From contig CANFOM010000012.1 of NCBI GenBank assembly GCA_947448725.1, positions 6,622-70,621 on the forward strand: a stretch of DNA of 64,000 bases, read 5' to 3'. Made by a program: the position numbers and the translations under genes. The notes below the pieces were generated by a model that was not told the origin of the DNA, did no database searches, and was given only the letters and a program-made list of their open reading frames with translations. Below are positions 1 through 64,000 of the stretch, piece after piece (within the stretch, counting starts at the first letter, position 1; every line of letters starts with the position of its first letter). Source of the DNA: Bacteroidota bacterium. GTDB lineage: Bacteria; Bacteroidota; Bacteroidia; Chitinophagales; Chitinophagaceae.

Positions 1-1
1 C

Positions 2-271
2 TTGAATGGGAAAATAGCCATTGTAGCAGGGCCAATTGTCTACGGAATTGAAGCACTAGACAACCCTGAATTAGATAGTTATAGTATTAACGCCACAACC
101 ACATTGCAACTAAATTATAAGCCTAATTTACTAAACGGTATTAATACCATCACGGGAGTGGCTAAATCAGCTGACAACAAAGTGGTCAATTTTACTGCAA
201 TTCCATTTTTTTCAATAGGTAACCGAAATGTAAGTTCCCCCTATAAGGTTTGGATGTTCAATCAAAAATAG
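2..271 (+). CDS. 3' end of a GH127-like (beta-L-arabinofuranosidase/DUF1680 family) gene; the 5' part lies outside the window
   Basis: The frame is open from the window edge to TAG at 269-271. The C-terminal pattern IPFFSIGNR..PYKVWM resembles the conserved GH127 C-terminus as I remember it. Confidence 0.45.
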   Translation: MNGKIAIVAGPIVYGIEALDNPELDSYSINATTTLQLNYKPNLLNGINTITGVAKSADNKVVNFTAIPFFSIGNRNVSSPYKVWMFNQK

Positions 272-277
272 TAAGCA

Positions 278-1270
278 CTAGTCTTGTGGGTAAGTCAAGC
301 CGCCCTTGGCTCTCACTTGGTCTAATAATTTTATTAATACGAGCGACTCTTCAAAACTCATTAGGTCGCTCTCTATTTTTCCAGCCAATAAACAATCTGT
401 TGCATGTTGCGCTTCGTATTCATAGCCAATGCCTTTTGTTTTTTCTACTTCAATTAATTCGTAATTTTTACCTCCATCTGTCGAAAATTGGATCGTACCA
501 GAGGGCTCATAAAAACGCTGCGTTAATTTGATATTTCCTTTGGTCCCAAATATTTGTAGGTCAATGGGGATATTGGCTTTGAAAGTAGAAAACAACTGCG
601 CCACTGCGCCATTGTTGTAGTGAAAGGTTATCGCACATTGTTCATCTGCCCCAGAGGCATTTGGAACCATGGCCACTTCCATATCATCTGGATTGCCTAA
701 AATATGCAAAGCAAAGAAAATATTATAAATTCCAATATCCAATAAAGTGCCGCCACCCAATTCAATTTCCGTAAGGCGTTTATTAGAATCTGCACTTGTC
801 TTAAACCCAAAATTTGCCTGCAGGGCCGTTACTTCCCCTATTAATCCTTGGGCTAATAGTTCCTTCAATTTAATAAAATGTGGCAAAAAACGAGACCACA
901 ATGCCTCCATTAAAAAAATCTTTTTTTCTTTAGCCAATTGTATCATTTCAATTACTTGCTTTTGATTGATCGCAAATGGCTTTTCACACAATACTGCTTT
1001 ATGATGTTGTAAACACAATAAAGTATTTTCATGATGCAATACATGCGGTGTGGCAATGTAAATAATGTCGATATCTTTATCCTCCACCAACTGCAAATAA
1101 GAACTATACCTTTTTTCAATGGCAAACAAATCTGCAAAAGCATCTGCAGTTTCTTGTGTTCGAGAACCTACTGCTACCAGTTTGGCATTTTGAACATATT
1201 GCAAATCGGCTGCAAATTTTTTGGCAATACTCCCTGCACCCAGAATACCCCAACGAATTATTTTTGACAT
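278..1270 (-). CDS. Gfo/Idh/MocA family NAD(P)-dependent oxidoreductase (cytoplasmic type)
   Basis: 330-aa ORF. N-terminal Rossmann motif WGILGAGSIAKKF. EKP motif (LCEKPFA) typical of the family. Confidence 0.85.
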   Translation of the reverse strand: MSKIIRWGILGAGSIAKKFAADLQYVQNAKLVAVGSRTQETADAFADLFAIEKRYSSYLQLVEDKDIDIIYIATPHVLHHENTLLCLQHHKAVLCEKPFAINQKQVIEMIQLAKEKKIFLMEALWSRFLPHFIKLKELLAQGLIGEVTALQANFGFKTSADSNKRLTEIELGGGTLLDIGIYNIFFALHILGNPDDMEVAMVPNASGADEQCAITFHYNNGAVAQLFSTFKANIPIDLQIFGTKGNIKLTQRFYEPSGTIQFSTDGGKNYELIEVEKTKGIGYEYEAQHATDCLLAGKIESDLMSFEESLVLIKLLDQVRAKGGLTYPQD

Positions 1271-1413
1271 AGCTACTTAATTTATCCTATGATATAGAAA
1301 CTTAAAGATACAAAACGAAGTAATGAGAAAATTAGTAATTTTAGGTGTAAAACTTGAAATAGATTGGAATTTTATTATATTTAATACTGAAGTATTAACG
1401 TCTCCATCCACTT

Positions 1414-3339
1414 ATGAAAAAATACATTCAAATTGGCTTTATAGCTTTTATAACGTTGATGCAATTGGCTTGTTCCAAAGCAACTCCTTCCAGCGAAACC
1501 ACCACCCCTCCTATTCAAGTTGACAATGGAGTGGATGTGCCTAGCGGCGCCAATGATGGAGTTAGTTTTTTAAATGCAGGAAAATCGGTCATCTTTAATT
1601 TGTATGCCCCTAAGAAAAAATCGGTATCGATTATTGGTGATTTTAATAATTGGAAAACAAGTACTACTTATAACTTAAAAAATTCTAAGGATGGAACAAG
1701 ATGGTGGATCCAAATTGACAATTTAGATCCTACTGTGGAATACGCTTACCAATACCTCATTGATGGTAATATTAAAGTAGCAGATCCATATACAGAAAAA
1801 GTACTTGACCCTAATAATGATTATAATATTCAAAGCTCCACCTATCAAAATCTTAAATCTTACCCTTCTAGTTTAGCTACAGGTATTGTTAGCACTTTTT
1901 ATTATAATCAACCTGCTTATAACTGGCAGGTATCTAACTTCAAAAGACCAGAACCAAAAAACTTAGTGGTCTATGAATTACTGGTTCGTGATTTTGTTGC
2001 GGCTCATGATTATAAAACCATTAAAGACACGCTTAATTATTTTGTAAGGTTAGGTATTAATGCCATTGAACTAATGCCAATCAATGAATTTGAAGGCAAT
2101 GAATCCTGGGGTTACAATCCTAATTTTTATTTTGCCCCTGATAAATATTATGGTACTAAAAACGATTTAAAAGCATTGATTGACGCCTGCCATCAAAAAG
2201 GAATTGCCGTTATACAAGATATCGTTCTCAATCATTCTTTTGGTTCTTCTCCCATGGTTCAAATGTATTGGACTGGGCAGGTACCTAGCTCAGACAATCC
2301 TTGGTATAATGCTGCTCCAACACATCCCTACAATGTGGGCTTTCAATTTAATCATGAAAGTTCTGCAACAAAATACTTTACTAAAAATGTACTCAAATTT
2401 TGGATGACCGAATACCATATGGATGGATTTAGATTTGATTTAGCCAAAGGATTTACACAAACCAATACAGGAACTGATGTAAATGCTTGGGGCAACTATG
2501 ATGCTTCCAGAGTTGCTATTTGGAAAGAATACAATAGTTATATAAAATCTATAGATCCCAATTTTTATGTGATTCTTGAAAACTTTGCCAGCAATAAAGA
2601 AGAAGAAGAATTAACCAGCTTAGGCATGATGACCTGGGGCAATATGAGCTTTAACGGCGAACAAGCTACTATGGGTTATAATGATAGTGGCGGTTCTTGG
2701 GATTTAAGTGGATTATTTTATAACAATCGAAGTTTAAGTAACCCTTATGCACTGGTTGCGTATTTTGAAAGCCATGACGAAGAGCGGCTACAGTTTAAAA
2801 ATGCAGCTTATGGAAATAGTAATGGCAACTACAGCATCAAAAGCTTAGCAACAGGCTTAAAAAGAAATGAATTGGGTGCTGTATTTATGCTATCTGCCCC
2901 TGGCCCAAAAATGATATGGCAATTTGGGGAACGGGGTTATGATGTAAGTATTAATGATGCTGGAACAGGAGGTAGATTAGGCAATAAACCTCCTCGTTGG
3001 GAATACATGTCAGACATCAATAGATTGGCGTTATATAATTTGTATTCAAAAATGATCAAACTTAAAATAAATAATCCTGTATTTACCACCACTAGCTTTA
3101 CCTATAATTTAGCCAATGCATTTAAATCAATTTTACTAGATGGTAAAGAGGGTACTTATTTGCAAGTGCTGGGTAATTTTGGTGTAGAAAATAATACAAG
3201 TGTGGTGGCCTTTCCAACTACTGGAACTTGGACAGATCAATTAGACAATTCGACTATTAATGTTAACCAACTCAATTATGCTATTACTTTAGCCCCTGGA
3301 GAATATCATGTATACAGTAATCGAAGTTTGATTAAATAA
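1414..3339 (+). CDS. GH13 alpha-amylase family lipoprotein with an N-terminal E-set/CBM48-like domain
   Basis: 641-aa ORF. Lipoprotein signal (..MQLACSK). GH13 regions VIQDIVLNHS, GFRFDLAKG and FESHDEERL. Confidence 0.85.
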   Translation: MKKYIQIGFIAFITLMQLACSKATPSSETTTPPIQVDNGVDVPSGANDGVSFLNAGKSVIFNLYAPKKKSVSIIGDFNNWKTSTTYNLKNSKDGTRWWIQIDNLDPTVEYAYQYLIDGNIKVADPYTEKVLDPNNDYNIQSSTYQNLKSYPSSLATGIVSTFYYNQPAYNWQVSNFKRPEPKNLVVYELLVRDFVAAHDYKTIKDTLNYFVRLGINAIELMPINEFEGNESWGYNPNFYFAPDKYYGTKNDLKALIDACHQKGIAVIQDIVLNHSFGSSPMVQMYWTGQVPSSDNPWYNAAPTHPYNVGFQFNHESSATKYFTKNVLKFWMTEYHMDGFRFDLAKGFTQTNTGTDVNAWGNYDASRVAIWKEYNSYIKSIDPNFYVILENFASNKEEEELTSLGMMTWGNMSFNGEQATMGYNDSGGSWDLSGLFYNNRSLSNPYALVAYFESHDEERLQFKNAAYGNSNGNYSIKSLATGLKRNELGAVFMLSAPGPKMIWQFGERGYDVSINDAGTGGRLGNKPPRWEYMSDINRLALYNLYSKMIKLKINNPVFTTTSFTYNLANAFKSILLDGKEGTYLQVLGNFGVENNTSVVAFPTTGTWTDQLDNSTINVNQLNYAITLAPGEYHVYSNRSLIK

Positions 3340-3380
3340 AATGGTAAAATTATGAAGAAGTTATTTATAAATGAATACTT

Positions 3381-4391
3381 TTAAATAAGAGCTGCTATTT
3401 TCTTAGTCTCCACTAAAAAGCCATCATGCCCATAATTGGTTTCGATAATAAAGTGCTGCGATTGTTTAATATTTTGGTGTAAAAAAATTTGATCTTCCAA
3501 AGGGAAAAGTAGGTCTGAACTTAAACTTATCACCAGGGCATTTGCCTTTATGATGGCAAGTGCATTTTTCACACCCCCTCTTCCCCTACCAACATCATGC
3601 AAGTCCATCATTTTTGAAAGTAAATGGTAAGAATAAGCATTAAAACGATTGGCTAATTTTTGTCCCTGATACTTTTGATAAGATATAGCCTTATGTTCAA
3701 ATTTTAGTGCATCTTCTATATTGTCAACATCATCCAATTGATTTAGATTATAAATTTCAGCACTTCGATAAGATAATAAAGCAATACTTCTTGCTAATTT
3801 AAGGCCCTCTCTACCAGCATCTGTAGAGCTTGTTTTCCAACTTGAATCATTTTCTATCGCCCATCTTTGAGAGGTATTGTATGCAATCCCCCAAGGTGAA
3901 TGTTTTGCATTAGTGGCTAATGGAATAATTGTTTCAAATAAATTAGGCTCTATAATAGCCCATTCTAATAATTGCTGTCCACCTAAAGAACCTCCTATTC
4001 CTATTTGAATGGAATTAATTTTTAAATGCTCTTTTAATAACCGAAAAGCTTTTACCACATCTCTATTCGTAAACAATGGAAACTCATGATAAAAGGGTTG
4101 ATCTGTTAAAGGGTTTATAGACAAAGGCCCAATACTACCATAACAACTTCCTGGAATATTTACACAAATAATATATTTTGTTGCTACATTAAACTTAGAA
4201 CTGCCTTCTATTAAATTGTTCCACCAATCAAAAGGATTGCTGTTTGCGGTAAGTGCATGAAAAATCCAAACTACATTATTGCGCTCCACATTTAGCTTAC
4301 CAAAACTATGATAGCCAAGATGAATGCCCTCTAGCTTCTCCCCACTTTCCAATTCAAATTCAGCAGCTGATGTAAATAATTGATAACTCAC
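3381..4391 (-). CDS. metX: Homoserine O-acetyltransferase
   Basis: 336-aa ORF. Alpha/beta-hydrolase nucleophile elbow GGSLGGQQLLEWA and overall MetX-like pattern. Lies immediately downstream of metY on the same strand. Confidence 0.85.
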   Translation of the reverse strand: MSYQLFTSAAEFELESGEKLEGIHLGYHSFGKLNVERNNVVWIFHALTANSNPFDWWNNLIEGSSKFNVATKYIICVNIPGSCYGSIGPLSINPLTDQPFYHEFPLFTNRDVVKAFRLLKEHLKINSIQIGIGGSLGGQQLLEWAIIEPNLFETIIPLATNAKHSPWGIAYNTSQRWAIENDSSWKTSSTDAGREGLKLARSIALLSYRSAEIYNLNQLDDVDNIEDALKFEHKAISYQKYQGQKLANRFNAYSYHLLSKMMDLHDVGRGRGGVKNALAIIKANALVISLSSDLLFPLEDQIFLHQNIKQSQHFIIETNYGHDGFLVETKKIAALI

Positions 4392-4405
4392 TTCATATAA
4401 ATTAA

Positions 4406-4435
4406 ATCATCCGCTTGAAAATTCAAACGGATGAT
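4406..4435 (-). other. Intercistronic hairpin between metY and metX
   Basis: ATCATCCG..(14 nt, itself partly self-complementary TTGAA/TTCAA)..CGGATGAT, an 8-bp outer stem in the 72-nt metY-metX gap. The U-tract on the coding (-) strand is weak, so it may be an RNA stability or attenuation element rather than a full terminator. Confidence 0.3.
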
Positions 4436-4463
4436 GTGTTTTGTTTAGATTATTTAGTTGCTA

Positions 4464-5807
<1,344 letters not shown>

Positions 5808-6043
5808 TTATTTTGTCTACTATTTTTATAGACTATTTGATTAAAAAAATATTTTCTTTATATAAATGATTCATAGCCCTTTTAATACCTATTGTAAAGT
5901 ATTAAGGAACTCGCACAAAGAAAAGGTGGTTATTTTACATTACCAAATTAAAGTCTACTTATTTTGTAGACTTTAATAAAAAAGAGAGATTTTTTGAATA
6001 CTAACTATAAAATTCGTGAAATTCAATGTAACCCTTGATAATT

Positions 6044-8458
6044 TTACTCTATATATTTAACCACGCGGGCTAGCTTTCCATTGGCATTGGTGCCCTCTAA
6101 TACAATTTGTAATTTTTTACTTATATCATTATTGTAAAATTCAATTCTAATCCTTGGATTGCGTTTATTAGTTAACACATAAGGATTCCAATATAAGGTG
6201 GTTCTATTATCTTCTTCAAAATTTTCAGACGGCTTTTCGTAATCAGGATTAAAAAATTCTTTAAAAACAGAATAACCTCCTAAAGCAGCGTATTCCATTC
6301 CTACACTTTTGATATTTTTCCCTTTATTGTTATTGCCGCGTTTGGTATATATTGCAATGGCCCCTCCACTTCCACCACCAGCCGAACCAAAAAATGGAGG
6401 TCGAATGGCTTTGATGTAAGCAATATCAGCAATAGAAATATTTTGCACCGATTCTATAGGGGTATTAAATTCATTTACAAAGAAATCAGTTTTAGAACCT
6501 CTCCAGGTGGCAGAAGCTTGTGAACCATAAGCCATAATATTCAAACCTGGCACTTTGGATTGCAAATAGGTCAATACATTCATGGAGCCAAGCGCACTTG
6601 GATCGTTGGTTAAATCAAAGGAAGTTCCATCTCCCCCTGTAAAAAAACCAGTAGCATATTTTTCATCCAGTAACTGAATAGGCGATTTCGTTTTTGACTT
6701 TACCACTACTTCTGTTAAAGTGATAGAGGCTAATAATTTTTTTTGTCTTTCTTGTTCCAACAAAATAAAATTTAATTTAGCCCTAGCCATACTATCACTC
6801 CAATTTCGAACAAAACTACCTGCATCTATTGGTGATTTTTTAAATTCTTGTTTCAATAACCCATTTTCAAAATGCACTACGGCAATATTGTTCAATTTTG
6901 ATTTACTATTAACCCCATAATAGATTCTTGAAGTATCATAATAGAAAACAGACTTGTCTTCGAAACTTCCATCGCTTAATATGGGTATAAATAGCATTTT
7001 ATTACTACTGTCTCTGCCATTGATAATGATATTTAAAAGAAGGTCATCTGAGAATTTTATGTTTGCGTTGGCATACACTTTCCCTGAAACTTTCATAAAA
7101 TCAGTTTCTTTAGGATAAGTGGGCACTGGCAAAATACCTGCTTTAACTTTATCCCAATCAAATTTTCGCCATCCGTTGGTAAGCATTACTAAATCTAAAT
7201 GCGCCGCTACGCTATCTGCATCACTCGAAAAATAATAAGCAGGATGGTATACTTTACCGCGAATATCATTACTCAAAAGAAAATCAGAATAGATGGTTTG
7301 TTGTTCGGGCAACACAACTGAAGCGTCTGTAATGGATATAGACATATTGGATTCTGTGGTATCCTTCACCATTATTTCAAGTACATTTTTGCCTCTTTTA
7401 GCTGTATTGGCTACTTGCACGGATAACATCGCATTATACTCATGAAGGCGATTATTAATCAACACAATTCTTTCGGCTAAAGGAATCCAATCATTTGTAA
7501 ATAAAGAAAACTGTACCACACCGGTAGGTAATTCTTCAATGGGTAATCCAGCTTTCTGCAAAAGGCGTTCCTCCCCTTTAAATTCAACATTATATAGTAA
7601 GTGTTGATTTTGATGTACCAATAATCTCAAGTGCTTAAAATTTTGGGGGACTTCCGCAGTTCGTTCTACTTGAACATAAGCTTTCTCTACATCCATACTA
7701 AGCTTCATAATAACACCCTCTTTATTGGCAGCCATTATAGGAGTAATACCTTTTTGCGCATTTTCGTCTGTCCAATTAAGTTGATACTTTTCTCCAGCCA
7801 CTGGTTTTAATTTAAAAGTGCCCATGCCATCATGTGCTATTTTTAAAGTATCCAACACTTTGTTTTTATCATTAACTAAAAATCCTTTTATAAATACAGG
7901 TATCCCAAAGCCATTGGTAGCTTTAAAAGCTACTTTGCTATTTAATCCATTAACCAAAACGCCGCCTTCTGGAAAAACATCTACCCTTGTTTTGGAGGTA
8001 GTGATTGTTTTTGTTTTAGCTATCGAACCATCATTAACAGGAATATTTTTTTCGTAAATAAATATACTATCGTCATTCAACATCCAACGTGTAAAGGCTT
8101 TTAAACGAATAAAGTCGCCTTTGTAATTGGGCGGCACTTCAAAACTTCCCTTGGCAGATGATTTTAATAAAGGGGCAACTGTTTGCTTGATATAATTCCC
8201 ATTAGCATCATACCAATTAACATAAACGTTCTTGCTTAAACTAGTCCATTCTAATCCTGATAAAACATAAAGTTTATAAAAAATGGTTTCTCCTTTATTG
8301 TACATGGTCCTATCGAAATGAATATGCATTTTTTCGAGTGGCAATTGCTGTTCATATAAGTTTATAACAGAATCATATATTTGTGCCTGAGTCTTTTCTG
8401 CATAAAAAGTCATCAATAACAATACAAAACAATTCAAAAATATTTTTTTCATCTTCAC
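6044..8458 (-). CDS. Secreted 804-aa protein with a C-terminal TonB-receptor plug-like domain but no beta-barrel; function unknown
   Basis: Signal peptide (..FYAEKTQAQ). The C-terminal third (LTEVVVKSK..VLTYLQSKVPGLNI..ADIAYIKAIRPPFFGSAGGGSGGAIAIYTKRG) looks like a plug domain. The N-terminal two thirds are unrecognised (possibly MG2/Ig-like). Confidence 0.5.
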   Translation of the reverse strand: MKMKKIFLNCFVLLLMTFYAEKTQAQIYDSVINLYEQQLPLEKMHIHFDRTMYNKGETIFYKLYVLSGLEWTSLSKNVYVNWYDANGNYIKQTVAPLLKSSAKGSFEVPPNYKGDFIRLKAFTRWMLNDDSIFIYEKNIPVNDGSIAKTKTITTSKTRVDVFPEGGVLVNGLNSKVAFKATNGFGIPVFIKGFLVNDKNKVLDTLKIAHDGMGTFKLKPVAGEKYQLNWTDENAQKGITPIMAANKEGVIMKLSMDVEKAYVQVERTAEVPQNFKHLRLLVHQNQHLLYNVEFKGEERLLQKAGLPIEELPTGVVQFSLFTNDWIPLAERIVLINNRLHEYNAMLSVQVANTAKRGKNVLEIMVKDTTESNMSISITDASVVLPEQQTIYSDFLLSNDIRGKVYHPAYYFSSDADSVAAHLDLVMLTNGWRKFDWDKVKAGILPVPTYPKETDFMKVSGKVYANANIKFSDDLLLNIIINGRDSSNKMLFIPILSDGSFEDKSVFYYDTSRIYYGVNSKSKLNNIAVVHFENGLLKQEFKKSPIDAGSFVRNWSDSMARAKLNFILLEQERQKKLLASITLTEVVVKSKTKSPIQLLDEKYATGFFTGGDGTSFDLTNDPSALGSMNVLTYLQSKVPGLNIMAYGSQASATWRGSKTDFFVNEFNTPIESVQNISIADIAYIKAIRPPFFGSAGGGSGGAIAIYTKRGNNNKGKNIKSVGMEYAALGGYSVFKEFFNPDYEKPSENFEEDNRTTLYWNPYVLTNKRNPRIRIEFYNNDISKKLQIVLEGTNANGKLARVVKYIE

Positions 8459-8794
8459 TTAGTTTTTCGATCGCTTATAATTATCGACTTGCCAAAGTTA
8501 GGTATTTGTATAGGATAGCGCCTTAAATAAACAAGCAGATAGGTTGGATAAGAATTATCAAGATGAAATTAAAATATTCCACAATAAAAACCACACAAAA
8601 ACAAAGGATAAAATAAAATAGAACCGATAAAGTAAGGCCTTCCGTTAAATGTTCTAAGAAATGATTATGCGATGGAAACTAAGCATTTTCAGTGCAATAG
8701 AAATAGAATTATAATTTATATTAGATTGATTTACAAGCATTTATAATAAAGTGCAAAATAACTCCCCCTTTATAAGCTATACAATCGGATTGGC

Positions 8795-9475
8795 TTAGGC
8801 AGCTATAACAACTGCTTTTAATTCATATATATCATCAAAAATATAATTGGGATTGGCGGCTAATAATTGAATCTTAGTATGTGCCCCTGTAGTAACTGCA
8901 ATATTGTACACACAACCCGCATTCCTTCCTTCTTCTATATCTATGGTAGAATCTCCCACTTTTATAACTGATGCTGCATCTTGAATATTCATTTTCTCCA
9001 TGGCATATAATATCATGTCTGGCATGGGTCGGTTGTTATTAACATCCGATGAGGTAACTAGTAAATCAAAATTAACACCTTCAACCCAATTTAGTTTTTT
9101 AACTAGAGAAGTAGCAGTGGCTTTATTATAGCCTGTATTTAAAACCACTTTAATACCTAAGTCTCTTAATTCCTTAAATAGTCTTTCTGTATTTTGGGTA
9201 GGAACCACTGTCAAATTTTCATAAGCTGTATCAAGAAGAACCAAAAAATCCTTAAACACTTCTTGAATAGTATCCTCATTAAGAAACATATTAGTTCCCA
9301 CTAAGGTGTCTTTAATTGCTTGCAGCTTTTCCTTTCCTGCCCCCCACTTTAAAACTTCTTCAAAAGTAACGTTAGGACATTTTTTTTGTATTGCCTTATG
9401 TAAAGTATGATACACCACATTGCCTTCATCTACAGTAGTTCCAGCCATGTCAAAAACAACCATTGCTATTTTCAT
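8795..9475 (-). CDS. Phosphonatase-like HAD hydrolase (PhnX-like, TIGR03351-type)
   Basis: 226-aa ORF. HAD motif I is FDMAGTT, with Ala at nucleophile+2 as in phosphonoacetaldehyde hydrolase (FDWAGTT) rather than the DxDGT of phosphatases. Motif IV is GDSTIDIEEGRNAG. Last gene of the phosphonate cassette. Confidence 0.75.
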   Translation of the reverse strand: MKIAMVVFDMAGTTVDEGNVVYHTLHKAIQKKCPNVTFEEVLKWGAGKEKLQAIKDTLVGTNMFLNEDTIQEVFKDFLVLLDTAYENLTVVPTQNTERLFKELRDLGIKVVLNTGYNKATATSLVKKLNWVEGVNFDLLVTSSDVNNNRPMPDMILYAMEKMNIQDAASVIKVGDSTIDIEEGRNAGCVYNIAVTTGAHTKIQLLAANPNYIFDDIYELKAVVIAA

Positions 9476-9479
9476 AAAA

Positions 9480-10028
9480 TTATTTTAAAGATGATTCGAT
9501 TGCATTAGTAAATGATTCAATTGGAGGACTTACTAGATTCGGATCTTTTGCCAAGTCATCCCATCTTCTTAATGCTACCGCATCTTTGTAAAATTCATTT
9601 TTCTCAAATGCTTCTACTTCAATCTGATCCATTACACCCCCTTGAAATTCCAAACTAATTTTTGAAGGTGCCGATAAAGCTTCATGATAACCTGGCTCCG
9701 TCGCACATAAATATCTTTTGGCCTGGACATGTAATTTAACAGGTTCCACTGCACCCAATTTAAAGTGTTGAGTCAAATACTTCTCCCCTAGCAATTCATG
9801 CATATCATCAATACCATTATCACTTGCATCATCGGGTAAATCATGTAATAAATGTCCTATATCATGTAACAAAGCAGCAGTAACTAATTCATCAGTCGCA
9901 TAATGTATTCTTGCTAATTCGGCACATTGTAAAGCATGTTCTAATTGAGTAACTTCCTCGCCACCATACATGGAAGAACCATTATTTTCAAAGAGATCTA
10001 ATATTTGTTGTGTAATTGGATGTAACAT
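9480..10028 (-). CDS. phnZ: Phosphonate-degradation HD-domain diiron oxygenase (PhnZ type)
   Basis: 182-aa ORF. Ligand pattern H..HD..H..H..D in YGGEEVTQLEHALQCA, AALLHDIGH, MHELLGEKYL, LHVQAKRYL and RRWDD. This closely matches my memory of PhnZ/TIGR03276. Confidence 0.8.
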   Translation of the reverse strand: MLHPITQQILDLFENNGSSMYGGEEVTQLEHALQCAELARIHYATDELVTAALLHDIGHLLHDLPDDASDNGIDDMHELLGEKYLTQHFKLGAVEPVKLHVQAKRYLCATEPGYHEALSAPSKISLEFQGGVMDQIEVEAFEKNEFYKDAVALRRWDDLAKDPNLVSPPIESFTNAIESSLK

Positions 10029-10037
10029 AAAATTATA

Positions 10038-11165
10038 TTAAAGGTTATTAATCATTTCTTCTGCAAAACCAAATGACATGGTCATGCCATGACCCCCAAT
10101 ACCATTTAAGATATATACTCCTTTTTCAGGATTCAAAAACAAATCAGGAGCGCCATTTGTCATAATTGGATAAATCCCATTCCATGATTGTGTCATTTCC
10201 CATTCATCGATATGAATTAATTTTTTAAGATAATCTAATATCATATTATTTATCTCTATTTTATCAAAGGGCTCAAAATCTAATGCATATTCATGCGAAT
10301 CTCCAACAGTCAATTCACCAACATTATTTTGAGAAACCATAACATGTATCCCATATTTTAAATAAGTTGGAATTTCAGACTCAATTTTCATTCTTAATTT
10401 AGTAAGCGAAGAAGAAGCAGTAAAACTTTTATAATGCAGCAATGACAAGCCACCACAAATAGAAGCTCCAATTCTGTAATCTGGATCTTTATGCTTAAAA
10501 CGCATCATTTGTAGTTTTGTTTTTATTATTGGCTGTGCTTTAAAAATTTCTGGATATAAGGTTTCAAAATCAGCGCCAGAGCATACACAAATAATATCTG
10601 CTTCAAATTTTAAATTATTTGAAAATGCTACATTGCTTTTAACACTAGTGATGGCTGTACCCCAAATAAATTTAACCTTATACATTTCAGTTAAATAAGT
10701 TGGTAATTTTTTGATGCCTTCTCTTGGATCTATAATAGTCTCCTCTTCACTTCTAAGCGCCCCCAATAAACCTTCCCCATTAATCCCTTGATAATTATTC
10801 AATACCGCTTTAGCATCCATAATCGAAACTGGTCTGTTTTTGGCTTTGAAAAAGCTGCCAATCTCTTCCACAACCGTCATTTCTTCTTGAGAATAAGCTA
10901 AATGCAAACTTCCACAAGCATTGTATGGAATATGCGCTGCATCTAAATATTCTAGCCAAATTTCTTTGGTTCTAACTGCCCTATCATATAATTTACCATC
11001 TGGCTGCCCTACTGGCCAAAGCATTCCAAAATTTCTTACGCTTGCACCTAATGAAAATTGAGATTTTTCTATGACTGTAACTTCATAGCCTTTTTGGGCT
11101 AAGGCTCTTGCTGTGGCAAGTCCCAAAATACCTGCGCCAACTACTATGGCTTTTTGACTATTCAT
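10038..11165 (-). CDS. DAO-family FAD-dependent amine oxidoreductase of the phosphonate-cluster-associated clade (TIGR03364-like)
   Basis: I place the start at MNSQKAIVVGAGILGLATARALAQKGYEVTVIEK (GxGxxG directly after the Met). This ATG overlaps the upstream stop as ATGAATAG. The ORF-track start at 11210 adds 15 non-conserved residues inside the upstream gene. Confidence 0.75.
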   Translation of the reverse strand: MNSQKAIVVGAGILGLATARALAQKGYEVTVIEKSQFSLGASVRNFGMLWPVGQPDGKLYDRAVRTKEIWLEYLDAAHIPYNACGSLHLAYSQEEMTVVEEIGSFFKAKNRPVSIMDAKAVLNNYQGINGEGLLGALRSEEETIIDPREGIKKLPTYLTEMYKVKFIWGTAITSVKSNVAFSNNLKFEADIICVCSGADFETLYPEIFKAQPIIKTKLQMMRFKHKDPDYRIGASICGGLSLLHYKSFTASSSLTKLRMKIESEIPTYLKYGIHVMVSQNNVGELTVGDSHEYALDFEPFDKIEINNMILDYLKKLIHIDEWEMTQSWNGIYPIMTNGAPDLFLNPEKGVYILNGIGGHGMTMSFGFAEEMINNL

Positions 11166-12423
11166 ATGTATATTTTTTATACTTTTTATTAAAATATAAG
11201 AGTGTCGCAATACTAACTAAAGTGCCAATAATTGACAAAATTAATACACCATTACTATAAAAATTTGTCCAACTTATTGAAATTCCCATTGAGCTTTTTA
11301 AAATAATAACAAAAACGCTTGCCAAATACCCAAAGGAATCTACTAAGTACATGAAATAACCTACATTTCCTTTTATTTTAAAGGTTGCAATCATGCGATC
11401 AAATAGTATACAATTAAATGGTATATACCCCATATACAATCCAAGCCCCACTAAAACTATCCATAAATAGCCAGATATAATGTGTTGTAAAAAGAGTAAA
11501 GTGCTTATTCCGCAAATTACAAAACCTGCCAAAATGATTATTTGCGCTATTTGAAAAGCTAATTTATTATTATTGATATAAATCATACTTGCAATAAGAA
11601 TAAGTACACAAAATGCAATAGGAATTTCAGTGGCTGTAAAAATGGCTGCATTTTTACCATAGCCTAATTCTAACCAAATATCTGCAGCGAAATTGTCTCT
11701 TATATCTCTAAAAAGTGTAAGTAATATATAAATAAAAATAAATGAAATCAACCCAAAAGAAAATAGCTTAAAAAAATGTTTCCTTTCATTGCTATTCATG
11801 GGTACTCTCAAGGATTTCTCTTCCGTTTCAAAAGCAGTAGGATGTGGTATTTTTTCTAGTAAATATATCAATATAATTACGGGGACTAAAAATATAAGCC
11901 CCGTATAAAAAGGGATCCACTTTTCTTGCAGCACATATGTAAGTTGAAGCCATTTTCCAACAGTTTTAACAAACCCAGAAGAAACTATAAAACTTACAGC
12001 CATTGTCGCCCCAATAAAATCGGATGTTTTACGGCCTTCTACAAAGGAGAAAATCAAGCCCCATAATACTCCCAAGGGTAGGCCATTGAAAAATAAGAAT
12101 ACTATATTCCAAGGAGATTTAAATAATGGGAATAATAACAATGGAATAAAAGACAAAATAATTAACATCAAAATAGACCAGCCTCTTCCGACTTTGTTCA
12201 ATTCTGAGATAAATTTAATGCCATAAAATTTACTTACAGTATACCCCAATACCTGTGCAATAACCAAAATATTTTTATAATCAACCCCAGCTATTTTTGG
12301 TTCATCCATGTACAATCCAATGGTAAATGGTTTTCTAAAAGCGTACACACAAGCATAAGTTAAAAAACATATTACGGCTATATAGATAGAAATTAATATA
12401 CTATTTATCTTCTCTTTTTTCAA
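11158..12423 (-). CDS. Polytopic inner-membrane permease (MFS-like; I recall this family as DUF5690)
   Basis: 421-aa ORF that is hydrophobic throughout, with roughly 10-12 TM segments by eye. It shows translational coupling (8-nt overlap) to the FAD oxidase gene. Confidence 0.6.
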   Translation of the reverse strand: MKKEKINSILISIYIAVICFLTYACVYAFRKPFTIGLYMDEPKIAGVDYKNILVIAQVLGYTVSKFYGIKFISELNKVGRGWSILMLIILSFIPLLLFPLFKSPWNIVFLFFNGLPLGVLWGLIFSFVEGRKTSDFIGATMAVSFIVSSGFVKTVGKWLQLTYVLQEKWIPFYTGLIFLVPVIILIYLLEKIPHPTAFETEEKSLRVPMNSNERKHFFKLFSFGLISFIFIYILLTLFRDIRDNFAADIWLELGYGKNAAIFTATEIPIAFCVLILIASMIYINNNKLAFQIAQIIILAGFVICGISTLLFLQHIISGYLWIVLVGLGLYMGYIPFNCILFDRMIATFKIKGNVGYFMYLVDSFGYLASVFVIILKSSMGISISWTNFYSNGVLILSIIGTLVSIATLLYFNKKYKKYTYE

Positions 12424-12446
12424 AATATTTGCATTGTATAATAATC

Positions 12447-12480
12447 AAGAAAGAGTCCCAAATACTTGGAACTCTTTCTT
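12447..12480 (-). terminator. Hairpin in the SusD-permease gap (possible attenuator or partial terminator)
   Basis: AAGAAAGAGT (12447-12456) pairs perfectly with ACTCTTTCTT (12471-12480) across a 14-nt loop. On the coding (-) strand it is followed by UGAUUAUUAUAC, which is only moderately U-rich. Confidence 0.4.
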
Positions 12481-12528
12481 TTTCGATTACTCGTTATAAA
12501 CAATATAAACCCCCATTTATATTTACTT

Positions 12529-14109
12529 CTATTGAATGATCCACATTTTAGCATTAATATCATCTTTCCCACTATACTGAGAAGTAAGTGCAGAAGTTAA
12601 ATTTGCTTTATTAGTAGACAATTCTGATGATGGATATTGATAACGCAAAGGAATGATATTGCTATTTCCAGTACCAGGGCCCGCATCAAATGCAGGAACG
12701 CCTGTTCTTCTCCATTGATAATAACCTTCTAAACCAGAATTACGAGCTAGTGCTAAATAACGTTGGGTTAAAATTTGATTTAAACCTGAAGCTGTATTGT
12801 CCCCAGCATATTTAACTGCATCTTGATTGAAATAATCTGCAAAACTAAAATTAACCGTATAGTTAACATAATCCCCAGGTGCAGTTCCTTTCAAGAAAGA
12901 AACTGTATTATTGCCATCAACAATACCATAAAAAGCAAACATCGCTTTTATTCCTTTTTGGTACCAATCATTTGCCGATCCACTGATCCAACCACGATTA
13001 ATGGCTTCTGCAATATTCAAACACATCTCAGGATAGCCTACTAAAAAGGTATTTTCTCCAGTAAAGCCATCATAATAACGCTTACGACCAATTGGAGCTA
13101 TTTTAAGAGCCACAATTTTTCCACCTAATACAGACATGTCTTCGCCAGCACCACCGCCCACAAAAGATTTAAAAGACGTGTCAGCAAAACCTAAACCACG
13201 AGCAGGATCAGCTACTTTCATGGCTCTTAAATCTTTCAAACTACTCAAAGTATTTAACCAAGTTGATGCAACACACAAACGCAATGCATCATTACCATAG
13301 TTATTTTTATTATTTGGATAATAATTGTAAGATGAGTTGTAAACAAATTCCCAGTTATCAGACAATTCAGACATGATAGGATACTTAGCAGGATTTCCAA
13401 AAACGTCTGAAAATTTTTGCTTGATGTTTAAATCTGCATCATTCGATTTTTTACTCAAATTAATTAGTAGTCTTAATTTGTAGGTATTAACTACTTTTTG
13501 CCATTTCTTTAAAGCAGTCAAAGGATCAACACCCCCAGATATTTTTTCTTGGAAATAAAAATCTCCTAATAAAGCTGTATTTGAACTTGCTATCAAGGAA
13601 GCTAAATCAGTATTAGCATCTTCTAATAATTTGAAAGCTTGAATAAATACCTGTTTTTGACTATCATATTTTGGAGTAGGATTAGCCAATCCTTTCAAGG
13701 CTTCTGACATTGGTATATCCCCTACTTTTAAACTCATACCTACATAAATATAGGCTTTGAAAAATTTAGCTAATGCTCCATAAGGAGTAACTCCTGTAGA
13801 TGCTTTTGCTGCTTCTTTTTCCATTGCTGCTATATTTTCCAAAGTGTTGTAATCTAAATTCGCACTACCACTCCAATATTCATTCGTACCATAATAGGTA
13901 TAGGTAGATAGGGTATATTGCCCAAATTTATCTTCATCACCTGCCGGGAAAACCATTATGTTATTTTCGATTTGTCTCAACAACAAATAGGCTGGTACGG
14001 AAGTAGGCTGATTTGGATTTTGAGTATACTTCTCAAATGTTTTTGTACAACTACTTGCAGCTATTGCAATGACTGCAAAAAATAGCGCTATTAATTTATT
14101 TGTTTTCAT
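12529..14109 (-). CDS. SusD/RagB-family nutrient-binding outer-membrane lipoprotein
   Basis: 526-aa ORF. Lipoprotein signal (AIAASSCTK). Located 33 nt downstream of a SusC-type gene. TPR-like helical composition typical of SusD homologues. Confidence 0.8.
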   Translation of the reverse strand: MKTNKLIALFFAVIAIAASSCTKTFEKYTQNPNQPTSVPAYLLLRQIENNIMVFPAGDEDKFGQYTLSTYTYYGTNEYWSGSANLDYNTLENIAAMEKEAAKASTGVTPYGALAKFFKAYIYVGMSLKVGDIPMSEALKGLANPTPKYDSQKQVFIQAFKLLEDANTDLASLIASSNTALLGDFYFQEKISGGVDPLTALKKWQKVVNTYKLRLLINLSKKSNDADLNIKQKFSDVFGNPAKYPIMSELSDNWEFVYNSSYNYYPNNKNNYGNDALRLCVASTWLNTLSSLKDLRAMKVADPARGLGFADTSFKSFVGGGAGEDMSVLGGKIVALKIAPIGRKRYYDGFTGENTFLVGYPEMCLNIAEAINRGWISGSANDWYQKGIKAMFAFYGIVDGNNTVSFLKGTAPGDYVNYTVNFSFADYFNQDAVKYAGDNTASGLNQILTQRYLALARNSGLEGYYQWRRTGVPAFDAGPGTGNSNIIPLRYQYPSSELSTNKANLTSALTSQYSGKDDINAKMWIIQ

Positions 14110-14142
14110 ATTTTTTTATTTTTTTAAACAATTATTTTTATT

Positions 14143-17100
14143 TTAGAAAACAATGTTTAAGTTAATACCATAACTACGTGTAGTAGGCGTTTGTAAATTA
14201 TATTCCTTACTATTACCACTATTGTAATCGCGACCAGAATATTGGTCAATATCCATATCCTTAAAACGATCTGGGAAGAAATACAATAAGTTACGTCCAA
14301 CCAATGAAATATCAACTTTAGAAACAAATGATTTCTTACCAATCAATGACTGAGGCAATGAATACGTAATAACTATCTCACGTAATTTTCCATAAGTTTT
14401 CGAAACTGAAGTATGTTCAAAGTCATTAAAGAAACTACTTACATAATCTTGAATATAATTCACAACCCCTGTATTTTTAGCAAATTGTAAAGAACTTAAA
14501 TTAGTAATCACACCAGTTACGGGGTCATATTTAATTGCTTGGCCATTTGAAATTTGTACCCCCTCGCCTACATAAGTTCCTTTAAATCCTTTATCATTGT
14601 AATGCGCTGCTTCGTATGCTCTAGCTGCACCCACTGCACCTTCTGCAGTAAAAATATTAGAGCCGCCTTCAATACCTTTTCTCATTACACGGTCTTGAAC
14701 TACACCGCCCACTTTACCATCAAATTGGAAAGAGAAAGTAAAAGCTTTATAATTGAATTTATTGTAAATAGACCAGCTCCAATCTGCATCTGCATGACCT
14801 ACATATTGTGCTTTTGGCAAATACACTGGATAACCAGCGCTGTTATTAATTACTTGCCCATCAGATGTTTTCGCAGTAACACCAGAATAAATTTTATCTA
14901 CTCTATCACCTTGGTGGAATTGGTAACTTTCAAAATTGCTTGGCAATTCTTTATAGGTTTCTGTAAAAGTTGACCAGTTAAGCATCACATCCCAGTTTAA
15001 CCCTTTTGCAGATCTTAATGGAGAGCCTGTTAAAGACAATTCAGCCCCTTTTACTTGTGTTTTAATAGCATTTGTAGTAAATGCAGTTATACCTGTAGTT
15101 TGTGAAATTGGGAAATCTCTAATTCCAGGGCCATTGATATTATTAAAGAACGTTGCTGCTAAACCTAATCTATTTTTCAAAAATTTGACATCAAATCCAT
15201 ACTCTGTACTTGTTACTTGAGAAGATTTAATATTAGAGTCAATAGCATTCAAAGGAGCACTTGCGCCAGTTGAACCATTGTATACTGTGTTAATAGAATA
15301 CGCTGGATTAGATAAAGAATATGATGGTCCACCGTAAACACTTACATATGGGTTTCCGTATCCAACAGGATAACCCGCTGGGCCAATATATTGTTGAGTA
15401 TTAGGTGATTTTGCAGATGCATAACTTGCTCTCACTTTTAAGAAGCTAATAATTTCAGGCATTTTTACATAATCTGAAATAACTGATGCTCCAGAAATGG
15501 ATGGATAGAAATAGGTATTATTATTAATTAACAAAGTAGAACTCTTATCTACTCTTCCAGTAGTTGTTAAAGTGAAATACTTACCAAATTCAACTCCTGC
15601 TGAATAATAAGAACTCAATACCAACATGTCAGAATGGAAATTGTATGCTTTAACAGCATTCAATGAATTAGCAAATGAATACAATCCTGGTACGTTTAAG
15701 TAATCAGTAGTAGTAAAACTAGACTGATAAGTAAAGTTACGGGCATTCACACCACCTATCGCATCAAACACAATACCATTGGTAAACTTATGATTGTATT
15801 TTGCTAAAGCTTCTACGTTATTATCAAACAAAGAACGAACGTCTTCTCTATAATCACCGCGGTTTAATTCACGACCATAAGGGTGAGCAGAATAAGGCAT
15901 TTGCTCAGTTCTTAAAACGTTATTGGCACTTATATTGGTTCTTAAGATAGCTTCAAAATCATTGTTAGGCTTATAAGACAAAGAAATATTTCCTGTAACA
16001 TCATTTTTATAATGACCACGCAACCACTCATAACTCATAAAATAAGGATTGTGGTAACGTTGGTATTCAGCAAATTTAGACTGAACCCCTTCTTTGCCTG
16101 GTTGCCAGTAGCTTTTCATATCATCTACATTCCAATCTGCACCAGTCCAAATGGTCATAGAGTAGATAACACTATTAGGGCCATAAGAAACATCTGGCGT
16201 ATTAGGAGAAAATTGGCGATTGTAATTTAAACTACCGTCAATTTTAAATTTGCTAGATAGATTATAACTCGCATTCAAATTAAAATTAATCGTATTTAAT
16301 TTTGTATTTGGAATGATACCTTGTTGAGTGGTATTGCTTAAAGACATACGTACATTAGAACGATCGGTAACAGAAGAAAAACTTAAGTTATTAGTAGACA
16401 ATACTCCTGCTTGAATAAAACGCTCCAAATTATTTTTACCCACTGGTAAATAAGGAGTTGCTTTACGAACACCCGTAACTGGATCAATTGGACTATTCCA
16501 CTGAGGAATTAATTGGCCGTTTAAAGCTGGTCCCCAAACATCATAGTCCCCATCATTGATTCCACCACCTTTACCATCGCCAAATGCATATTGAGAATAG
16601 TCACCACCGCCATATAATGCTTGTGATTTAGGTAAAGCAATAAATCCTTTATCTACTTGTGTACTAGAATTAAATTCAATAGTATACCCTTTATCGTTTT
16701 TCTTTGCTCTTTTGGTAGTAATTAAAATAGCCCCATTTTGTGCACGGCTTCCATAAATTGCTGTTGCAGCCAACCCTTTTAGAACGGTATAAGACTCAAT
16801 ATCATCTGGACTTAGATTCCAAGTATCAGAAGTTACTGGGATACCATCAACCACATATAAAGAAATATTGTACCCACGTAAAGAAACGTTAGGCGCTGCT
16901 AACATTTCACGATTAATAGCAACATCTAAACCAGCGACTTTACCTACTAATCCATTGATTGGATTGGGTTCTCTCGCTTTCACTAAATCGGCACCCTTTA
17001 CTTCTTGCACAGAGTAACCTAATTTTTTTACATCTTTTTTAACCCCCAAACCAGTTACCACCACATCTTCTAATTTATCCACAGCAGGAATTAATTTTAC

Positions 17101-17388
17101 TAGCAATTCAGTGCCATTAATAACGACCTGTGAGGTTTGAAAGCCAACATAGGAAACCGAAATAACGACTCCTTTAGTTGCACTAATGGTAAAACTACCG
17201 TTTGAAGTCGATAAGGTGCTTTTACTGTTTTTGACAGATATAGTTGCACCTTCAATTGCATTTGATGTAGTAGCATCAATTACTTTACCACTTACATTCA
17301 AATTTTGCGCATGTACCTGAAATGCAAAGCAGATAAGTGCTAGCGGCATCATCAGGTATTTTAATAATTTGATTTTTTCTTGAATCAT
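14143..17388 (-). CDS. SusC/RagA-family TonB-linked outer-membrane transporter
   Basis: 1081-aa ORF. Signal peptide, N-terminal carboxypeptidase-regulatory-like domain (VSGKVIDATTSNAIEGATISV), plug (GLDVAINREM..RGYNSL..VVDGIP), and the terminal beta-barrel motif ending in ..NLNIVF. Confidence 0.9.
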   Translation of the reverse strand: MIQEKIKLLKYLMMPLALICFAFQVHAQNLNVSGKVIDATTSNAIEGATISVKNSKSTLSTSNGSFTISATKGVVISVSYVGFQTSQVVINGTELLVKLIPAVDKLEDVVVTGLGVKKDVKKLGYSVQEVKGADLVKAREPNPINGLVGKVAGLDVAINREMLAAPNVSLRGYNISLYVVDGIPVTSDTWNLSPDDIESYTVLKGLAATAIYGSRAQNGAILITTKRAKKNDKGYTIEFNSSTQVDKGFIALPKSQALYGGGDYSQYAFGDGKGGGINDGDYDVWGPALNGQLIPQWNSPIDPVTGVRKATPYLPVGKNNLERFIQAGVLSTNNLSFSSVTDRSNVRMSLSNTTQQGIIPNTKLNTINFNLNASYNLSSKFKIDGSLNYNRQFSPNTPDVSYGPNSVIYSMTIWTGADWNVDDMKSYWQPGKEGVQSKFAEYQRYHNPYFMSYEWLRGHYKNDVTGNISLSYKPNNDFEAILRTNISANNVLRTEQMPYSAHPYGRELNRGDYREDVRSLFDNNVEALAKYNHKFTNGIVFDAIGGVNARNFTYQSSFTTTDYLNVPGLYSFANSLNAVKAYNFHSDMLVLSSYYSAGVEFGKYFTLTTTGRVDKSSTLLINNNTYFYPSISGASVISDYVKMPEIISFLKVRASYASAKSPNTQQYIGPAGYPVGYGNPYVSVYGGPSYSLSNPAYSINTVYNGSTGASAPLNAIDSNIKSSQVTSTEYGFDVKFLKNRLGLAATFFNNINGPGIRDFPISQTTGITAFTTNAIKTQVKGAELSLTGSPLRSAKGLNWDVMLNWSTFTETYKELPSNFESYQFHQGDRVDKIYSGVTAKTSDGQVINNSAGYPVYLPKAQYVGHADADWSWSIYNKFNYKAFTFSFQFDGKVGGVVQDRVMRKGIEGGSNIFTAEGAVGAARAYEAAHYNDKGFKGTYVGEGVQISNGQAIKYDPVTGVITNLSSLQFAKNTGVVNYIQDYVSSFFNDFEHTSVSKTYGKLREIVITYSLPQSLIGKKSFVSKVDISLVGRNLLYFFPDRFKDMDIDQYSGRDYNSGNSKEYNLQTPTTRSYGINLNIVF

Positions 17389-17446
17389 AAATATATTTTT
17401 TCAGTTTTGAAGGCACAAGATAAAAGCATATATTTTTTAAAAATTA

Positions 17447-17458
17447 AACACTAGTGTT
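17447..17458. promoter_or_regulatory. Perfect 12-bp palindrome AACACTAGTGTT in the divergent SusC / phosphoesterase control region
   Basis: Read directly from the sequence. It lies 59 nt upstream of the SusC start codon. Function unproven. Confidence 0.3.
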
Positions 17459-17622
17459 AACAAATTATTATGTTCGCTTTAACATTTAGTTTTATAACAT
17501 TGCTTAATATTCTGGTAACAATTGGTTTACGATTTGGTAACAAATAGGCAAATGCTTAATAATATGTTCACATTGAAAAATCAATTGAATATTTAATTTG
17601 TGGGACAATTCAATTTAATTCA

Positions 17623-20328
17623 ATGAAGATCTTATTTACATTATTCCAATTAATTTTAGTATCCAATTATTTAGTTGCTCAAAAAAGTTATAATTACTTA
17701 TCTGTTCCAGGTGACCAAGAGTATACTACCATCGATAAAAATAATCACACTGTATTGCCAAGTGGGAGATATATTAAGCCAGCAGGCTCTACTATTCAAA
17801 TTACACATGACCCTTTTGGAATGGCCGTTTCGCCAGATGGAACCAAAACAGTTACCTTGCATGATGGTGTAATTACAATTATAAACAATGATAATTTAAA
17901 AGCCGTTCGAGTTCCTAGTTATGATAAAAAAATTGACACTATTTTAAAAAAAGGGTCTTTTTTGGGAATCACTTTTGCTGGAACCAATAATGATTTAGTG
18001 TATTTAAGTGCTGGGGATGCGGGTGCAGTAATTGTTTATGATATTAAACAATATAAAAAAATAGATTCTATTTCATTAAATGGAACTATTAATGGAGAAG
18101 CATTTGATGATAGCTTTACTTCCGATATCATTTACAATGAAAAAGAAAATGAATTATTGGTTTTAGATAGAGGTAATTTTAGATTGGTAAGAATTGATCT
18201 TACAACAAAAAAAATAAAAGCATCTATTAAAACTGGACGTCAACCTTTTAATTTGGCCTTAAGTCCAAACAAGGAATTCGTTTTGGTGGCCAATGTAGGA
18301 ATGTACGATTATCCTGTGCTACCAGACCTCACCAAAGAAAATTATGATACACTATTATTGCCTTGGCACCCCTATGGCAACAATACCAAAGAATCTATTC
18401 AAGGAACAACTTACAATGGCAGATTTGTCCCTGGGGTAGGTGACCCTTTATCTCCAGATGCCATGAGTGTATTTAGCATTGACTTAAATACAAACAAAGT
18501 TATTGATAAGTTTAAAACGGGTTATCAAATTGGAGAGATGATCGAAGGCGCTGAAGTAGTGGGAGGAGCAAGTCCAAATTCGATTGCTATTGGAAATAAT
18601 TTTGCTTATGTATCCAATGCCACCAATGACAATATTTCAATCATTGACTATAAAAATCATAAAATAATAGGCAGCATTCCTATCAAATTAAATGACGCTA
18701 TAGATCATTATAGAGGATACCTCCCATTTGGCATTGCCATGGCGAAGGATGAAAAAACATTGTATGTGGCATTATTAGGCTTTAACGCAGTGGCGGTAAT
18801 TGATCTTGAAAAAAGAAAAACCATTGGATTTATTCCAAGTGGTTGGGGTACATCAAAAATAAAATTAAGTAGCGATGAAAAAGATATGTACGTTATCTCT
18901 TGTAGAGGTTATGGCGCAGGGCCTAATGGAGGAATAGGATTTAAAAAACCTGATCAAGGTACCTATATTGGAGACATTCAATTAGGTACTTTCCAAAAAA
19001 TTCAAGTACCTACATTGGAGGAATTAAAAGTCTATACAACTACAACTTTAAACAATACCTATAAAACAATAACCAAATTGGATGATATAAAAAATCCATT
19101 ACCTATCAAAGCAGGCATTCGTAAAAGCCCTATAAAATATATTGTTTACATCACTAAAGAAAATAGAACTTATGACGAAGTGTTAGGTCAATTAAAAACA
19201 GGCAGAGGTGATTCTAGTATAGCAAGGTTTGGAAATCATGTAAGAATGGGCTTTCAAAGTAAAAGTGCCGTAGGATATGATATTACTCCCAATCATGCAA
19301 AATTGGCACAAGAATTTGCTTTTTCAGATAATTTTTATTGCGACGGCGATGCCTCCATACACGGACACCACTGGATGATGGGTGTGATACCGAATGAATG
19401 GGTAGAGACTAATTCAAGTGTAAGTAAATCTGCAAAAATATTTTCAAAAGCTTCAGGTAGAAGATTCCCTGGCACTACAGGCAGTATCGATCCAGAAGAT
19501 TATGCAGAAAGAGGTGGTTTATGGGAGGCCCTTGAAAGAAAAAAAGTACCCTTTTATAATTTTGGAGAAGCCAATGAAACGGCACATAATAGAGAAGAAT
19601 GGAATGATACTGCTACAGGTGGCGCACATGCTGTAATGGTTCCTATGCAAAAAGCATTATGGAAAAATACGAGTCATAATTATGCAGGTTTTAATTGTAA
19701 TATTCCAGATCAATTTAGAATGGAGCAATTTGAATCCGAGTTTACAAAACTTTGGTTAAGCAAGCATAAGGAAATACCTCATCTAATTACCATGCAAGTG
19801 CCCAATGACCATACGGCAGATCCAAGACCTAAATTCGGATATCCCTACCATGAATCCTATGTAGCAGACAATGATTTAGCGGTAGGTAGGATTTTGCATT
19901 TCTTATCTAGAACACCTTACTGGAAAAATATGTTGGTAATTATTACCGAAGATGACCCTCAAGGTGGAGTTGATCATATAGATGCGCATAGAAGTATCTT
20001 AATGCTGGCAGGCCCTTATGTAAAGAGAAATTACACGTCTAAGACTCATGCAAATTTTGGTTCAATACTTAAAGTGATTTATAATATTTTAGATGTGCCC
20101 TATGTAAATCAGTATGATGCCACAGCAAGTTTATTGGATGATTTTTTTACAGACAAACCAAATTATAAGCCCTATAGCTTAGTTTTTCCTTCCAAAGAAA
20201 TATTCAATACAACCAATGCAATGAAACGTTATAATCGAGACATAGATTGGCGAAAAGTTGAAAAAGGGCCTGATATGGATGACGAGGATGAAATTAGAAA
20301 AGCACATTATAAAAAAGAAAAGAAATAA
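17623..20328 (+). CDS. Secreted beta-propeller (YVTN/YncE-like) fused to a PF04185-type phosphoesterase (phospholipase C / AcpA acid phosphatase family)
   Basis: 901-aa ORF with a signal peptide. The N-terminal half has lactonase/YVTN-like repeats (P.G.A.SPDG... / P..IA......YV.N). The C-terminal half has IVYITKENRTYDEVLG (compare ENRSFDHYFG) and ITEDDPQGGVDHIDAHRS. Confidence 0.75.
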   Translation: MKILFTLFQLILVSNYLVAQKSYNYLSVPGDQEYTTIDKNNHTVLPSGRYIKPAGSTIQITHDPFGMAVSPDGTKTVTLHDGVITIINNDNLKAVRVPSYDKKIDTILKKGSFLGITFAGTNNDLVYLSAGDAGAVIVYDIKQYKKIDSISLNGTINGEAFDDSFTSDIIYNEKENELLVLDRGNFRLVRIDLTTKKIKASIKTGRQPFNLALSPNKEFVLVANVGMYDYPVLPDLTKENYDTLLLPWHPYGNNTKESIQGTTYNGRFVPGVGDPLSPDAMSVFSIDLNTNKVIDKFKTGYQIGEMIEGAEVVGGASPNSIAIGNNFAYVSNATNDNISIIDYKNHKIIGSIPIKLNDAIDHYRGYLPFGIAMAKDEKTLYVALLGFNAVAVIDLEKRKTIGFIPSGWGTSKIKLSSDEKDMYVISCRGYGAGPNGGIGFKKPDQGTYIGDIQLGTFQKIQVPTLEELKVYTTTTLNNTYKTITKLDDIKNPLPIKAGIRKSPIKYIVYITKENRTYDEVLGQLKTGRGDSSIARFGNHVRMGFQSKSAVGYDITPNHAKLAQEFAFSDNFYCDGDASIHGHHWMMGVIPNEWVETNSSVSKSAKIFSKASGRRFPGTTGSIDPEDYAERGGLWEALERKKVPFYNFGEANETAHNREEWNDTATGGAHAVMVPMQKALWKNTSHNYAGFNCNIPDQFRMEQFESEFTKLWLSKHKEIPHLITMQVPNDHTADPRPKFGYPYHESYVADNDLAVGRILHFLSRTPYWKNMLVIITEDDPQGGVDHIDAHRSILMLAGPYVKRNYTSKTHANFGSILKVIYNILDVPYVNQYDATASLLDDFFTDKPNYKPYSLVFPSKEIFNTTNAMKRYNRDIDWRKVEKGPDMDDEDEIRKAHYKKEKK

Positions 20329-20329
20329 A

Positions 20330-20743
20330 CTACAAGCCCTCAAAAGCTTTCATCATAAAAATGGCCGTTTCGCCAAATTCTTTTCCTTTGTTCATTCTGT
20401 CAATGGCGGCTCTTTCGTAAGCCAATTCTTCGGTTTGCGTGGTAAGTATCCCAAATATAATTGGTGTGGTATGTAATGCAGATAATTGGCTTATACCATT
20501 GGTCACATATTGACAAACATATTCATAATGATCCGTATCGCCTTTGATGATAGCGCCAATTACAATGATAGATTTATACTTTCCTGTACTTATTAATTTA
20601 TTGGCATACACAACGGTTTCCACCGCGCCAGGACATTCAAATAAAGTAAATGGACTCTTTACTTGTTTCAAATAATCAATACAGCCTTTTTCTAATAAAT
20701 CGGTGATTTCTGGATTGAATTGAGCTTTTATAATTGCTATCAT
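20330..20743 (-). CDS. ribH: 6,7-dimethyl-8-ribityllumazine synthase (short form, 137 aa)
   Basis: Motifs CPGAVETVVYANKL, GAIIKGDTDHYEYV and IFGILTT match the RibH core. It lacks the usual N-terminal ~15-20 residues. Confidence 0.8.
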   Translation of the reverse strand: MIAIIKAQFNPEITDLLEKGCIDYLKQVKSPFTLFECPGAVETVVYANKLISTGKYKSIIVIGAIIKGDTDHYEYVCQYVTNGISQLSALHTTPIIFGILTTQTEELAYERAAIDRMNKGKEFGETAIFMMKAFEGL

Positions 20744-20754
20744 GATTTATTATT

Positions 20755-21954
20755 TTAATTGAATTTTAAAGTGTGGTGTCCGAATTGTATTTTATCAGAA
20801 AGGTATTGTTGATTTTGTTCGGTGGAGGTAACAGCCACTTGTAAAACATCAAAATTAAAATTTGCTTTTTTGAGCGCCTTTACTTTTTCAGGGTTATTGC
20901 TCACTAAACTAAAATTGTTTATGCCAGAAGCCTTTAACATCCAAATAGCATCAAAATAATTTCTGTTATCCTTAGGCAAGCCTAATTTTTCATTGGCTTC
21001 ATAGGTATTATGCCCTTGTTCTTGTAATGAGTAGGCAGCAATTTTATTGCCAATACCAATACCTCTTCCTTCATGTCCTCTTAAATAAACGATATAGCCA
21101 TGCCCATTTTTTGCAATCAAGGCCAAGGAGTTATGCAATTGTTGTTGACAATCGCATCTTAAACTTCCAAAAACATCTCCTGTTAAACATTCGCTGTGAA
21201 TTCTAACAATAGGTTTGTTTTGACTGGTGCGCATTGCAATTAATACCTGTTCTTTGCCTGTTAAATAATTTTCGAAAACTTCAATATCAAAATTGCCAAA
21301 TGAAGTGGGCAATGAGGATTTTGAAACAAAAAGCAAATGATTTTCTGTTTGATTTCGATAATCAATTATTTGCTGTATAGTAATTACTTTAAGTTCTAAT
21401 TTTTCAGCAAATTTAAAAAGGCCCTCTCTCCTCATCATATTACCTTCTTCATCCATTACTTCACAAATTATGGCAGCCGGTTCATGCCCAGTTAACTTAC
21501 ACAAATCCACTGCAGCTTCGGTATGGCCTTGTCTGGCCAATACTCCATTTACCTTTGATACCACTGGAAATAAATGTCCCGGTTTTATAAAATCATTCGG
21601 ATGGCTATTGGGATTTGCAATTTGAGCAGCGCTAATAGCGCGTTCTTTTGCTGAGATACCTGTGGTAATACCAAATGCAGCACTAGCATCAATGGAATCA
21701 TAGAAGGCAGTATGAAAAGGATCCAATTGATTCGATGGTACTGGAGATAAATTTAATCGATTGGCAATTTTAGCGTCAATAGCAATACATACCAATCCTT
21801 TAGCATTCGTTGCACAAAGATTTATTTTTTCTTGGGTGGCCGCATCGGCAGGAAAAACGATATCCCCTTCGTTTTCTCTAGACTCATCATCCACTACTAA
21901 AATTGGATTCCCATTTTTAAATGCCAATAAAGCATCCTCAATTGTATTAAACAT
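20755..21954 (-). CDS. ribBA: Bifunctional 3,4-dihydroxy-2-butanone-4-phosphate synthase / GTP cyclohydrolase II
   Basis: 399-aa ORF. The RibB part has DDESRENEGD and HTEAAVDL. The RibA part has RIHSECLTGDVFGSLRCDCQQQL and LRGHEGRGIGIGNK. Confidence 0.9.
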   Translation of the reverse strand: MFNTIEDALLAFKNGNPILVVDDESRENEGDIVFPADAATQEKINLCATNAKGLVCIAIDAKIANRLNLSPVPSNQLDPFHTAFYDSIDASAAFGITTGISAKERAISAAQIANPNSHPNDFIKPGHLFPVVSKVNGVLARQGHTEAAVDLCKLTGHEPAAIICEVMDEEGNMMRREGLFKFAEKLELKVITIQQIIDYRNQTENHLLFVSKSSLPTSFGNFDIEVFENYLTGKEQVLIAMRTSQNKPIVRIHSECLTGDVFGSLRCDCQQQLHNSLALIAKNGHGYIVYLRGHEGRGIGIGNKIAAYSLQEQGHNTYEANEKLGLPKDNRNYFDAIWMLKASGINNFSLVSNNPEKVKALKKANFNFDVLQVAVTSTEQNQQYLSDKIQFGHHTLKFN

Positions 21955-21955
21955 T

Positions 21956-22549
21956 TTATAGCGCTCTTTTATTTAATAATTTTTCAGTGTATTTAGCCAA
22001 TATGTCAAACTCTATATTCACTAAGTCCTTTATTTTCAATAAAGACATATTTGTTTTTTCTATGGTTACAGGGATGATACATAATTCAATGTCGTTTTCA
22101 ATAACATCATTAATGGTTAAGCTCACTCCATTAATGGCCACCGAACCTTTATACACTAAATATTTCGAAAAATATTCAGGTACTTGAATAGTGAAAAACC
22201 ATGCTTTTTCACCTGGTATAATTTTAGCAACTACAGCAGTAGTATCTACATGACCTAACACATAATGACCTCCCAAATAACCTGTGGGCTGCATGGGTAA
22301 TTCAATATTTATTTTGGCACCTTTTTTATAATACTTTATAATTGTTTTATCAATACTTTCAGTGGAGACATAAAAAAACAAATTAGGCCCCTCTATTTTA
22401 GTCACTGATAAGCAAGCACCATCTATAGCAACGCTGTCTCCAATATTTACTTTGGAAACAAATTTTGAAGCTTCAATAATTAATTCCCAACCTTGTTCAT
22501 TCGGTATAATATCCGCGATGATTCCGTTTGATACAATTCCTGTAAACAT
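21956..22549 (-). CDS. ribE: Riboflavin synthase (alpha chain)
   Basis: 197-aa ORF beginning MFTGIV. Internal duplication with GDSVAIDGACLSV and GSVAINGVSLTI. Confidence 0.9.
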   Translation of the reverse strand: MFTGIVSNGIIADIIPNEQGWELIIEASKFVSKVNIGDSVAIDGACLSVTKIEGPNLFFYVSTESIDKTIIKYYKKGAKINIELPMQPTGYLGGHYVLGHVDTTAVVAKIIPGEKAWFFTIQVPEYFSKYLVYKGSVAINGVSLTINDVIENDIELCIIPVTIEKTNMSLLKIKDLVNIEFDILAKYTEKLLNKRAL

Positions 22550-22591
22550 TTGCGTATTTCTTGGTAAATTTGAGCTGCAAAGATAATCTAA

Positions 22592-23704
22592 ATGACTTCA
22601 AGGGACTATTTACATAAAGCTTTTTTACTAGCGAAAGGCGCAAATCTTAAACAGATTAGACCCAACCCATTTGTGGGCGCTATTGTGGTGTCTCAAGATG
22701 GTGAAATTATAGGGGAAGGCTACCATCAAAAAGCAGGAGAAGCCCATGCAGAAGTATTTGCCATCCAAGCTGCATTGTTAAAGAACCTGGACTTATCTGA
22801 AGCTACTTTATACGTTACTTTGGAACCCTGTTCACATATTGGAAAAACACCCGCTTGTACTGATTTAATTATTCAACATAAAATTAAAAAAGTAGTGATA
22901 GGTTCTTTGGATCCGAATCCATTAGTTTCAGGAGCCAAAAAATTATTTGATCATGGGGTAATTGTTGAAACCATTATCACCCCTGAAATAGTTGAATTAA
23001 ATAATGTATTTAATATCAATCAAATAAAAAAAAGACCTAAATATATTTTAAAATCTGCAACTACCATCAACGGTCAAATAGCAGATAGATTTGGGAATAG
23101 TAAATGGATTTCTAATGCTAAAAGCAGGGCCTATGTACACGAATTTTTAAGAGCGAGGGTGGATGCAATTTTAACAACTGCTAAAACAATTATGAATGAC
23201 AATGCTTCCATGAACATAAGATTGGAAGGTACAGCACCTACTGAGTTAAATTTAATTGTAATTGATAAGCATTTAGATTTATTAAAAAAAGAAAATGAAC
23301 AGCTCCCTATTTTTTACAAAAGAATAAATTCAAAAATTTACTTAGTAACTGATAAATCCTTTGAGGGTAAATTAAGAACCGATGTTGAACTTATCAAAGT
23401 GGATATGCGTAATAAAAAAATCGACTTAACTCAATTAAGTAGCCAGCTTTTAAGCAAAAATATTTGTGAAGTGCTTATTGAAGGAGGTGGTGTCTTAAAC
23501 GCTTCCATGATTCAAGAAAAAATAGTAGATGAAGTATTTATGTTTATTTGCCCTAGTATCAATACGGATAGTAGCGCGCTCAATGCATATAGTTCAAATC
23601 AAGTACAAAAAATGGATGAGTTAATGAAATTATCTTTGTTAGAAACGAAAGTTTTTGATAATGATATATTACTAAAATATAAAGTGTTAATAACGAAAAG
23701 CTAG
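22592..23704 (+). CDS. ribD: Bifunctional diaminohydroxyphosphoribosylaminopyrimidine deaminase / 5-amino-6-(5-phosphoribosylamino)uracil reductase
   Basis: 370-aa ORF. Deaminase zinc motifs HAEVFAI and LEPCSHIGKTPAC. C-terminal reductase domain. Confidence 0.9.
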   Translation: MTSRDYLHKAFLLAKGANLKQIRPNPFVGAIVVSQDGEIIGEGYHQKAGEAHAEVFAIQAALLKNLDLSEATLYVTLEPCSHIGKTPACTDLIIQHKIKKVVIGSLDPNPLVSGAKKLFDHGVIVETIITPEIVELNNVFNINQIKKRPKYILKSATTINGQIADRFGNSKWISNAKSRAYVHEFLRARVDAILTTAKTIMNDNASMNIRLEGTAPTELNLIVIDKHLDLLKKENEQLPIFYKRINSKIYLVTDKSFEGKLRTDVELIKVDMRNKKIDLTQLSSQLLSKNICEVLIEGGGVLNASMIQEKIVDEVFMFICPSINTDSSALNAYSSNQVQKMDELMKLSLLETKVFDNDILLKYKVLITKS

Positions 23705-23882
23705 AATCAAAAATGCTTCTAAGAGTACCCTATTTCAACGATTTAAGGAAGATAACTAATTGATTATTAAGATTATGTGGGCTAACCAAAACATATTGAT
23801 AAATATTGCAAGGAGCTGATAGCAGAATTTTTATGATATTATTGGAAAAACTATTAAATTTAAATACAACAAAAATAAAAAA

Positions 23883-24185
23883 ATGAAAAAGTATCTAATG
23901 CTGTTTGTAGTGGTTTTATCTTTTACCGCTGCTCATTCTATGGACAAAGGAAAATGGACTGGATTTATTGGTGATGATGATTGCGGAAAAAAAGGCAATA
24001 ATAAAGGACACGCAGATTGCGCCAAGAGCTGTATCAAAGGTGGTGCTAAACCTGTTTTTGTAATTGGTGATAAAGTTTATAAAATTAGCAACCCTAAAAA
24101 AGTAGATAGTTTCATCGGCGATGAAGTAACTATTACTGGAACTCTTACAAACGATGTATTAGAAATCGAAACAATTAATAAATAA
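23883..24185 (+). CDS. Small secreted 3-Cys protein; function unknown
   Basis: 100-aa ORF with a signal peptide and the motif DDDCGKKG..HADCAKSCIKGG. Lies 3 nt upstream of the next gene. Confidence 0.5.
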   Translation: MKKYLMLFVVVLSFTAAHSMDKGKWTGFIGDDDCGKKGNNKGHADCAKSCIKGGAKPVFVIGDKVYKISNPKKVDSFIGDEVTITGTLTNDVLEIETINK

Positions 24186-24188
24186 AAT

Positions 24189-24689
24189 ATGAATAAATTT
24201 TTCCTATCGCTGTTTTTTGTAGTTATTTACTTAACTGCTTGTAATAATCAAACCAATAATATTGGAAATACGAAATCAACTGTAAACTTGGATTCCTTAG
24301 CGTCTATTGCTGCTATCCTAAAAGCCGATAATGCATGGGATAGTGTGTCAGCACTAAACTCTGCAGATGGTTGGTTAAGTTTTTATACCGATGATGCCAT
24401 TATGATGCCGCCCGGTGAGAAAGTTTGTTTAGACAAAGCCTCTAGAGCCGTTTCTATAAAAAATATGTTTGCCACTCCTGGTGCAAATATGAGGTTTCAA
24501 GCAACCAAAACGGAAGTGGCTAGTTCGGGAGAACTTGGTTACAGTACTGGCGCGTATCAATTTAAATTTAAAGATGCAACAGGAAAAGATGCTCTTGAAA
24601 CTGGGAAATTCTGCGAAACCTGGAAAAAACAATCCGACGGTTCTTGGAAATGTATTGCTGATATTTGGAATGCAGATCCTGCAAAATAG
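24189..24689 (+). CDS. NTF2-like / DUF4440 (SnoaL-like) lipoprotein
   Basis: 166-aa ORF. Lipoprotein signal (YLTACNN). C-terminal WKKQSDGSWKCIADIWN is typical of DUF4440-type proteins. Confidence 0.6.
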   Translation: MNKFFLSLFFVVIYLTACNNQTNNIGNTKSTVNLDSLASIAAILKADNAWDSVSALNSADGWLSFYTDDAIMMPPGEKVCLDKASRAVSIKNMFATPGANMRFQATKTEVASSGELGYSTGAYQFKFKDATGKDALETGKFCETWKKQSDGSWKCIADIWNADPAK

Positions 24690-24732
24690 TAGCGATAAGA
24701 TTACTATTAACTCTTACTATTTTTAATAGCAT

Positions 24733-24770
24733 AAAAAAGGGACTAACTTAAATGGTTAGTCCCTTTTTTT
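24733..24770. terminator. Bidirectional rho-independent terminator
   Basis: A6 tract, stem GGGACTAAC (24739-24747), 7-nt loop, stem GTTAGTCCC (24755-24763), T7 tract. Lies between convergent genes. Confidence 0.8.
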
Positions 24771-24786
24771 AATTAGAAGATAAGTT

Positions 24787-26226
24787 TTAGCTTCCTAATT
24801 TTATTACAAAAGTACTCAAGGACTGTTTCGAAATTGAATAGCTCAATTGATGATCCTTAACCATACTGGCCTCTATTTTTTTACAATCCTCCGAAGGTGA
24901 AGTGCGGTATAATACTGGGGTAAAAGTGGATTGAGTAAACTTACTCAAGTCAATTTTTATAGGCTTATCCGTGTCTGAGGTATTAAGTAACGCAATTACT
25001 AATTCATTCTTCAAAGGATCTAAAGCCGCCAACACTTGATCGTTCCCAGTTTCAATCATAGTATACCCACGCTTAAAAAATCGGGTAAGCTGCATTCTTA
25101 CATAATAATTTTTTAATATTTCATAAGTTTGGCCTTTAAAATCGCATATCAACAAGCCCCACTCTTTATTCCCTTCTTCCATTAATTGCCAGTCTATCCA
25201 AGCAGAGGGTTTCATATAACGCAGATCGTTGAAAATCTTTTGAGTAAATAAAAGACTGCTTTGTAATGCAATACCGCCATCAGGACCTGATTCTGAAACC
25301 CAAAGTGGTTTTCCAACTTCAGCCACCAATTTAGCTACATTTACCCTCTCTTCATTTGTGCCCGCATAGGTATGGGTATTTAAATTAATGACTTTATCGA
25401 AAATTTTATTGTCAGCTTTATAAATATTCATCACTGTCAAAAACTGATTTAAATTAGTTTCATCTGAAACAGCTAATTGCGTAGACAGGTTTGAATTTTT
25501 TAATACTGGATATAAAGTATTGATAACATTCATTTGAGACTGCGGCTCAAAGTGACAACCTTCCTGTGACCCTTCATAATACCAATATTGTGAAAAGGAT
25601 TCATTGAAAGGTTCTAGGGTTCTAAATTTTACACCATAATTATCATAATAGTGTTTACAAACGTCTACTAAATAATTTGAAAAAGCTAAGTAGTTTTTAG
25701 GATCTAAGTTTTCTTTAGTGTTTCTGTCCGCACCTGCACCAGCAGAACAACCACTAATGGTCATCCAATAAGGGGGAGAATTTGAGAAGGCCTCGAAGAT
25801 GGCATCGGAACGAGCGTCTTTTATTTTTAATAAAATATTTCTTTGTGCTTTGTCTGCATCCCAATTGTAAGGGGCTGTTGCAGAAGCTTTAAAACCTTCC
25901 ATTTCGGCACGCTTCCCTTTTCCGCTAGTCATATGTCCATTGGCATGTGCAGGATCATCTCCTCCACCAATATTATAACGGAAGATGTTCATATTCAATT
26001 TATCCGGATTGGTAAACAAATCAATAATGGTATTCACTTTTGTTTGATCCCAGGCACCCACTTGCCCAGCCCACCAGCATAAGGAACTTCCCCATCCTTC
26101 TATAGTTTGATAAGTTTTACTTGGATCTATAGTAACCACTTGCTCAGAAGGAGTTGCCTCTGCTTGTTTGGTTGTACAATAAATAGTGGATGCTAGAATA
26201 AGGGTTAAAATAAGTACTCTTTTCAT
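24787..26226 (-). CDS. Glycoside hydrolase family 30-like (glucosylceramidase/beta-1,6-glycanase fold), secreted
   Basis: 479-aa ORF with a signal peptide. N-terminal IEGWGSSLCWWA and overall GH30-like pattern (EPFNE.., SESGP). Confidence 0.7.
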   Translation of the reverse strand: MKRVLILTLILASTIYCTTKQAEATPSEQVVTIDPSKTYQTIEGWGSSLCWWAGQVGAWDQTKVNTIIDLFTNPDKLNMNIFRYNIGGGDDPAHANGHMTSGKGKRAEMEGFKASATAPYNWDADKAQRNILLKIKDARSDAIFEAFSNSPPYWMTISGCSAGAGADRNTKENLDPKNYLAFSNYLVDVCKHYYDNYGVKFRTLEPFNESFSQYWYYEGSQEGCHFEPQSQMNVINTLYPVLKNSNLSTQLAVSDETNLNQFLTVMNIYKADNKIFDKVINLNTHTYAGTNEERVNVAKLVAEVGKPLWVSESGPDGGIALQSSLLFTQKIFNDLRYMKPSAWIDWQLMEEGNKEWGLLICDFKGQTYEILKNYYVRMQLTRFFKRGYTMIETGNDQVLAALDPLKNELVIALLNTSDTDKPIKIDLSKFTQSTFTPVLYRTSPSEDCKKIEASMVKDHQLSYSISKQSLSTFVIKLGS

Positions 26227-26268
26227 AAGATAAATTTAAACTGACTAATTAAAATAAATATAAATTAT

Positions 26269-27372
26269 TTAAAAAGTAAAATCAGGTAGGTCTATTTTAA
26301 TACCGCCTTGCATGGCCGATTCATGAGCAAGTATTCCTACACAAGTAATATTAGCAGATTGTTTGGCATTAGGGAAAGGTGCTCTATTTTCATTTAAAGC
26401 ATTTAAAAACTCGTTCACTAAATGTGGATGAGAACCGCCATGACCCGAACCTTGAATAAAGGATAAATGTTGATTGCTATCCTCGTCATATACTCCCTTA
26501 GTGGTAAAGGATTGAATTTCTTTAGGTAATAAATGAGCATAGTCGGGAACAGCAACACGTTCGGGTATTTCGCCAACATGTATTACAGGTTGTTCGTGTT
26601 CCACCTGAGCCCACTCAAAACTTTTTTTAGAGCCATACACATCAAAGCTTTCTCTGTATTGTCGAGCGGTGTTAAAAAGAGAACGCGTTACTTCTCCAGC
26701 AATATCAGAATTTCTAAATTGTATATGACAACTTTCTACAGCAAATGGAGAATTGTATTTTGAAATTAAGTTTTCATCAATTCGGCCCGATCCCACACAG
26801 GAAACAGAGCTGGCTTCTTTGCCAATTAATCCAACAATAGGACCCACGCAATGGGTGGCATAATGCATTGGAGGCAAGCCTTCCCAATAGCCTGGCCATC
26901 CTGCCATTTCTTGTTGATGGGAAGCACGGATAAATTGTATTTTACCTAAGTCTCCTTTGGTAAATAATTCTTTTACAAATAAATATTCACGACTAAACAC
27001 CACCGTCTCCATCATCATATAGGTTTTGCCACTTTTTTGAGCAGCTTCCACAATTAACCTACACTCTTCCACCGTAGTTGCCATTGGAACTGTACAAGCC
27101 ACATGCTTTCCAGCATTCAAGGCTTTAATAGTTTGTTCGGCATGACTTTGAATGGGTGTATTGATGTGCACTGCGTCAATGGCAGGGTCTTTTAATAGTT
27201 CATCATAATCCGAAAATCTTTTTTCAATATTAAACGCATCTCCAATAGCCTTTAACTTGGCTTCATCTCTTTGACATATGGCATACATATTAGCCAATGG
27301 ATGTTTTTGGTAAATAGGAATAAATTCAGCACCAAAGCCTAATCCTACAATAGCGATATTCATTTTTTTCAT
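26269..27372 (-). CDS. Gfo/Idh/MocA family oxidoreductase
   Basis: 367-aa ORF with IAIVGLGFGAEFIPIY Rossmann start. Lies 5 nt downstream of the TIM-barrel gene. Confidence 0.85.
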   Translation of the reverse strand: MKKMNIAIVGLGFGAEFIPIYQKHPLANMYAICQRDEAKLKAIGDAFNIEKRFSDYDELLKDPAIDAVHINTPIQSHAEQTIKALNAGKHVACTVPMATTVEECRLIVEAAQKSGKTYMMMETVVFSREYLFVKELFTKGDLGKIQFIRASHQQEMAGWPGYWEGLPPMHYATHCVGPIVGLIGKEASSVSCVGSGRIDENLISKYNSPFAVESCHIQFRNSDIAGEVTRSLFNTARQYRESFDVYGSKKSFEWAQVEHEQPVIHVGEIPERVAVPDYAHLLPKEIQSFTTKGVYDEDSNQHLSFIQGSGHGGSHPHLVNEFLNALNENRAPFPNAKQSANITCVGILAHESAMQGGIKIDLPDFTF

Positions 27373-27377
27373 ACTTT

Positions 27378-28238
27378 TTATTTAAATGTTTTTTTCATAA
27401 AATCCAATCCTTGTTGAGCAAATATTTCTTGGCTAGCTGCTAGTGGTTTCCAAATACAAACCGCTTCCGCTAATTGTTGATTCATGGGCGTGAAACTTTC
27501 TAAACTAATCATCCCTTGATAATTTATTTTATTAAGCCCAGTTGCGTAATCGTTCCAAGGCGTTATACCCGTACCAGGTATTCCTCTGTGATTTTCGGAA
27601 ATTTGCATATGAATTAAGTTGTCACCTGCTTGCAAAATAGCCTCCAGCGGATTTTTTTCCTCAATATTCATATGAAAGCTATCTAAACTAATTTTTGCAG
27701 CTGGATGATTGATTTCTTTAACCAGTTGGCAAACATCTGCAGCACTGTTTACTAAATCAGATTCGAAACGGTTAATGGGCTCAATCGCCAATTGGCAATG
27801 ATGTTGCGCTGCCATCTCACAAGCGATGCGCACATTTTTTACTGCCAAGTCCCACTCTTTTTTTCTATCAACGGGCGATAACATTCTACGCTTACCCACT
27901 GCCGAATACATAGGACCAGCCAAAAAATTGGTATCCCATTGATTACACAATTTTAAACAGGCTTCAATATAATCAAAGCACTCTTGATGAATGGCTGGGT
28001 CATTACTGGTTAAATCTCTCGAGGTACCAAAAGCGCCACATACCACCGCTGTTAAATTATACTTGCGTAAAGCATTTGCTACTTTTTCAGCATCAATTTG
28101 CTGGGGGTCTTCCACAGCAATTTCTATTGCATCATATCCCAATTGTGCCACTTTTTCAAAAATAGGCTCAATACTTTGTGTAGTAAATGGCGAAACAAAT
28201 AACCAACTACTTACCCCTAATTTATATTTTCCTGACAT
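27378..28238 (-). CDS. Sugar phosphate isomerase/epimerase (xylose-isomerase-like TIM barrel)
   Basis: 286-aa ORF. Family pattern ..YDAIEI.., ..LAIEPINRFE.., ..HMQISENHRG... Confidence 0.8.
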   Translation of the reverse strand: MSGKYKLGVSSWLFVSPFTTQSIEPIFEKVAQLGYDAIEIAVEDPQQIDAEKVANALRKYNLTAVVCGAFGTSRDLTSNDPAIHQECFDYIEACLKLCNQWDTNFLAGPMYSAVGKRRMLSPVDRKKEWDLAVKNVRIACEMAAQHHCQLAIEPINRFESDLVNSAADVCQLVKEINHPAAKISLDSFHMNIEEKNPLEAILQAGDNLIHMQISENHRGIPGTGITPWNDYATGLNKINYQGMISLESFTPMNQQLAEAVCIWKPLAASQEIFAQQGLDFMKKTFK

Positions 28239-28244
28239 GAAATA

Positions 28245-31151
28245 TTATTTAGCAACCACTTTCATGACACCATTCATATTACGCCAATGACCTGGAAAAG
28301 AACATATATAAGGAAAGTCTCCAACATTATCTGGTACATTAATAACCATTGTATATGTTTTTTGAGGATTCACTAACGGAGTAGCATATAAAACCTCCCC
28401 CATCTTTGGTGTATAATTTAATTCAGCACCTCTTGGATCCATCGCAATTTTATCTGCAGCAGCACCAACTCTTTCCTTTGAACCTGGTCTTAAAATTAAT
28501 AAGTTGTGTTGCATGTAATCAATATTGATAAAATTTATCTTTACTGTGGTGCCTGCTTTAACAGTAAACTCTGTGACATCATATTTCATTTCGTTTTTAA
28601 TTACTGAAATATTTACTGTTTGATCAATGATAGTAGCCACTACATTTTTTTCTTTACTCATTTTTAAATGCGTGCCTCTTGCCGATCTCAAAGCCATATT
28701 AATCCATTTATCGTCGGCGTTTTCTTTCACTTTTAACATCTTATCCAAAATAGCATAAGCTTCAGCAGATGGCTTCATATCGGCAATCGCAATGACTGCT
28801 GCTAAACGCACTCTATAATCTGCATCTTCAAACACCTTTGCATTTTGATATGCTTTTAATGCAGTGGGTAATGCCTTAGTTACTTCCACTGCCGCTTTAC
28901 GAACGCCACCAGATGGATTGCTTAATGCTTTAGTTGCCGCTGCAATAGCACTTGCATTATTTTTTAATAAGCCTAAACCATGTAAAGTCCATAATGCATG
29001 AATCGCAGGTGCATTAACACCAGCAGCATCCACATTACTTGTATTGATTATTTTAATTAATGCTGGTGCAACAGATATGTCTTTATTTTCAACCAATAAT
29101 CTTTGTGCAGTGGTTCTCCAAAACATATTATTATTGGATAAGGCTTTTAATAAGCCCGCTTTATCATTTTTATCTAGACTGATGGGTGCATTCACCGGGC
29201 CATCCTTATACACTAAGCGATAAATACGACCGCGCTCATGATCTCTTAATGGGTTGATATGTGCATTACCCTTGCCATTTTCAAAACCTTTAGGTGTTGG
29301 GTTGTGTTGTATGATAAAATCATACCAATCCGTGATCCAAACATTCCCGTCAGGACCCACTTCTGATTGAATAGGAGCAAACCATTCATCCGCACTGGCC
29401 ACTAAATTCCAACCATCTCCTTTTTCTTTAAAACCAGAACCTACTTGCTCAATATAATTTTTATGTATCAATCTTCCGGTAGGCTCAGCTACCATAGCCA
29501 CTTTATTCCAAAAATCAGATGGATAATTTCTAGCAGTGTAAATACTTTGTCCAGCTGCTGCTGTAAAACCACCAAATACATCTACCTGTCTTAAATTTTT
29601 TGTAACCACATGCATTGCATAATGCGCATCAATTTTTTCAGTGCCCGATTTTTCTGGGTATACCTTTTTTAATACTCTCTTTGGAATACCAAAAAATACA
29701 CTATGCGTATTATTAGCAGTGGAAGCAAAAACATCAAATTCCTCCGAGAAACCTAGTCCCCAAGTATTATTGGTAGTACCTCCTAAAAATTCTATATCAT
29801 TTACTTTTTTTGTATTGGGTTTGAAGCTATAGATACCCATACTAAATGTGGTGGTATCTTTTCCTTTGACATTTAAATATCCAGAATAACCTACGGTGCC
29901 CCAAATTTTATTATCTAATCCATACCTTAAATTAGAAGGTCCTGCATGGGTATCAGTAATGCCCCAACCTGTTAAGATGGTATCTTTGATATCTGCTTTG
30001 TCATCGCCATTGATATCTTTTAAAAATAAAAAGTAAGGCATTTGTGCTACAACAATACCCCCATCTGAAAAAGTGAAACTAGTAGGGATATTTAATTTAT
30101 CTGCAAAAACAGTCGATTTATCGGCTTTGCCATCGTTGTCTGTATCTTCTAAAATAATAATTTTATCTTGCCCTCCTTCTTTATTTTCTCTCACTTCATT
30201 TGGATAATCAACTGTTTCAATTGCCCATAAACGACCTTTCTCATCCCAATTAATATAGATAGGATTGATGATCATAGGTTCAGAAGCAAAAAGTTTTAAA
30301 TCAAAACCTACAGGTACTTGAATAAGTGATTGAGATTCTACTGGATTTAAAGCCCCTTGATATTTAGGAGCTGGATCACGCTTCTCATAATTAGGAATGA
30401 TTGCATCCGTATAAGTAGGCTCAGCAATTTTAAAAGCTGCTAAGTTGGCTAATGCTTGATCATTGACTGCCCATAAAATTCCATTCTCCACCAATTGTAA
30501 AAATTGAGGATTGTTAAAAGTAATATCATCGTGGCCATAAGCAGTATAAAACACTCTTCCTTTTCCAATATTTTGTGTCCAAGTATAAGGTTCGTTTCTG
30601 TCCCCTTCCTTGCGCTCAGTAATCACGTTAATATTAGGACTTAAAAGGGTATGAATATAAGTTTCATCTTTAGTAAAAAAGGGAAGTACATTTTTCAATA
30701 ACGGGTTAGTGTTATCTTTAAAAATAGAAGGGAAAGAATCTATTCCATGTTTTTGAAATTGACCTCCAATCATTTCAACCACTTCAGGTGAATTTCTAAA
30801 ACAATACGAACCGCAATGCAATGGTATAAACCCTTTTCCATTTTTTACAAAATCCAACAAAGCTGTTGCATGCTCCTTGCTAATGGTATCGTAGTTGGCA
30901 TAAAGAATTAAGCCGTCATAAGGCTTCAAAGTTTTTTCGTTTAAGTCATTTATATCTGTAGTATAAGTGATATTAATTCCTTTTTTAAAATACTGTTTTG
31001 CTAATAAACTAGCCAACACATCAGAATTATGATGTTTGCTTGTATGCCCTAGAAATAAAAGCTCAAGACGTTTAGGCGATTGAGCAAATAACTGAGCAGA
31101 AATTACAAGGAACGTAAAAAGCGAAACAATTTTTTTTAACGACCAATTCAT
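28245..31151 (-). CDS. Four-module periplasmic protein: ThuA-like domain + PVC-type putative membrane-bound dehydrogenase domain (TIGR02604-like) + HEAT repeats + C-terminal azurin-like cupredoxin
   Basis: 968-aa ORF with a signal peptide. ThuA-like GKGFIPLHCGSY..GKGRVFYTAYGHD. Dehydrogenase-domain pattern LFASEP..GRLWAIETVDYPN..DTDNDGKADK. The type-1 Cu ligand set is HNLLI plus CSFPGHWRNM (28275-28304), with the azurin spacing C+5=H and C+9=M. Confidence 0.75.
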   Translation of the reverse strand: MNWSLKKIVSLFTFLVISAQLFAQSPKRLELLFLGHTSKHHNSDVLASLLAKQYFKKGINITYTTDINDLNEKTLKPYDGLILYANYDTISKEHATALLDFVKNGKGFIPLHCGSYCFRNSPEVVEMIGGQFQKHGIDSFPSIFKDNTNPLLKNVLPFFTKDETYIHTLLSPNINVITERKEGDRNEPYTWTQNIGKGRVFYTAYGHDDITFNNPQFLQLVENGILWAVNDQALANLAAFKIAEPTYTDAIIPNYEKRDPAPKYQGALNPVESQSLIQVPVGFDLKLFASEPMIINPIYINWDEKGRLWAIETVDYPNEVRENKEGGQDKIIILEDTDNDGKADKSTVFADKLNIPTSFTFSDGGIVVAQMPYFLFLKDINGDDKADIKDTILTGWGITDTHAGPSNLRYGLDNKIWGTVGYSGYLNVKGKDTTTFSMGIYSFKPNTKKVNDIEFLGGTTNNTWGLGFSEEFDVFASTANNTHSVFFGIPKRVLKKVYPEKSGTEKIDAHYAMHVVTKNLRQVDVFGGFTAAAGQSIYTARNYPSDFWNKVAMVAEPTGRLIHKNYIEQVGSGFKEKGDGWNLVASADEWFAPIQSEVGPDGNVWITDWYDFIIQHNPTPKGFENGKGNAHINPLRDHERGRIYRLVYKDGPVNAPISLDKNDKAGLLKALSNNNMFWRTTAQRLLVENKDISVAPALIKIINTSNVDAAGVNAPAIHALWTLHGLGLLKNNASAIAAATKALSNPSGGVRKAAVEVTKALPTALKAYQNAKVFEDADYRVRLAAVIAIADMKPSAEAYAILDKMLKVKENADDKWINMALRSARGTHLKMSKEKNVVATIIDQTVNISVIKNEMKYDVTEFTVKAGTTVKINFINIDYMQHNLLILRPGSKERVGAAADKIAMDPRGAELNYTPKMGEVLYATPLVNPQKTYTMVINVPDNVGDFPYICSFPGHWRNMNGVMKVVAK

Positions 31152-31287
31152 AGGATTTATTTTTAATAAGATTTACCAATTAAAGTATTCAAATATTTTG
31201 AGCATTAAATATATTGAAAATAGTCTAGCTAAAGTGTAAAATTTAAACTCCTTTAAAAGAAAGTAGTGGGACCGGCCTTAACCTATC

Positions 31288-32703
31288 TTACTGATTCACA
31301 ATAGGTTTATTGTCGGGGCAGAGTTTTTCGGACTCGTATTTCAATATGGTCTCGTATAACTTATTTCTCAAATTTGAAAGTATTTTAGCATACTTAGGCA
31401 GCCTTGCAAGGTTATGCTTTTCCAATGGATCTTTCTTTAAGTTATAAAGTTCTTCTGGCGCTTTAATATACTTATAATGAAAATACTTCCACTCGTTAGT
31501 TCGAATTCCTTCGCTGGAAGGAATAGCGGGCAATTTCCATAAATGTTCTATTAAGATAGAATCTCTGGAAGCAGTAATATTTCCATTTTTTAAATAGGGC
31601 ATTAGATTAATTCCTTGATAATTTTTGGGAGCTGGTATACCTGCTAATCCCAAAATGGTTTTACTAATATCAATATTAAGGGCCATAGCATCAATGGTGG
31701 CTGGCCGATGAATTCTTGGATCGTAAATAATTAAGGGTATTCGAATGGAAACATCATACATCAACCATTTATCTGCTAGTTGACGATCTCCTAAGAAATA
31801 ACCATTATCACTCATTACAATAATAATTGTATTGTCTTCGATTCCTTTTTCCTTTATTTGTTTTCTAATAAGCCCAATTTCGTCATCAATCTCAGTGATC
31901 ATTCGATAATAACCCTTTACCATATTTTGATATTTCTCAGGATTGTCAAATCTCCACTTCCATCTAGTTCTATTAAAACCCTCTCTTACCTCTTTAGGCA
32001 ATTGGTTAAAATAAATCGAGTCTCCCATAATAGGAGCAGGTATAGTTATGTTCTTATAAAGACTATCGGATTTTTGTTGCCAATAATATTGCTCTAATGA
32101 TTCATCATGGCCATGGGGGGCACTAAAAGATACAGAAAGACAAAAAGGTTGATCCGATGGCGCAGACTTTATAAATTCCAAAGCTTGATAACCCGAGTAC
32201 CTGGTAAGATGCACACTATCATTTCCTATTTTTTTATAAAAATAACCTGCTCTATTGGGTGACTCTCCCCGATCATAGAAATCACTCTTATTAAAATACT
32301 GACTGGGCGTATCCATCGTTACCCCTAATTTTCCAAAAAAGCCAACATAATACCCATTGTCCTTTAATATTTTAGGATACATGATTTCGGCATAAGGTTG
32401 TTGTAATCTTGGTTGTTGAAAAGTATAGCCATGTGTGCGTTCATACAAGCCAGTTAATATGGAAGCCCTGCTGGCAGCGCATATGGGTGTAGTTGAAAAT
32501 GCATTTTTAAAATAAGTTCCTGCTTTAGCCAATGCATCCATTTGCGGCGTGATGATCCTATTATTGCCAGCTACGCCTAATGCATTCCAACGTTGATCAT
32601 CTGTAAGTATAAAAATAATATTCGGCCTATTATTTTGAGCAAAAATAACAACAGGCATCAAACAAAAAACAAAACACCAGTATCGAAGCTTTGAATAGTT
32701 CAT
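31288..32703 (-). CDS. Formylglycine-dependent sulfatase (arylsulfatase family), secreted
   Basis: 471-aa ORF with a signal peptide. Metal site IIFILTDDQRWN. FGly motif TPICAASRASILTG (C-x-A-x-R). Confidence 0.9.
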   Translation of the reverse strand: MNYSKLRYWCFVFCLMPVVIFAQNNRPNIIFILTDDQRWNALGVAGNNRIITPQMDALAKAGTYFKNAFSTTPICAASRASILTGLYERTHGYTFQQPRLQQPYAEIMYPKILKDNGYYVGFFGKLGVTMDTPSQYFNKSDFYDRGESPNRAGYFYKKIGNDSVHLTRYSGYQALEFIKSAPSDQPFCLSVSFSAPHGHDESLEQYYWQQKSDSLYKNITIPAPIMGDSIYFNQLPKEVREGFNRTRWKWRFDNPEKYQNMVKGYYRMITEIDDEIGLIRKQIKEKGIEDNTIIIVMSDNGYFLGDRQLADKWLMYDVSIRIPLIIYDPRIHRPATIDAMALNIDISKTILGLAGIPAPKNYQGINLMPYLKNGNITASRDSILIEHLWKLPAIPSSEGIRTNEWKYFHYKYIKAPEELYNLKKDPLEKHNLARLPKYAKILSNLRNKLYETILKYESEKLCPDNKPIVNQ

Positions 32704-32709
32704 AGAAGT

Positions 32710-33543
32710 TTAATTACTTCCTTGATATAGAATAGGATTCAATGGGGAATTAACTGTTTCTCCAATGATAGCACCTGGGCACCAGGTATCCCAATCGTTT
32801 TGTTGATTTTTATTTTCAGGCGCTTTTAATTTCATATCCTTGTCCATGTAAATAATGGTCATCACTTTTCGCATTTCATTGCTTTTATTGGGACCTGCTC
32901 TGTGATACAGCCAGCCTTTATGAAAGCTTACCTCTCCTAAATCAAAGGGTTCTATGATATGTGAAAACCCTTTTGTTTTTAAAGCGTTTTCTAAAAATTG
33001 TTGGCTCTCATCACTTATTTCTTTATCTCTACCATCTAGCAATTGATCACTTCCGGCGCTGTATTCCAATGGCCCCCATGCCAATGGCGTAATTTGCAAT
33101 GGTATCCATGCAGTAACCGTTTTATCGGAGGCTAATGGCCAATAATACTGATCGGCATGCCAAGGAGTATGCCCACCACTTGGTTCTTTATATAAAGCTT
33201 GATCATGGTAAAGACGAACGCCATCTACCTCCATTAATTCAGTAGCAATTTTTGCTAATTTTTTTCCAAATACAATTTCTTTTACTATTTCAGAATTCTT
33301 CCAAATATTCATTATCTGTAAAAAAGCTTTGCCATAGGTATCTCTTTGCTCCATGGAAAGCACTTGTTTATTAAGTGCATTTACTTCGCTAGTGATAACC
33401 ACATTTAAAAAGTCAATCTCTTCTTGATTAAAAACATTTTTTAATTTAATGAAGCCATTATTCCTGTAAAAATTAATGTCTTTTTCAGAAAGCGAGTAGC
33501 TCTCGTTCATCCACTTGGCTATAGCCTCAGGCACTTTGTTCAT
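32710..33543 (-). CDS. Phytanoyl-CoA dioxygenase (PhyH) family Fe(II)/2OG oxygenase
   Basis: 277-aa ORF. HxD facial-triad context (TPWHADQYYW) and a distal His (FHKGWLYHRAGPN). Lies 6 nt upstream of the sulfatase gene. Confidence 0.7.
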   Translation of the reverse strand: MNKVPEAIAKWMNESYSLSEKDINFYRNNGFIKLKNVFNQEEIDFLNVVITSEVNALNKQVLSMEQRDTYGKAFLQIMNIWKNSEIVKEIVFGKKLAKIATELMEVDGVRLYHDQALYKEPSGGHTPWHADQYYWPLASDKTVTAWIPLQITPLAWGPLEYSAGSDQLLDGRDKEISDESQQFLENALKTKGFSHIIEPFDLGEVSFHKGWLYHRAGPNKSNEMRKVMTIIYMDKDMKLKAPENKNQQNDWDTWCPGAIIGETVNSPLNPILYQGSN

Positions 33544-33702
33544 ATGCTTTTGTTTATTGGTAGCTAAATTTAATAAAAAAATATATTAATGGCACCATAT
33601 TATATCAACTATTTCAACAAAAAGATTATTAAAATAAACTAATTTCAAGTTTGAGTTGCAATGCTTCCTGCAAACCCAATGAACGATTTGTTTAATTGAA
33701 AT

Positions 33703-34215
33703 TTGTATATGATCTTATTTGAAACAGAAAGGTATATAGTAAGGCGTTTTACAACGGCCGACAATGAGGATTTTTATCTCATCAATAGCCATCCAGATGT
33801 GATGAAGTTTATTCGCCCAGTAAAAAACAAACAAGAGTGTGCAATATTCTTAACTGAGAATATTCAACTTTATCAAGACGATTCTATTATTGGCAGGTAT
33901 ATGGTTATTGAAAAAAAATCAAGTTTATTGGTAGGCATTTTTTCCTTTTTATACCTTTCGGATAATTTAAATTATCATATTGGCTTTGCATTGCTTCCTG
34001 CCTTTTGGGGACAAGGAATTGCGCAGGAATTAGTTCAACAAGGTGTTGGGTATTTTTTTGAAAACACTTCTAAAAATGAATTATTTGCCATCACAGACGC
34101 TGCCAATAAAGCATCTCAAAATGTTTTGCTAAAAACAGGCTTCCTAACCGCCGAAAACACCCTTGAAAAAGAGCGCTTACTCGACTTGTTTGTTATAAGA
34201 AAAGAGGCGCTTTAA
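33703..34215 (+). CDS. GNAT family N-acetyltransferase (RimJ/RimL-like)
   Basis: 170-aa ORF with acetyl-CoA motif FWGQGIAQELV. The start could be Met1 or Met3. Confidence 0.75.
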   Translation: MYMILFETERYIVRRFTTADNEDFYLINSHPDVMKFIRPVKNKQECAIFLTENIQLYQDDSIIGRYMVIEKKSSLLVGIFSFLYLSDNLNYHIGFALLPAFWGQGIAQELVQQGVGYFFENTSKNELFAITDAANKASQNVLLKTGFLTAENTLEKERLLDLFVIRKEAL

Positions 34216-34384
34216 GCTTACTACTAAGCCGCTAAGGCATTGGATTAGGCAGTAGCTAGCCAATACCCTATAAATAATGCCCAAATTCAAATAAAATTTG
34301 AAATCCTAATAAAAAATAGTTTTATCTTCCAATACCAAATTTTGGACTTCTTTCTAATAATATTAAAAAAATAAAAGATTTAAG

Positions 34385-35800
34385 ATGATTGTATTTAAAA
34401 GAGGCATTCTTTGTGCATGCCTGATAGCAGCCAATGCGTTGGCTATTTCGGCACAAAATCAGCAGGGAACTGCTATTTCCCTCAACAACTTAGATGCGTT
34501 TCGCGCATCGGGTACCAACTGGTCAATCGGTTCTGATGCAATTGCGAATCCTAATACAAAAGGATCCATGAAAGCCATCGCAGGAACAGGGGTTCTGGTA
34601 GACGTACTCAATCCAAAAGACAATAAAGACATCCTCACCAAAGAAGAATTTGGAGATTTTGAATTGGAGCTAGATTTTATGATGGCAAAAGAATCTAACT
34701 CTGGTGTGTATATTCAAGCTCGTTATGAGGTGCAACTATTTGATAGTTGGACTAAATTGCATCCTGAATTTTCTGACTGTGGTGGAATCTATCAACGTTG
34801 GGATGATGCGCGTGGTAAAGGGAATGAAGGATATGAGGGAATTGCCCCACTTAACAATGCTGCTCGTGCACCAGGCTTATGGCAACACCTTAAAATAAGA
34901 TTTCAGGCCCCTCAGTTTAATGCTGCGGGAGTAAAAATTAGAAATGCACGTTTCCAAGAAGTGTATTTAAACGGTGTACTTGTTCAATTACAACAAGAAG
35001 TTACTGGACCTACCCGCTCCTCTGCTATAGTAGAAGAGAAACCATTGGGTCCACTTATGCTACAAGGAGATCACGGCAATGTGGCATTTCGTAATATTCA
35101 ATATAGACCCTTGGTTGAGCCTAAACAAAAAAAATCTGGGGACAACCCGATTCTAGTAAAGGCAGATGGTAAACCTTATTTACTTAGAAGCTTTATCAAT
35201 TATGGAGATAAAAAATTGACCCATGTTATTTCAGGCGGCTATCCTAATCTTTTAAATTTTTCTTACGACCTTAAACAAGGCGCACTCTTACAAATATGGA
35301 GAGGAGATTTTATGGATGTTACTGAGATGTGGTATGAGCGTGGCGAGCCTCAATTAGCAAAACCTTTGGGAAGTGTAATTACATTATCAGGAGCTCCTTC
35401 ACTTGCAGTCATTAGCGACCCTGCCAATGCCTGGCCTGATTCAATCGCCTTTGATGATTTAGTAAACAAGGGGTATACATTGGATAAAGATCGCTTTCCT
35501 AGTTTTGAATACGAATTTAAAGGCATCAAAGCCACCGATAAAATATCGGCACCCACTGCTAATTCCATCGTTCGTGAAATAAATGTTTCCAATGCTCCTG
35601 AAAATTTATATGCGAGAGTTGCATTTGGAAAAAATATAGAAAAAGTTGGTATGGGCCTTTATAGCATAGATGATAAATCTTATTATTTAAAACTTGATGA
35701 TGCTATTAAGCCTTTAATTCGTGAAACTGCTCACGGAAAAGAAATGTTAGTACCTATCGCCAATAATTCAAATTCACTAACTTATTCTATTCAATTTTAA
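34385..35800 (+). CDS. DUF1080 (3-keto-disaccharide hydrolase-like, concanavalin-type) domain protein with an unassigned C-terminal half
   Basis: 471-aa ORF with a signal peptide. DUF1080 pattern FELELDFMMAKESNSGVYIQARYEVQLFDSW ..HGNVAFRNIQY. Confidence 0.7.
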   Translation: MIVFKRGILCACLIAANALAISAQNQQGTAISLNNLDAFRASGTNWSIGSDAIANPNTKGSMKAIAGTGVLVDVLNPKDNKDILTKEEFGDFELELDFMMAKESNSGVYIQARYEVQLFDSWTKLHPEFSDCGGIYQRWDDARGKGNEGYEGIAPLNNAARAPGLWQHLKIRFQAPQFNAAGVKIRNARFQEVYLNGVLVQLQQEVTGPTRSSAIVEEKPLGPLMLQGDHGNVAFRNIQYRPLVEPKQKKSGDNPILVKADGKPYLLRSFINYGDKKLTHVISGGYPNLLNFSYDLKQGALLQIWRGDFMDVTEMWYERGEPQLAKPLGSVITLSGAPSLAVISDPANAWPDSIAFDDLVNKGYTLDKDRFPSFEYEFKGIKATDKISAPTANSIVREINVSNAPENLYARVAFGKNIEKVGMGLYSIDDKSYYLKLDDAIKPLIRETAHGKEMLVPIANNSNSLTYSIQF

Positions 35801-35853
35801 AACCCGTGCTACTCATCGGAGTGCAAATATTTTAACACCGTAATCTTTGAATA

Positions 35854-37938
35854 ATGACAATCAATAAAAAAATTATAGTTCTAAGTCTTTCTTTGTTGAG
35901 TATGCTTACAAGCATGCTTCAAACTCAAACCCTTCATGCTCAGGTTAAAAAAGACACGACTACTCGTATCCAAAAAGAAGAAGATTTCTACCCCATCAAA
36001 ACAGTTCAGATCCCTGCGGATGTGATTCTTGAAGTAGGTGGTATGGCATTTATGTCCAATGATCAGCTAGCTGTATCCACACGTCGTGGAGAAGTATGGA
36101 TCATATCTAACCCTTACATGAAGAATGGTCAACCACCCGTATATCGTTTATTCGCTCAAGGAATGCATGAAGTACTTGGATTAAATTATATTAATGGTGA
36201 CCTATACCTAACTCAACGTGCCGAACTAACTCGCTTACGTGATTTAGATGGTGATGGTATAGCGGATGAATACAAAACAGTTTATTCTTGGCCACTTTCT
36301 GGCAACTATCATGAATATGCCTATGGCCCAGTATTGGATAAAAACGGTGACATGGCAGTTAATTTAAACGTAGGTTGGATTGGTTTTGGTGCTAGTTTGT
36401 CCAAGTGGCATGGCTGGACCATCAAGATCAAACCTGATGGAACCATGAAACCATTTTTAACCGGACTTCGTTCTCCTGCTGGATTTGCGTTGAATGATAA
36501 AGGGGATATGTTTTATGCAGAGAACCAAGGAGATTGGGTAGGTTCGGGAAGTATTACCGAAATGGAAGAAGGAGATTTCATGGGTAATACCGCTGGACTA
36601 AGATGGGCTGCTGAACCAGGAAGTCCAGTTAAACTAAGAGTAAGCGATATTCCAGATAATAGTGAACCCAAATATGATGTAGCTAAAAGAGTTCCAGGAC
36701 TTAAAACTCCATCAGTATGGTTTCCTCATACCATTTTAGGTATTTCAACATCCGGTATCATAAGTTATGAAGACAAAGGAATTTCCACCCCTTATCAAGG
36801 TAAGATGGGACCTTTCTATGGCCAACTATTTGTAGGTGATCAAGGTCAAAGTAAATTGATGCGTGTTTACTTGGAAAAAATAAAAGGAGTGTATCAAGGA
36901 ATGGTATGGCCTTTCCGTGAAGGATTTTCTTCTGGTATTCTGAGAATGAATTGGGGATCTGACGGAAGCATGTTTGTTGGAATGACTTCTCGAGGATGGA
37001 GTTCGACAGGTGGTGGTCTTTATGGATTACAAAGATTAGAATGGAATGGAAAAGTTCCTTTTGAAATGAGAACCGTACAAGCAAAACCTGATGGATTTGA
37101 AATTGAATTTACAGAAGCTGTGGATGAAACAACTGTCAAAAACCCAGCCTCATGGGCATTGTCTAGTTTCACTTACCAATATCATCATCAATATGGAAGT
37201 CCTGTTATTAATCTTGGCGCTTGCCCTATTAAAGCCATTGAAGTTTCTGCAGATCATTTAAAAGTAAGACTAGTAGTAGATAGTATGCGATTGGGTTATA
37301 TACATGAAATTAGAGCAGCAGGTGTTCGCTCCTCAAATCAATATGCATTGCTTCATAACTATGGATATTATACACTTAATAATTTCCCAGATGGAGAAAA
37401 CTTAGTAATTAATGCAGATAATAAAGTAGCCCTTCCTTCTACTATGGATCATCACCACATGATGATGGAAATGCCAAAAAGTAAAGCTTCTGACGACAAA
37501 TCAGAATCGAATAAATTAAAACCAAGTAGTAAACATCAAACTAGACAACCTGCAAGTTGGACCAAAGGCCCAGATCAAGTTTTTGAAATTGGTACAAAAC
37601 CAGGTCTTAAATATGATCAAGAAGCGATAAGCGTAAAAGCAGGGTCAAAAGTAAAACTCATTTTCAATAATAATGATGACATGCTGCACAATTTAGTTAT
37701 CACGCTTCCTGGCACCGCCGATAAAGTGGGAAGACAATCATTAGCCTTGGGACTCAATGCAGAAAAATTTAATTATATCCCAACGACTACGGATATTTTA
37801 TTTCATACCATACTATTGCATCCTAAGGAATCTGATACTATATATTTTGTAGCTCCTACAAAACCAGGTGATTATACTTATATATGTACTTATCCGGGAC
37901 ACTATATAGTCATGAGAGGAATCTTAAAAGTTTTTTAG
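35854..37938 (+). CDS. Periplasmic beta-propeller dehydrogenase-like protein (sorbosone/glucose dehydrogenase-like fold) + His/Met-rich linker + C-terminal azurin-like cupredoxin
   Basis: 694-aa ORF with a signal peptide. Propeller-type DLDGDGIADEY. Linker MDHHHMMMEMP (37444-37476). Cu ligands HNLVI plus CTYPGHYIVM (37885-37914). Confidence 0.7.
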   Translation: MTINKKIIVLSLSLLSMLTSMLQTQTLHAQVKKDTTTRIQKEEDFYPIKTVQIPADVILEVGGMAFMSNDQLAVSTRRGEVWIISNPYMKNGQPPVYRLFAQGMHEVLGLNYINGDLYLTQRAELTRLRDLDGDGIADEYKTVYSWPLSGNYHEYAYGPVLDKNGDMAVNLNVGWIGFGASLSKWHGWTIKIKPDGTMKPFLTGLRSPAGFALNDKGDMFYAENQGDWVGSGSITEMEEGDFMGNTAGLRWAAEPGSPVKLRVSDIPDNSEPKYDVAKRVPGLKTPSVWFPHTILGISTSGIISYEDKGISTPYQGKMGPFYGQLFVGDQGQSKLMRVYLEKIKGVYQGMVWPFREGFSSGILRMNWGSDGSMFVGMTSRGWSSTGGGLYGLQRLEWNGKVPFEMRTVQAKPDGFEIEFTEAVDETTVKNPASWALSSFTYQYHHQYGSPVINLGACPIKAIEVSADHLKVRLVVDSMRLGYIHEIRAAGVRSSNQYALLHNYGYYTLNNFPDGENLVINADNKVALPSTMDHHHMMMEMPKSKASDDKSESNKLKPSSKHQTRQPASWTKGPDQVFEIGTKPGLKYDQEAISVKAGSKVKLIFNNNDDMLHNLVITLPGTADKVGRQSLALGLNAEKFNYIPTTTDILFHTILLHPKESDTIYFVAPTKPGDYTYICTYPGHYIVMRGILKVF

Positions 37939-37970
37939 TAGTCTAACATTAATATAAATAATACCTAATT

Positions 37971-38822
37971 ATGAAATTTATTTTGCCTTTTTTATTATTA
38001 AGCACCCTTACTGTAATTGGACAAAAGCCGAGCAAAGAAGCTTGGGAAAGCATGTTTAATGGTAAAGATTTAACTGGATGGACACCCAAAATTAGGTATG
38101 CCGCATCCGGCGATAATGTTAAAAATACTTTCAGAGTCGTTGATGGTAAACTAGCTGTTAGCTATGATCAATATGATAAGTTTAATGAACAATTTGGTCA
38201 TTTATTTTATAATAAAAAATTCAGCTATTACCATATCAAATTAAAATACAGATTCATAGGCGATCAAGCAAAAGATGGACCAGGTTGGGCCTATCGAAAT
38301 AGTGGCATTATGATACATGGGCAATCGCCTGAATCTATGGGCAAGGATCAGGATTTTCCTATTTCCATTGAAGTACAATTACTTGGCGGTAATGGAAAAG
38401 ACAAACGCCCCACTTGTAATTTATGTACACCTGGAACCAATGTCGAAATGAATGGAAAATTATTCAAGCCTCATTGTATTAATTCAACATCAGAAACTTA
38501 TCATGGAGATCAGTGGGTTACTGCCGAAGTAATTGTATTAGGTGATTCTATTGTACAACATTTTGCTAATAATAAAATGGTACTATCTTATCAAAAGCCA
38601 CAAATTGGTGGCGGTAATGTAAGCGGACAAGATATTATTTATGGTTCCGAAGGTCAACTATTAACCGAGGGATCCATTTCCTTACAAAGCGAAAGCCACC
38701 CTGTTGAATTTAAAAGTATTGAAATTTTAAACTTGGAGGGTTGCATGGATCCCACTGCTAGTAATTACAAAACTTACTATATCAAATCCAAACCAAGCGA
38801 TTGTCAATATTCTAAAAAATAA
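37971..38822 (+). CDS. DUF1080 (3-keto-disaccharide hydrolase-like) domain protein
   Basis: 283-aa ORF with a signal peptide. Pattern W..MFNGKDLTGW, YRNSGIMIHG, IEVQLLGG and SESHPVEFKSIEI. Confidence 0.75.
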   Translation: MKFILPFLLLSTLTVIGQKPSKEAWESMFNGKDLTGWTPKIRYAASGDNVKNTFRVVDGKLAVSYDQYDKFNEQFGHLFYNKKFSYYHIKLKYRFIGDQAKDGPGWAYRNSGIMIHGQSPESMGKDQDFPISIEVQLLGGNGKDKRPTCNLCTPGTNVEMNGKLFKPHCINSTSETYHGDQWVTAEVIVLGDSIVQHFANNKMVLSYQKPQIGGGNVSGQDIIYGSEGQLLTEGSISLQSESHPVEFKSIEILNLEGCMDPTASNYKTYYIKSKPSDCQYSKK

Positions 38823-38825
38823 ACA

Positions 38826-38870
38826 AAGGCCGAAATAAAATAAGCAATTAACTATTTTTATTTCGGCCTT
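38826..38870. terminator. Bidirectional terminator hairpin with a perfect 15-bp stem
   Basis: AAGGCCGAAATAAAA (38826-38840) pairs with TTTTATTTCGGCCTT (38856-38870) across a 15-nt loop. Lies between convergent genes. Confidence 0.75.
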
Positions 38871-38895
38871 AAACTACTTAAAAGTTATTTTAAAA

Positions 38896-39720
38896 TTAGA
38901 ACTTAGAAAATATTTTTATCAATTGCTTCCCAATAAGTTCATTTCCTTTATCTGAAGGATGTAAGCCATCGTAAGTCATATTAACCGCTTCCACTGGATA
39001 AGGGTACTCATCTTTTTCAGCATTAAAAGGAATATCTATAAAATCAGGGTAAGGATAATTTTTATACAAGCCTGTTGCAGGATCTTTTAGGCGTTTAAAG
39101 TTCACAAGCTGTTGATGATCCATCCCTTTAGCATGGTATAAATCTACCACCGAAAAATGCTCGTATTTTGCAATGGCCACTACGGCATCCGCAAACTTTT
39201 CTAACAGTTGGCCATTTTTATCTTTGTAAGATCCATAAGCATTGTTTTTAAAATTACTAAAGTATACAAAATCTACCCGCTGCATTGGCGTAATTAAAAT
39301 AATTTTCGCATCGGCATTTAAACTGCGCAATTTATTTACAATGGTTCTAAAGGCACCCTGCACAGTTGAATTTCCAGTATTATTTTCATAATCACTAAAG
39401 TTACCGAGTGGCTTACCACCCCACCAATCATTGGTTCCTAAAAAAACAGAATACACATCTGCTTTTGCCAAACCAAGTTGATCAATTTGAGTAGCAATTT
39501 GAACAGCCGTCCAGCCATTATGGCCTTGATTGGTATAATGAATATTGGGCAATTTTTCCACTACCCTAGTCATATAACCCTTAGTAACGCGATTACCTGT
39601 TTCATCGGCATGTTCATTCAAATAAGTGATGGAATCGCCAATGGCTACCCAAGAAATCTCTTTGGGCGTAAAAGAAAATTGGAACACAATGAAAGTGGCG
39701 AGTAGAAGTAACTTTCTCAT
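38896..39720 (-). CDS. SGNH/GDSL hydrolase (esterase)
   Basis: 274-aa ORF. Block I AIGDSITY, block III GTNDW, block V DGLHPSDKG. Confidence 0.8.
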   Translation of the reverse strand: MRKLLLLATFIVFQFSFTPKEISWVAIGDSITYLNEHADETGNRVTKGYMTRVVEKLPNIHYTNQGHNGWTAVQIATQIDQLGLAKADVYSVFLGTNDWWGGKPLGNFSDYENNTGNSTVQGAFRTIVNKLRSLNADAKIILITPMQRVDFVYFSNFKNNAYGSYKDKNGQLLEKFADAVVAIAKYEHFSVVDLYHAKGMDHQQLVNFKRLKDPATGLYKNYPYPDFIDIPFNAEKDEYPYPVEAVNMTYDGLHPSDKGNELIGKQLIKIFSKF

Positions 39721-39857
39721 TTAGCCTTTATTTAGTTTTTAAAAAATATTTTATTGCCTAGTTGCCAAAATTGATAACAAAATGCAGTTGTAAGTTCTCA
39801 TAATATTCTAACAATCCATCAAAATAGTTAGTATATTTATTACTATAAATTAATTCT

Positions 39858-41381
39858 ATGAAAAAAATAACACTTGTCTTCATGCTACTAGTGAGCTTTG
39901 TTTTTTGTTCGCCATTTTTGCGCGCACAAAATGGCTTAAAAGACTCATTATCAATTCCCTTAGAAGAAAAATCAGTTACACATCATGTGGTTACCATTGA
40001 TGGCAAAACCATCAATTATACCGCCACAGCGGGTGCCCTAATTTTAAGAAATGACCAAGATGAACCCATTGCTTTTTATGGCTATACAGCCTACACAAAA
40101 GATGGACAATCTGAAATGGACAAAAGACCAGTCTCTTTCTCTTACAATGGAGGTCCAGGTTCCTCTTCTATGTGGTTGCACATGGGCGCTATGGGGCCAA
40201 AACGAGTTGTATTAAATGATCCTTATGACAATCGTCCTCCCCCTTATAAATTAGAAGACAATCAGTTTTCAATATTAGACGTAAGCGATGTTGTTATGAT
40301 AGATCCAGTAGGAACTGGTTTAAGTAAAGCCATTGGCAAAGCTGCTAATAAAGATTTTTGGGGCGTAGATGGCGATATCAAATCGGTAAGTGGTTTTATT
40401 AAACAATATATTAACGAGAACAATAGATGGAATTCTCCAAAATACCTAATGGGAGAAAGCTATGGCACCATGCGTAGTGCAGGCGTGGCCAATTACTTAC
40501 AAGAAAATTTAGGTATTGCAGTAAATGGAATTGTATTAATATCTACCGTATTGGATATGCGTACGCTTACTTTCCAACAAGGAGATGATATTTCTTATAT
40601 TTTAAATCTTCCTACTTATGCAGTAGCTGCTTGGTATCACAATAAAATAAATAATAAGCCAAAAGAAATTGGAACTGTTGCAGAGGAAGCCAGAAAATTT
40701 GCTGCTGGAGCTTATGCAAGTGCCTTAATGAAAGGATCTGATTTATCTGACAGTGAAAAAGAATCTATCGCAACTCAAGTAGCTGCTCTTACAGGATTAA
40801 GTAAAGAATATGTTTTAAAAGCAAACCTACGTATCAATGAACCTCAATTCACCGAAGAACTTTTAAGAAGCGAACATTTAACAGTTGGAAGATTGGATGC
40901 AAGATACAAAGGCATCAATCAAAATTTATTAAGTGAAGGTTCTTCTTATGATCCGCAAAGTGCAAATATTAGCCTACCCTATATTGCTACTTTTTCTGAT
41001 TATTACTACAATGAATTAAAAGTGAGTAAAAAATTGACATATAAAACTTCGGCCTATTCTACGCCTGGTTTTAATTGGGATTGGAAACACGATAAAAATA
41101 ATAATGGTGACGCAGTTACACCCAATACAGCGGTTGATTTAGCCGAAGCAATGAGTCATAACCCTAATTTAAAAGTATTGGCCTTGAACGGATATTATGA
41201 TTTAGCAACTCCATTTTTTGCTGCAGAATATACATTTAAGCACATGGGACTAGAAAAAAGAATTCAAGATAATTTTACATTAAAATATTATGAAGCGGGG
41301 CATATGATGTATATCGATCCAGCTTCTGGCAAACAATTCAAAAAAGACATTGTTGCGTTTATTAAAGAAACTACAAAATAG
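39858..41381 (+). CDS. Peptidase S10-type serine carboxypeptidase, secreted
   Basis: 507-aa ORF with a signal peptide. Motifs YNGGPGSSSMW and GESYGT, with a C-terminal His context EAGHMMY. Confidence 0.8.
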   Translation: MKKITLVFMLLVSFVFCSPFLRAQNGLKDSLSIPLEEKSVTHHVVTIDGKTINYTATAGALILRNDQDEPIAFYGYTAYTKDGQSEMDKRPVSFSYNGGPGSSSMWLHMGAMGPKRVVLNDPYDNRPPPYKLEDNQFSILDVSDVVMIDPVGTGLSKAIGKAANKDFWGVDGDIKSVSGFIKQYINENNRWNSPKYLMGESYGTMRSAGVANYLQENLGIAVNGIVLISTVLDMRTLTFQQGDDISYILNLPTYAVAAWYHNKINNKPKEIGTVAEEARKFAAGAYASALMKGSDLSDSEKESIATQVAALTGLSKEYVLKANLRINEPQFTEELLRSEHLTVGRLDARYKGINQNLLSEGSSYDPQSANISLPYIATFSDYYYNELKVSKKLTYKTSAYSTPGFNWDWKHDKNNNGDAVTPNTAVDLAEAMSHNPNLKVLALNGYYDLATPFFAAEYTFKHMGLEKRIQDNFTLKYYEAGHMMYIDPASGKQFKKDIVAFIKETTK

Positions 41382-41423
41382 TTTTACTATCCTTTAACTT
41401 TGATGAATGAATTGAACAAGTCC

Positions 41424-41456
41424 AAAAAAAGGCCTCTAGCAATAGAGGCCTTTTTT
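41424..41456. terminator. Bidirectional rho-independent terminator
   Basis: A7 tract, stem GGCCTCT (41431-41437), 6-nt loop, stem AGAGGCC (41444-41450), T6 tract. Lies between convergent genes. Confidence 0.8.
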
Positions 41457-41457
41457 A

Positions 41458-43032
41458 TTAATTTAATTTCTTAAAATCAAGATCTTGAAAATCAAAGCTA
41501 AAATCAGTGAGCGGAGAAATAGCATTCATTTTTATTCCAGAAGGTTTGCCATCTTTATCAGTGCTAAACATCACAAAAGCATCTGCATCCATACTTCTGT
41601 CAGTCCAACGAACAATGAGTGTGTTGCCTTTATAGGAGAATAAGGATCCATTTAGTTTAGGCGATCTCTTAGAAACTAACCATGGCTTCCCGTCTTTTAT
41701 AGAAATCTCTACCTCGCCAAACCACGGATCGATGTATTTACCCAAATATGGTTCAATATTAAAAACGCCAGCACTTTTTTTAGTTTGCTCAATAATTGTA
41801 TTGGCAACTGCATCGTTTATTTTTTTTGCTTCTGCTTTACCTTTAGCTACACGATCGGCAAAAAACTTTACCCAATCCTGCCCTTTTACGCCTAAATAAC
41901 CATCTTTAATGGTATTACTGATGGCACTAAAAGCAGCTCCTATTTGTTGATTGGTAAGTACTATTATTCCTAAATTAAGTTCAGGTATCATTACCACTTG
42001 CGTAACTATTCCAGCCAATCCGCCCGTATGGGTTATTTGTTTGTATCCTTTAACATCGCTCAAAAACCATCCAAGTCCATAGGCTGCAAAATGAGTATTG
42101 TAGGGCGCTATGGTTGTTGCTCCAATAATGGTTTGAGGACTCCACATTTCTTCGTGAACATTTTCACTAAATAAAGTTTGCTTTAACCCTTCTCCGTATT
42201 TGCCATGATTCATTTGCAAAATCACCCACTTGCTCTCATCTACAATATTACTCCAAATACCCCCCGCCGCGTTGGCAGATTCGCTCCAATCAATATCAAT
42301 CGTTTCTACTTTCCCATCAACAGGTGCATGAGGTCGAATACTATTGGTATTGTCTTTTAACCGGGCTACAGAAGCAGCACTATTTTTAAACCCAAGTGGC
42401 TGCATTATTCTTTTTTCAATAAAATCTTCCCAGCTACTACCAGAAACCTTTGCTACCACTTCCCCTGCAACAATGTATAAATTATTATCATAATCATATT
42501 TAGTTCTAAAACTAGACACTTGTTTAAGGTATCTTAAATTATGAATGATGTCTTTTTTTGTAAAATCACTTTGATCCGGAAACATCATTAAATCGCCTGC
42601 TCCTAAACCAAGGCCACTCCTATGTGTAAGTAAATCACGAATAGTAAATTCTTCGGTGACATAGGGATTGTACATTTTAAATTCGGGAATATAGTCAGTA
42701 ACCTTATCGTCCCATTTAATTTTTCCTTCATCTACCAACATGCCCAATGCTGCTGCTGTATAGGACTTACTATTGGAAGCAATACCAAATAAAGTATACT
42801 CATCTACCTTTTTACCTGTTTTTAAATTGGCAATGCCGTATCCTTTTGAATGAATTAAATGCCCATCCTTAATAATCCCTACAGCAATACCTGGCACATC
42901 AAATGTTTTTAAAGTTAGTTCCACTAATGAATCTACTTGTTTGCTTGATAAAGTTTGAGCATTGGCCGAGATAGTAAATAGTATCAATAAGCTACCTATA
43001 CTAAATGCGAAATTCCTAATTGATTTTTTCAT
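41458..43032 (-). CDS. Serine hydrolase of the beta-lactamase / class C family with an extra C-terminal domain
   Basis: 524-aa ORF with a signal peptide. S-x-x-K motif (IASNSKSYT), YxN-like region and HTGG triad equivalent. Confidence 0.85.
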   Translation of the reverse strand: MKKSIRNFAFSIGSLLILFTISANAQTLSSKQVDSLVELTLKTFDVPGIAVGIIKDGHLIHSKGYGIANLKTGKKVDEYTLFGIASNSKSYTAAALGMLVDEGKIKWDDKVTDYIPEFKMYNPYVTEEFTIRDLLTHRSGLGLGAGDLMMFPDQSDFTKKDIIHNLRYLKQVSSFRTKYDYDNNLYIVAGEVVAKVSGSSWEDFIEKRIMQPLGFKNSAASVARLKDNTNSIRPHAPVDGKVETIDIDWSESANAAGGIWSNIVDESKWVILQMNHGKYGEGLKQTLFSENVHEEMWSPQTIIGATTIAPYNTHFAAYGLGWFLSDVKGYKQITHTGGLAGIVTQVVMIPELNLGIIVLTNQQIGAAFSAISNTIKDGYLGVKGQDWVKFFADRVAKGKAEAKKINDAVANTIIEQTKKSAGVFNIEPYLGKYIDPWFGEVEISIKDGKPWLVSKRSPKLNGSLFSYKGNTLIVRWTDRSMDADAFVMFSTDKDGKPSGIKMNAISPLTDFSFDFQDLDFKKLN

Positions 43033-43059
43033 ATCGAATTATTATGATGATACAATATT

Positions 43060-45426
43060 TTATAAAATTACTTCCATTCGCTTACCTGTAAAATGCACTG
43101 TTTTTACAGTGCCCTCAGGAATTAGTTGCACTTTAAATATACGATCAGGAACCTGACTAGAGGAACCTTTTGGTGCACCCAATTCAATAGTGAGTTTTTT
43201 TGCTTTATCGTTCCAAGTAATATGCGTCCAAGTAGCTTTACCTTTTAAGTAATCCTGACTGATGCCATCATCTTCATACAATGTAAACTGGCCATCAGCA
43301 CCAGGATACACTTTTAAAGTAGTAGGCTCTTTCACCACTTCTGCAGTGTATTGCCTAATTGGATCAAATGGAATAATGGCACCAGCACGAACATAAATGG
43401 GCATGGTACTTAAATCTACTTCAGGTTTAATAGTTTGCCCACCTGTTTGTTTTGTATTTGTCCACCAGTCGTACCAATCCCCTTTTGGAAGATATACTTC
43501 ACGAGTAGTAGCTCCTTTTTCAAAGACAGGCGCAATCAACATATCTCGACCCCATAGGTATTCGCTACCCATGTTTTTCACTTGTTGGTCATTTGGATAA
43601 TGCAACCATAAAGCCCTCATTAAAGGCATTCCAGTATTACGTGCTTCCCAAGCCAAAGTATAAGTATAAGGCAATAGTTGGTAATGGAGTTCTGTATATT
43701 TTTTGGTGATAGGTTCAATGGTGGGATTGTTCATCTCCGTTTGAAGAATATTTCTTTTATCATCAGCAGTAGGCGTATTGCTATTATTGTTCTCACGCGG
43801 TCCCATATCTTTTAAACCCCAACCCCAAGGAAGGGTTGTCATCCAAGTTCTTCCATGTGATCTAAAAGAGGCACAGAAGGCTCCGAACTGATACCAACGC
43901 GCATATAATTCTCCGGTTTTTTCAGCGTTAGCATAAAATCCTCCTATATCCGATCCCCAAAAAGGAGCTATGCTTAAAGAATAATTAATCCCTACAGCAA
44001 CTTGACCTTCTAATGTTTTCCATGATGACTCTGTATCACCAGACCATACCCAACCACCCCATTGTGCAATACCAGGAAAACCATTTCTATGAAGACTCCA
44101 TGGACGAATTGTAGGATGGGTAGATAGATGGCCCTGATAATATAATTGATGACGCTTGATTCTTTCAAAAAGATTAAACCAATCTCCTTCATCGGGCCAG
44201 AAAGCATCTACACCAACATTTAAAAGATTTACGTGTTGTTGCCAGTAGTTCTTAATATGCGAATCATCTAAAATTTCCCCAGCTTTAGCAGGAATAGATC
44301 CATGAAGTGTTGGCAATTTATCTCTATCCCATGGAACCATATGTACAACAACTTTTGCATTGCGCTCATGCATTGCTTCAATGACCGTTTTAGGATCATG
44401 TTTAAAAACTTCTGGATTGAATTCAAAAGAAGGCTGCTTTTTATTCCAACCCTTTGGCGTAAAACCAGTGCCTAAATAAATTACTGCATCTAATGGAATT
44501 TTTTTTGCACGGAAGGAATCAATGATGCCCACCATTTGCGTGTCATTATCTAATGTTCGATGAGATTGCATATAACCCAGCGCCCATTTAGGCGGCATAG
44601 CAGCTGGCCCTGTGACCACAGAAAAATCTTTCATAAATTTTGCAGGGTCATGAGCATCAAAAACAAAAAAATCATATAAGCCAGCAACAATTTTATCAAT
44701 AGGAGGAAGCCCTTTACCTTGATTAAGACCCTGGTTGGTTTCGGTCTGTGGAATAATTTCCTTACCTGTAGGTTTCCAAGGAATAAATACCCCTTTTTTT
44801 TTATTTTGAAGATCTACTTGGACCCAAGGAGTAGCAACAAAAATTCCCCAACCTTCTGTTCCAATTAGCACTGCCGCAGGGTTACGAGAGCCATAAGCAT
44901 CACTCTGCCAACGTGGCTGCATTTTATGAAAGCGACCACGACGATCAAATTCAATAGGAAGATTGCGCCAATTAGCGCCTACTTCAGGCTTTGGTCCACC
45001 CTCACCCATACCTAATACTGGTTCATCATTCAATGGGAAAGACATATTCCCATCTTGATCAAAAATAATTTCTTGCACCCTTTCTCCTTTTGCATTTTTA
45101 ACCAATACTGCTAATGGATTAAACCTTACTTCAACAAGAAGTTTTCCCACTTGCTTCCTAACTACTTTACTACCCTCGCGCAAACTTATAGCAGGGGTAG
45201 GATAAACACGTTCGGCCACGCCAGGATTAAAAGGAAAATTATCTTTAAAACTGATAGGTTTTAGCGTAACACGAATACTGTTTTCTCCGGCAACCCTAAT
45301 ATCAAGTTGTGCCGGTTCACCCGCAGTTTTGATGATTTGTGCTTGTAAAGATGAGTTGCCCCAAAGCAAACATCCCATCAATAAAAACTTGTACAAATTC
45401 GAGGTAAAGTATTTTCTCCTATTCAT
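43060..45426 (-). CDS. Glycoside hydrolase family 31 (alpha-glucosidase/alpha-xylosidase type)
   Basis: 788-aa ORF with a signal peptide. Nucleophile region GVDAFWPDEGDW (compare YicI VDCFKTDFGE). RSHG.. acid/base region. Confidence 0.85.
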   Translation of the reverse strand: MNRRKYFTSNLYKFLLMGCLLWGNSSLQAQIIKTAGEPAQLDIRVAGENSIRVTLKPISFKDNFPFNPGVAERVYPTPAISLREGSKVVRKQVGKLLVEVRFNPLAVLVKNAKGERVQEIIFDQDGNMSFPLNDEPVLGMGEGGPKPEVGANWRNLPIEFDRRGRFHKMQPRWQSDAYGSRNPAAVLIGTEGWGIFVATPWVQVDLQNKKKGVFIPWKPTGKEIIPQTETNQGLNQGKGLPPIDKIVAGLYDFFVFDAHDPAKFMKDFSVVTGPAAMPPKWALGYMQSHRTLDNDTQMVGIIDSFRAKKIPLDAVIYLGTGFTPKGWNKKQPSFEFNPEVFKHDPKTVIEAMHERNAKVVVHMVPWDRDKLPTLHGSIPAKAGEILDDSHIKNYWQQHVNLLNVGVDAFWPDEGDWFNLFERIKRHQLYYQGHLSTHPTIRPWSLHRNGFPGIAQWGGWVWSGDTESSWKTLEGQVAVGINYSLSIAPFWGSDIGGFYANAEKTGELYARWYQFGAFCASFRSHGRTWMTTLPWGWGLKDMGPRENNNSNTPTADDKRNILQTEMNNPTIEPITKKYTELHYQLLPYTYTLAWEARNTGMPLMRALWLHYPNDQQVKNMGSEYLWGRDMLIAPVFEKGATTREVYLPKGDWYDWWTNTKQTGGQTIKPEVDLSTMPIYVRAGAIIPFDPIRQYTAEVVKEPTTLKVYPGADGQFTLYEDDGISQDYLKGKATWTHITWNDKAKKLTIELGAPKGSSSQVPDRIFKVQLIPEGTVKTVHFTGKRMEVIL

Positions 45427-45482
45427 AGCTAATGGTATTATTATTTAAATATTTATTCTATTTTTTAATAAAAATTACAAAT

Positions 45483-47408
<1,926 letters not shown>

Positions 47409-47429
47409 TTATTATTTTTTTATATTTTA

Positions 47430-49622
47430 TTATTTAATATCAAAAACGCTTAGCTCGTAAATTGACCAATGATATAAACTATCTGTTCCATTTTGATTGA
47501 CCCTAATATATCGGGCAAACTGTGTCGGAAAAGAAATTTCAGTGATGCCTAAAGTTCCAGCTCCAGTTGCTATAGGCTTGGTCCAATTGATACCATTATT
47601 AGAAACTTCAACTGAATAGTTTTTGGGTGAATCCCATAAAGCCCAGGTATTATCTAATTCAATTTTATTAAAGCGCTGTTTTTGTTTCATATCTAGTTTA
47701 AACCATTGACCCTTATATTGTTTTTGCGTAATGTCGCGCCAACCAGTCCAATGATCACCATCAATTGCATTATTGGCCGAGACTTGTATCGGAATTTTAT
47801 CATCTGTAAATAGGTATACGCTATCATTAACAGAGGCGATTGCGGTCCAGTTATTTTTATTAAGCGGAATTGCTGCTACATTATTTTTAGCAGGGGATTT
47901 TGGGGTATTTATATTTACGATTCCACTTGCTAAAAACTGCCAGTCGCCTGCATTTGTTTCGAACATAATATAATTTTCATCCTCGCCATAAAAGCGAACG
48001 TCTTTTACTTGATTTAAAAATTGTTTATCCCATATAAGCTTGCCATTGAGGCTGATGGTTTGAAGTTTAGTAAATGATTTTTTTGGAATTCCCACTACCG
48101 ATTTACTGAGTTTAGGGGTGTGAAGCTTAAGTGAATAATTATTATTTGTTTTAATAATATTAACTGATATGCTACCAATAATAGCTGGAACAACCACTTT
48201 AATAGTACGTAAAAAACTTTCTTTAGGCAGCACCTGAAATGTTTTCCAACCTGCTTCAATAGGCTTAATGCCCGCAATGGTTTGTGAGAGATTTATTACC
48301 GGAGGATTCCAACCATGATTAAGGGATGACCCCTCATCAAAAGCATCAATTCTGGATGCCCACCACCTATCGTAATGCTCCCAAAGTGTAGAAAAACTAG
48401 CAGGAATCATTGTTTTGTATCTATTAAACATTCTAAGTAATGCATATTCCTCTTTCCCTATAGTACAAAGTGCTTCAAAAACCCATCTATCAAAAAAACA
48501 GCTGGAGAAGGTTTTTTTAGTTAAAACAAAATCATAAATAGAATTCCACTTAGTTCGATCCGCTAAGCCTGCATTGATGGCCATAGCATTTGCCCTGTCA
48601 TCTGGCTCAGTAACTTGATCAGACATATAATAATTTCCCTTCCAATACTTTTTATCAAAAGTAGTTTTAATACTATCCATTTTAGTATTAATGATAATCG
48701 TGTCTGCTAAATGCCCTGTAACCAATGCCATCTTTTTTAGGGTACCCAAATCTATATACATAAAACATTTTTCAATAATGGCGACATCTTTATTTTCTTT
48801 CCCCCAATCAAACCATTGATTTTTCTTGCCAAACTGATAGGTATTAAACAAAAAGTTTTTTGTAGTCGAATATACCTTTTTGATAGAAGCAATATCACCT
48901 GTTTGTAAATAATAATACCATAAGCCATATTCACCTAAAAATTCTAACTGTTGTCCTGGATAAAATTTAGCATCTAAGGGTCTTAAAACTAATTCCTTAG
49001 CAAGTTGGTGGCTATTCTTATCAAATGCATAAAAACATTGATTTAACTCTGGGGTACCATCGCCCCAAAAGCCCACACGCTCTCTATCGGGACAGTCATA
49101 ATACCAATCTCGCATACACAAATAAGCGGTTCTCGCCCCTTTTTTCCAAAGAATATTATAGTCATTATCGTTGCACTCAAATGATCCAGTAAATTTAGTG
49201 TCATACCCTGTTTCACGATATTTTACCGATTTAACTACTGCGCCAGCAGGTATGGTATAAATGGCCCCTTCCCCACTGACCCAATTTTTTGCCTCATAGG
49301 TTTCGGAACGTTTTTTTGCAACAAAACTTTCAGTTGGTGTTAAATAAAGTACAAGTGGATTACTTGAATTTAAATGAATTGTTTTGCCTTGTGCATTTTC
49401 TACCTCTATCCATGGTTGAAAATGGCAATTGTAAGGTAATTTTCCTACCAATGTCCAAGGAACAGAATCAGTATAGGGTAGTGTTTTATTAAGTGATACA
49501 TATTTTTTTAACCCATAGTTTTTAATAGCAGGATGGGTAAAGTTGTCATTTGTTTGCGCATACCCAGTTAAATGTAGAAAAAAAAGTAAAAATGAAACAG
49601 GAAATAGGATCTTAAAGGACAT
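47430..49622 (-). CDS. GH78-like six-hairpin glycosidase (alpha-L-rhamnosidase family) with a C-terminal F5/8 type C (discoidin/CBM32) domain
   Basis: 730-aa ORF with a signal peptide. DCPDRERVGFWGD matches the GH78 catalytic-domain signature as I recall it. C-terminal NAIDGDHWTGWRD..WFKLDM is discoidin-like. Confidence 0.6.
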   Translation of the reverse strand: MSFKILFPVSFLLFFLHLTGYAQTNDNFTHPAIKNYGLKKYVSLNKTLPYTDSVPWTLVGKLPYNCHFQPWIEVENAQGKTIHLNSSNPLVLYLTPTESFVAKKRSETYEAKNWVSGEGAIYTIPAGAVVKSVKYRETGYDTKFTGSFECNDNDYNILWKKGARTAYLCMRDWYYDCPDRERVGFWGDGTPELNQCFYAFDKNSHQLAKELVLRPLDAKFYPGQQLEFLGEYGLWYYYLQTGDIASIKKVYSTTKNFLFNTYQFGKKNQWFDWGKENKDVAIIEKCFMYIDLGTLKKMALVTGHLADTIIINTKMDSIKTTFDKKYWKGNYYMSDQVTEPDDRANAMAINAGLADRTKWNSIYDFVLTKKTFSSCFFDRWVFEALCTIGKEEYALLRMFNRYKTMIPASFSTLWEHYDRWWASRIDAFDEGSSLNHGWNPPVINLSQTIAGIKPIEAGWKTFQVLPKESFLRTIKVVVPAIIGSISVNIIKTNNNYSLKLHTPKLSKSVVGIPKKSFTKLQTISLNGKLIWDKQFLNQVKDVRFYGEDENYIMFETNAGDWQFLASGIVNINTPKSPAKNNVAAIPLNKNNWTAIASVNDSVYLFTDDKIPIQVSANNAIDGDHWTGWRDITQKQYKGQWFKLDMKQKQRFNKIELDNTWALWDSPKNYSVEVSNNGINWTKPIATGAGTLGITEISFPTQFARYIRVNQNGTDSLYHWSIYELSVFDIK

Positions 49623-49953
49623 AAATAAAGGTTTAATTAATTATTTTTAACCCAAGTACTATTAAATTTAACCAAAAATCACAATTAAAAAAAATAATAC
49701 TCTAATTGAATAAAGTGTTTATGATAGCTGGTAAAGAATAACTTTTGGGAGATGTTTGAATTTTTAAAATTGATTATATTTTATGAATTAAAAGGGTTTA
49801 ATATTAGCAAATATTAAAAATATTACTTACTTTAAAGAAATAAATAACCACATCAATGCATCCGTTATTTTTAGAATTAATCCAATCATATAACACATAA
49901 ACACTTATTTAATCATTGAAATAGACTATCCTCTATTTCTAAATCAAAAATGT

Positions 49954-50472
49954 ATGAAAAAATATTATACAATCTTAGCGCTACTTTTAACTAGTATTTT
50001 TTGTCAAGCACAAAGTCCAGAACAGAATTTAAAATCACTTGGCATAACCCTTCAACAACCCAATGCACCAATTGCTAACTATGTCAATTATGTTAGAACA
50101 GGAAACTTAATCTATTTTTCGGGATCAGGAACTGACAAAGCCTATGAGGGTGTAACTAAAGGAAAATTGGGCAAAGATGTAACAATTGAAGAAGGCAGAG
50201 AAGCAGCAAGACATACAGGAATTAATTTAATTGCTAGTTTGAAATATGCTATTGGGGATTTAAATAAAGTAAAAAGAATTGTAAAAGTATTTGGAATGGT
50301 CAATAGCACGGAAACATTTACAGATCAACCAAAAGTTATCAATGGATTTTCAGATTTAATGGTTGAAGTATTTGGGGAAAAGGGTAAACATGCAAGATCT
50401 GCAGTTGGAATGATTGCACTCCCAATGAATATGGCTGTAGAAATTGAAATGATAGTTGAGGTAGAAAATTAA
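49954..50472 (+). CDS. RidA/YjgF family protein with an N-terminal signal peptide
   Basis: 172-aa ORF. Signal peptide ending ..FCQAQS. RidA core (GNLIYFSG.., ARSAVG..LP....VEIE). Confidence 0.8.
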   Translation: MKKYYTILALLLTSIFCQAQSPEQNLKSLGITLQQPNAPIANYVNYVRTGNLIYFSGSGTDKAYEGVTKGKLGKDVTIEEGREAARHTGINLIASLKYAIGDLNKVKRIVKVFGMVNSTETFTDQPKVINGFSDLMVEVFGEKGKHARSAVGMIALPMNMAVEIEMIVEVEN

Positions 50473-50487
50473 TCCTCAATAATTATC

Positions 50488-51291
50488 CTAATAAATTGGT
50501 ATTTGTATCAATTTTGTTTGAGTGGTATGAGCCGAGAATAGGCCAAGAGCACCCCCGCTGATATTATTAGGCGGATTGGTTGGTGCAGTTCCTCCGCCCG
50601 GCCCTGCTCCACCTTGTTGACTCAGTGTATAATAATATACACTAGCCGATGCACTTATACATTGCATTTCTACCGAAACAATATCAAAATTTTTAATGGT
50701 AATATCTTTATTGCCATTATTTAAAGGGCGCTGATTAATCTTGCCATTATTTAAATTATCGTTGAATATGTTATAATTCTTATCTAAAGTATCATTGATC
50801 TTTTGAATAAATCTATAACTATTACCAAGTTCAAGTGGGTCTAAAAAAACCGGAATAATACTATATTGGTTTTTACCATTTACAGGAAAAATATTTATTC
50901 TTAGACTGTCTAAAGTTACTCTATAAGGCATTGTGCTTTGCGCAGTATATTTTTTCCCATCTACATTAACTTCTAAAGAATAAGTTCTTCCATATATCCC
51001 ACGAAGGAATCTTGTTCTGTAAATTCCACCACTTGAATATATTAGGGTGTCCTTAGGGCCGGTATTGTCGGAAATAACAATAGTCCCATTTTCAATAACC
51101 GGGTATATATTAGCTTCATCAAGCTTAATTGATCTGGAAAGTTTTACAAAATAAGGGCCTGTTTGATCCGTAATGTTTCCTTCAATAACAACCTTTGAAT
51201 CATTATCTTCTATGGGGAGCGTAATTATTTTATCACAACTTGCCAATAATAAAATTGAAGAAAATAAGTATAAATATATTTTGATGTGCAT
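50488..51291 (-). CDS. DUF4249 family lipoprotein (partner of the upstream TonB-dependent receptor)
   Basis: 267-aa ORF. Lipoprotein signal (LLASCDK). Lies 4 nt downstream of the receptor gene. This is the usual Bacteroidota TBDR+DUF4249 pairing. Confidence 0.7.
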   Translation of the reverse strand: MHIKIYLYLFSSILLLASCDKIITLPIEDNDSKVVIEGNITDQTGPYFVKLSRSIKLDEANIYPVIENGTIVISDNTGPKDTLIYSSGGIYRTRFLRGIYGRTYSLEVNVDGKKYTAQSTMPYRVTLDSLRINIFPVNGKNQYSIIPVFLDPLELGNSYRFIQKINDTLDKNYNIFNDNLNNGKINQRPLNNGNKDITIKNFDIVSVEMQCISASASVYYYTLSQQGGAGPGGGTAPTNPPNNISGGALGLFSAHTTQTKLIQIPIY

Positions 51292-51295
51292 CTAT

Positions 51296-53620
51296 TTAAA
51301 ATTTAAAATTATAGGTAATGCTTGGCACCCATCTAAATAAAGCTGTTTGGATAATCTGAGTTTTTGAATTATCTAAAGGATCATCTTGGAAGGATATTCT
51401 ATAAGCATTTTCTCTTCCATAAACATTATACAAGCTAAAGTTCCAAGAACTTTCTTGTTTTTTTCTATTTGTATTTTCATAGGTCACACTTAAATCAAGT
51501 CTATGGTAGGTTGGCATCCTGTTAGCGTTTCGGTTGGCATATTGGTAAATAGTTTGCCCTCCCAATGAATATTTACCAGTTGGGAAAGTAACGGCATTAC
51601 CAGTATTGTATACAAATACACCGGAAACAGACCATTTCGAATTAAGTTCTACAATTGTAACAATTGATATATCATGCGTTCGATCTTGCTTTGCATTATA
51701 CCAGTTACCCCCATTAATCCCCTCAATCTTTCTTTCTGTTTTAGATAAAGTATAGCTAATCCATCCAGAAAGTATCCCAATTTTCTTTTTTGCTAATAAT
51801 TCAAAACCATACGCACGTCCAATTCCATATAATAATGCACTTTCCACATCTGCAATAGTGTTAATATTGGTTCCATCTTTATAATCTAATTGGTTTTGCA
51901 TTGCCTTATAATATAGCTCTGCACCAAGCTCATAGGTGTTATTTTTAAAATTCCTAGTATAGCCTATACTAGTTTGATCCGCTAATTCAGGTTTAATATT
52001 ATAGGAGTCTCCTATCCATTGGTCCGATGGATTCGAAGCTGTGGCATTGCTTAGTAAATGTAAATGCTGAACATTACGAGCATAGGCTACTTTTAAACTA
52101 CTAAAATTATTGATCCTGTAATTACTGGTAATTCTTGGCTCGAGATTAAGATATGTTTTGCCGAATGCGCTTTTATCTAGTAAAATAGAAGATGTTTTTT
52201 CATTGCCATTATACAAATTATACACATCGCCACCCATAATTGAATAAGCAGATACTCTGAAGCCATAATCAAATGTCAGTTGCTGATTGACTCTAAAATT
52301 ATTATTAAGATAGATGGCATTCTCCAACCCATTTCTCCCTATTTTATTTATATTATTAATGACAGTACCGCTAAATATGCTTGGTGTGATAGTATGTAAA
52401 ATAGAATTAAAACCAAAACGAATTGTATTTTTTGGATTTAAGTAATAGGTATAGTCTTGCTTAATATTAGCGTCTATTATGTTTGAATTAACATTGAAGT
52501 TAGTCTCACCATTTTTTAAACCTACATTATAACTGTAGTCACTATAAATAAAGGAGGTATTTAAGAATAACTTACTATTAATAACTCTATTCCATCTTAT
52601 TGTTCCAGTTTTGTTGCCCCAATTAATTCTAAAACTACTACCTAATCCTAATTCATCTTTACCAAAATAACCGGAGAAATAAACTCTGTTTTTATCGTTT
52701 AGTATATAATTTGCTTTGGCATTAAAATCATAAAAGTATAATATATTATCTTTGAACTTGTCAGTTGCCTTTAAAAAAACATCAGCATAGGTTCTTCTTC
52801 CCGATAAAATAAAAGAAGATTTATCTTCTTGAATAGGACCTTCTATACTTAATCTGCTACTAATTAAACCAAGACCACCGTTAACGGTATAATTTTTATT
52901 ATTCCCTTCTTTCATCTTTACATCTAATACCGAAGATAACCTGCCACCATATTGAGCGGGTCCATTACCTTTAATTAAGGTGGCATCTTTTATCGCGTCA
53001 CTATTGAACGTACTAAAAAAGCCCAATAAATGAGAGGCATTATACACCGGTGCTTCATCAAGTAATATTAAATTTTGATCGGCTGACCCGCCCCTAACAA
53101 AAAAACCACTATTGCCTTCGCCAGCAGATTTCACACCAGGAAGTAACTGGATAGTTTTTAAAACATCTTTTTCGCCAAATATAACGGGCACTTTACTAAT
53201 GGACTTCATATTGAGTGTTTCCGTTCCCATCTGTGCCTTAACTAAATTATCATCTTTTCGTTTGGACTCTACAACAACTTCTGCTAATTGATTCTTGCTT
53301 TCTAAAAAAATAGGAATAGACAATGGATCATTTAATGAAATAGGAATTCTTTTTTCTTCATACCCAACAAAACTAATTCTTAAATCATATTTACCCTTGG
53401 GCAATGAAATTGCAAAAAATCCATATTCATTTGAGGTTATAACAACATTGGCTAGCTGATCAATTTTTATTACAGCTCCATTGATAGACTCCCCGCTGAG
53501 TTTGTCTTTTACAGTTCCGTTTACAGTAGTTTTTTCTTGCGCCTGAATTTGAAATGTAGATCCTATGATACATAAAATGAGGAGTACAATATATTTTCTA
53601 TTAATTAATAGCATTTGCAA
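51296..53620 (-). CDS. TonB-dependent receptor with an N-terminal carboxypeptidase-regulatory-like domain (non-SusC type)
   Basis: 774-aa ORF. Signal peptide, VNGTVKDKLSGESINGAVI, plug, barrel, and C-terminal ..ITYNFKF. Confidence 0.9.
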   Translation of the reverse strand: MQMLLINRKYIVLLILCIIGSTFQIQAQEKTTVNGTVKDKLSGESINGAVIKIDQLANVVITSNEYGFFAISLPKGKYDLRISFVGYEEKRIPISLNDPLSIPIFLESKNQLAEVVVESKRKDDNLVKAQMGTETLNMKSISKVPVIFGEKDVLKTIQLLPGVKSAGEGNSGFFVRGGSADQNLILLDEAPVYNASHLLGFFSTFNSDAIKDATLIKGNGPAQYGGRLSSVLDVKMKEGNNKNYTVNGGLGLISSRLSIEGPIQEDKSSFILSGRRTYADVFLKATDKFKDNILYFYDFNAKANYILNDKNRVYFSGYFGKDELGLGSSFRINWGNKTGTIRWNRVINSKLFLNTSFIYSDYSYNVGLKNGETNFNVNSNIIDANIKQDYTYYLNPKNTIRFGFNSILHTITPSIFSGTVINNINKIGRNGLENAIYLNNNFRVNQQLTFDYGFRVSAYSIMGGDVYNLYNGNEKTSSILLDKSAFGKTYLNLEPRITSNYRINNFSSLKVAYARNVQHLHLLSNATASNPSDQWIGDSYNIKPELADQTSIGYTRNFKNNTYELGAELYYKAMQNQLDYKDGTNINTIADVESALLYGIGRAYGFELLAKKKIGILSGWISYTLSKTERKIEGINGGNWYNAKQDRTHDISIVTIVELNSKWSVSGVFVYNTGNAVTFPTGKYSLGGQTIYQYANRNANRMPTYHRLDLSVTYENTNRKKQESSWNFSLYNVYGRENAYRISFQDDPLDNSKTQIIQTALFRWVPSITYNFKF

Positions 53621-53644
53621 AAATATAACTTTATTAACTTCCTA

Positions 53645-54355
53645 TTATTTAAAATATTCCATAATCTCATCGGCTATTAAATGATGGCCATTTTCATTGG
53701 GATGATTTACCTGAGACATAAAGTTGACTAAATCAAACCCTGCCTTTGTATTATTTTTAAAGAGTGAGTAAGTATCAACTAGCCCCACTTTGTACAATTT
53801 TGATAATTGTATGATTTGAGCTGCATGTTGGTCAAGAATGGTGTGGTCATCCTTGATATCAACTGTTTGGTCTGGACTGGGGGTTAATAGGATTACTTTT
53901 ATATTTTTATCCAAAGCAGCATGAATCATTTTTTCCCATGCATTTTTTGCGCGCGCTAAGCCAATCCCTCTGTCATTTAAGGCATAATCAATAAATACAA
54001 CATCAGGATGATGAATGAGTACCTCAGACTCAAATCTTTTTTCACCGCTTTCTGAATTTTCACCTCCAATGGAGGTATTGATAATATTCACTACCGTAAA
54101 TGGATATTGTGATTTTATTTGTTGTAAAACAAAATATGGATAGGAAGCGAGTGTATTAACTATTGGTGTTTTAAAATAACCCGCAGGAACTGAATGGCCA
54201 TGAAATACCAAATTGATGGTTCTATTTTTTGGCCATTCTTGCTTCATTTCGGCTTTAATTTTTTCTAAATAAAATACTTTGGGAGTAAGATCTTGACTTT
54301 TAAGCAATGTGCTTGAAAGTAAAATAAATACGACTAGTAAATTTTTTAGGTTCAT
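53645..54355 (-). CDS. SGNH-fold hydrolase (variant motifs)
   Basis: 236-aa ORF with a signal peptide. Block I reads HGHSV (GHS instead of GDS), block III is ALND, and block V is NHPNENGH without the usual DxxH Asp. Confidence 0.65.
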   Translation of the reverse strand: MNLKNLLVVFILLSSTLLKSQDLTPKVFYLEKIKAEMKQEWPKNRTINLVFHGHSVPAGYFKTPIVNTLASYPYFVLQQIKSQYPFTVVNIINTSIGGENSESGEKRFESEVLIHHPDVVFIDYALNDRGIGLARAKNAWEKMIHAALDKNIKVILLTPSPDQTVDIKDDHTILDQHAAQIIQLSKLYKVGLVDTYSLFKNNTKAGFDLVNFMSQVNHPNENGHHLIADEIMEYFK

Positions 54356-54492
54356 TCTTATAGGTTTAAAATGTGGTGTATTTTAAAATTAAGCTTTCTA
54401 TTGCATATAATTCTTTTAATCTGAATCATCTTCCAAAATTCACTTTAAAAATTTTAGATCACTAAACTACCAGTTACAACACAAACCAAAGA

Positions 54493-55404
54493 TCAATCTG
54501 GTTTTAATTTAATCTTGGTAAATATTTGTAAATGTGGTAGTGCTAGTACAGATAAGCTTATAAATAAAAGTGTAAAAATTCCAGAAGCATCATTACTATT
54601 GAGTGTTAGAAAAGTAATATATATAAATCCAAACCAAGCCATAATTGAAAATGGAGCAGCTTTTATAAGTAAACGCTTCCATCCATTGAAATCATTGGGC
54701 ATACTAAAAGTGATCCTTATTTTATCAAATGATAATAAAGAATGCCAAAAGCCAAAATAAAATGCAAAACAAAGCCAAAGAGGCATAAAAAATGCAAAAA
54801 TGATTAGCGTAAGCTGTTGTATAATGGAATAGTAATAATATTTGTTTTTTGAAAATAACTGTTCTTTAAAAAAGAATAAAATAAAATAAATAACAAATAG
54901 ACCAACTAATGTTAAGGGATAAATTTTTTGAGCAAGTGCAATCCATTGATTTTCATTAAAGGCAGAACGCTCCATTCTAATAAAAATTTGTAAGGCGAAA
55001 TTGATGTTCTTAGAAAGCAATAATAAAATCCATAATAGCCCAATTGTAGAATAAGCAATTTTATGAATAACTTTTTCTGTTTTGCCTAACCAATCAATTT
55101 CTCCAAAATGATAAGCAGTAATAAGTATAAAGATGATTAAAGCGGCAATGGGGAAAAAATACCAAACTAAAGCATACGCAATTATATTACCAATATATTT
55201 TAGAAGAAATATTTTTTGATTGCTTTCTGATTTATGTAAATATTGATCAATGTATAAATCTAAAGCCCCATGAGGAACTCCAAAAAGAATTAATACGACA
55301 ATTAAGAATGAAATTTGAGTGCTGTTATTTAAGGAAAAAACACTATCAATCAGAAATAAAATAAATGCAAATAATATTAAGTAGAGGCGAAGTTTGATTT
55401 GCAT
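54493..55404 (-). CDS. blh: Brp/Blh family beta-carotene 15,15'-dioxygenase (retinal synthesis)
   Basis: 303-aa polytopic membrane ORF. Conserved His set in GVPHGALD, AYHFGE, FWHS and ALPH. Lies directly downstream of the rhodopsin gene. Confidence 0.85.
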   Translation of the reverse strand: MQIKLRLYLILFAFILFLIDSVFSLNNSTQISFLIVVLILFGVPHGALDLYIDQYLHKSESNQKIFLLKYIGNIIAYALVWYFFPIAALIIFILITAYHFGEIDWLGKTEKVIHKIAYSTIGLLWILLLLSKNINFALQIFIRMERSAFNENQWIALAQKIYPLTLVGLFVIYFILFFFKEQLFSKNKYYYYSIIQQLTLIIFAFFMPLWLCFAFYFGFWHSLLSFDKIRITFSMPNDFNGWKRLLIKAAPFSIMAWFGFIYITFLTLNSNDASGIFTLLFISLSVLALPHLQIFTKIKLKPD

Positions 55405-55417
55405 GTATGTAAATTAC

Positions 55418-55448
55418 AAAAAAAAGGGGCAAGTAACCAACTTGCCCC
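55418..55448 (-). terminator. Rho-independent terminator between the rhodopsin and blh genes
   Basis: On the (-) strand: stem GGGGCAAGT, 5-nt loop, stem ACTTGCCCC, then U8. It begins 20 nt after the rhodopsin stop and ends 13 nt before the blh ATG. Confidence 0.8.
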
Positions 55449-55467
55449 ATTAAGTAATTATAATAAA

Positions 55468-56193
55468 TTAAGCAGCTTTTCTACTTAAGCTATAAATAAC
55501 CAAACCAAAACCGATTTTATTGACAGCATCTCCAATATTGTAAATAACGTTCATGTCAATTCCAATATTTTTGAAGCTAGCATACCATTGACCATCGGCT
55601 GTGCCAATTAAATATCCTAAAGGATAAATAGCCCAACCCACTAAAACGAACCATCCTAGTGCCGCATTAGCAGATGCTACTGCTGTGCCTGCTCCAGTGG
55701 CTAATTTCTTAACATCTCCCATCCAAACTTCATATACGATATAGAAGTAAGCGATAGCACTTAAAGTTCCCCATAATGTTGCTTGAGCTGGGGCGACAGC
55801 CTCTCCCCAATATCCTGTTACTAACATTACTACAGAAGCTAAAATCATTTTCCATAATAAACCTGTAGTACCGCCTGCTTTTTTTGTGATCAAATAAAAT
55901 TCAACACACATTAAAGGAACAGTCAATAACCAGTCTACATAACGGAAAAATGTAGGACTATCATGCGTCTCTAAATAGTAACCACGCATGTAGTAATAGT
56001 GAACAGCAGCAATAAAAGTGATTAACCCTGATACCAATACCGAGGTTCTCCATTCTTTACTAGTGTTGTTCAATTCTAAAAAGAAAAATACTGCCGCGGC
56101 CATCATGGCCATTGTGCCAACGAAGAAAGTGAAAGACACATAATCGGTCTTCGCAATCGCCATTGAAGCATCAAGAAGGAACAAATGATCCAT
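55468..56193 (-). CDS. Proteorhodopsin (light-driven H+ pump, DTE motif, green-type)
   Basis: 241-aa, 7-TM ORF. RYVDWLLTVPLMCVEFY gives D87/T91/E98, equivalent to D97/T101/E108 of the SAR86 GPR. M95 sits at the L/Q105 spectral-tuning site. His65 is in VHYYYMRG. The Schiff-base Lys226 is in IGDAVNKIGFG, with D222 as counter-ion. Confidence 0.95.
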   Translation of the reverse strand: MDHLFLLDASMAIAKTDYVSFTFFVGTMAMMAAAVFFFLELNNTSKEWRTSVLVSGLITFIAAVHYYYMRGYYLETHDSPTFFRYVDWLLTVPLMCVEFYLITKKAGGTTGLLWKMILASVVMLVTGYWGEAVAPAQATLWGTLSAIAYFYIVYEVWMGDVKKLATGAGTAVASANAALGWFVLVGWAIYPLGYLIGTADGQWYASFKNIGIDMNVIYNIGDAVNKIGFGLVIYSLSRKAA

Positions 56194-56730
56194 ATTGTTG
56201 AGTTTTGGTGAACGTAATTATTCACAACACTCCACAGTTCATTACGGCTGTCATTTATATATATTTCAATACATAAAAATGCAAAGCGATAGCAAAACAA
56301 TCGTTGTTTTTAAATCAAACAAAAGTTAAAAATAAAAATTAGAAAAAATGTTAAAAAATAGTAAAAATCTGAAATTTATTTTTATTTGTTTAAGCTAATG
56401 TCTAGAGATTATTTTCAATTCTTAAACAAAATTGTTGTCGCAAATTGCATACTAAAAAATTGATTGTATTATTAATGGCAATATTACACATGTAAGACCA
56501 ATTTGTAAAGATTTCAATAAACTCATAAAGTCCCACAAAGCAAAAATATGGTAATTTGCAAAACGTTTTATACCTCAAAGTTATTTATTTGGTTGTAAAC
56601 AGAATGTGATGATAAAGCGGCTCAAGTTGGTTGAATACTTAATTATAAACGTTCAATAGGTGTTTGTATCTTAATGGATTTTAATAAAACAATTTGCTAT
56701 AAATTTGTTTCCGTGGCAAAAAGGAAAATA

Positions 56731-56738
56731 TAATTTTG
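56731..56738 (+). promoter_or_regulatory. Candidate Bacteroidota -7 promoter box (TAATTTTG = TAnnTTTG) for the AlkB-like operon
   Basis: Perfect match to the TAnnTTTG consensus, 24 nt upstream of the ATG at 56763. The call rests on sequence match and position only. Confidence 0.3.
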
Positions 56739-56762
56739 AATACCATCAAATGATACAATAGA

Positions 56763-57353
56763 ATGACAATAAGTTTTCCAAATATCATAAATCAGGATGG
56801 GCAAGCACATTATTTTGGGATAATTATAAATGCTGAAGAAAATCGAAAATATTTTGATGAACTTCTCCACAAGATTGAATGGGTGAATGAAAATTTAATC
56901 ATGTTTGGTAAAGAAATAACAACCAAAAGAAAAGTAGCATTTTACGCAGATAGCAGGATTGATTATACCTATTCCAATAAAACAAAGAAAGGATTGGAAT
57001 GGACCCCCACGCTGATGGAAATAAAGCAAAAAGTTAGCGCTTATACTGGTTGCAATTACAATGCGTGCCTAATGAATCTGTATCATGATGGAAATGAAGG
57101 AATGGGTTGGCATTGTGATGACGAAAAGGAAATTATTCCCAATAGTTCTATTGCTTCTTTAAGTTTTGGGGCAGAAAGAAAATTTGCTTTAAAACACAAA
57201 GTAAGTAAGGAATCCCATTCTATTATACTTCAGAATGGGTCTTTATTAGAAATGTTGGGGAGTTTTCAAAAAAATTGGGTACACTCCTTACCTAAATCAA
57301 AAAAAATTACCAACTCAAGAATTAATCTAACTTTTAGACAAATGATTTCATGA
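56763..57353 (+). CDS. AlkB-like Fe(II)/2-oxoglutarate dioxygenase
   Basis: 196-aa ORF. HxD in GWHCDDE, a distal His in NWVHSLP, and the 2OG-binding RINLTFRQ (compare E. coli AlkB RYNLTFRQ). Confidence 0.85.
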   Translation: MTISFPNIINQDGQAHYFGIIINAEENRKYFDELLHKIEWVNENLIMFGKEITTKRKVAFYADSRIDYTYSNKTKKGLEWTPTLMEIKQKVSAYTGCNYNACLMNLYHDGNEGMGWHCDDEKEIIPNSSIASLSFGAERKFALKHKVSKESHSIILQNGSLLEMLGSFQKNWVHSLPKSKKITNSRINLTFRQMIS

Positions 57354-57505
57354 AAAATAGTCGACAACAAACTATAAAAAAGTCAAATCTCCCTTCCAAA
57401 AAATGCCTCCATTGCCAAAGACCATTTAATTGGAGAAAAAAATGGGAAAAGACTTGGGACGAAGTGAAGTATTGTAGCGAAGCTTGTAAAAAGAAAATAT
57501 ACTAG
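57350..57505 (+). CDS. DUF2256-type zinc-ribbon protein (51 aa); absent from the supplied ORF track
   Basis: ATG at 57350 overlaps the AlkB-like stop (ATGA). Translation: MKNSRQQTIKKSNLPSKKCLHCQRPFNWRKKWEKTWDEVKYCSEACKKKIY. The CxxC..CxxxC and F.WRKKW..W(D/E)EVKYCSE.C pattern matches my memory of DUF2256. Confidence 0.8.
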   Translation: MKNSRQQTIKKSNLPSKKCLHCQRPFNWRKKWEKTWDEVKYCSEACKKKIY

Positions 57506-57517
57506 CAATAATTTACC

Positions 57518-57787
57518 TTACCGCTTACTAATCTTATTCATGGTTATGGCTTTTTGTCTAGCACATTTAAAACGTTTTATAGCTGCGTTTCGTTTTATCA
57601 AATGCTTTTGACTCACCCCACTATTTAATCTCTTACGCCAAAGATTAAAACTATTACGTTTTAATTGGGTGCGCATCAATTTAATGGTAGCCGATTCTGA
57701 TAAACCAAACTGGATGGTGATTGCCTCAAAAGGAGTGCGGTCTTCCCATGCCATTTCAATAATTCTGTCAATGTCTATTATTTCCAT
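57518..57787 (-). CDS. TIGR03643 / DUF2805 family protein
   Basis: 89-aa ORF. DRIIEMAWEDRTPFEAITIQFGLSE..IKLMR..LK..SF.LWRKR is the family signature as I recall it. Confidence 0.85.
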   Translation of the reverse strand: MEIIDIDRIIEMAWEDRTPFEAITIQFGLSESATIKLMRTQLKRNSFNLWRKRLNSGVSQKHLIKRNAAIKRFKCARQKAITMNKISKR

Positions 57788-57821
57788 AGAATTTAAATTT
57801 TTACTACGCCCAACATTTTTT

Positions 57822-58523
57822 TTAAGAAGTCTTGATAGTACTCATGCCGCCATCTAAGTGTAAAATTTGTCCTGTCATCCAAGAGGATTTAGCAGACAAT
57901 AAAAATTCAATCATAGATGCAATATCTTGAACAGTACCTACTCTTTTTAGGGGATGTCTAAGGGCATTGGCTTCCATTTTTTGGTCGGTATTTAATAAAC
58001 TGGCTGCCAAGGGCGTATTGGTTAATCCTGGGGCTATGCAATTCACACGTATGGTAGGTGCAAATTCTGCAGCCAATGATTTAGTCAATCCTTCAATAGC
58101 TCCTTTTGAAACTGCTACTTGTGTATGAAAATTTAAGCCTGTTTGAACTGCCACTGTAGAAAATAAGACAATGGCGGGATTAGTCCCCTTTTTCAATTGA
58201 ACCAAAATAGATTGTATGCATTTAATCGCGCCCAATACTTGTAAATTAAAATCTGCACTAAAATCGGATGGGGAAATTCTGCCAAAAGGACGAAGCTGAA
58301 TCGCTCCAGGACAATACACTATGCCATCTATAGTTTCTGGTAAAAAAGAGAAGTCTAAGGATTCCTCTAATACATTTAATGGATGATAACTAATAAGATT
58401 GTTATCAGACACTGTTGGGTGGGTATGATAAGTGGCATATACCCTATTCCCTAATTGAGCCAAATGATTGACCGCTTCTAGGCCCATTCCAGAAGATCCG
58501 CCAATGATAATATAATTAGACAT
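57822..58523 (-). CDS. Divergent short-chain dehydrogenase/reductase lacking the canonical catalytic Tyr
   Basis: 233-aa ORF. Cofactor loop IIGGSSGMG. The region aligned to YxxxK reads VAVSK, and CPGAI replaces NNAG. The C-terminal IRVNCIAPGLTNTP is SDR-typical. Confidence 0.75.
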   Translation of the reverse strand: MSNYIIIGGSSGMGLEAVNHLAQLGNRVYATYHTHPTVSDNNLISYHPLNVLEESLDFSFLPETIDGIVYCPGAIQLRPFGRISPSDFSADFNLQVLGAIKCIQSILVQLKKGTNPAIVLFSTVAVQTGLNFHTQVAVSKGAIEGLTKSLAAEFAPTIRVNCIAPGLTNTPLAASLLNTDQKMEANALRHPLKRVGTVQDIASMIEFLLSAKSSWMTGQILHLDGGMSTIKTS

Positions 58524-58730
58524 ACTTTTTGTTTTATATGAACATTATAACATAAAAAACATAAAAAGGTTGTCTTAAAGAAAAGTAGTTTATAAAGGTT
58601 ATGGTTTGTGAAATAGGATGATGAAAGGGAATCATTTTAAAAAAAGAAAACAAAGAATTAAAAAGCTTAAACAAAAACTAATATATCCTGAAAATGCGAA
58701 TACCTTTAGTGTCTAAAAATATATATTGAA

Positions 58731-59468
58731 ATGACGTTTATAGTGCTATTTTTCTTGATACATTGGTTCATGTCTTTGTTTTTTCATACTTTTTTTCTTC
58801 ACCGATTTGCTTCTCATAAAATGTATGAAACTAGTAAAAATTGGGAACGTGTTTTTTATATTGGCACTTGGTTTTTTCAAGGTTCCTCCTATTTGGTTCC
58901 AAGAGCTTATGGAGTAATGCATAGAATGCACCATGTTTATAGTGATACAGAAAAAGATCCTCATTCCCCTCATTTTTTTAAAGATGTATTTGAGATGATG
59001 AAAAGCACTGTTGTGATCTACAGATCGTTTTTAGCGAATAACGACCTTCCAGAAAAAGAATTCACGAAAGATTATCTGCCTGTTTGGGAAAAATTAGACA
59101 AATTCGGACATCATATTATAACCAGAATAGTTTTTGCGATTTTTTATGTATCCATTTATTATTTTTTCGCTCCAAACCTTTGGTGGTACCTTTTACTACC
59201 TATTCATTTTTTAATGGGCCCCATTCAAGGTGCGATTGTAAACTGGTGCGGCCATAAATATGGTTATAGAAATTTTGAAAGTATTGATAAAAGTAAAAAT
59301 ACAGGCCCATGGGGCTTTTTATTACTTGGAGAACTATTCCAAAACAATCATCACCATGCAAAAAATGATGCCAATTTTGCAAAAAAATGGTTTGAAATTG
59401 ATCTTACCTATCAAATAATGCGTTTATTTAACTTTGTTGGAATCATTCAATTCAACAAAATAAATTAA
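58731..59468 (+). CDS. Membrane fatty-acid (acyl-CoA/acyl-lipid) desaturase
   Basis: 245-aa ORF. Three His boxes: HRFASH, HRMHH and NNHHH. Confidence 0.85.
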   Translation: MTFIVLFFLIHWFMSLFFHTFFLHRFASHKMYETSKNWERVFYIGTWFFQGSSYLVPRAYGVMHRMHHVYSDTEKDPHSPHFFKDVFEMMKSTVVIYRSFLANNDLPEKEFTKDYLPVWEKLDKFGHHIITRIVFAIFYVSIYYFFAPNLWWYLLLPIHFLMGPIQGAIVNWCGHKYGYRNFESIDKSKNTGPWGFLLLGELFQNNHHHAKNDANFAKKWFEIDLTYQIMRLFNFVGIIQFNKIN

Positions 59469-59858
59469 ATGACTATCGTATTATTTGATGGGGTTTGCAA
59501 TTTGTGTAATTCAACTGTATTATTTTTAATACAACATGATGGCAAGAATAATTTACACTTTGCTGCCCAACAAACTGATGCAGGAAAAAATATAATGCAG
59601 CAACATGCTATTTTAGCTGAAAATAAATCAGTTATCTTAATAAAAAACGAACTTGTATTTTATAAATCTGATGCAGTTATTGAAATTGCAAAACTACTAA
59701 CTGGTTGGCCACGTATTTTGAAATACACTAAACTTGTGCCAAAATTTTTAAGAGATGGGATTTATAACTTAATTGCAAAAAATAGATACTCCATATTTGG
59801 AATAAGAACAACCTGTATGACGCCTTCCAATAGCAACAGGGAAAGGTTCATTATGTAA
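59469..59858 (+). CDS. DCC-family thiol-disulfide oxidoreductase (DUF393)
   Basis: 129-aa ORF. N-terminal LFDGVCNLCN motif. The start codon directly abuts the desaturase stop codon. Confidence 0.8.
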   Translation: MTIVLFDGVCNLCNSTVLFLIQHDGKNNLHFAAQQTDAGKNIMQQHAILAENKSVILIKNELVFYKSDAVIEIAKLLTGWPRILKYTKLVPKFLRDGIYNLIAKNRYSIFGIRTTCMTPSNSNRERFIM

Positions 59859-60023
59859 AGCCCATTTTTAGAAAAAACCACTAACAAGTTTCATACCTAA
59901 TTAGTTTAACTTCAATTTGCAATCATGTTTTCCTTCTCAAAAACATAAAAGGACCCACGATTTAACGTAAGTCCTTAATTTTCATATTGCGAGACCGGGA
60001 TTTGAAGTTAACTACACTAATTA

Positions 60024-61709
60024 CTATTTTGATGCAGCTTTCTGGTATGTTACTATTGGAACATACCCTACTTCCATACCCTTTGGAGGCGTAACCAATA
60101 AAGCCGGATCAAGTGCTACCAATTCACCCATGGTAGGTGGAGCCATATAATCTCTATCAATAGGCCACTCTGCATGAACCTTTTCAATGAAAGCCTGTAA
60201 TTTATCTTTTTTGGCTTTGCTCCAGTTGTATTGTTGAAAGGATGGTTGATCTACAAAACGATACCAGGAATAAGTAACTTCAGAGCCGTCAATTAGCTTA
60301 ACTATATAAGGGCCTGCAGCAGCACCCGGATTTGTCCAGGCTCCTTTGCCTGGTGAAGTATAGGGCTCGCCCGATTTTGCCAATGTAAATTCTTTGTTCA
60401 GGAGATTTGTTGTGGCAGGCACCTCTGATACAGCTATTGCCACCAATTGATCTCCTTCATGCCTGAAGTATCTTGGAAAATTTCCAAATTTATCGGTTTT
60501 ACTATCCACCCATTTTAATCCCCAAACATTGTCGTTGTATACTTTTGTATCAAAGATTTTTTCTACTCCAGTTATTTTTTTACCATCCTGATCGTAACCA
60601 GGAGTTCGAGTTGTTAAGTTTGATTTCCACGCACCCTTTTCATCAAATCTTCCTGAGCAAGGATCACCACCATCTCTCCATACCTTAAAAGTTTCATACA
60701 ATGCTGCTTTAGAGTAATAAACTACATCTTGAACTAGCATGGTCCTACCCTGTTTGTCAACTGGAAATTGCAGTTGAGGTATTTTTGAATAGGTCACACC
60801 CTTTTCATCCTGTGACTCAAAACAAGGTACAGTGTTAATCTCCATGGCTCCTCCTCCCATATGTCCTGGTCTAGCATCAAGTCCACGTCCATAAATAAAA
60901 TCATAATTGAATAGCTTGCCAATTTTACTCCAAGTTTCAGGAATATAATAAGCTATCGGTCCTTTGAAATTGGCAGCGCTTAAAAAACAAGTCCAGCTTT
61001 GATCTCCCGTTGGTGGGTCATCATTTGTTGGGTCTGTAAAAGGTAAAGCCATGTATGTATACCCCAGAAATTTACCATTTGGATTGTCCTGGAAAGGCAA
61101 GGCATCTGGTGGAATTAGCAGACGATTGCTCAATTGAGCAATTCCCAAACGATTGTCAGGCAAAGCTTCAGTATCATAAAAAAATGACCAACCCGGCGAA
61201 CCAATTTCGTAATCATAACATTGTGGTGTTGCATTCATACTAAATTTTGGCGGACCATATCTAAATCTATTTCCGGCCCAATAACCAAGGCCACCTTCGA
61301 GGGTTTGAAAAACACTGCTCCATGTAGGGCCTCGGCTTGGCCAGTTGTCACGGGCAAGCGTACCAATGGGTGCAAGGGGTTTGTCTTTATTATCGGAATT
61401 GTCGGGAGTAACCCATGCTCCTGCCAAACCAATCTGAAAGTCCGCAATTGGTTGGGTAATCAATGGCCATACAGCAGAATAAAAACCCATTCCGTAACTG
61501 AAGTCAGATTGATCCGCTGGTCTGTCCGCATTATAGCTGATGTACCCATGCAGACCGTTGGTATGTTCTTTTATAATTCCAGGTCCTTTTTTTTGTGCTT
61601 TATCATCCTGTGCCTCAACCTGTTGGTAAGAAACTAGCATAAAAAAAGCAATAAAAGACAATTGAAAACACAAAGCCTTATATCTGCCATAAAAGAATTT
61701 ACATTTCAT
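60024..61709 (-). CDS. Orphan secreted protein; no family recognised
   Basis: Long ORF (571 aa from 61739). I prefer the Met at 61709 because it opens a signal-peptide-like MKCKFFYGRYKALCFQLSFIAFFMLVSYQQVEAQ. Its GC content is visibly above that of its neighbours. Confidence 0.6.
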   Translation of the reverse strand: MKCKFFYGRYKALCFQLSFIAFFMLVSYQQVEAQDDKAQKKGPGIIKEHTNGLHGYISYNADRPADQSDFSYGMGFYSAVWPLITQPIADFQIGLAGAWVTPDNSDNKDKPLAPIGTLARDNWPSRGPTWSSVFQTLEGGLGYWAGNRFRYGPPKFSMNATPQCYDYEIGSPGWSFFYDTEALPDNRLGIAQLSNRLLIPPDALPFQDNPNGKFLGYTYMALPFTDPTNDDPPTGDQSWTCFLSAANFKGPIAYYIPETWSKIGKLFNYDFIYGRGLDARPGHMGGGAMEINTVPCFESQDEKGVTYSKIPQLQFPVDKQGRTMLVQDVVYYSKAALYETFKVWRDGGDPCSGRFDEKGAWKSNLTTRTPGYDQDGKKITGVEKIFDTKVYNDNVWGLKWVDSKTDKFGNFPRYFRHEGDQLVAIAVSEVPATTNLLNKEFTLAKSGEPYTSPGKGAWTNPGAAAGPYIVKLIDGSEVTYSWYRFVDQPSFQQYNWSKAKKDKLQAFIEKVHAEWPIDRDYMAPPTMGELVALDPALLVTPPKGMEVGYVPIVTYQKAASK

Positions 61710-62025
61710 AACTTGATTTTTAAACAATGATGATATCATTAATACACAATAATTCCAACTTAGATTTTAATGATGCAAACACTCTACTAATATATACATT
61801 ATTCTATCAATTTTATGCAAAGGATGTAAAACTTAAATGTGAACTTCCTATTCCCGAAGGGAGATAACATAACAAGCTTAGTTAATAGTAGTATGGACGT
61901 AAAGAATAATAAAATAAATAAAGTATACAATATTTACGATCCTAAAACTCTTTTAGTAACTTTAGCTAAACAATAAAAGTAATAGGGATTCAATCATTTA
62001 AAAAATTTTATCTAAAATAATTTAC

Positions 62026-63387
62026 ATGCAAAAGCATTCTTCTCAAAATAGACGTCAATTTATACGTAACTCTTCCGCACTGTTAGCACTTTCTTCAATA
62101 AAATCTACTGGCATAGATCAATGGGCCATTGCGCCAAAAAGACGTGTTGCATTAATTGGTACTGGCTGGTATGGAAAAAGTGATCTATTTAGATTGATGC
62201 AAGTTGCTCCTACAGAAGTAGTAGGACTTTGCGATGTAGACAAACATCAGTTGCAAGAAGCATCAGAACGCATAAGCAATCGCATAGGCAACTCAAAAAA
62301 AATTCCACTTTACAACGATTATAGAATCATGTTGAAGGAACAAAAACCAGAAATCGTTTTGGTTGGAAGTCCCGATCATTGGCATGCGCTCCAAACAATT
62401 GACGCCATCAAATCAGGGGCACATGTATACGTTCAAAAGCCCATCAGCGTCGATGTAATGGAGGGTGAAGCCATGCTTGCCGCCGCCAGAAAATATGATC
62501 GAGTTGTTCAAGTAGGTACACAGAGAAGAAGTACACCACACTTAGTGGAAGCAAAAAAAAATATAGTCGATGCAGGGTTGCTTGGCAAAATTCATCATGT
62601 TGAAATTTGCTGCTACTATCATATGCGCAATGAAAGCAATCCACCACTTCAAGCAATACCTGATTTTTTTGATTATGACATGTGGACTGGACCCGCTCCG
62701 CTTCGCCCATTTGATGGATTACCGCACAGAGGATGGTGGCGTGCTTTTATGGAATATGGCAATGGCATCATGGGTGATATGTGCGTGCATATGTTTGATT
62801 CTGTGCGGTGGATGCTTGATTTAGGATGGCCAACAAAAATAAGCTCCACTGGAGGCATCTATGGAAATCATATTAGCAAAAGCAATATAGCAGATACACA
62901 ACATGCGATTTTTGAATATGAGGATTTGAATTGTGTTTGGCAACACAGAACATGGGGAACTTCTGCTGACCCTGAATATCCATGGGCTTTTAAAATTTAT
63001 GGAGAGAAAGGGACTCTTTCTGGCGACCCTATGAAATATGATTTTACTCCAGTAGAGGAAGGCAAAAAACTGCATGGCGATACCCTCTACGAAAGAGAAA
63101 AATATCCAGAAGACCTTAACGAAAAAGATATTGAACTACATGTAGCTTCGGCAACACGCATGCACATGAGAAATTTTATCGACGCCATTGATAATAAAAC
63201 TCGACCCGTTGCCGATATTGAACAAGGACATATTTCAACTGCCTGCTGTATCCTAGCTAACCTATCGATGCAACTAGGCAGAGCCTTACAATATGATCAT
63301 AAAAAAATGGAAGTCATTGGTGATCCAGAAGCTACAAAGCTGTTGCAACGCCCCTATAGAGGACCCTGGGAACATCCAATGCCCTAG
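62026..63387 (+). CDS. Periplasmic (Tat-exported) Gfo/Idh/MocA family oxidoreductase
   Basis: 453-aa ORF. Twin-arginine signal SQNRRQFIRNSSALLALS. Rossmann VALIGTGWYG. EKP-equivalent VQKPIS. Confidence 0.85.
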   Translation: MQKHSSQNRRQFIRNSSALLALSSIKSTGIDQWAIAPKRRVALIGTGWYGKSDLFRLMQVAPTEVVGLCDVDKHQLQEASERISNRIGNSKKIPLYNDYRIMLKEQKPEIVLVGSPDHWHALQTIDAIKSGAHVYVQKPISVDVMEGEAMLAAARKYDRVVQVGTQRRSTPHLVEAKKNIVDAGLLGKIHHVEICCYYHMRNESNPPLQAIPDFFDYDMWTGPAPLRPFDGLPHRGWWRAFMEYGNGIMGDMCVHMFDSVRWMLDLGWPTKISSTGGIYGNHISKSNIADTQHAIFEYEDLNCVWQHRTWGTSADPEYPWAFKIYGEKGTLSGDPMKYDFTPVEEGKKLHGDTLYEREKYPEDLNEKDIELHVASATRMHMRNFIDAIDNKTRPVADIEQGHISTACCILANLSMQLGRALQYDHKKMEVIGDPEATKLLQRPYRGPWEHPMP

Positions 63388-63469
63388 TTTTTTTAATATT
63401 ATCGTAGCGGCAACAAGGTGACACAAATTAATAAACCACTCAAGATACAATCGTCATCAAACCATTTTA

Positions 63470-63479
63470 GGGGGGGGGG
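63470..63479. repeat. G10 homopolymer tract
   Basis: Ten consecutive G read directly from the sequence. It is intergenic, 119 nt upstream of the Fic start codon. Confidence 0.9.
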
Positions 63480-63522
63480 TGTTTTCCTAACACAGAGGGT
63501 AAAATAGATGTTTAACCAACTA

Positions 63523-63595
63523 TGAGCCGCAAATTAATACTATTCGGCTCAAATTATTCGTATATTTGAGCCGATAAAGTAACCAAATCGGCTCA
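63523..63595. promoter_or_regulatory. Two copies of the inverted repeat TGAGCCG-N15-CGGCTCA (44-bp register) abutting the Fic start codon
   Basis: Half-sites are at 63523-29/63545-51 and 63567-73/63589-95. Both copies have 15-nt spacers. The second is extended to 8 bp (TGAGCCGA/TCGGCTCA). Confidence 0.55.
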
Positions 63596-63597
63596 TT

Positions 63598-64000
63598 ATG
63601 TATAACTGGCAACACAAAAATTGGCCTGAATTTAAATTTGATAGCACATCAATAGATAATGAATTGATGAAGTTCATGTTAAAAGCAGGAGAACTAAAAG
63701 GTATCATCTCTGCATTACCAGAAGCCATCAGTACAGAAACAATTATACAGATAATGGTATCTGAAGCAATCAAAACATCTGAAATTGAAGGAGAGATAAT
63801 AGATAGAATAGATGTAATGTCATCTATTAAAAAAAATCTTGGATTACATGTCTCACAAGAACCGAAAGATAAAAATGTAATTGGATTAAGTCAATTATTA
63901 ATTGATGTAAGAAATACTTATAAACAACCACTAACTGGAAGCAAGATTCTTCAATGGCACAAACTGCTTATGGGGAATAACAAAAGAATAAATGCAGGAC
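63598..64000 (+). CDS. Fic/DOC family protein with an N-terminal DUF4172-type domain; the 3' part lies outside the window (not in the ORF track)
   Basis: The frame is open from ATG 63598 to the window end. MYNWQHKNWPEFKFDS..SEAIKTSEIEGE matches the conserved N-terminus of DUF4172-Fic proteins. Confidence 0.75.
   Translation, partial: MYNWQHKNWPEFKFDSTSIDNELMKFMLKAGELKGIISALPEAISTETIIQIMVSEAIKTSEIEGEIIDRIDVMSSIKKNLGLHVSQEPKDKNVIGLSQLLIDVRNTYKQPLTGSKILQWHKLLMGNNKRINAG

Follow-up and report, generated by a model that had tools for sequence, protein, structure and literature searches.

In Flavobacterium, PusCD pairs that are induced at low Pi co-localise with phnX and dao as well as with metal-dependent hydrolases and permeases (bioRxiv 10.1101/719427; Lidbury et al., ISME J 2020, PMC8115612). 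This co-localisation with phosphonate genes was restated in 2026, when PusCD1/2 were also described to import lipid head groups (Connolly et al., bioRxiv 10.64898/2026.09.03.749221). With respect to the cytoplasmic steps, a PhnW-free pathway for 2-aminoethylphosphonate (AEP) consisting of two enzymes, PbfD2 and PhnX, is known from Mariniblastus fucicola (Zangelmi et al., 2023, PMC10590968). PbfD enzymes oxidise both N-methyl-AEP and AEP to phosphonoacetaldehyde, and PbfD1 from A. baumannii is a member of TIGR03364 (PMC10590968). The oxidoreductase and the HD protein of the Achromobacter phosphonatase operons have been analysed in silico only (PMC11203657). The linkage of SusCD to C-P cleavage genes that we report here belongs to a kind that the Lidbury group had pointed out before in Flavobacterium (2019/2020, 2026). 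The first-pass annotation of our sequence had considered such a unit as not characterised, which holds for experimental work but not for the co-localisation as such, already published (bioRxiv 10.1101/719427; PMC8115612).

The DNA analysed, hereafter the window, is a stretch of 64,000 nucleotides from a freshwater Chitinophagaceae bacterium whose closest relative is Sediminibacterium. All seven ORFs of the locus, six on the minus strand and one, for a 901-aa protein, on the plus strand, were recovered at the positions first assigned to them, and the operon running from SusC to the HAD hydrolase has intergenic gaps of 33, 105, -8, 9 and 4 nt. The negative value corresponds to an 8-nt overlap, ATGAATAG, between the permease stop and the oxidase start, which can be read directly (...TAT GAA TAG / ATG AAT AGT); the oxidase ORF could be extended to a TTG at 11210, and it is the ATG at 11165 that yields the overlap. 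HMM searches matched every family that had been predicted (TIGR03276, TIGR03364, TIGR03351, PF04185 and the SusC/SusD models). This set of genes is found together again in dozens of species-level genomes, as well as in near-identical metagenome contigs, so the arrangement is not due to chance. We read it, with a probability of roughly 0.6, as a phosphorus-scavenging locus of the PUS type built from two modules. The front end would comprise the SusC/SusD importer and a divergently transcribed propeller/PF04185 phosphoesterase bearing a signal peptide, both served by a common control region; the back end, presumably co-transcribed with susCD, would be an aminophosphonate mineralisation cassette.

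The first gene of the operon (14143–17388, minus strand) encodes a SusC/RagA-type TonB-dependent outer-membrane transporter of 1081 aa that matches TIGR04056 with 400.5 bits (cut-off 368.25) and the TIGR04057 signature with 50.5 bits, and includes a signal peptide, a carboxypeptidase-regulatory-like domain (PF13715), a plug (PF07715) and a barrel. Its orthologues with 70–92% identity are found in loci L004, L007, L010, L015, L036 and L084–L111 of our survey. The following gene (12529–14109, minus strand) encodes a SusD-like protein of 526 aa (PF12771 SusD-like_2, 164.7 bits; PF12741, 99.4 bits), a predicted surface lipoprotein whose N-terminus (...AIAASSC) resembles a lipobox; relatives with 72–91% identity occur in L084–L113. 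Between susD and the permease gene lies a 105-nt spacer (12424–12528, minus strand) containing a pair of stable hairpins, whose main stem spans approximately 12448–12479. The minimum free energy is -29.2 kcal/mol (z-score -5.46; 0/200 shuffles equally stable), and both hairpins are retained with compensatory changes in L001, L084, L091 and L111. An Rfam search of the spacer gave no match. The hairpins may act as an intra-operon attenuator or as an mRNA-stabilising element.

The gene facing the operon (17623–20328, plus strand) codes for the 901-aa fusion of a YVTN/YncE-type beta-propeller to a PF04185 phosphoesterase, a domain of the PLC/AcpA family within the alkaline-phosphatase superfamily. 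Its propeller part matches TIGR02276 (YVTN repeats, 49 bits), TIGR03866 and NF052280. PF04185 is matched with 30.5 bits (cut-off 23), split across two stretches, and the C-terminal part also matches TIGR03397. A profile of the C-domain matches AcpA (2D1G, E 1.3e-10), and in this alignment the ENR and DD...DH metal-ligand motifs coincide; the AF2 model of this domain was unusable (pLDDT 40). Orthologues are annotated as 'bifunctional YncE family protein/alkaline phosphatase family protein'. Earlier this protein had been described as secreted. It does have an ordinary N-terminal type I signal peptide, but neither a lipobox Cys nor an obvious T9SS C-terminal domain could be found in it, and from these sequence features a periplasmic location appears more likely. 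The enzyme genuinely belongs to the locus, as it lies in or beside 15/80 genome loci and most SusD-anchored loci. In L004, L007, L010, L024, L028 and L029, as well as in the SusD-anchored loci L093, L096, L104 and L105, its gene stands between susD and the cassette in the same orientation, and the operon of L008 ends with a paralogue of 28% identity (PF04185, 54 bits).

Downstream of the spacer, a gene with a TTG start (11158–12423, minus strand) encodes an inner-membrane permease of 421 aa that matches PF18943 (DUF5690) across its full length with 496.9 bits. Its sequence has no detectable match among solved MFS proteins, but the AF2 model (pLDDT 81, pTM 0.83) retrieved MFS transporters from the PDB by Foldseek with probability 1.0 and TM 0.6–0.7, among them sialin, DgoT, G6PT/SLC37A4 and PiPT. 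As judged from the model, the permease has an MFS fold, and we propose it as a candidate for the import of aminophosphonates or similar head groups.

The three remaining genes encode cytoplasmic enzymes that belong, as had been predicted, to phosphonate-associated HMM families; they also retain their catalytic residues. The PbfD-type FAD-dependent amine oxidase (10038–11165, minus strand, 375 aa) matches TIGR03364 with 387.8 bits (cut-off 285.1) and PF01266 (DAO) with 143.5 bits. The other two proteins exceed their cut-offs by just 1–3 bits. The HD-domain protein (9480–10028, minus strand, 182 aa), a PhnZ-type di-iron oxygenase by family, scores 217.4 bits with TIGR03276 (cut-off 214.6) and far under cut-off with the TmpB and PhnZ1 equivalog models; it aligns with PhnZ (4MLM, E 6e-29) and TmpB (6NPA, E 1.3e-30), keeping the H/HD/H/H/D ligands of the di-iron site as well as the Tyr/Glu substrate residues. 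The label PhnZ implies a PhnY* partner, but no PhnY*-type hydroxylase or 2-oxoglutarate dioxygenase is encoded within the locus, and a gene of the PhyH family at a distance of about 13 kb has no similarity to phosphonate-specific NCBIfam models or solved structures. With no PhnY* in the locus, the substrate of the HD protein would have to be environmental. The PhnX-like, phosphonatase-like HAD hydrolase (8795–9475, minus strand, 226 aa) matches TIGR03351 with 220.1 bits (cut-off 218.9) and the true phosphonatase model TIGR01422 with 111 bits, below its cut-off of 220. When aligned with B. cereus PhnX (2IOF, E 3e-16), it retains the Asp nucleophile within the predicted FDMAGTT motif (VVFDMAGTTVD), the equivalent of the Schiff-base Lys53, Arg160 and Asp186/Asp190, and has Lys in place of His56.

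The divergent region shared by susC and the propeller gene comprises the expected 234 bp (17389–17622, not strand-specific) and contains TT(A/T/C)ACA-like hexamers, namely TTAACA-N16-TTAACA at 17457–17484 and GTAACA-N5-TTTACG-N5-GTAACA at 17515–17542, the latter in exact 11-bp phase. Nowhere else in the window does a three-hexamer array score ≥16 (block-shuffle mean 0.36), and similar hexamer pairs are present upstream of susC in related loci. The 11/22-bp phase of these repeats suggests Pho control. In 7–9 related loci, the neighbouring genes include PhoB/PhoR-like ones, a PlcP-like gene and a glycosyltransferase. A link of the locus to Pi starvation is plausible.

How tightly SusCD and cassette are associated was analysed in a survey of Bacteroidota loci anchored on DUF5690 (80 genome loci; 56 well-flanked DUF5690 loci). 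PbfD lies on the same strand within 3.5 kb of DUF5690 in 41/56 well-flanked loci; 40 include both PbfD and the HAD, and 32 also the HD protein. The co-conservation of SusCD and cassette in relatives that had been anticipated was found: a complete SusC plus SusD lies within 10 kb in 30 of the 40 PbfD + HAD loci, and in 3 more SusC/SusD is cut at the contig edge. HAD and HD are missing from L004 and L007, and L027 carries SusCD-DUF5690 alone. The reverse analysis, anchored on SusD relatives with 72–91% identity, gave a different picture from the hard-wiring to a C-P cassette initially claimed: the gene directly after SusD belongs to the phosphonate module in 10 loci and encodes a GDPD glycerophosphodiesterase in 11. 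Since SusD relatives lead into either of these, the conserved unit is the propeller enzyme plus SusCD, with back ends that can be swapped. The phosphonate import and cleavage route of the first-pass annotation is partly supported, by the gene families, their residues and the co-conservation, and is overstated in the hard-wiring, the PhnZ label and the secreted enzyme.

From these components we infer the following order of steps. SusD would capture an organophosph(on)ate head-group conjugate, e.g., a deacylated (glycero)phosphonolipid, to be taken in by SusC. The periplasmic PLC-type enzyme would then cut the P-O ester on the glycerol/alcohol side to release AEP-type compounds, which the DUF5690 MFS permease would carry to the cytoplasm. 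There, the PbfD-type oxidase would convert AEP or N-methyl-AEP to phosphonoacetaldehyde, and the PhnX-like HAD would hydrolyse the latter to acetaldehyde and Pi. In parallel, the HD oxygenase may convert natural 1-hydroxy-2-AEP to glycine and Pi. Expression would probably be controlled by a Pho two-component system acting on the TT(A/T/C)ACA-like boxes.

A serious, if less probable, competitor is that SusCD and the propeller enzyme form a general importer of lipid head groups or glycerophosphodiesters, similar to PusCD with glpQ and lacking any particular affinity for phosphonates. The cassette would then be independent, merely sharing a Pi-starvation promoter and using periplasmic AEP from any route. 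Free AEP (125 Da) could enter through porins. SusCD is perhaps not phosphonate-specific, because within the window's own SusCD clade GDPD replaces the cassette in 11/26 informative loci (SusD 77–90% identical, cassette absent); two further SusD-anchored loci have GDPD upstream, and L104 and L106 carry both modules. SusCD identity and cassette identity to the window are also uncoupled, and pusCD-like pairs adjoin glpQ-like as well as aminophosphonate genes (bioRxiv 10.64898/2026.09.03.749221). The tight operon (gaps -8 to 105 nt) speaks against independence of the cassette, and so does the variety of SusCD lineages (25–80% identity) that the cassette accompanies in Chitinophagia, Cytophagia and Flavobacteriia, which argues for a functional link and not a chance one. 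Moreover, among ester hydrolyses only a PLC-type cut can free a C-P head group, and no partner is more constant than the PF04185 enzyme.

We regard as rather unlikely that the cassette acts on an aminophosphonate other than that of the PbfD/PhnX-type AEP route, or serves nitrogen acquisition under substrate induction. In one variant, which goes back to the original TIGRFAM proposal, 1-hydroxy-2-AEP would be the substrate of the oxidase, and its deamination product, 2-oxo-1-hydroxyethylphosphonate, that of the HAD hydrolase. The placement of the HAD in TIGR03351 (220 bits) and outside TIGR01422, together with the His56 replacement, fits such a substrate; the retained Schiff-base Lys and nucleophile, and the phosphonoacetaldehyde formed by characterised PbfD enzymes, one TIGR03364 member included, do not. 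XRE/cupin regulators flank 21–22 related loci, which points to substrate induction over Pho control in these, and Pi-insensitive AEP catabolism is known (PMC8316502), but the locus in the window carries Pho-box-like repeats and no such regulator. Finally, that an ordinary glycan PUL lies by chance beside unrelated phosphonate genes is hardly credible. SusC/SusD pairs do mostly import glycans, and GH30, GH31 and rhamnosidase-like genes exist elsewhere in the window. No CAZyme is present in or beside the operon, however, the nearest being the GH30 gene at 24787–26226, past riboflavin genes; the operon genes overlap or abut, and a synteny recurring in dozens of species already contradicts this explanation. 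The early statement that this is not a glycan PUL agrees with these data.

Coming back to the two-module PUS-type reading, the locus shares with the Flavobacterium PUS/PusCD systems a SusC/SusD-like pair with phosphoesterases and inner-membrane permeases and without CAZymes (PMC8115612), and the two partner types of PusCD forms, phnX/dao or glpQ-like neighbours, both occur in its single SusCD clade. Among the differences, phosphoinositol head groups are the cargo of the characterised PusCD1/2, the SusD of the window belongs to another family (PF12771/PF12741 versus PF07980/PF14322 in PusD), and the host is a Chitinophagaceae; low-Pi induction is a Flavobacterium result. Like AepXVW, AepSTU (ABC) and AepP (Murphy et al., 2021, PMC8316502), it has an inner-membrane transporter gene inside an AEP catabolic cluster; DUF5690 shares the MFS fold with AepP (GlpT-like) but constitutes a separate Pfam family. 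The C-domain of the propeller enzyme keeps the N-terminal E-N and C-terminal D-D...D-H metal-binding motifs of the AcpA/PLC family (PF04185; Francisella AcpA, 2D1G; plant NPC4, 8HAV), yet the similarity is weak (30.5 bits) and the domain is fused to a propeller of about 470 residues. As for PhnY*/PhnZ (4MLM/4MLN) and TmpA/TmpB, the HD protein is in TIGR03276 and has the di-iron ligands of PhnZ together with its Tyr/Glu residues that bind the amino group, but identity is low (E about 1e-29) and the operon lacks the 2-oxoglutarate dioxygenase. The PbfD2 + PhnX pathway resembles it in pairing a TIGR03364/PbfD-type oxidase with a phosphonatase-type HAD without PhnW transaminase; here the HAD belongs to the TIGR03351 'PhnX-like' clade rather than to canonical PhnX, and the HD oxygenase, the DUF5690 permease and SusCD are added. 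The adjacency of a phosphonatase-type HAD, TIGR03364 and TIGR03276 is also that of the Achromobacter PhnX-HpnW-PhnHD operons (PMC11203657), which are proteobacterial and lack SusCD, DUF5690 and the propeller/PF04185 enzyme.

The six minus-strand genes that the first-pass annotation had placed between 17388 and 8795, with gaps of 33, 105, −8, 9 and 4 nt, were recovered exactly in our ORF map. They encode a SusC-like transporter, a SusD-like lipoprotein, a DUF5690 permease, a PbfD-type FAD oxidase, an HD protein and a HAD protein. The permease stop and the oxidase start overlap by 8 nt, read from the sequence as ATGAATAG. The start of a divergent plus-strand gene (17623–20328), which encodes a 901-aa protein, lies 234 bp from susC.

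When profile HMMs were searched, every family came out as predicted. The SusC protein scores 400.5 bits on TIGR04056 (cut-off 368.25) and 50.5 bits on TIGR04057 (cut-off 46.2), and has a PF07715 plug domain (45.5 bits); score, signature and plug place it among the SusC/RagA TonB-dependent transporters. SusD, encoded directly downstream (33 nt after susC), matches PF12771 (164.7 bits) and PF12741 (99.4 bits) and carries a lipoprotein signal with its Cys (AASSC). The permease matches PF18943 (DUF5690) with 496.9 bits. The oxidase belongs to the PbfD/TIGR03364 family, with 387.8 bits against a cut-off of 285.1, 143.5 bits on PF01266 and an N-terminal FAD-binding Rossmann motif (VVGAGILGLA); a search of the PDB with this protein returned nothing at E ≤ 1e-10. 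The HD protein (TIGR03276, 217.4 bits, cut-off 214.6) and the HAD protein (TIGR03351 "PhnX-like", 220.1 bits, cut-off 218.9) pass marginally, and type-B orthologues of the latter, at 200–208 bits, stay just under the TIGR03351 cut-off. The HAD protein reaches 111.1 bits on the phosphonoacetaldehyde hydrolase model (TIGR01422, equivalog cut-off 220) and is therefore termed PhnX-like and not PhnX. The 901-aa protein combines YVTN/YncE propeller repeats with a weak PF04185 match (30.5 bits against 23) that is split over two stretches.

Residue-level checks support the putative catalytic competence of the locus enzymes. Upon aligning the HD protein with PhnZ (4MLM) and TmpB (6NPA), all iron ligands of the H...HD...H...H...D series are kept, as is the Tyr24/Glu27 pair that holds the amino group of the substrate (YGGE versus YIGE). 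Together with the marginal TIGR03276 score, ligands and Tyr/Glu pair assign the protein to the PhnZ-type HD di-iron oxygenases. In the alignment of the HAD protein with Bacillus cereus PhnX, the Asp nucleophile is kept (FDMAGTT versus FDWAGTT), GAGK aligns to the Schiff-base Lys53 and NNRP to Arg160, GDSTIDIEEGRNAG and the Asp186/Asp190 motif are kept, and a Lys stands where PhnX has His56. PhnX-like membership (TIGR03351) is thus based on the marginal score, the DxAGT motif, the cap-domain Schiff-base Lys and the Arg that replaces the usual HAD Lys.

For the C-terminal domain of the 901-aa protein, a profile was built from orthologues and from paralogues of 28–39% identity. Several phospholipases C are matched, as is Francisella AcpA (2D1G, E 1.3e-10), in which QENNSFD corresponds to KENRTYD of the 901-aa protein and YDDSDGDYDH to EDDPQGGVDH; the E-N and D-D...D-H metal-binding motifs are both aligned and invariant in the profile. 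HMM match and metal-binding residues thus identify a PF04185 phosphoesterase (PLC/AcpA). An invariant Ser in D-x-S-x-x-G-H, unaligned to Ser175 of AcpA, is a candidate nucleophile. The AF2 model of this domain, obtained from an alignment of 28 sequences all at least 72% identical, was unusable (pLDDT 40). The protein has an ordinary signal peptide, no lipobox and no obvious T9SS domain.

The DUF5690 profile retrieved nothing from the PDB by sequence. Its fold was obtained only through AF2 (pLDDT 81) and Foldseek, which returned MFS transporters with probability 1.0 and TMq up to 0.71. By this model, the permease is an MFS protein of two six-helix bundles. The best matches (sialin, DgoT, G6PT/SLC37A4 and PiPT) lie at TM 0.6–0.7 and single out no MFS subfamily; some DUF5690 homologues also match PF07690.

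No Fe(II)/2-oxoglutarate dioxygenase that could act as PhnY*, the hydroxylase partner of PhnZ, is encoded in 8795–20328, and no PhnY*-type gene is found among the recurrent accessory genes of 80 related loci. Elsewhere in the window (31288–33543, minus strand), a gene for a PhyH-family Fe/2-oxoglutarate dioxygenase (277 aa) adjoins an arylsulfatase-like gene (471 aa). We rejected this ORF (32710–33543) as the missing PhnY*: it matched no phosphonate-specific model, and its best PDB match is SnoK (E 7e-12). The lack of a PhnY* partner argues for pre-formed 1-hydroxy-2-aminoethylphosphonate as the most likely substrate of the HD oxygenase. The R form of this molecule has been described as a natural compound (PMC8154272, PMC12366243).

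Conservation of the arrangement was surveyed in two directions. Using DUF5690 as anchor, 80 loci were collected from species-representative genomes and searched by tblastn with the window proteins. Nearly all belong to Bacteroidota (Chitinophagaceae, Cytophagia, Flavobacteriia, Saprospiraceae); the few from Gammaproteobacteria are devoid of SusCD. Among the 56 well-flanked loci (at least 8 kb upstream and 4 kb downstream), the oxidase gene lies within 3.5 kb on the same strand in 41, oxidase and HAD genes occur together in 40, and the HD gene is also present in 32. The co-conservation of SusCD and cassette anticipated by the first-pass annotation is borne out: complete SusC and SusD are encoded within 10 kb in 30 of the 40 oxidase-plus-HAD loci, and three further ones break off at a contig edge. 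The gene order of the window, susC-susD-DUF5690-pbfD-HD-HAD, recurs fully in L001 and L002 and partly in L018 and L074. The more common order, susC-susD-[variable genes]-HD-HAD-DUF5690-pbfD, is found in 46 loci, with a propeller enzyme and/or an NPP-like phosphodiesterase or an extra TonB-dependent transporter in the variable slot; an eight-gene operon (L010) exemplifies it. Minimal forms consist of susCD-propeller-DUF5690-pbfD (L004, L007) or susCD-DUF5690 (L027). In five loci (L004, L007, L010, L015, L036) SusCD is 71–80% identical to that of the window but the permease only 57–59%, the reverse being the case in L001. As SusCD identity is uncoupled from cassette identity, the sequence comparison points to shuffled modules.

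The commonest accessory gene, present in 26 of the 80 loci (e.g., L010 7635–8708 and L017 15786–16961, plus 24 others) and absent from the window, encodes an alkaline-phosphatase-superfamily protein of 357–391 aa with weak PF01663/PF01676 matches and no NCBIfam match. In several loci of the common order, the operon ends, downstream of pbfD, with a second propeller/PF04185 paralogue of about 809 aa, 28–33% identical to the window protein and scoring 54 bits on PF04185 (L008 12412–14841; L005, L009, L015, L017, L050).

Using the SusD of the window as anchor, 30 metagenome loci were obtained (SusD 72–91% identical). The DUF5690 cassette follows susD directly in six of them; in four, the propeller enzyme gene and then DUF5690-pbfD follow, and three more are truncated after the propeller gene. 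In 11 loci, susD is followed by a gene for a GDPD glycerophosphodiesterase and the cassette is lacking; GDPD lies upstream of susC in two loci, and two (L104 and L106) contain both the GDPD and the phosphonate module. The propeller gene diverges from susC in GDPD-type and cassette-type loci alike, and some of the former have in addition a purple-acid-phosphatase-like gene. What stays constant in this SusCD clade is hence the propeller enzyme together with SusCD; behind them, at least two back ends can be exchanged for each other, the phosphonate cassette being one. The exchange contradicts the earlier proposal that SusCD is hard-wired to the cassette, and suggests that the SusCD ligand may be a head-group-type phosph(on)odiester rather than a phosphonate-unique compound. 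In L097 and L106, the permease beside pbfD-HD-HAD shares only 43% identity with the window DUF5690, against 77–86% for the enzymes, and about 1.3 kb of extra sequence lies between susD and this permease, which may be a replacement.

Loci of 97–99% protein identity are present on several freshwater-type metagenome contigs, and their flanks also match those of the window: riboflavin genes on one side, an uncharacterised ORF of 802–804 aa and metY/metX-like genes on the other. Among species-level genomes, an uncultured Sediminibacterium comes closest (L001; permease identity 85%), and homologues of the 901-aa protein come for the most part from Chitinophagaceae. The 804-aa ORF of the window (6044–8458, minus strand) has a signal-peptide-like N-terminus and lies 336 nt downstream of the HAD gene. 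It matches no Pfam or NCBIfam family (an MG2 domain at E 7.5e-4 only); as it is kept only in the closest relatives (L001, 69%; L081–L084), it was dropped as a member of the locus. Immediately next to the 3′ end of the 901-aa gene is the riboflavin cluster (20330–23704), with ribH-, ribBA- and ribE-like genes on the minus and a ribD-like gene on the plus strand; the stops of the 901-aa gene and of ribH are 1 nt apart, a junction that L081–L083 share. Farther away (26269–38822), giant ThuA/DUF7133/cupredoxin proteins (968 and 694 aa) are clustered with 3-keto-disaccharide hydrolase-like proteins, a GFO/IDH/MocA oxidoreductase and a xylose-isomerase-like TIM barrel, in what looks like an oxidative sugar (3-keto-glycoside) pathway; in L089, GDPD is followed by a DUF7133/cytochrome c protein and ThuA. 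A TTG-initiated, Cys/Phe/Ile-rich ORF of 139 aa, antisense within susC (14554–14973, plus strand), is most likely spurious.

An Rfam search of 8400–20800 gave no match. Between susD and the permease gene, the spacer of 105 nt (12424–12528, minus strand) folds into two hairpins (MFE −29.2 kcal/mol, z −5.5) that are kept in four relatives (L001, L084, L091, L111), with an invariant outer stem (AAGAAAGAG/CTCTTTCTT) and compensatory changes in the inner one. They may constitute an intra-operon attenuator or stabiliser that sets the expression ratio of susCD to the cassette.

The divergent region (17389–17622) contains TTAACA-N16-TTAACA at 17457–17484 and, at 17515–17542, GTAACA-N5-TTTACG-N5-GTAACA in exact 11-bp phase. 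No other array in the 64-kb window reaches the quality of the latter, and block-shuffled sequence gives on average 0.36 such arrays per window. Related loci have a TTAACA-N16-(T/G/A)TAACA pair about 9–10 nt upstream of a TAnnTTTG box, which we take to be the −7 promoter element of Bacteroidota. Of 37 susC upstream regions, 3 contain a pair with a score of at least 11.5 of 12 (about 0.04 expected), and CTTAACA is the most enriched 7-mer of these regions (16 observed, 2.1 expected). Hexamer pairs of this kind number 47 over 1.86 Mb of loci; 28 are intergenic, and of these about 13 lie upstream of SusC/TBDT genes of the loci and one in a region shared with a PlcP-like gene. A sigma-70 promoter scan was uninformative (80 sites versus 61.6 expected); Bacteroidota promoters use elements other than those of the sigma-70 type. 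The hexamer equals the PHO-box unit TT(A/T/C)ACA, a consensus from B. subtilis, where it is repeated with 11-bp periodicity (PMC11870197). In seven to nine loci (L026, L030, L033, L034, L042, L050, L052, and L037 and L070), the cassette has among its neighbours, at a distance of up to 8 kb, genes for PhoB-like and PhoR-like proteins (best NCBIfam models PhoB and PhoR/PnpS, below cut-off), an MJ1255-type glycosyltransferase and a PlcP-like metallophosphoesterase; these match the lipid-remodelling genes of the F. johnsoniae phoBR operon (PMC8115612). Repeats and PhoB/PhoR-like neighbours are suggestive of Pho control. Directly upstream of susC in 21–22 of the 80 loci (L005, L006, L008 951–1532, L013, L016, L024, L027, L030, L034 and others) lies an XRE-HTH/cupin regulator gene, with a conserved aaaagtttaatatt box just downstream of it. 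This regulator, absent from the window (best tblastn match in the 64 kb, E 0.04), hints at substrate induction in the related loci.

Taken as a whole, the best-supported reading is that of a two-module phosphorus-scavenging locus. The observation reported in the first-pass annotation stands, and its interpretation does so in part. That the locus is not a glycan PUL agrees with the operon partners (permease, FAD oxidase, HD oxygenase and HAD) and with the divergent phosphoesterase gene; no CAZyme accompanies the SusCD pair, the nearest GH gene lying beyond the riboflavin genes. What is found is a SusCD-like pair co-located with phosphorus-acquisition enzymes and transporters, as in the phosphorus utilisation systems (PUS/PusCD) defined in Flavobacterium (PMC8115612). 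Judging from family membership and conserved residues, the oxidase would yield phosphonoacetaldehyde, from which the PhnX-like HAD would release Pi. DUF5690, with its predicted MFS fold and tight linkage to pbfD, would import 2-aminoethylphosphonate (AEP). To our knowledge, a C-P head group is freed only when a PLC-type enzyme cuts the ester on its alcohol side, which fits the constant presence of the PF04185 enzyme with its ordinary signal peptide. The envelope steps are proposed from this ester chemistry and by analogy with PusCD1/2.

A more far-reaching proposal can be formulated, which we regard as tentative and, taken whole, rather unlikely. DUF5690 would represent a hitherto unrecognised family that imports aminophosphonates (or aminoethyl-phosph(on)ates) across the inner membrane; the propeller/PF04185 protein would hydrolyse phosphono-esters in the periplasm and so release AEP head groups from phosphonoglycans or deacylated phosphonolipids; and both, with the SusCD clade, would make up the first TonB-dependent uptake route for conjugated phosphonates, its GlpQ-type and C-P-cleaving back ends being swapped to suit the available head groups.

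A sizeable part of dissolved organic phosphorus consists of phosphonates, the natural pool being mostly bound in lipids and glycans, and Bacteroidota often lack PstS and ABC phosphonate transporters. The bacterial phosphonate uptake systems known to us (PhnCDE, AepXVW, AepP) take free molecules only. If SusCD formed a TonB-dependent route into a C-P cleavage cassette, this would account for the access of Bacteroidota to the bound pool, and the YncE-propeller/PF04185 fusions and DUF5690, both unstudied as families, would gain functions. Useful and testable additions made here are the assignment of DUF5690, the propeller/PLC fusion and the modular exchange between GDPD and phosphonate genes; the Pho-box-like repeats of the control region and the conserved hairpin of the susD-permease spacer are further useful findings.

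TIGR03364 includes PbfD1, and PbfD enzymes are oxidases that need O2 and yield phosphonoacetaldehyde from N-methyl-AEP and AEP, as demonstrated for PbfD1 and PbfD2 only; PbfD2 plus PhnX makes a complete AEP pathway without PhnW (PMC10590968). In Achromobacter, a phosphonatase-type HAD, TIGR03364 and TIGR03276 proteins are encoded side by side, with biochemistry for the phosphonatase only (PMC11203657). A low-Pi-induced propeller protein of F. johnsoniae, Fjoh_3414, is listed as putative phosphatase (PMC8115612). The link between SusCD and phosphonate genes has itself been published (PMC8115612; bioRxiv 10.1101/719427), the preprint naming phnX, dao, metal-dependent hydrolases and permeases as partners. 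According to a 2026 preprint, PusCD1/2 import phosphoinositol head groups, and other pusCD-like pairs adjoin aminophosphonate or glpQ-like genes (bioRxiv 10.64898/2026.09.03.749221). In our literature search, no phosphonate-linked SusCD turned up that had been studied functionally. To specialists in Bacteroidota phosphorus acquisition, the existence of the locus would come as no surprise; with two operon architectures and a GDPD/phosphonate swap behind one SusCD clade, the comparative data make a brief published remark testable. The locus is a well-resolved new case of a type that, though uncharacterised, has been noted in the literature.

What the first reader, a model, noticed from the sequence alone, without database searches (positions are those of the whole stretch)
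8795..11165. Phosphonate cassette lacks the known entry enzymes (no PhnY*, no PhnW): non-canonical pathway logic
The cassette combines parts of two known routes but lacks the first step of each. A PhnZ is present without an adjacent PhnY*-type 2OG dioxygenase to make its 1-hydroxy substrate. A PhnX-like hydrolase is present without the PhnW transaminase. The only possible entry enzyme is the FAD oxidase.

Two readings are possible:
- (a) The oxidase replaces PhnW (AEP or N-alkyl-AEP to phosphonoacetaldehyde to Pi), while PhnZ handles pre-hydroxylated phosphonates taken from the environment.
- (b) The substrate is 1-hydroxy-2-AEP. It could be oxidised to a hydroxy-phosphonoacetaldehyde that the PhnX-like enzyme hydrolyses, which would make two parallel outlets for one substrate.

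Which phosphonate this gene set consumes is not deducible from sequence.
Basis: partly seen in the sequence, partly recalled or inferred. Interest (0 to 1): 0.6.

Follow-up and report, generated by a model that had tools for sequence, protein, structure and literature searches.

The report
Known PbfD–PhnZ–PhnX phosphonate-breakdown cassette
Three adjacent genes let a freshwater Chitinophagaceae bacterium free phosphate from aminoethylphosphonate-type compounds without the usual first enzymes, but this enzyme combination was published in 2023, so this is an ordinary new example.

Summary
Window 8795-11165 (minus strand) encodes a TIGR03364 FAD amine oxidase (PbfD type), a TIGR03276 PhnZ-like HD di-iron oxygenase and a TIGR03351 PhnX-like hydrolase. 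They are packed with gaps of 9 and 4 nt, behind SusC, SusD and a DUF5690 permease.

The 94.8%-complete genome has no PhnW, TauD-type dioxygenase, PhnA, canonical PhnX, PhnJ, PbfA or PEP mutase. Its two generic PhyH-family genes do not track the cassette across the genus. A 100%-complete relative with the cassette has neither PhyH nor TauD.

The "non-canonical logic" is already published:
- Zangelmi 2023 showed that PbfD oxidases convert AEP and N-methyl-AEP to phosphonoacetaldehyde and replace PhnW. That paper lists phnW-less pbfD-phnX-phnZ clusters.
- Stand-alone phnZ, never found with pbfA, was reported in 2021.
- The same puzzle was discussed for Achromobacter in 2024.

- The module recurs in 49 of 68 Bacteroidota loci, with shuffled gene order.
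- The PhnX-like clade keeps the Schiff-base Lys (K50) but has Ala in place of His56.
- PhnZ-like keeps all di-iron ligands and the Tyr/Glu pair.
- DUF5690 is an MFS transporter.

The PhnZ-like and PhnX-like clades appear unassayed in the library searched. This scan has reported the same cluster type on other genomes before.

The parts
8795..9475 (-). PhnX-like HAD hydrolase (TIGR03351 clade), inferred phosphonoacetaldehyde hydrolase. No signal peptide.
   Evidence: TIGR03351 220.1 bits. Best sequence and fold matches in the PDB are B. cereus PhnX. AF2 model pLDDT 95.7. D9, A11-G12-T13, G47, K50, R149, G174, D175 and D179 are invariant in 60 clade members. Ala53 replaces His56 in 59 of 60.
9480..10028 (-). 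PhnZ-like HD-domain mixed-valent di-iron oxygenase (TIGR03276 clade), inferred C-P cleavage of an imported 1-hydroxy-2-amino phosphonate. No signal peptide.
   Evidence: TIGR03276 217.4 bits. phmmer to TmpB 6NPA gave 1e-30 and to PhnZ 4MLM 6e-29. H31, H55, D56, H77, H100, D157 (metal ligands), H59, Y21 and E24 are conserved in at least 56 of 57 clade members.
10038..11165 (-). PbfD-type FAD-dependent amine oxidase (TIGR03364), inferred AEP / N-methyl-AEP to phosphonoacetaldehyde. Its start overlaps the DUF5690 stop by 8 nt.
   Evidence: TIGR03364 387.8 bits against a cut-off of 285.1, plus Pfam DAO. ATG at residue 16 of the listed ORF matches the relatives' starts. PbfD is defined as the TIGR03364 group in PMC10590968.
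11158..12423 (-). DUF5690 polytopic inner-membrane protein, candidate (amino)phosphonate permease of the MFS fold.
   Evidence: PF18943 E 5e-149. About 12 hydrophobic helices. AF2 model pLDDT 90.6. Best PDB folds are G6PT1/SLC37A4, sialin and DgoT. Adjacent to PbfD in 65 of 68 loci.
12529..14109 (-). SusD-like outer-membrane lipoprotein.
   Evidence: PF12771 4e-48. Lipoprotein-type N-terminus. Present in 48 of 68 loci.
14143..17388 (-). SusC/RagA TonB-dependent outer-membrane transporter.
   Evidence: TIGR04056 400.5 bits. Present in 49 of 68 loci.
17623..20328 (+). Exported beta-propeller plus phosphoesterase-family (PLC / acid-phosphatase type) protein, transcribed divergently. A possible extracytoplasmic head-group-releasing enzyme.
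   Evidence: PF04185 and YVTN-propeller repeats. Signal peptide. Homologue in 6 of 7 relatives' loci and in 22 of 68 Bacteroidota loci.

Best explanation
The three genes are the cytoplasmic end of a phosphorus-scavenging locus for natural aminophosphonates.

Uptake (inferred). SusC/SusD bring substrate across the outer membrane. The DUF5690 MFS permease brings it across the inner membrane.

Branch 1.
- The PbfD-type FAD oxidase converts 2-aminoethylphosphonate and/or N-methyl-AEP, with O2, to phosphonoacetaldehyde plus ammonia or methylamine and H2O2. This is inferred from family membership; relatives have been assayed.
- The PhnX-like hydrolase cleaves phosphonoacetaldehyde to acetaldehyde and phosphate, through a Schiff base on Lys50 and phosphoryl transfer to Asp9. 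This is inferred from conserved residues and from the neighbouring genes.

Branch 2.
- The PhnZ-like di-iron oxygenase cleaves a pre-formed (R)-1-hydroxy-2-aminoethylphosphonate-type compound taken from the environment, giving glycine and phosphate. This is inferred.
- It therefore needs no PhnY*-type hydroxylase.

No PhnW is needed either, because PbfD replaces it.

This is the published 'PbfD + PhnX (+ PhnZ)' variant of AEP degradation.
For: Family assignments are all above curated cut-offs.

Published biochemistry and surveys:
- PbfD enzymes are the TIGR03364 group. M. fucicola PbfD2 oxidises AEP (kcat/KM 3400) and N-methyl-AEP (13500 M-1 s-1) to phosphonoacetaldehyde, shown by NMR, in a cluster with phnX and a phnZ homologue and no phnW. 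Table S1 lists 11 phnW-less pbfD-phnX-phnZ clusters (PMC10590968).
- phnZ homologues without phnY* occur in hydrolytic clusters and never together with pbfA (PMC8154272).

Entry and other C-P enzymes not found:
- Own genome: no PhnW, TauD, PhnA, PhnX, PhnJ, PbfA or PEP mutase.
- The two PhyH genes do not co-vary with the cassette in 24 genus members. They occur in 4 of 10 and 3 of 10 cassette-bearing genomes, against 4 of 14 and 4 of 14 without the cassette.
- G019 (100% complete) carries the cassette and has no PhyH, TauD or PhnW.

Conservation. 49 of 68 Bacteroidota loci hold PbfD, PhnX-like and PhnZ-like together. Gene order is shuffled but content is kept.

Evidence that PhnX-like takes phosphonoacetaldehyde:
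- It sits beside PbfD (58 loci), PbfA (6 loci, NF049939 742 bits) and a TIGR03366 ADH related by Pfam family to PbfG (4 loci, just below the model's cut-off). Assayed relatives of all three make phosphonoacetaldehyde (PMC13576164).
- It is interchangeable with canonical phnX next to PbfD in Asticcacaulis.
- Its catalytic Asp, DxAGT, GxxK, Arg and Mg ligands are invariant.
- PhnX is its best structural match.

PhnZ-like. All six metal ligands plus the Tyr24 and Glu27 equivalents are conserved. PbfA and PhnZ-like are mutually exclusive in these loci, 0 of 6.

Localisation. None of the three enzymes has a signal peptide.
Against: - No member of this Bacteroidota PbfD branch has been assayed. It is about 29-31% identical to the proteobacterial PbfD homologues I could compare. 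I could not obtain the assayed M. fucicola sequence.
- The PhnX-like clade lacks His56 (Ala in 59 of 60), lacks Cys22 and, in this subgroup, lacks Met49. These residues line the Schiff-base site of B. cereus PhnX, so its rate or substrate may differ. I found no assay of a TIGR03351 protein in the library.
- I found no assay of a TIGR03276 PhnZ-like clade member either. Its scores to the three characterised PhnZ-type models are well below their cut-offs (170 and 163 bits against 300).
- The genome is 94.8% complete, so absence is 'not found'.
- Three Chitinophagaceae loci keep PbfD and PhnZ-like but carry an AP-superfamily gene in place of PhnX-like. The simple scheme does not explain this.
Confidence: 0.75

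Rival explanations
1. Reading (b), the original TIGRFAM hypothesis. The oxidase deaminates 1-hydroxy-2-AEP to 1-hydroxy-phosphonoacetaldehyde, and the PhnX-like enzyme (not a true PhnX) hydrolyses that to glycolaldehyde and phosphate. PhnZ would then be a parallel outlet for the same substrate.
For: - The PhnX-like clade differs systematically from PhnX in the cap: His56 to Ala in 59 of 60, and no Cys22.
- It scores only 111 bits to the PhnX model.
- I found no assay of the clade.
Against: - Assayed PbfD enzymes were screened on a phosphonate panel for which HAEP and N-alkylated HAEP derivatives were synthesised. Activity is reported only for AEP, N-methyl, N-ethyl and (PbfD1) N,N-dimethyl AEP. 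The product is plain phosphonoacetaldehyde (PMC10590968).
- PbfA (assayed product phosphonoacetaldehyde) and a TIGR03366 ADH of the PbfG kind also sit beside this PhnX-like clade.
- Canonical phnX replaces it next to PbfD in Asticcacaulis.
- Two enzymes for one substrate in a tight operon is redundant.
- The presumed 1-hydroxy-phosphonoacetaldehyde was reported to break down slowly without an enzyme (PMC8154272).
Confidence: 0.07
2. The PhnZ-like enzyme acts on a different alpha-hydroxyphosphonate than R-HAEP. Candidates are N-methylated HAEP, hydroxymethylphosphonate, or a hydroxylated head group released from phosphonoglycans or phosphonolipids. The cassette's second branch would then serve another natural product.
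For: - It belongs to a clade distinct from the three characterised enzymes: 170 and 163 bits to the GmPhnZ1 and TmpB models, cut-offs 300.
- Known PhnZ-type enzymes differ in substrate, and GmPhnZ cleaves both HMP and R-HAEP (PMC10574752).
- Uptake through SusCD would suit substrates larger or more varied than free AEP.
Against: - The Tyr and Glu aligned with Tyr24 and Glu27 of PhnZ, which I recall as the residues that recognise the 2-amino group, are conserved in at least 56 of 57 clade members. TmpB also has them, so they do not settle the degree of N-methylation.
- Mutual exclusion with PbfA, which is specific for R-HAEP, points to R-HAEP (PMC8154272).
Confidence: 0.15
3. A cryptic PhnY*-like hydroxylase elsewhere in the genome, one of the two PhyH-family proteins, makes R-HAEP from AEP. 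The organism would then run the classical PhnY*/PhnZ route alongside the hydrolytic one.
For: - There are two PhyH-family ORFs: G000 C3:85877-86488, and window 32710-33543.
- The first has weak similarity to the Gimesia methylphosphonate hydroxylase model (47.7 bits).
Against: - Both score far below the cut-off of 500.
- Their neighbours are a Xaa-Pro dipeptidase-like amidohydrolase and a sulfatase.
- Their presence in the genus is independent of the cassette.
- G019 has the cassette with no PhyH or TauD gene, and G017 lacks both homologues.
- None of 68 related loci carries such a gene among its recurrent neighbours.
Confidence: 0.03

Closest known systems
pbfD2-phnX-phnZ cluster of Mariniblastus fucicola and the other phnW-less pbfD-phnX-phnZ clusters (Zangelmi et al. 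2023, iScience, PMC10590968, Fig. S1 and Table S1)
   Same: - Same three enzyme families.
- No phnW and no phnY*.
- A TIGR03364 oxidase is the source of phosphonoacetaldehyde.
- The phnZ homologue is presumed to deal with environmental R-HAEP.
   Different: - The host here is a Chitinophagaceae bacterium.
- The hydrolase is the short TIGR03351 type with Ala at the His56 position. The paper does not distinguish this type, and I could not tell which type M. fucicola has.
- Uptake is by SusCD plus a DUF5690 MFS permease, not ABC or other transporters.
- This PbfD branch has not been assayed.
Classical oxidative PhnY*/PhnZ pathway (McSorley 2012; PhnZ structure 4MLM/4MLN)
   Same: - HD-domain di-iron oxygenase with all metal ligands and the Tyr24/Glu27 pair.
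- Expected chemistry: oxidative C-P cleavage of a 1-hydroxy phosphonate.
   Different: - No 2-oxoglutarate dioxygenase partner in the locus, the genome or complete relatives.
- The protein belongs to the TIGR03276 clade, for which I found no assay, and not to the characterised PhnZ, TmpB or GmPhnZ1 groups.
Canonical hydrolytic PhnW/PhnX pathway (B. cereus and Salmonella phosphonatase)
   Same: - Phosphonoacetaldehyde as the central intermediate (inferred).
- HAD fold.
- Asp nucleophile in DxAGT, cap Lys in a G-x-x-K motif, motif-III Arg and Mg-binding Asp residues.
   Different: - No transaminase; an O2-dependent flavin oxidase replaces it.
- The hydrolase is about 40 residues shorter and lacks His56 and Cys22.
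Achromobacter hpnW-phnX operon with the neighbouring PhnHD gene (Epiktetov et al. 2024, PMC11203657)
   Same: - TIGR03364 oxidase in place of PhnW.
- TIGR03276 HD protein alongside.
- The authors explicitly raise the same puzzle about what the two proteins do.
   Different: - The Achromobacter hydrolase keeps His56 (canonical type) and was purified and shown to hydrolyse phosphonoacetaldehyde.
- It is under LysR regulation.
- phnW is present elsewhere in those genomes.
Low-phosphate-induced PusCD (SusCD-like) loci of Flavobacterium with phnX and dao genes (Lidbury et al., bioRxiv 10.1101/719427)
   Same: A SusC/SusD pair is co-located with a phosphonatase gene, an FAD oxidoreductase gene and exported phosphoesterases. 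PhoR/PhoB genes flank the cassette in 11 and 10 of the 68 loci examined here.
   Different: - That work did not resolve the enzyme logic or the substrate.
- Expression or phosphate control of the present locus was not tested here.

Membership tests
PbfD (TIGR03364 FAD-dependent amine oxidases of phosphonate clusters) | Scores above the TIGR03364 cut-off, with a PF01266 DAO domain and an N-terminal GxGxxG FAD motif | tested here: met
   387.8 bits against 285.1. DAO 1.6e-41. The protein starts MNSQKAIVVGAGILG.
PbfD (TIGR03364 FAD-dependent amine oxidases of phosphonate clusters) | Encoded next to a phosphonoacetaldehyde-consuming enzyme (phnX or phnY/phnA) | tested here: met
   PhnX-like lies two genes downstream in the same tight array. 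The pairing is seen in 58 of 68 related loci.
PbfD (TIGR03364 FAD-dependent amine oxidases of phosphonate clusters) | Oxidises N-methyl-AEP and/or AEP to phosphonoacetaldehyde with O2 | not testable with these tools
   Shown only for A. baumannii PbfD1 and M. fucicola PbfD2 (PMC10590968). The window protein is 29-31% identical to the proteobacterial homologues available here.
PhnZ-type HD mixed-valent di-iron oxygenases (TIGR03276 clade) | H...HD...H...H...D metal ligand set | tested here: met
   H31, H55, D56, H77, H100 and D157 align to PhnZ H34, H58, D59, H80, H104 and D161. They are conserved in at least 95% of 57 clade members.
PhnZ-type HD mixed-valent di-iron oxygenases (TIGR03276 clade) | Substrate-loop Tyr24 and Glu27, and His62 | tested here: met
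   Y21 in 57 of 57, E24 in 56 of 57, H59 in 57 of 57.
PhnZ-type HD mixed-valent di-iron oxygenases (TIGR03276 clade) | Cleaves (R)-1-hydroxy-2-aminoethylphosphonate to glycine and phosphate | not testable with these tools
   I found no assayed member of the TIGR03276 clade.
Classical PhnY*/PhnZ two-enzyme pathway | A 2-oxoglutarate/Fe(II) dioxygenase (PhyH or TauD superfamily) partner that makes the 1-hydroxy substrate | tested here: not met
   None in the locus or in 68 related loci. No TauD in the genome. The two PhyH genes are unrelated in context and distribution. G019 has the cassette with no PhyH or TauD.
Canonical PhnX (TIGR01422 phosphonoacetaldehyde hydrolase) | Scores above the TIGR01422 cut-off | tested here: not met
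   111.1 bits against 220. It passes TIGR03351 instead.
Canonical PhnX (TIGR01422 phosphonoacetaldehyde hydrolase) | Asp12 nucleophile in DxAGT, Schiff-base Lys53 three residues after Gly50, Arg160, Asp186 and Asp190 | tested here: met
   D9, A11-G12-T13, G47, K50, R149, D175 and D179 are invariant in 60 clade members. The pairwise phmmer alignment had put K48 at this position. The family alignment corrects it to K50.
Canonical PhnX (TIGR01422 phosphonoacetaldehyde hydrolase) | His56 and Cys22 (or Ser22) lining the Schiff-base site | tested here: not met
   The His56 position is Ala in 59 of 60. The Cys22 position is Asn, Gly or Asp.
Canonical PhnW/PhnX pathway | AEP:pyruvate transaminase PhnW | tested here: not met
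   TIGR02326 best 36 bits against 401 in the own genome. No hit at E<=1e-10 in five relatives that carry the cassette. tblastn with a PhnW found nothing in 87 loci.

The most novel reading that the evidence does not exclude
The cassette may be the cytoplasmic end of a SusCD-based 'phosphonate utilisation locus' that harvests bound phosphonates, such as phosphonolipid or phosphonoglycan head groups freed by the exported propeller-phosphoesterase.

In that reading the two unassayed clades would have specificities of their own:
- The His56-less PhnX-like hydrolase would accept more than plain phosphonoacetaldehyde.
- The PhnZ-like oxygenase would take hydroxylated or N-methylated head groups.
Probability: 0.2. 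Interest if true: 0.45.

Novelty: new member of a known kind. Interest (0 to 1): 0.2.

Why it matters
Phosphonates are a sizeable organic phosphorus pool, and knowing who can use which ones matters for freshwater and soil phosphorus cycling.

This locus shows that the published PhnW-free PbfD route, with a stand-alone PhnZ-type oxygenase, is widespread in Chitinophagales, Sphingobacteriales and Cytophagales. In those groups it is wired to SusCD uptake and a DUF5690 permease.

It does not open a new mechanism. Its use is as a pointer to three protein clades for which I found no assay, all with clear predicted roles:
- TIGR03351 hydrolase
- TIGR03276 oxygenase
- DUF5690 transporter

Several cultured relatives could be used to test them.

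Tried and rejected
- **DUF5690 against PDB sequences.** phmmer found nothing meaningful. The fold search was needed to show the MFS fold.
- **Promoter and terminator scan of 5900-17700.** Counts were no higher than in shuffled sequence: 66 against 59 promoter-like sites, 8 against 6.4 terminator-like sites. The one strong hairpin is at 12447-12480. I make no operon-boundary claim from the scan.
- **The 804-aa gene downstream (6044-8458).** It has no homologue next to the cassette in seven relatives' loci, so I left it out.
- **An assayed PbfD for direct comparison.** The genome-contig scan returned only Bacteroidota among its best 80 loci. The M. fucicola and A. baumannii sequences were therefore not in hand. 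Proteobacterial and cyanobacterial plasmid homologues were used instead.
- **Pairwise alignment to B. cereus PhnX.** It suggested that K48 is the Schiff-base lysine and that His56 is replaced by Lys. I rejected this in favour of the 60-sequence alignment: K50 is invariant and Ala occupies the His56 position.
- **The two PhyH genes as hidden PhnY*.** Rejected on score, context and distribution.
- **A non-phosphonate reading (amino-alcohol phosphate esters).** Rejected for two reasons. The hydrolase carries the DxAGT, cap-Lys and Arg signature I recall as specific to phosphonatase. Assayed PbfD enzymes did not oxidise the non-phosphonate analogues tested, on a panel that included phosphoethanolamine.
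Full report
**What is there**

On the minus strand the window carries a tight array:

| Gene | Coordinates |
|---|---|
| SusC | 17388..14143 |
| SusD-like | 14109..12529 |
| DUF5690 | 12423..11158 |
| FAD oxidoreductase | 11165..10038 |
| HD-domain protein | 10028..9480 |
| HAD hydrolase | 9475..8795 |

- The oxidoreductase start overlaps the DUF5690 stop by 8 nt. The next two gaps are 9 and 4 nt.
- The listed 390-aa oxidoreductase ORF begins at an upstream TTG. Relatives align from the ATG at 11165, giving 375 aa.
- Curated models place the three enzymes as follows:
  - TIGR03364: 387.8 bits, cut-off 285.1.
  - TIGR03276 'phosphonate degradation HD-domain oxygenase': 217.4 bits, cut-off 214.6.
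  - TIGR03351 'phosphonatase-like hydrolase': 220.1 bits, cut-off 218.9, and only 111 bits to true PhnX.
- None of the three has a signal peptide. SusD has a lipoprotein-type N-terminus. The divergent 901-aa propeller plus phosphoesterase protein (17623..20328) has a signal peptide.

**Are the entry enzymes really missing?**

The window lies on contig C12 of a 2.32-Mb, 38-contig genome rated 94.8% complete. Whole-genome searches gave these results:
- No PhnW: best 36 bits against a cut-off of 401. tblastn with an Acinetobacter PhnW gave at best 21% identity.
- No TauD-family protein.
- No phosphonoacetate hydrolase, no canonical PhnX other than the cassette gene, and no C-P lyase PhnJ.
- No PbfA: best 226 bits against 525.
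- No PEP mutase, so the cell does not appear to make phosphonates itself.

Two PhyH-family ORFs exist, at C3:85877-86488 and window 32710-33543.
- The first scores best to ectoine hydroxylase (68 bits). It scores 47.7 bits, against a cut-off of 500, to the Gimesia methylphosphonate hydroxylase.
- The second matches no NCBIfam model.
- Their neighbours are a Xaa-Pro dipeptidase-like amidohydrolase and a sulfatase.

Across 24 genomes of the same genus, ten carry the oxidase gene, two of them only as fragments.
- Homologues of the two PhyH genes occur in 4 of 10 and 3 of 10 of those genomes.
- They occur in 4 of 14 and 4 of 14 of the rest. There is no association.
- G019 (100% complete) has PhnZ-like, PhnX-like, DUF5690, PbfD, SusCD and the propeller protein. 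It has no PhyH, no TauD and no PhnW.

**Is the grouping conserved?**

- Seven loci from relatives show the same gene content with shuffled order. An example is SusC-SusD-PhnZ-PhnX-DUF5690-PbfD-propeller in G017.
- A scan of species-representative genomes with a PbfD alignment returned at least 594 loci. The best 80 are all labelled Bacteroidota apart from three MAG records carrying proteobacterial names. They include Chitinophagaceae such as Sediminibacterium, Ferruginibacter and Puia, plus Mucilaginibacter, Daejeonella, Dyadobacter and Pseudarcicella. This places the window's organism among freshwater or soil Chitinophagaceae.
- I clustered the ORFs of the 68 loci of at least 10 kb and annotated cluster representatives. 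The table gives the number of loci holding each neighbour:

| Neighbour of PbfD | Loci (of 68) |
|---|---|
| DUF5690 | 65 |
| PhnX-like | 58 |
| PhnZ-like | 55 |
| PhnX-like and PhnZ-like together | 49 |
| SusC / SusD | 49 / 48 |
| Uncharacterised 364-aa alkaline-phosphatase-superfamily protein | 28 |
| Propeller-phosphoesterase | 22 |
| HTH-cupin regulator | 15 |
| PhoR / PhoB-like pair | 11 / 10 |
| Phospholipase C | 7 |
| PbfA (742 bits against 525) | 6 |
| TIGR03366 zinc alcohol dehydrogenase | 4 |

- No aminotransferase of the PhnW type occurs in any of 87 loci.
- No 2-oxoglutarate dioxygenase is among the recurrent neighbours.
- PbfA and PhnZ-like never share a locus (0 of 6). These six are five Dyadobacter loci and one Sphingobacteriales locus, so they are not independent.

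**What the literature already says**

- *Zangelmi et al. 2023 (PMC10590968).*
  - They defined PbfB, PbfC and PbfD. PbfD is the TIGR03364 group.
  - They proved by coupled assays and NMR that PbfD1 and PbfD2 oxidise N-methyl-AEP, and also AEP, to phosphonoacetaldehyde with O2.
  - PbfD2 of Mariniblastus fucicola has kcat/KM of 13500 M-1 s-1 on N-methyl-AEP and 3400 on AEP. It 'surrogates' PhnW, which that genome lacks.
  - Their Fig. S1 and Table S1 show phnZ homologues in that cluster and in ten further phnW-less pbfD-phnX clusters. They suggest that PhnZ degrades R-HAEP by a route alternative to PbfA.
  - They name 'PbfD2 + PhnX' as a third version of the hydrolytic pathway.
- *Zangelmi et al. 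2021 (PMC8154272).*
  - They counted phnZ homologues without phnY* in 15 phnWX and 24 phnWAY clusters, never together with pbfA.
  - Canonical PhnW/PhnX cannot process R-HAEP properly. The presumed 1-hydroxy-phosphonoacetaldehyde is not a PhnX substrate.
- *Epiktetov et al. 2024 (PMC11203657).* They describe the same oxidase/HD/phosphonatase set in Achromobacter and call the roles of the oxidase and the HD protein a conundrum.
- *A 2026 paper (PMC13576164).* Zinc alcohol dehydrogenases found in such clusters (PbfG) oxidise 2-hydroxyethylphosphonate to phosphonoacetaldehyde.
- *Lidbury et al. (bioRxiv 10.1101/719427).* They reported low-phosphate-induced SusCD-like 'PusCD' loci of Flavobacterium co-located with phnX and an oxidoreductase.
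- *A Maribacter proteome study (PMC11345257).* It detected a SusCD pair with an FAD oxidoreductase and a 'phosphonatase-like hydrolase' next to it.

**Residue-level checks**

*PhnZ-like*
- It aligns to TmpB (6NPA, 1e-30) and PhnZ (4MLM, 6e-29).
- The six metal ligands (H31, H55, D56, H77, H100, D157), H59, and the Tyr24 and Glu27 equivalents (Y21, E24) are conserved in at least 56 of 57 clade members.
- I recall Tyr24 and Glu27 as the residues that respond to the substrate's amino group.
- This fits a 1-hydroxy-2-amino phosphonate. TmpB has the same pair, so the degree of N-methylation stays open.

*PhnX-like*
- The best PDB matches by sequence and by fold are B. cereus PhnX. The AF2 model has pLDDT 95.7, and Foldseek gives E 5e-17 with TM 0.76-0.84.
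- In a 60-member alignment, D9, A11-G12-T13, G47, K50, R149, G174, D175 and D179 are invariant.
- The G47-x-x-K50 spacing equals G50-x-x-K53 of PhnX, so K50 is the Schiff-base lysine. The pairwise alignment had pointed to K48.
- The His56 position is Ala in 59 of 60. Cys22 is not kept. In this subgroup Met49 is Ala.

*DUF5690*
- It has about 12 hydrophobic helices.
- The AF2 model (pLDDT 90.6) matches MFS transporters. Glucose-6-phosphate/phosphate antiporters, sialin and DgoT rank first.
- This suggests an organic-anion or organophosphate-type permease.

**How it most likely works**

- *Shown for relatives, inferred here.* PbfD converts AEP and/or N-methyl-AEP to phosphonoacetaldehyde.
- *Inferred.* The PhnX-like enzyme hydrolyses phosphonoacetaldehyde. 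The main arguments are these:
  - Three producer types sit beside this clade: PbfD, PbfA, and a TIGR03366 alcohol dehydrogenase that shares PbfG's Pfam family and scores just below its model's cut-off. Assayed relatives of each make the same aldehyde.
  - Canonical phnX takes its place next to PbfD and an HD gene in Asticcacaulis.
  - In Gloeocapsa a HAD-like hydrolase sits next to TIGR03364 and an AEP ABC importer.
- *Inferred.* The PhnZ-like enzyme cleaves imported R-HAEP-type compounds, so no hydroxylase is needed.
- *Inferred.* SusCD and DUF5690 provide uptake, and the exported propeller-phosphoesterase may free head groups outside the cell.

**Rivals**

The rivals are set out in the rival-explanations section with their odds:
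- the 1-hydroxy-phosphonoacetaldehyde route;
- a hidden PhnY*;
- another alpha-hydroxyphosphonate as the PhnZ substrate.

**Verdict**

- This is a new member of a known kind, in a phylum where the module turns out to be common.
- What remains open is biochemical: I found no assay of the TIGR03351 hydrolase clade, the TIGR03276 oxygenase clade or DUF5690 in the library searched.
- The scan has reported the same cluster type on other genomes with the same conclusion.

Noticed in passing
window 11158-12423 (-): DUF5690 is an MFS-fold permease. Its best PDB folds are G6PT1/SLC37A4, sialin and DgoT. It sits next to PbfD in 65 of 68 Bacteroidota loci. The only paper in the library that mentions DUF5690 has nothing to do with phosphonates, so it is a good candidate for the aminophosphonate importer of Bacteroidota.
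   Followed up: partly
L033:12131-13228 (-), L049:5640-6734 (+) and 27 other loci: An uncharacterised 364-aa alkaline-phosphatase-superfamily protein (weak PF01663 match) recurs in 28 of 68 PbfD loci, usually between SusD and PhnZ-like. In L033, L071 and L081 it is present while PhnX-like is absent. It is not present in the window.
   Followed up: partly
L076, L078, L084, L087, L092, L110: The six loci that carry PbfA (R-HAEP ammonia-lyase, 742 bits) all lack PhnZ-like. 55 of the other 62 loci have it. This mirrors the published mutual exclusion and supports the view that the two enzymes serve the same substrate.
   Followed up: yes
L039:7186-8235 (+); L042, L045, L047, L048: Some close relatives insert a TIGR03366 zinc alcohol dehydrogenase next to the DUF5690 gene (between SusD and DUF5690 in four of the five listed loci). 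It shares the Pfam family of the PbfG hydroxyethylphosphonate dehydrogenase and scores 282-296 bits against a cut-off of 328. It may add 2-hydroxyethylphosphonate as a feedstock.
   Followed up: partly
L066, L067, L072, L075, L083, L090, L094, L095, L103 and others: PhoR-like and PhoB-like two-component genes flank the cassette in 11 and 10 of 68 loci. This points to phosphate-starvation control. No such pair lies next to the cassette in the window.
   Followed up: no
window 12447-12480 (-): A 15-bp-stem hairpin lies in the 105-nt gap between SusD and DUF5690. It is the only strong terminator-like hit in the array. The overall terminator count is not above the shuffled expectation.
   Followed up: no
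window 6044-8458 (-): The 804-aa exported protein downstream of the cassette matched no family above a curated cut-off in Pfam or NCBIfam (only a sub-threshold MG2 hit). It is not found next to the cassette in seven relatives' loci, so it is probably an unrelated neighbour.
   Followed up: partly
window 32710-33543 (-) and 31288-32703 (-): A PhyH-family dioxygenase with no NCBIfam match lies directly upstream of a sulfatase. The pair is unrelated to the phosphonate cassette by distribution.
   Followed up: partly
L128 (Burkholderia sp. FXe9 plasmid CP101281.1, 954688-955821): A TIGR03364-annotated oxidase lies next to an amino-acid-type ABC transporter and histidine-utilisation genes, with no phosphonate gene nearby. 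Not every TIGR03364 member need act on phosphonates.
   Followed up: no

Follow-up and report, generated by a model that had tools for sequence, protein, structure and literature searches.

A 14-kb mosaic of two independently conserved Bacteroidota modules, each encoding a propeller protein fused to an azurin-like copper domain

Periplasmic DUF1080 enzymes take 3-keto-glycosides as their substrates (10.1101/2024.03.25.586180; PMC8121099). In the clusters BT2156-BT2160 of Bacteroides thetaiotaomicron and AL1-AL5 of Alistipes, each a single conserved cluster, the oxidase is a Tat-exported Gfo/Idh/MocA protein with tightly bound NAD, the xylose-isomerase-like TIM protein is a secreted lyase, and a secreted DUF1080 protein is encoded alongside them, while the pathway has neither a copper nor a propeller protein (PMC8121099; 10.1101/2024.03.25.586180). 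In the LacABC-type clusters of Caulobacter, DUF1080 genes adjoin periplasmic, cytochrome-linked glycoside 3-dehydrogenases, which consist of an FAD (GMC) subunit and a cytochrome c subunit and feed the respiratory chain, together with a transporter, 'sugar epimerases' and a reductase that have been proposed to salvage keto-sugars in the cytoplasm (PMC9007349). A third relevant group is the TIGR02604 family, also named 'PVC-type heme-binding CxxCH protein' or 'putative membrane-bound dehydrogenase', whose sole biochemical report, on Lac161_ORF7, calls the protein a beta-galactosidase and not a dehydrogenase (PMC5342196). Here we compare these systems with a 14-kb cluster that draws on the same families and encodes two copper proteins.

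Gene content of the cluster

The window, which is the whole stretch of 64,000 nucleotides that we analysed, comes from a freshwater lineage of Chitinophagaceae, and its nearest genome, 95% identical, is a MAG labelled Sediminibacterium. Six genes of the cluster lie on the minus strand and encode, in coordinate order, an exported GH30 protein (24787-26226; 479 aa; PF14587), a cytoplasmic Gfo/Idh/MocA protein (26269-27372; 367 aa; Pfam), a cytoplasmic xylose-isomerase-like TIM barrel (27378-28238; 286 aa; PF01261), an exported ThuA-DUF7133-HEAT-cupredoxin protein (28245-31151; 968 aa; Pfam and NCBIfam), an exported sulfatase with the motif C-A-A-S-R (31288-32703; 471 aa; PF00884 and SGSH_C) and a cytoplasmic PhyH-family Fe(II)/2-oxoglutarate dioxygenase (32710-33543; 277 aa; PF05721), with gaps of 42, 5, 6, 136 and 6 nt between them. 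The plus strand follows with a cytoplasmic GNAT acetyltransferase (33703-34215; 170 aa; PF13302), an exported two-domain DUF1080 protein (34385-35800; 471 aa; PF06439), an exported propeller-cupredoxin protein (35854-37938; 694 aa; Pfam) and a small, exported, single-domain DUF1080 protein (37971-38822; 283 aa; PF06439, 123.9 bits). Hydrophobic N-terminal signals mark both cupredoxin proteins, both DUF1080 proteins, the sulfatase and GH30, while no signal peptide was found on TIM, Gfo, PhyH or GNAT, either in the window copies or in the homologues inspected.

Every domain family scored above its curated cut-off in Pfam or NCBIfam, with the sole exception of DUF7133 in the 694-aa protein. The ten open reading frames, their spacings and their domain families all agree with a preliminary description of this DNA, which had named the right families and read the ten genes as a single oxidative route for a sulfated beta-glycan. 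Genes for GH31, GH78-like and esterase proteins occur in the vicinity. No SusC/SusD pair adjoins the cluster, the closest one lying past a riboflavin operon, and we found no regulatory element common to the two arrays.

Two independently conserved modules

We compared 163 related loci, 83 of them from genomes and carrying the ThuA-azurin gene, and 80 from metagenomes and carrying the propeller-azurin gene. The 14 kb proved to be a mosaic of two independently conserved Bacteroidota modules and variable accessory genes, not one operon. Module A consists of the 968-aa ThuA-DUF7133-HEAT-azurin protein as its anchor, a ketose-3-epimerase-like TIM and a Gfo/Idh/MocA protein, which co-occur in 60-65 of the 83 genome loci: TIM adjoins the anchor in 62, a Gfo-family gene of any kind is present in 65, and the Gfo orthologue adjoins the anchor or TIM in 60. 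These Gfo orthologues are 66-80% identical where the anchors themselves are 50-60% identical, and the loci span Chitinophagales, Sphingobacteriales, Cytophagales, Flavobacteriales and Balneolales. The module comes with an AraC regulator at 45 of the loci and with an MFS transporter at 18; no AraC gene is found across the whole window.

Module B pairs a DUF1080 protein, whose C-terminal domain is unnamed, with the sGDH-like propeller-azurin protein as anchor, and the two occur together in 66-67 of the 80 metagenome loci. The two modules rarely share their parts, since DUF1080 is found in just 2-3 of the 83 ThuA-azurin loci, and Gfo and TIM in 11 and 2, respectively, of the 80 propeller-azurin loci. 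The expected link between DUF1080 and a dehydrogenase-like copper protein is deeply conserved in Module B and nearly absent near the ThuA-azurin gene, where co-occurrence of the cupredoxin-terminated TIGR02604-type protein holds for TIM and Gfo but not for DUF1080.

The sulfatase, GH30 and GNAT genes are variable accessories. GH30 is present at none of the ThuA-azurin loci and one propeller-azurin locus, GNAT at none and three, and any sulfatase at seven and ten (of 83 and 80 in each case), and each of these genes, like the small DUF1080 gene, is absent from at least one relative of at least 90% identity. For example, L004 has no GH30 gene 3' of Gfo, and its PhyH and DUF1080 genes are spaced 184 nt apart with no room for GNAT; the 90% relative L102 has no sulfatase; and the 283-aa DUF1080 gene is missing from L004 and L085. 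The last gene is a sporadic accessory of Module B, as a DUF1080 gene directly 3' of the propeller-azurin gene was found in only 6 of the 71 loci that could accommodate it, and also in L164. PhyH, on the other hand, is a lineage-specific neighbour of the modules, present in all four relatives of at least 90% identity (L004, L084, L085 and L102) and in just one or two more loci of each set of about 80.

Modules A and B lie side by side only in these same four relatives. At 86% identity, L086 has Module B and no Module A, and at 85-89% L001 and L005-L008 have Module A and no Module B. Their adjacency is therefore a feature of this lineage and does not extend beyond it, so that the adjacency of the whole cluster predicted by the preliminary description is not borne out among the 163 loci, although the four closest relatives all keep the two modules together, which would allow for co-regulation specific to the lineage.

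Copper sites, propellers and partner proteins

In both cupredoxin domains the azurin ligand set of His, Cys, His and Met is complete (H...C-x2-PGH-x3-M), and alignments A3 and A4 show no variation at these residues. Among full-length homologues, C-x2-PGH-x3-M is present in 79 of 81 ThuA-azurin and 78 of 78 propeller-azurin proteins, and CxxCH in none of either set, confirming that a TIGR02604-type protein here carries a type-1 copper domain in place of cytochrome c. Both C-terminal domains match auracyanins and azurins best, in sequence as in structure (Foldseek TM 0.8-0.88). No description of a propeller-cupredoxin fusion was found in the literature searched; a survey of azurin genes (PMC8779525) dropped all hits longer than 200 aa, and azurin fusions therefore fall outside its coverage.

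The 968-aa anchor, which has more than 6000 homologues, runs from a signal peptide through ThuA (about residues 29-240), a DUF7133/TIGR02604 beta-propeller (about 280-650) and HEAT repeats (about 660-832) to the azurin/auracyanin-like type-1 copper domain (about 844-966; H882, C950, H955 and M959). It scores 239.6 bits against the TIGR02604 N-terminal domain model (cut-off 122.2), and its AF2 model (pLDDT 84) matched ThuA-like proteins as well as auracyanin and azurin in Foldseek. We found no sequence relative of the DUF7133 propeller in the PDB, and its kinship to the sGDH-like propeller is remote (hhalign probability 66%). At the position of the R-x-P-x-G-F motif shared by GSDH-type proteins and the 694-aa protein, this propeller reads N-N-T-W-G-L-G-F, which makes its binding of PQQ appear doubtful.

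In the 694-aa anchor of Module B, which has more than 7000 homologues, the six-bladed sGDH-like beta-propeller (about 48-400) is followed by a beta-sandwich (about 405-510), then by a disordered linker rich in His and Met (529-557) and by the azurin-like type-1 copper domain (575-693; H612, C678, H683 and M687). The best Foldseek matches of its AF2 model (pLDDT 82) are the PQQ sugar dehydrogenases 2ism, 3das, 3a9g, 1c9u and 6jt5 (target-normalised TM 0.55-0.71). Its own match to DUF7133 is weak (E 0.002); of 48 homologues tested, all match DUF7133 and 32 match Pfam GSDH. Many Bacteroidota lack PQQ synthesis, and no pqq genes lie within the window. Both propellers contain DxDxDGxxD loops, a type described for six-bladed PQQ propellers (preprint 10.64898/2026.07.10.737718).

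The 471-aa partner of this anchor joins an N-terminal DUF1080 (about 50-240; PF06439, 105.9 bits) to a C-terminal domain (about 245-471) for which Pfam gives no match. At 66 of 80 loci this unnamed C-domain is encoded directly 5' of the propeller-azurin gene, in about 20 of them without DUF1080, and across 1256 representative clusters of its family it is invariably C-terminal, in some members as DUF1080+PA14+C. The C-domain, rather than DUF1080, is therefore the constant partner of the propeller-azurin protein, which weakens an 'oxidise then eliminate' reading.

For Module A, the cluster TIM had been taken for a lyase and the cluster Gfo for the C3 oxidase. We found that TIM is closest to ketose 3-epimerases (PDB 7x7w, E 2e-39), reaching 181.7 bits against the NCBIfam D-psicose 3-epimerase model, under its cut-off of 300. 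Against the BT_2158 and BT_2159 models Gfo reaches 57 and 40 bits, far below their respective cut-offs of 750 and 650; its Rossmann fold begins at residue 4, and the 367-aa protein carries no Tat or Sec signal. Judged by sequence, the two proteins are not of the BT2158/BT2156 type, and neither assignment is supported. Because both lack signal peptides and belong to other subfamilies, direct electron transfer from the cluster Gfo to periplasmic copper is topologically implausible. A second Gfo, with a Tat signal and a resemblance to BT_2158, lies 23 kb from the cluster.

Candidate explanations and comparison with known systems

With moderate confidence, we favour the explanation that two phylum-wide modules are juxtaposed here, each centred on an exported propeller enzyme with an azurin electron acceptor in the same chain. 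What follows on electron flow, cofactor, substrates and products is inference. Each azurin domain would most likely be a built-in one-electron acceptor for its own propeller and would hand electrons onward to the aerobic respiratory chain, as a cytochrome domain does in quinohemoproteins and in those TIGR02604 proteins that carry CxxCH. In Module B, a glycoside would be oxidised in the periplasm and the keto-product then cleaved or hydrated, the partner being the secreted C-domain, usually fused to DUF1080 (a 3-keto-glycoside lyase/hydratase family) and sometimes to PA14. In Module A, a sugar would first be transformed in the periplasm by the exported ThuA-DUF7133-HEAT-azurin protein. The product would then enter the cell, putatively through the MFS transporter where one is encoded, and be converted in the cytoplasm by the ketose-3-epimerase-like TIM and an NAD(P)-dependent Gfo/Idh/MocA protein, with the module probably under AraC control in most other genomes.

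An unlikely alternative is a lineage-specific, co-regulated island for a plant or algal glycan, such as an arabinogalactan-type beta-1,6-galactan, whose parts act independently elsewhere. Module A, PhyH and Module B adjoin in the window and in all four closest relatives, Module A has lost its usual company of an AraC gene across the window, the best match of GH30 is an endo-beta-1,6-galactanase (PDB 24td, E 3.5e-55), and GH31, GH78-like and esterase genes are nearby; however, no SusC/SusD pair adjoins, the accessory genes vary across close relatives, and the two arrays have no regulatory element in common.

We consider it quite improbable that the propellers are glycoside-cleaving or sugar-binding proteins, with azurin feeding an O2-dependent step or handling copper. 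Purified Lac161_ORF7, with TIGR02604, HEAT and cytochrome c parts, freed glucose from lactose with a Km of 1.8 mM, but this report is one coupled glucose-oxidase/peroxidase assay on a haem protein (PMC5342196). The altered Arg motif of DUF7133, its lack of a PDB relative and the His- and Met-rich linker before the 694-aa azurin domain agree with such a role, whereas the constancy of a redox domain in the family, be it haem c or type-1 copper, is hard to square with a hydrolase, and the 694-aa propeller is structurally nearest to PQQ dehydrogenases.

Very improbable, and already contradicted as a unit by the comparative data, is the original reading of one sulfated beta-glycan route in which Gfo oxidises C3, TIM and DUF1080 break the bond and copper takes the electrons: all family types of the 3-keto-glycoside pathway do lie within 14 kb, with short minus-strand gaps, an arrangement retained in the four closest relatives and a literature in which the re-oxidation of periplasmic Gfo dehydrogenases is an open question (10.1101/2024.03.25.586180), but the modules separate elsewhere, Gfo and TIM have neither export signals nor the required kinship, the BT_2158-like Gfo is the distant one, GH30 resembles a galactanase, and the sulfatase, like GH30, GNAT and the small DUF1080, varies even among nearest relatives. 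Nothing observed here speaks for a sulfated beta-glycan as the substrate.

Under the favoured two-module explanation, the cluster differs from each of its closest relatives in a definable way. Rhizobial ThuAB, which Ampomah et al. 2013 reportedly identified as a trehalose and disaccharide 3-dehydrogenase, links ThuA genetically to Gfo/Idh/MocA as Module A does, but the ThuA of the window belongs to an exported copper protein of several domains, its Gfo is predicted to be cytoplasmic, and an epimerase-like TIM gene lies between. That Module A retains this linkage despite the different predicted compartments counts against our favoured explanation. ThuAB is named in PMC8121099, and compared with BT2156-BT2160 and AL1-AL5, the window has a cytoplasmic Gfo and a cytoplasmic TIM, each of another subfamily, and assigns DUF1080 and Gfo/TIM to different modules. 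The Caulobacter clusters follow the same logic of a respiratory-chain-linked periplasmic dehydrogenase beside DUF1080, whereas here the predicted dehydrogenase is a propeller with fused azurin, and the DUF1080-dehydrogenase and transporter-TIM-Gfo halves are split between two modules that have one copper protein each. The 968-aa protein shares the layout of propeller, HEAT and C-terminal redox domain with the TIGR02604 family and differs in its azurin-type copper in place of CxxCH and its extra N-terminal ThuA. Auracyanin and azurin, with the same ligand set, are single-domain electron carriers, while the window domains are fused to large, predicted catalytic proteins. The 694-aa propeller has the fold of the six-bladed PQQ soluble sugar dehydrogenases (sGDH, Asd/YliI and the Thermus and Pyrobaculum enzymes); Bacteroidota propellers of this kind described so far are paired with a separate cytochrome c551, unlike this fusion. 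The quinohemoprotein pyranose dehydrogenase CcPDH (AA12+AA8) has the same design of a propeller with a built-in electron-transfer domain, which is a cytochrome there and a cupredoxin in the 694-aa protein.

Gene content and conservation of the cluster

Our ORF map placed ten genes at 24787-38822, with exactly the coordinates and gaps that the preliminary description had reported. Six lie on the minus strand and encode GH30 (24787-26226), a Gfo/Idh/MocA protein (Gfo; 26269-27372), a xylose-isomerase-like TIM protein (TIM; 27378-28238), a 968-aa ThuA-DUF7133-HEAT-cupredoxin protein (28245-31151), a sulfatase (31288-32703), and PhyH (32710-33543), separated in this order by 42, 5, 6, 136, and 6 nt. 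The plus strand carries genes for GNAT (33703-34215), a 471-aa DUF1080 protein (34385-35800), a 694-aa propeller-cupredoxin protein (35854-37938), and a 283-aa DUF1080 protein (37971-38822). Pfam/NCBIfam confirmed all of these families, with matches above the curated cut-off except for the propeller of the 694-aa protein, whose window copy matches DUF7133 weakly (E 0.002). Among genomes, the nearest is a MAG from freshwater labelled Sediminibacterium (Chitinophagaceae), with 95% identity over the 968-aa protein, and the nearest metagenome contigs reach up to 97% identity.

The window has a G+C content of about 35%. It also contains genes for SusC/SusD, for several glycoside hydrolases, and for a rhodopsin, together with a riboflavin operon. 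On its left, the cluster borders on this operon and a DUF4440 gene; its right-hand neighbors encode a GDSL esterase and a peptidase. We rejected a reading of the cluster as a PUL because no SusC/SusD pair adjoins it; the nearest, at 12529-17388, is set apart by a phosphoesterase gene and the riboflavin operon. Between this pair and the operon, 17623-20328 (plus strand) encodes a 901-aa protein with YVTN-type β-propeller repeats and a C-terminal phosphoesterase/acid-phosphatase-like region. The gene beside SusD, at 11158-12423 (minus strand), encodes a DUF5690 protein (496.9 bits). After it come genes for an FAD oxidoreductase and for HD and HAD hydrolases, and these form a separate SusC/SusD-linked set.

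Elsewhere in the window, a β-carotene 15,15'-dioxygenase gene (54493-55404) adjoins a bacteriorhodopsin-like gene (55468-56193), both on the minus strand, and the two are a retinal-based light-harvesting pair. ARAGORN called a tRNA-Ile(GAT) at 48294-48376 (minus strand) within a 730-aa GH78-like ORF (47430-49622), and one of the two must be wrong, the tRNA as a false positive or the ORF as an overcall. Two minus-strand ORFs had no significant Pfam/NCBIfam match, one of 804 aa at 6044-8458 (MG2 at sub-threshold level only) and one of 571 aa at 60024-61739. A promoter and terminator scan returned sigma-70-type sites and terminators in numbers no different from those in shuffled sequence, and exact copies of the Bacteroidetes -7 motif TAnnTTTG were absent from the intergenic regions of the cluster.

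We compared the window with two sets of loci. The first, of 83 loci, was built on relatives of the 968-aa protein (80 with one genome per species and 3 looked up individually), and the second, of 80 metagenome loci, on relatives of the 694-aa protein. Both sets were probed with the window proteins by tblastn, all-against-all clustering, and jackhmmer. The first set revealed a three-gene unit, Module A, composed of the 968-aa anchor, TIM, and Gfo, which ranges over Chitinophagales, Sphingobacteriales, Cytophagales, Flavobacteriales, and Balneolales. TIM follows the anchor in 62 of the 83 loci, with many of the others cut by contig ends; a Gfo-family gene is present in 65 and an orthologue of the window Gfo in 60. 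Where the anchor retains 50-60% identity, Gfo is conserved at 66-80%. A divergent AraC-type regulator is added in 45 of these loci, and 18 carry an MFS transporter gene between the anchor and TIM. DUF1080 genes occur in only 2-3 of the 83, a sulfatase gene in 7, and PhyH in 2; none of the loci has GH30 or GNAT. In this set, cupredoxin-terminated TIGR02604-type proteins co-occur with Gfo and TIM and almost never with DUF1080.

Around the 694-aa protein, the family of the 471-aa protein is encoded directly upstream in 66 of 80 loci, and these two genes make up Module B. Most of the loci with no partner lack upstream sequence, and the partner is truly missing in five. Gfo (11 loci), TIM (2), sulfatase (10), and GH30 (1) genes are infrequent in this set.

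Modules A and B were adjacent only in four loci (L004, L084, L085, and L102), each of which shares at least 90% identity with the window. One locus with 86% identity (L086) has Module B without Module A, and at 85-89% identity five loci (L001 and L005-L008) have Module A without Module B. In the four loci L005-L008, which are about 85% identical, Gfo directly follows the ThuA-azurin gene and TIM is missing, and Module A can therefore exist without TIM. Gene content also varies within the clade of at least 90% identity: GH30 and GNAT are missing from L004, the sulfatase from L102, and the small DUF1080 and GDSL genes from L004 and L085. Since A-B adjacency is limited to these closest relatives while the accessories vary, the adjacency is not conserved for a 14-kb unit, an outcome that the preliminary description had named as one that would count against its model. 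Together, these findings reveal that the 14-kb cluster is a mosaic, within which two sub-units are strongly conserved. It is conceivable, though we consider it doubtful, that both modules form a lineage-specific, co-regulated island; in keeping with this, A, PhyH, and B are the only constants of the clade of at least 90% identity, and the AraC regulator usual in Module A is absent from the window.

The accessory genes bear on the substrate. GH30 is closest to an endo-β-1,6-galactanase (PDB, E 3.5e-55), a match so much stronger than that to β-1,6-glucanases that we rejected the latter identity. With GH30 galactanase-like, and with GH30 and the sulfatase both variable accessories, we see no support for the sulfated β-glycan proposed as substrate.

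Architecture of the two azurin-terminated proteins and the C-domain

In its predicted structure (AF2-type model; pLDDT 84, pTM 0.74), the 968-aa protein has four domains: ThuA (about residues 29-240), a β-propeller (about 280-650), HEAT (about 660-832), and a cupredoxin domain (about 844-966). The ThuA domain scores 118.6 bits (cut-off 33.4), with Foldseek matches to 4jqs, 4e5v, and 1t0b. The protein matches the N-terminal Piru_Ver_Nterm/DUF7133 part of TIGR02604 at 239.6 bits (cut-off 122.2) and PF23500 at 368.8 bits. It thus has its N-terminal domain in common with the TIGR02604 PVC-type heme-binding CxxCH proteins but lacks their heme c motif, as CxxCH is absent from the window protein and from all 81 full-length homologues. 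ThuA, azurin, and nitrous-oxide-reductase matches filled the Foldseek list of the model. The last of these had low TM and appear only because those enzymes, too, join a propeller with a cupredoxin.

The model of the 694-aa protein (pLDDT 82, pTM 0.77) comprises a propeller (residues 48-400), a β-sandwich (405-510), a disordered linker (529-557), and a cupredoxin domain (575-693). Its top Foldseek matches for the propeller were 2ism, 3das, 3a9g, 1c9u, and 6jt5 (Coprinopsis pyranose dehydrogenase), with target-normalised TM of 0.55-0.71, and the modelled propeller has the six-bladed fold of PQQ-dependent soluble sugar dehydrogenases. The window protein does not reach PF07995 (GSDH); of 48 close homologues, 32 do so with E no higher than 0.01 (best 6e-7), and DUF7133 is matched by all 48. 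By hhalign, the two propellers are only distantly related (probability 66%, E 5.7e-5). In this alignment a conserved His is kept in both (H153 and H402), and R-S-P-A-G-F of the 694-aa protein aligns with N-N-T-W-G-L-G-F in DUF7133, which makes PQQ a doubtful cofactor for the DUF7133 propeller. Both also contain DxDxDGxxD loops, which a 2026 preprint describes as a structural metal site in six-bladed PQQ propellers (10.64898/2026.07.10.737718). A propeller-only profile search found no PDB sequence relative of the DUF7133 propeller, and whole-protein profiles of both anchors returned almost only azurins from the PDB. No pqq genes were found among the window ORFs scanned.

The cupredoxin domains described earlier for both proteins were confirmed by Pfam and Foldseek, with His, Cys, His, and Met ligands at canonical spacing in a cupredoxin fold. 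The ligands are H882/C950/H955/M959 in the 968-aa protein and H612/C678/H683/M687 in the 694-aa protein, and they are invariant in the alignments of both azurin domains (44 and 48 homologues). Among full-length relatives, C-x2-PGH-x3-M is kept in 79 of 81 for the 968-aa protein and in 78 of 78 for the 694-aa protein, none of the latter having CxxCH. Both domains score above the PF00127 cut-off, and Foldseek matched them to auracyanins and azurins (TM 0.77-0.88; target-normalised TM up to 0.85 for the 968-aa cupredoxin). By predicted fold and ligands, both would be azurin/auracyanin-type cupredoxins, for which copper binding is predicted. The linker of the 694-aa protein (37438-37524, plus strand) is rich in His and Met (…STMDHHHMMMEMPKSK…) and partly conserved, and its H533 hardly varies. 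Copper loading is a possible role for this linker, which is similar to copper-binding Met/His motifs.

The 471-aa protein pairs DUF1080 with a C-terminal half of about 230 aa (about residues 245-471; 35117-35797, plus strand), which we call the C-domain. We found that what constantly accompanies the propeller-azurin gene is the C-domain and not DUF1080: in about 20 loci (L106-L128), the protein encoded upstream consists of the C-domain alone and has 243-265 aa. No Pfam family matched the C-domain at E up to 10; a weak DUF6797 match in one homologue (E 0.008) was not relied on. The family comprises 1256 representative clusters (E up to 0.001), in which the domain is always C-terminal and occurs alone, as DUF1080+C, or as DUF1080+PA14+C. 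A single-domain DUF1080 gene downstream of propeller-azurin is sporadic, being present in 6 of the 71 loci with room for it and in Mucilaginibacter auburnensis (L164).

Predicted compartments of the sugar-converting enzymes

We read N-termini by eye to assign compartments. Hydrophobic, signal-like N-termini are present in the 968-aa and 694-aa proteins, the sulfatase, GH30, and both DUF1080 proteins (PF06439 at 105.9 and 123.9 bits, cut-off 26.8). No signal peptide was seen in TIM, Gfo, PhyH, or GNAT, nor in the homologues inspected. Gfo has no N-terminal extension, its Rossmann fold starting at residue 4, and it scores far below the curated glycoside-oxidation models, with 57.3 bits for the BT_2158 model NF058561 (cut-off 750) and 40 bits for BT_2159 (cut-off 650). 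Its best PDB match is DgpA, over the Rossmann half only. TIM is nearest to D-psicose/D-tagatose 3-epimerases (PDB E 2e-39; equivalog 181.7 bits, cut-off 300), and its sequence thus marks it as a clear relative of ketose 3-epimerases, yet below the score for assigning that activity. A levoglucosan or inositol pathway for Gfo and TIM was also considered and rejected, since scores fell far under the curated cut-offs.

Since Gfo and TIM lack an export signal and belong to other subfamilies, they are probably cytoplasmic sugar-converting enzymes and not the periplasmic C3 oxidase and lyase that had been envisaged. With these predicted locations, the two cannot pass electrons directly to periplasmic copper. 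A second Gfo/Idh/MocA gene (62026-63387, plus strand) lies 23 kb from the cluster and encodes a 453-aa protein that bears a twin-arginine signal (MQKHSSQNRRQFIRNSSALLALSS) and ends in a PF19051 domain. In NCBIfam it matches the BT_2158_fam glycoside 3-dehydrogenase best (148.8 bits, cut-off 750). Judged by sequence, a periplasmic glycoside 3-dehydrogenase is more plausibly this protein than the cluster Gfo.

Proposed copper-linked oxidation and its relation to known systems

Gene content, conservation, folds, copper ligands, and predicted compartments come directly from the analysis. Beyond them, we hypothesize that the azurin domain of each anchor would take up electrons from the propeller of the same chain and would hand them on to the aerobic chain. 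In Module B, the 694-aa protein would oxidize a glycoside in the periplasm, and the DUF1080 domain of its partner, sometimes with PA14, would then process the oxidized product. In Module A, a product made in the periplasm would be imported by the MFS transporter and converted by cytoplasmic TIM and Gfo. We lean slightly toward this picture as a whole, in which two modules carry out sugar chemistry and each azurin domain serves its own propeller, and its mosaic part is much more certain than its chemistry.

It is unlikely, in our estimation, that the propellers are something other than dehydrogenases, such as glycoside-cleaving enzymes. The only biochemical report on the family speaks for this reading, calling a TIGR02604-HEAT-cytochrome c protein a β-galactosidase, but that result came from a coupled glucose-oxidase/peroxidase assay on a heme protein (PMC5342196), and this reading leaves the constant redox domain unexplained. 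That all ten genes form one pathway, as first proposed, is very improbable, since it conflicts with the comparison of loci and with the predicted compartments. The idea of one copper-coupled route, 14 kb long and directed at a sulfated glycan, finds no support.

Extending the two-module picture, the gene pair at 34385-37938 might be a third, undescribed entry to a periplasmic 3-keto-glycoside or related oxidative route, a proposal we advance as speculative and rather unlikely. A quinoprotein-like dehydrogenase of the sGDH fold would deliver electrons through a blue-copper domain of its own to aerobic respiration. It would form a complex with a secreted partner that docks via the C-domain and whose DUF1080 (sometimes with PA14) would process the oxidized glycoside. 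The 968-aa protein would be a second "cupro-dehydrogenase" that feeds a cytoplasmic epimerase and reductase. If this is true, both cupro-dehydrogenases would mean that Bacteroidota systematically swapped cytochrome c for cupredoxin in periplasmic sugar oxidation.

Both architectures are already known as database entries, and we found no published function for either. ThuA+DUF7133+Copper-bind has more than 6000 homologues at 90% clustering, labelled "PVC-type heme-binding CxxCH protein" or "putative membrane-bound dehydrogenase," and the propeller-azurin family has more than 7000 (90% clustering), labelled "azurin/glucose/arabinose dehydrogenase." Our literature search found no paper on DUF7133 or on ThuA-DUF7133-azurin or propeller-azurin fusions, and these families go unmentioned in a fitness study of plant-associated Bacteroidota. 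A survey of azurin genes dropped all matches longer than 200 aa (PMC8779525), and a survey of six-bladed PQQ propellers describes heme fusions and neighboring cytochromes but no cupredoxin fusion (10.64898/2026.07.10.737718). What appears to be new, judging from sequences and models, is a set of periplasmic propeller dehydrogenase-like enzymes with a built-in cupredoxin in place of a cytochrome, each in a small conserved module. Both modules are very common in soil, freshwater, and marine Bacteroidota. Should the copper domains serve as electron outlets for periplasmic sugar or glycoside oxidation, environmental Bacteroidota would couple a sizeable share of their carbohydrate turnover directly to respiration via copper and not heme, with consequences for copper demand and for annotation, which now reads "heme-binding CxxCH protein." The two-gene pair and the three-gene module are tractable targets in the cultivable, genetically accessible Pedobacter, Mucilaginibacter, and Chitinophaga.

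Several known systems offer parallels. The role proposed for the azurin domain is parallel to that of the cytochrome domains of quinohemoproteins and of the CxxCH domain of other TIGR02604 proteins; a separate cytochrome c551 has been reported beside Bacteroidota six-bladed PQQ propellers (10.64898/2026.07.10.737718). The proposed Module B follows the same logic as the LacABC dehydrogenases with adjoining DUF1080 genes, and the proposed Module A resembles the Caulobacter transporter, epimerases, and reductase proposed for 3-keto-galactose salvage (PMC9007349 for both). Module A also echoes ThuAB, in which ThuA-family and Gfo/Idh/MocA proteins are encoded together; this gene linkage is conserved here, but the predicted compartments differ, with an exported ThuA protein and a cytoplasmic Gfo. 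In the Bacteroides/Alistipes pathway (BT2156-2160/AL1-5), a Tat-exported Gfo 3-dehydrogenase with tightly bound NAD acts with a secreted TIM lyase and a DUF1080 lipoprotein lyase/hydratase (bioRxiv 10.1101/2024.03.25.586180; PMC8121099). A secreted DUF1080 protein is common to both systems. On the other hand, the cluster Gfo is unlike the exported BT_2158-family enzyme and has no signal, and whereas the TIM protein there is a secreted 3-keto-β-glucoside 1,2-lyase, the cluster TIM lacks a signal peptide and appears epimerase-like. Finally, Gfo, TIM, and DUF1080 sit in one conserved cluster in that pathway, whereas here they are split between Modules A and B.
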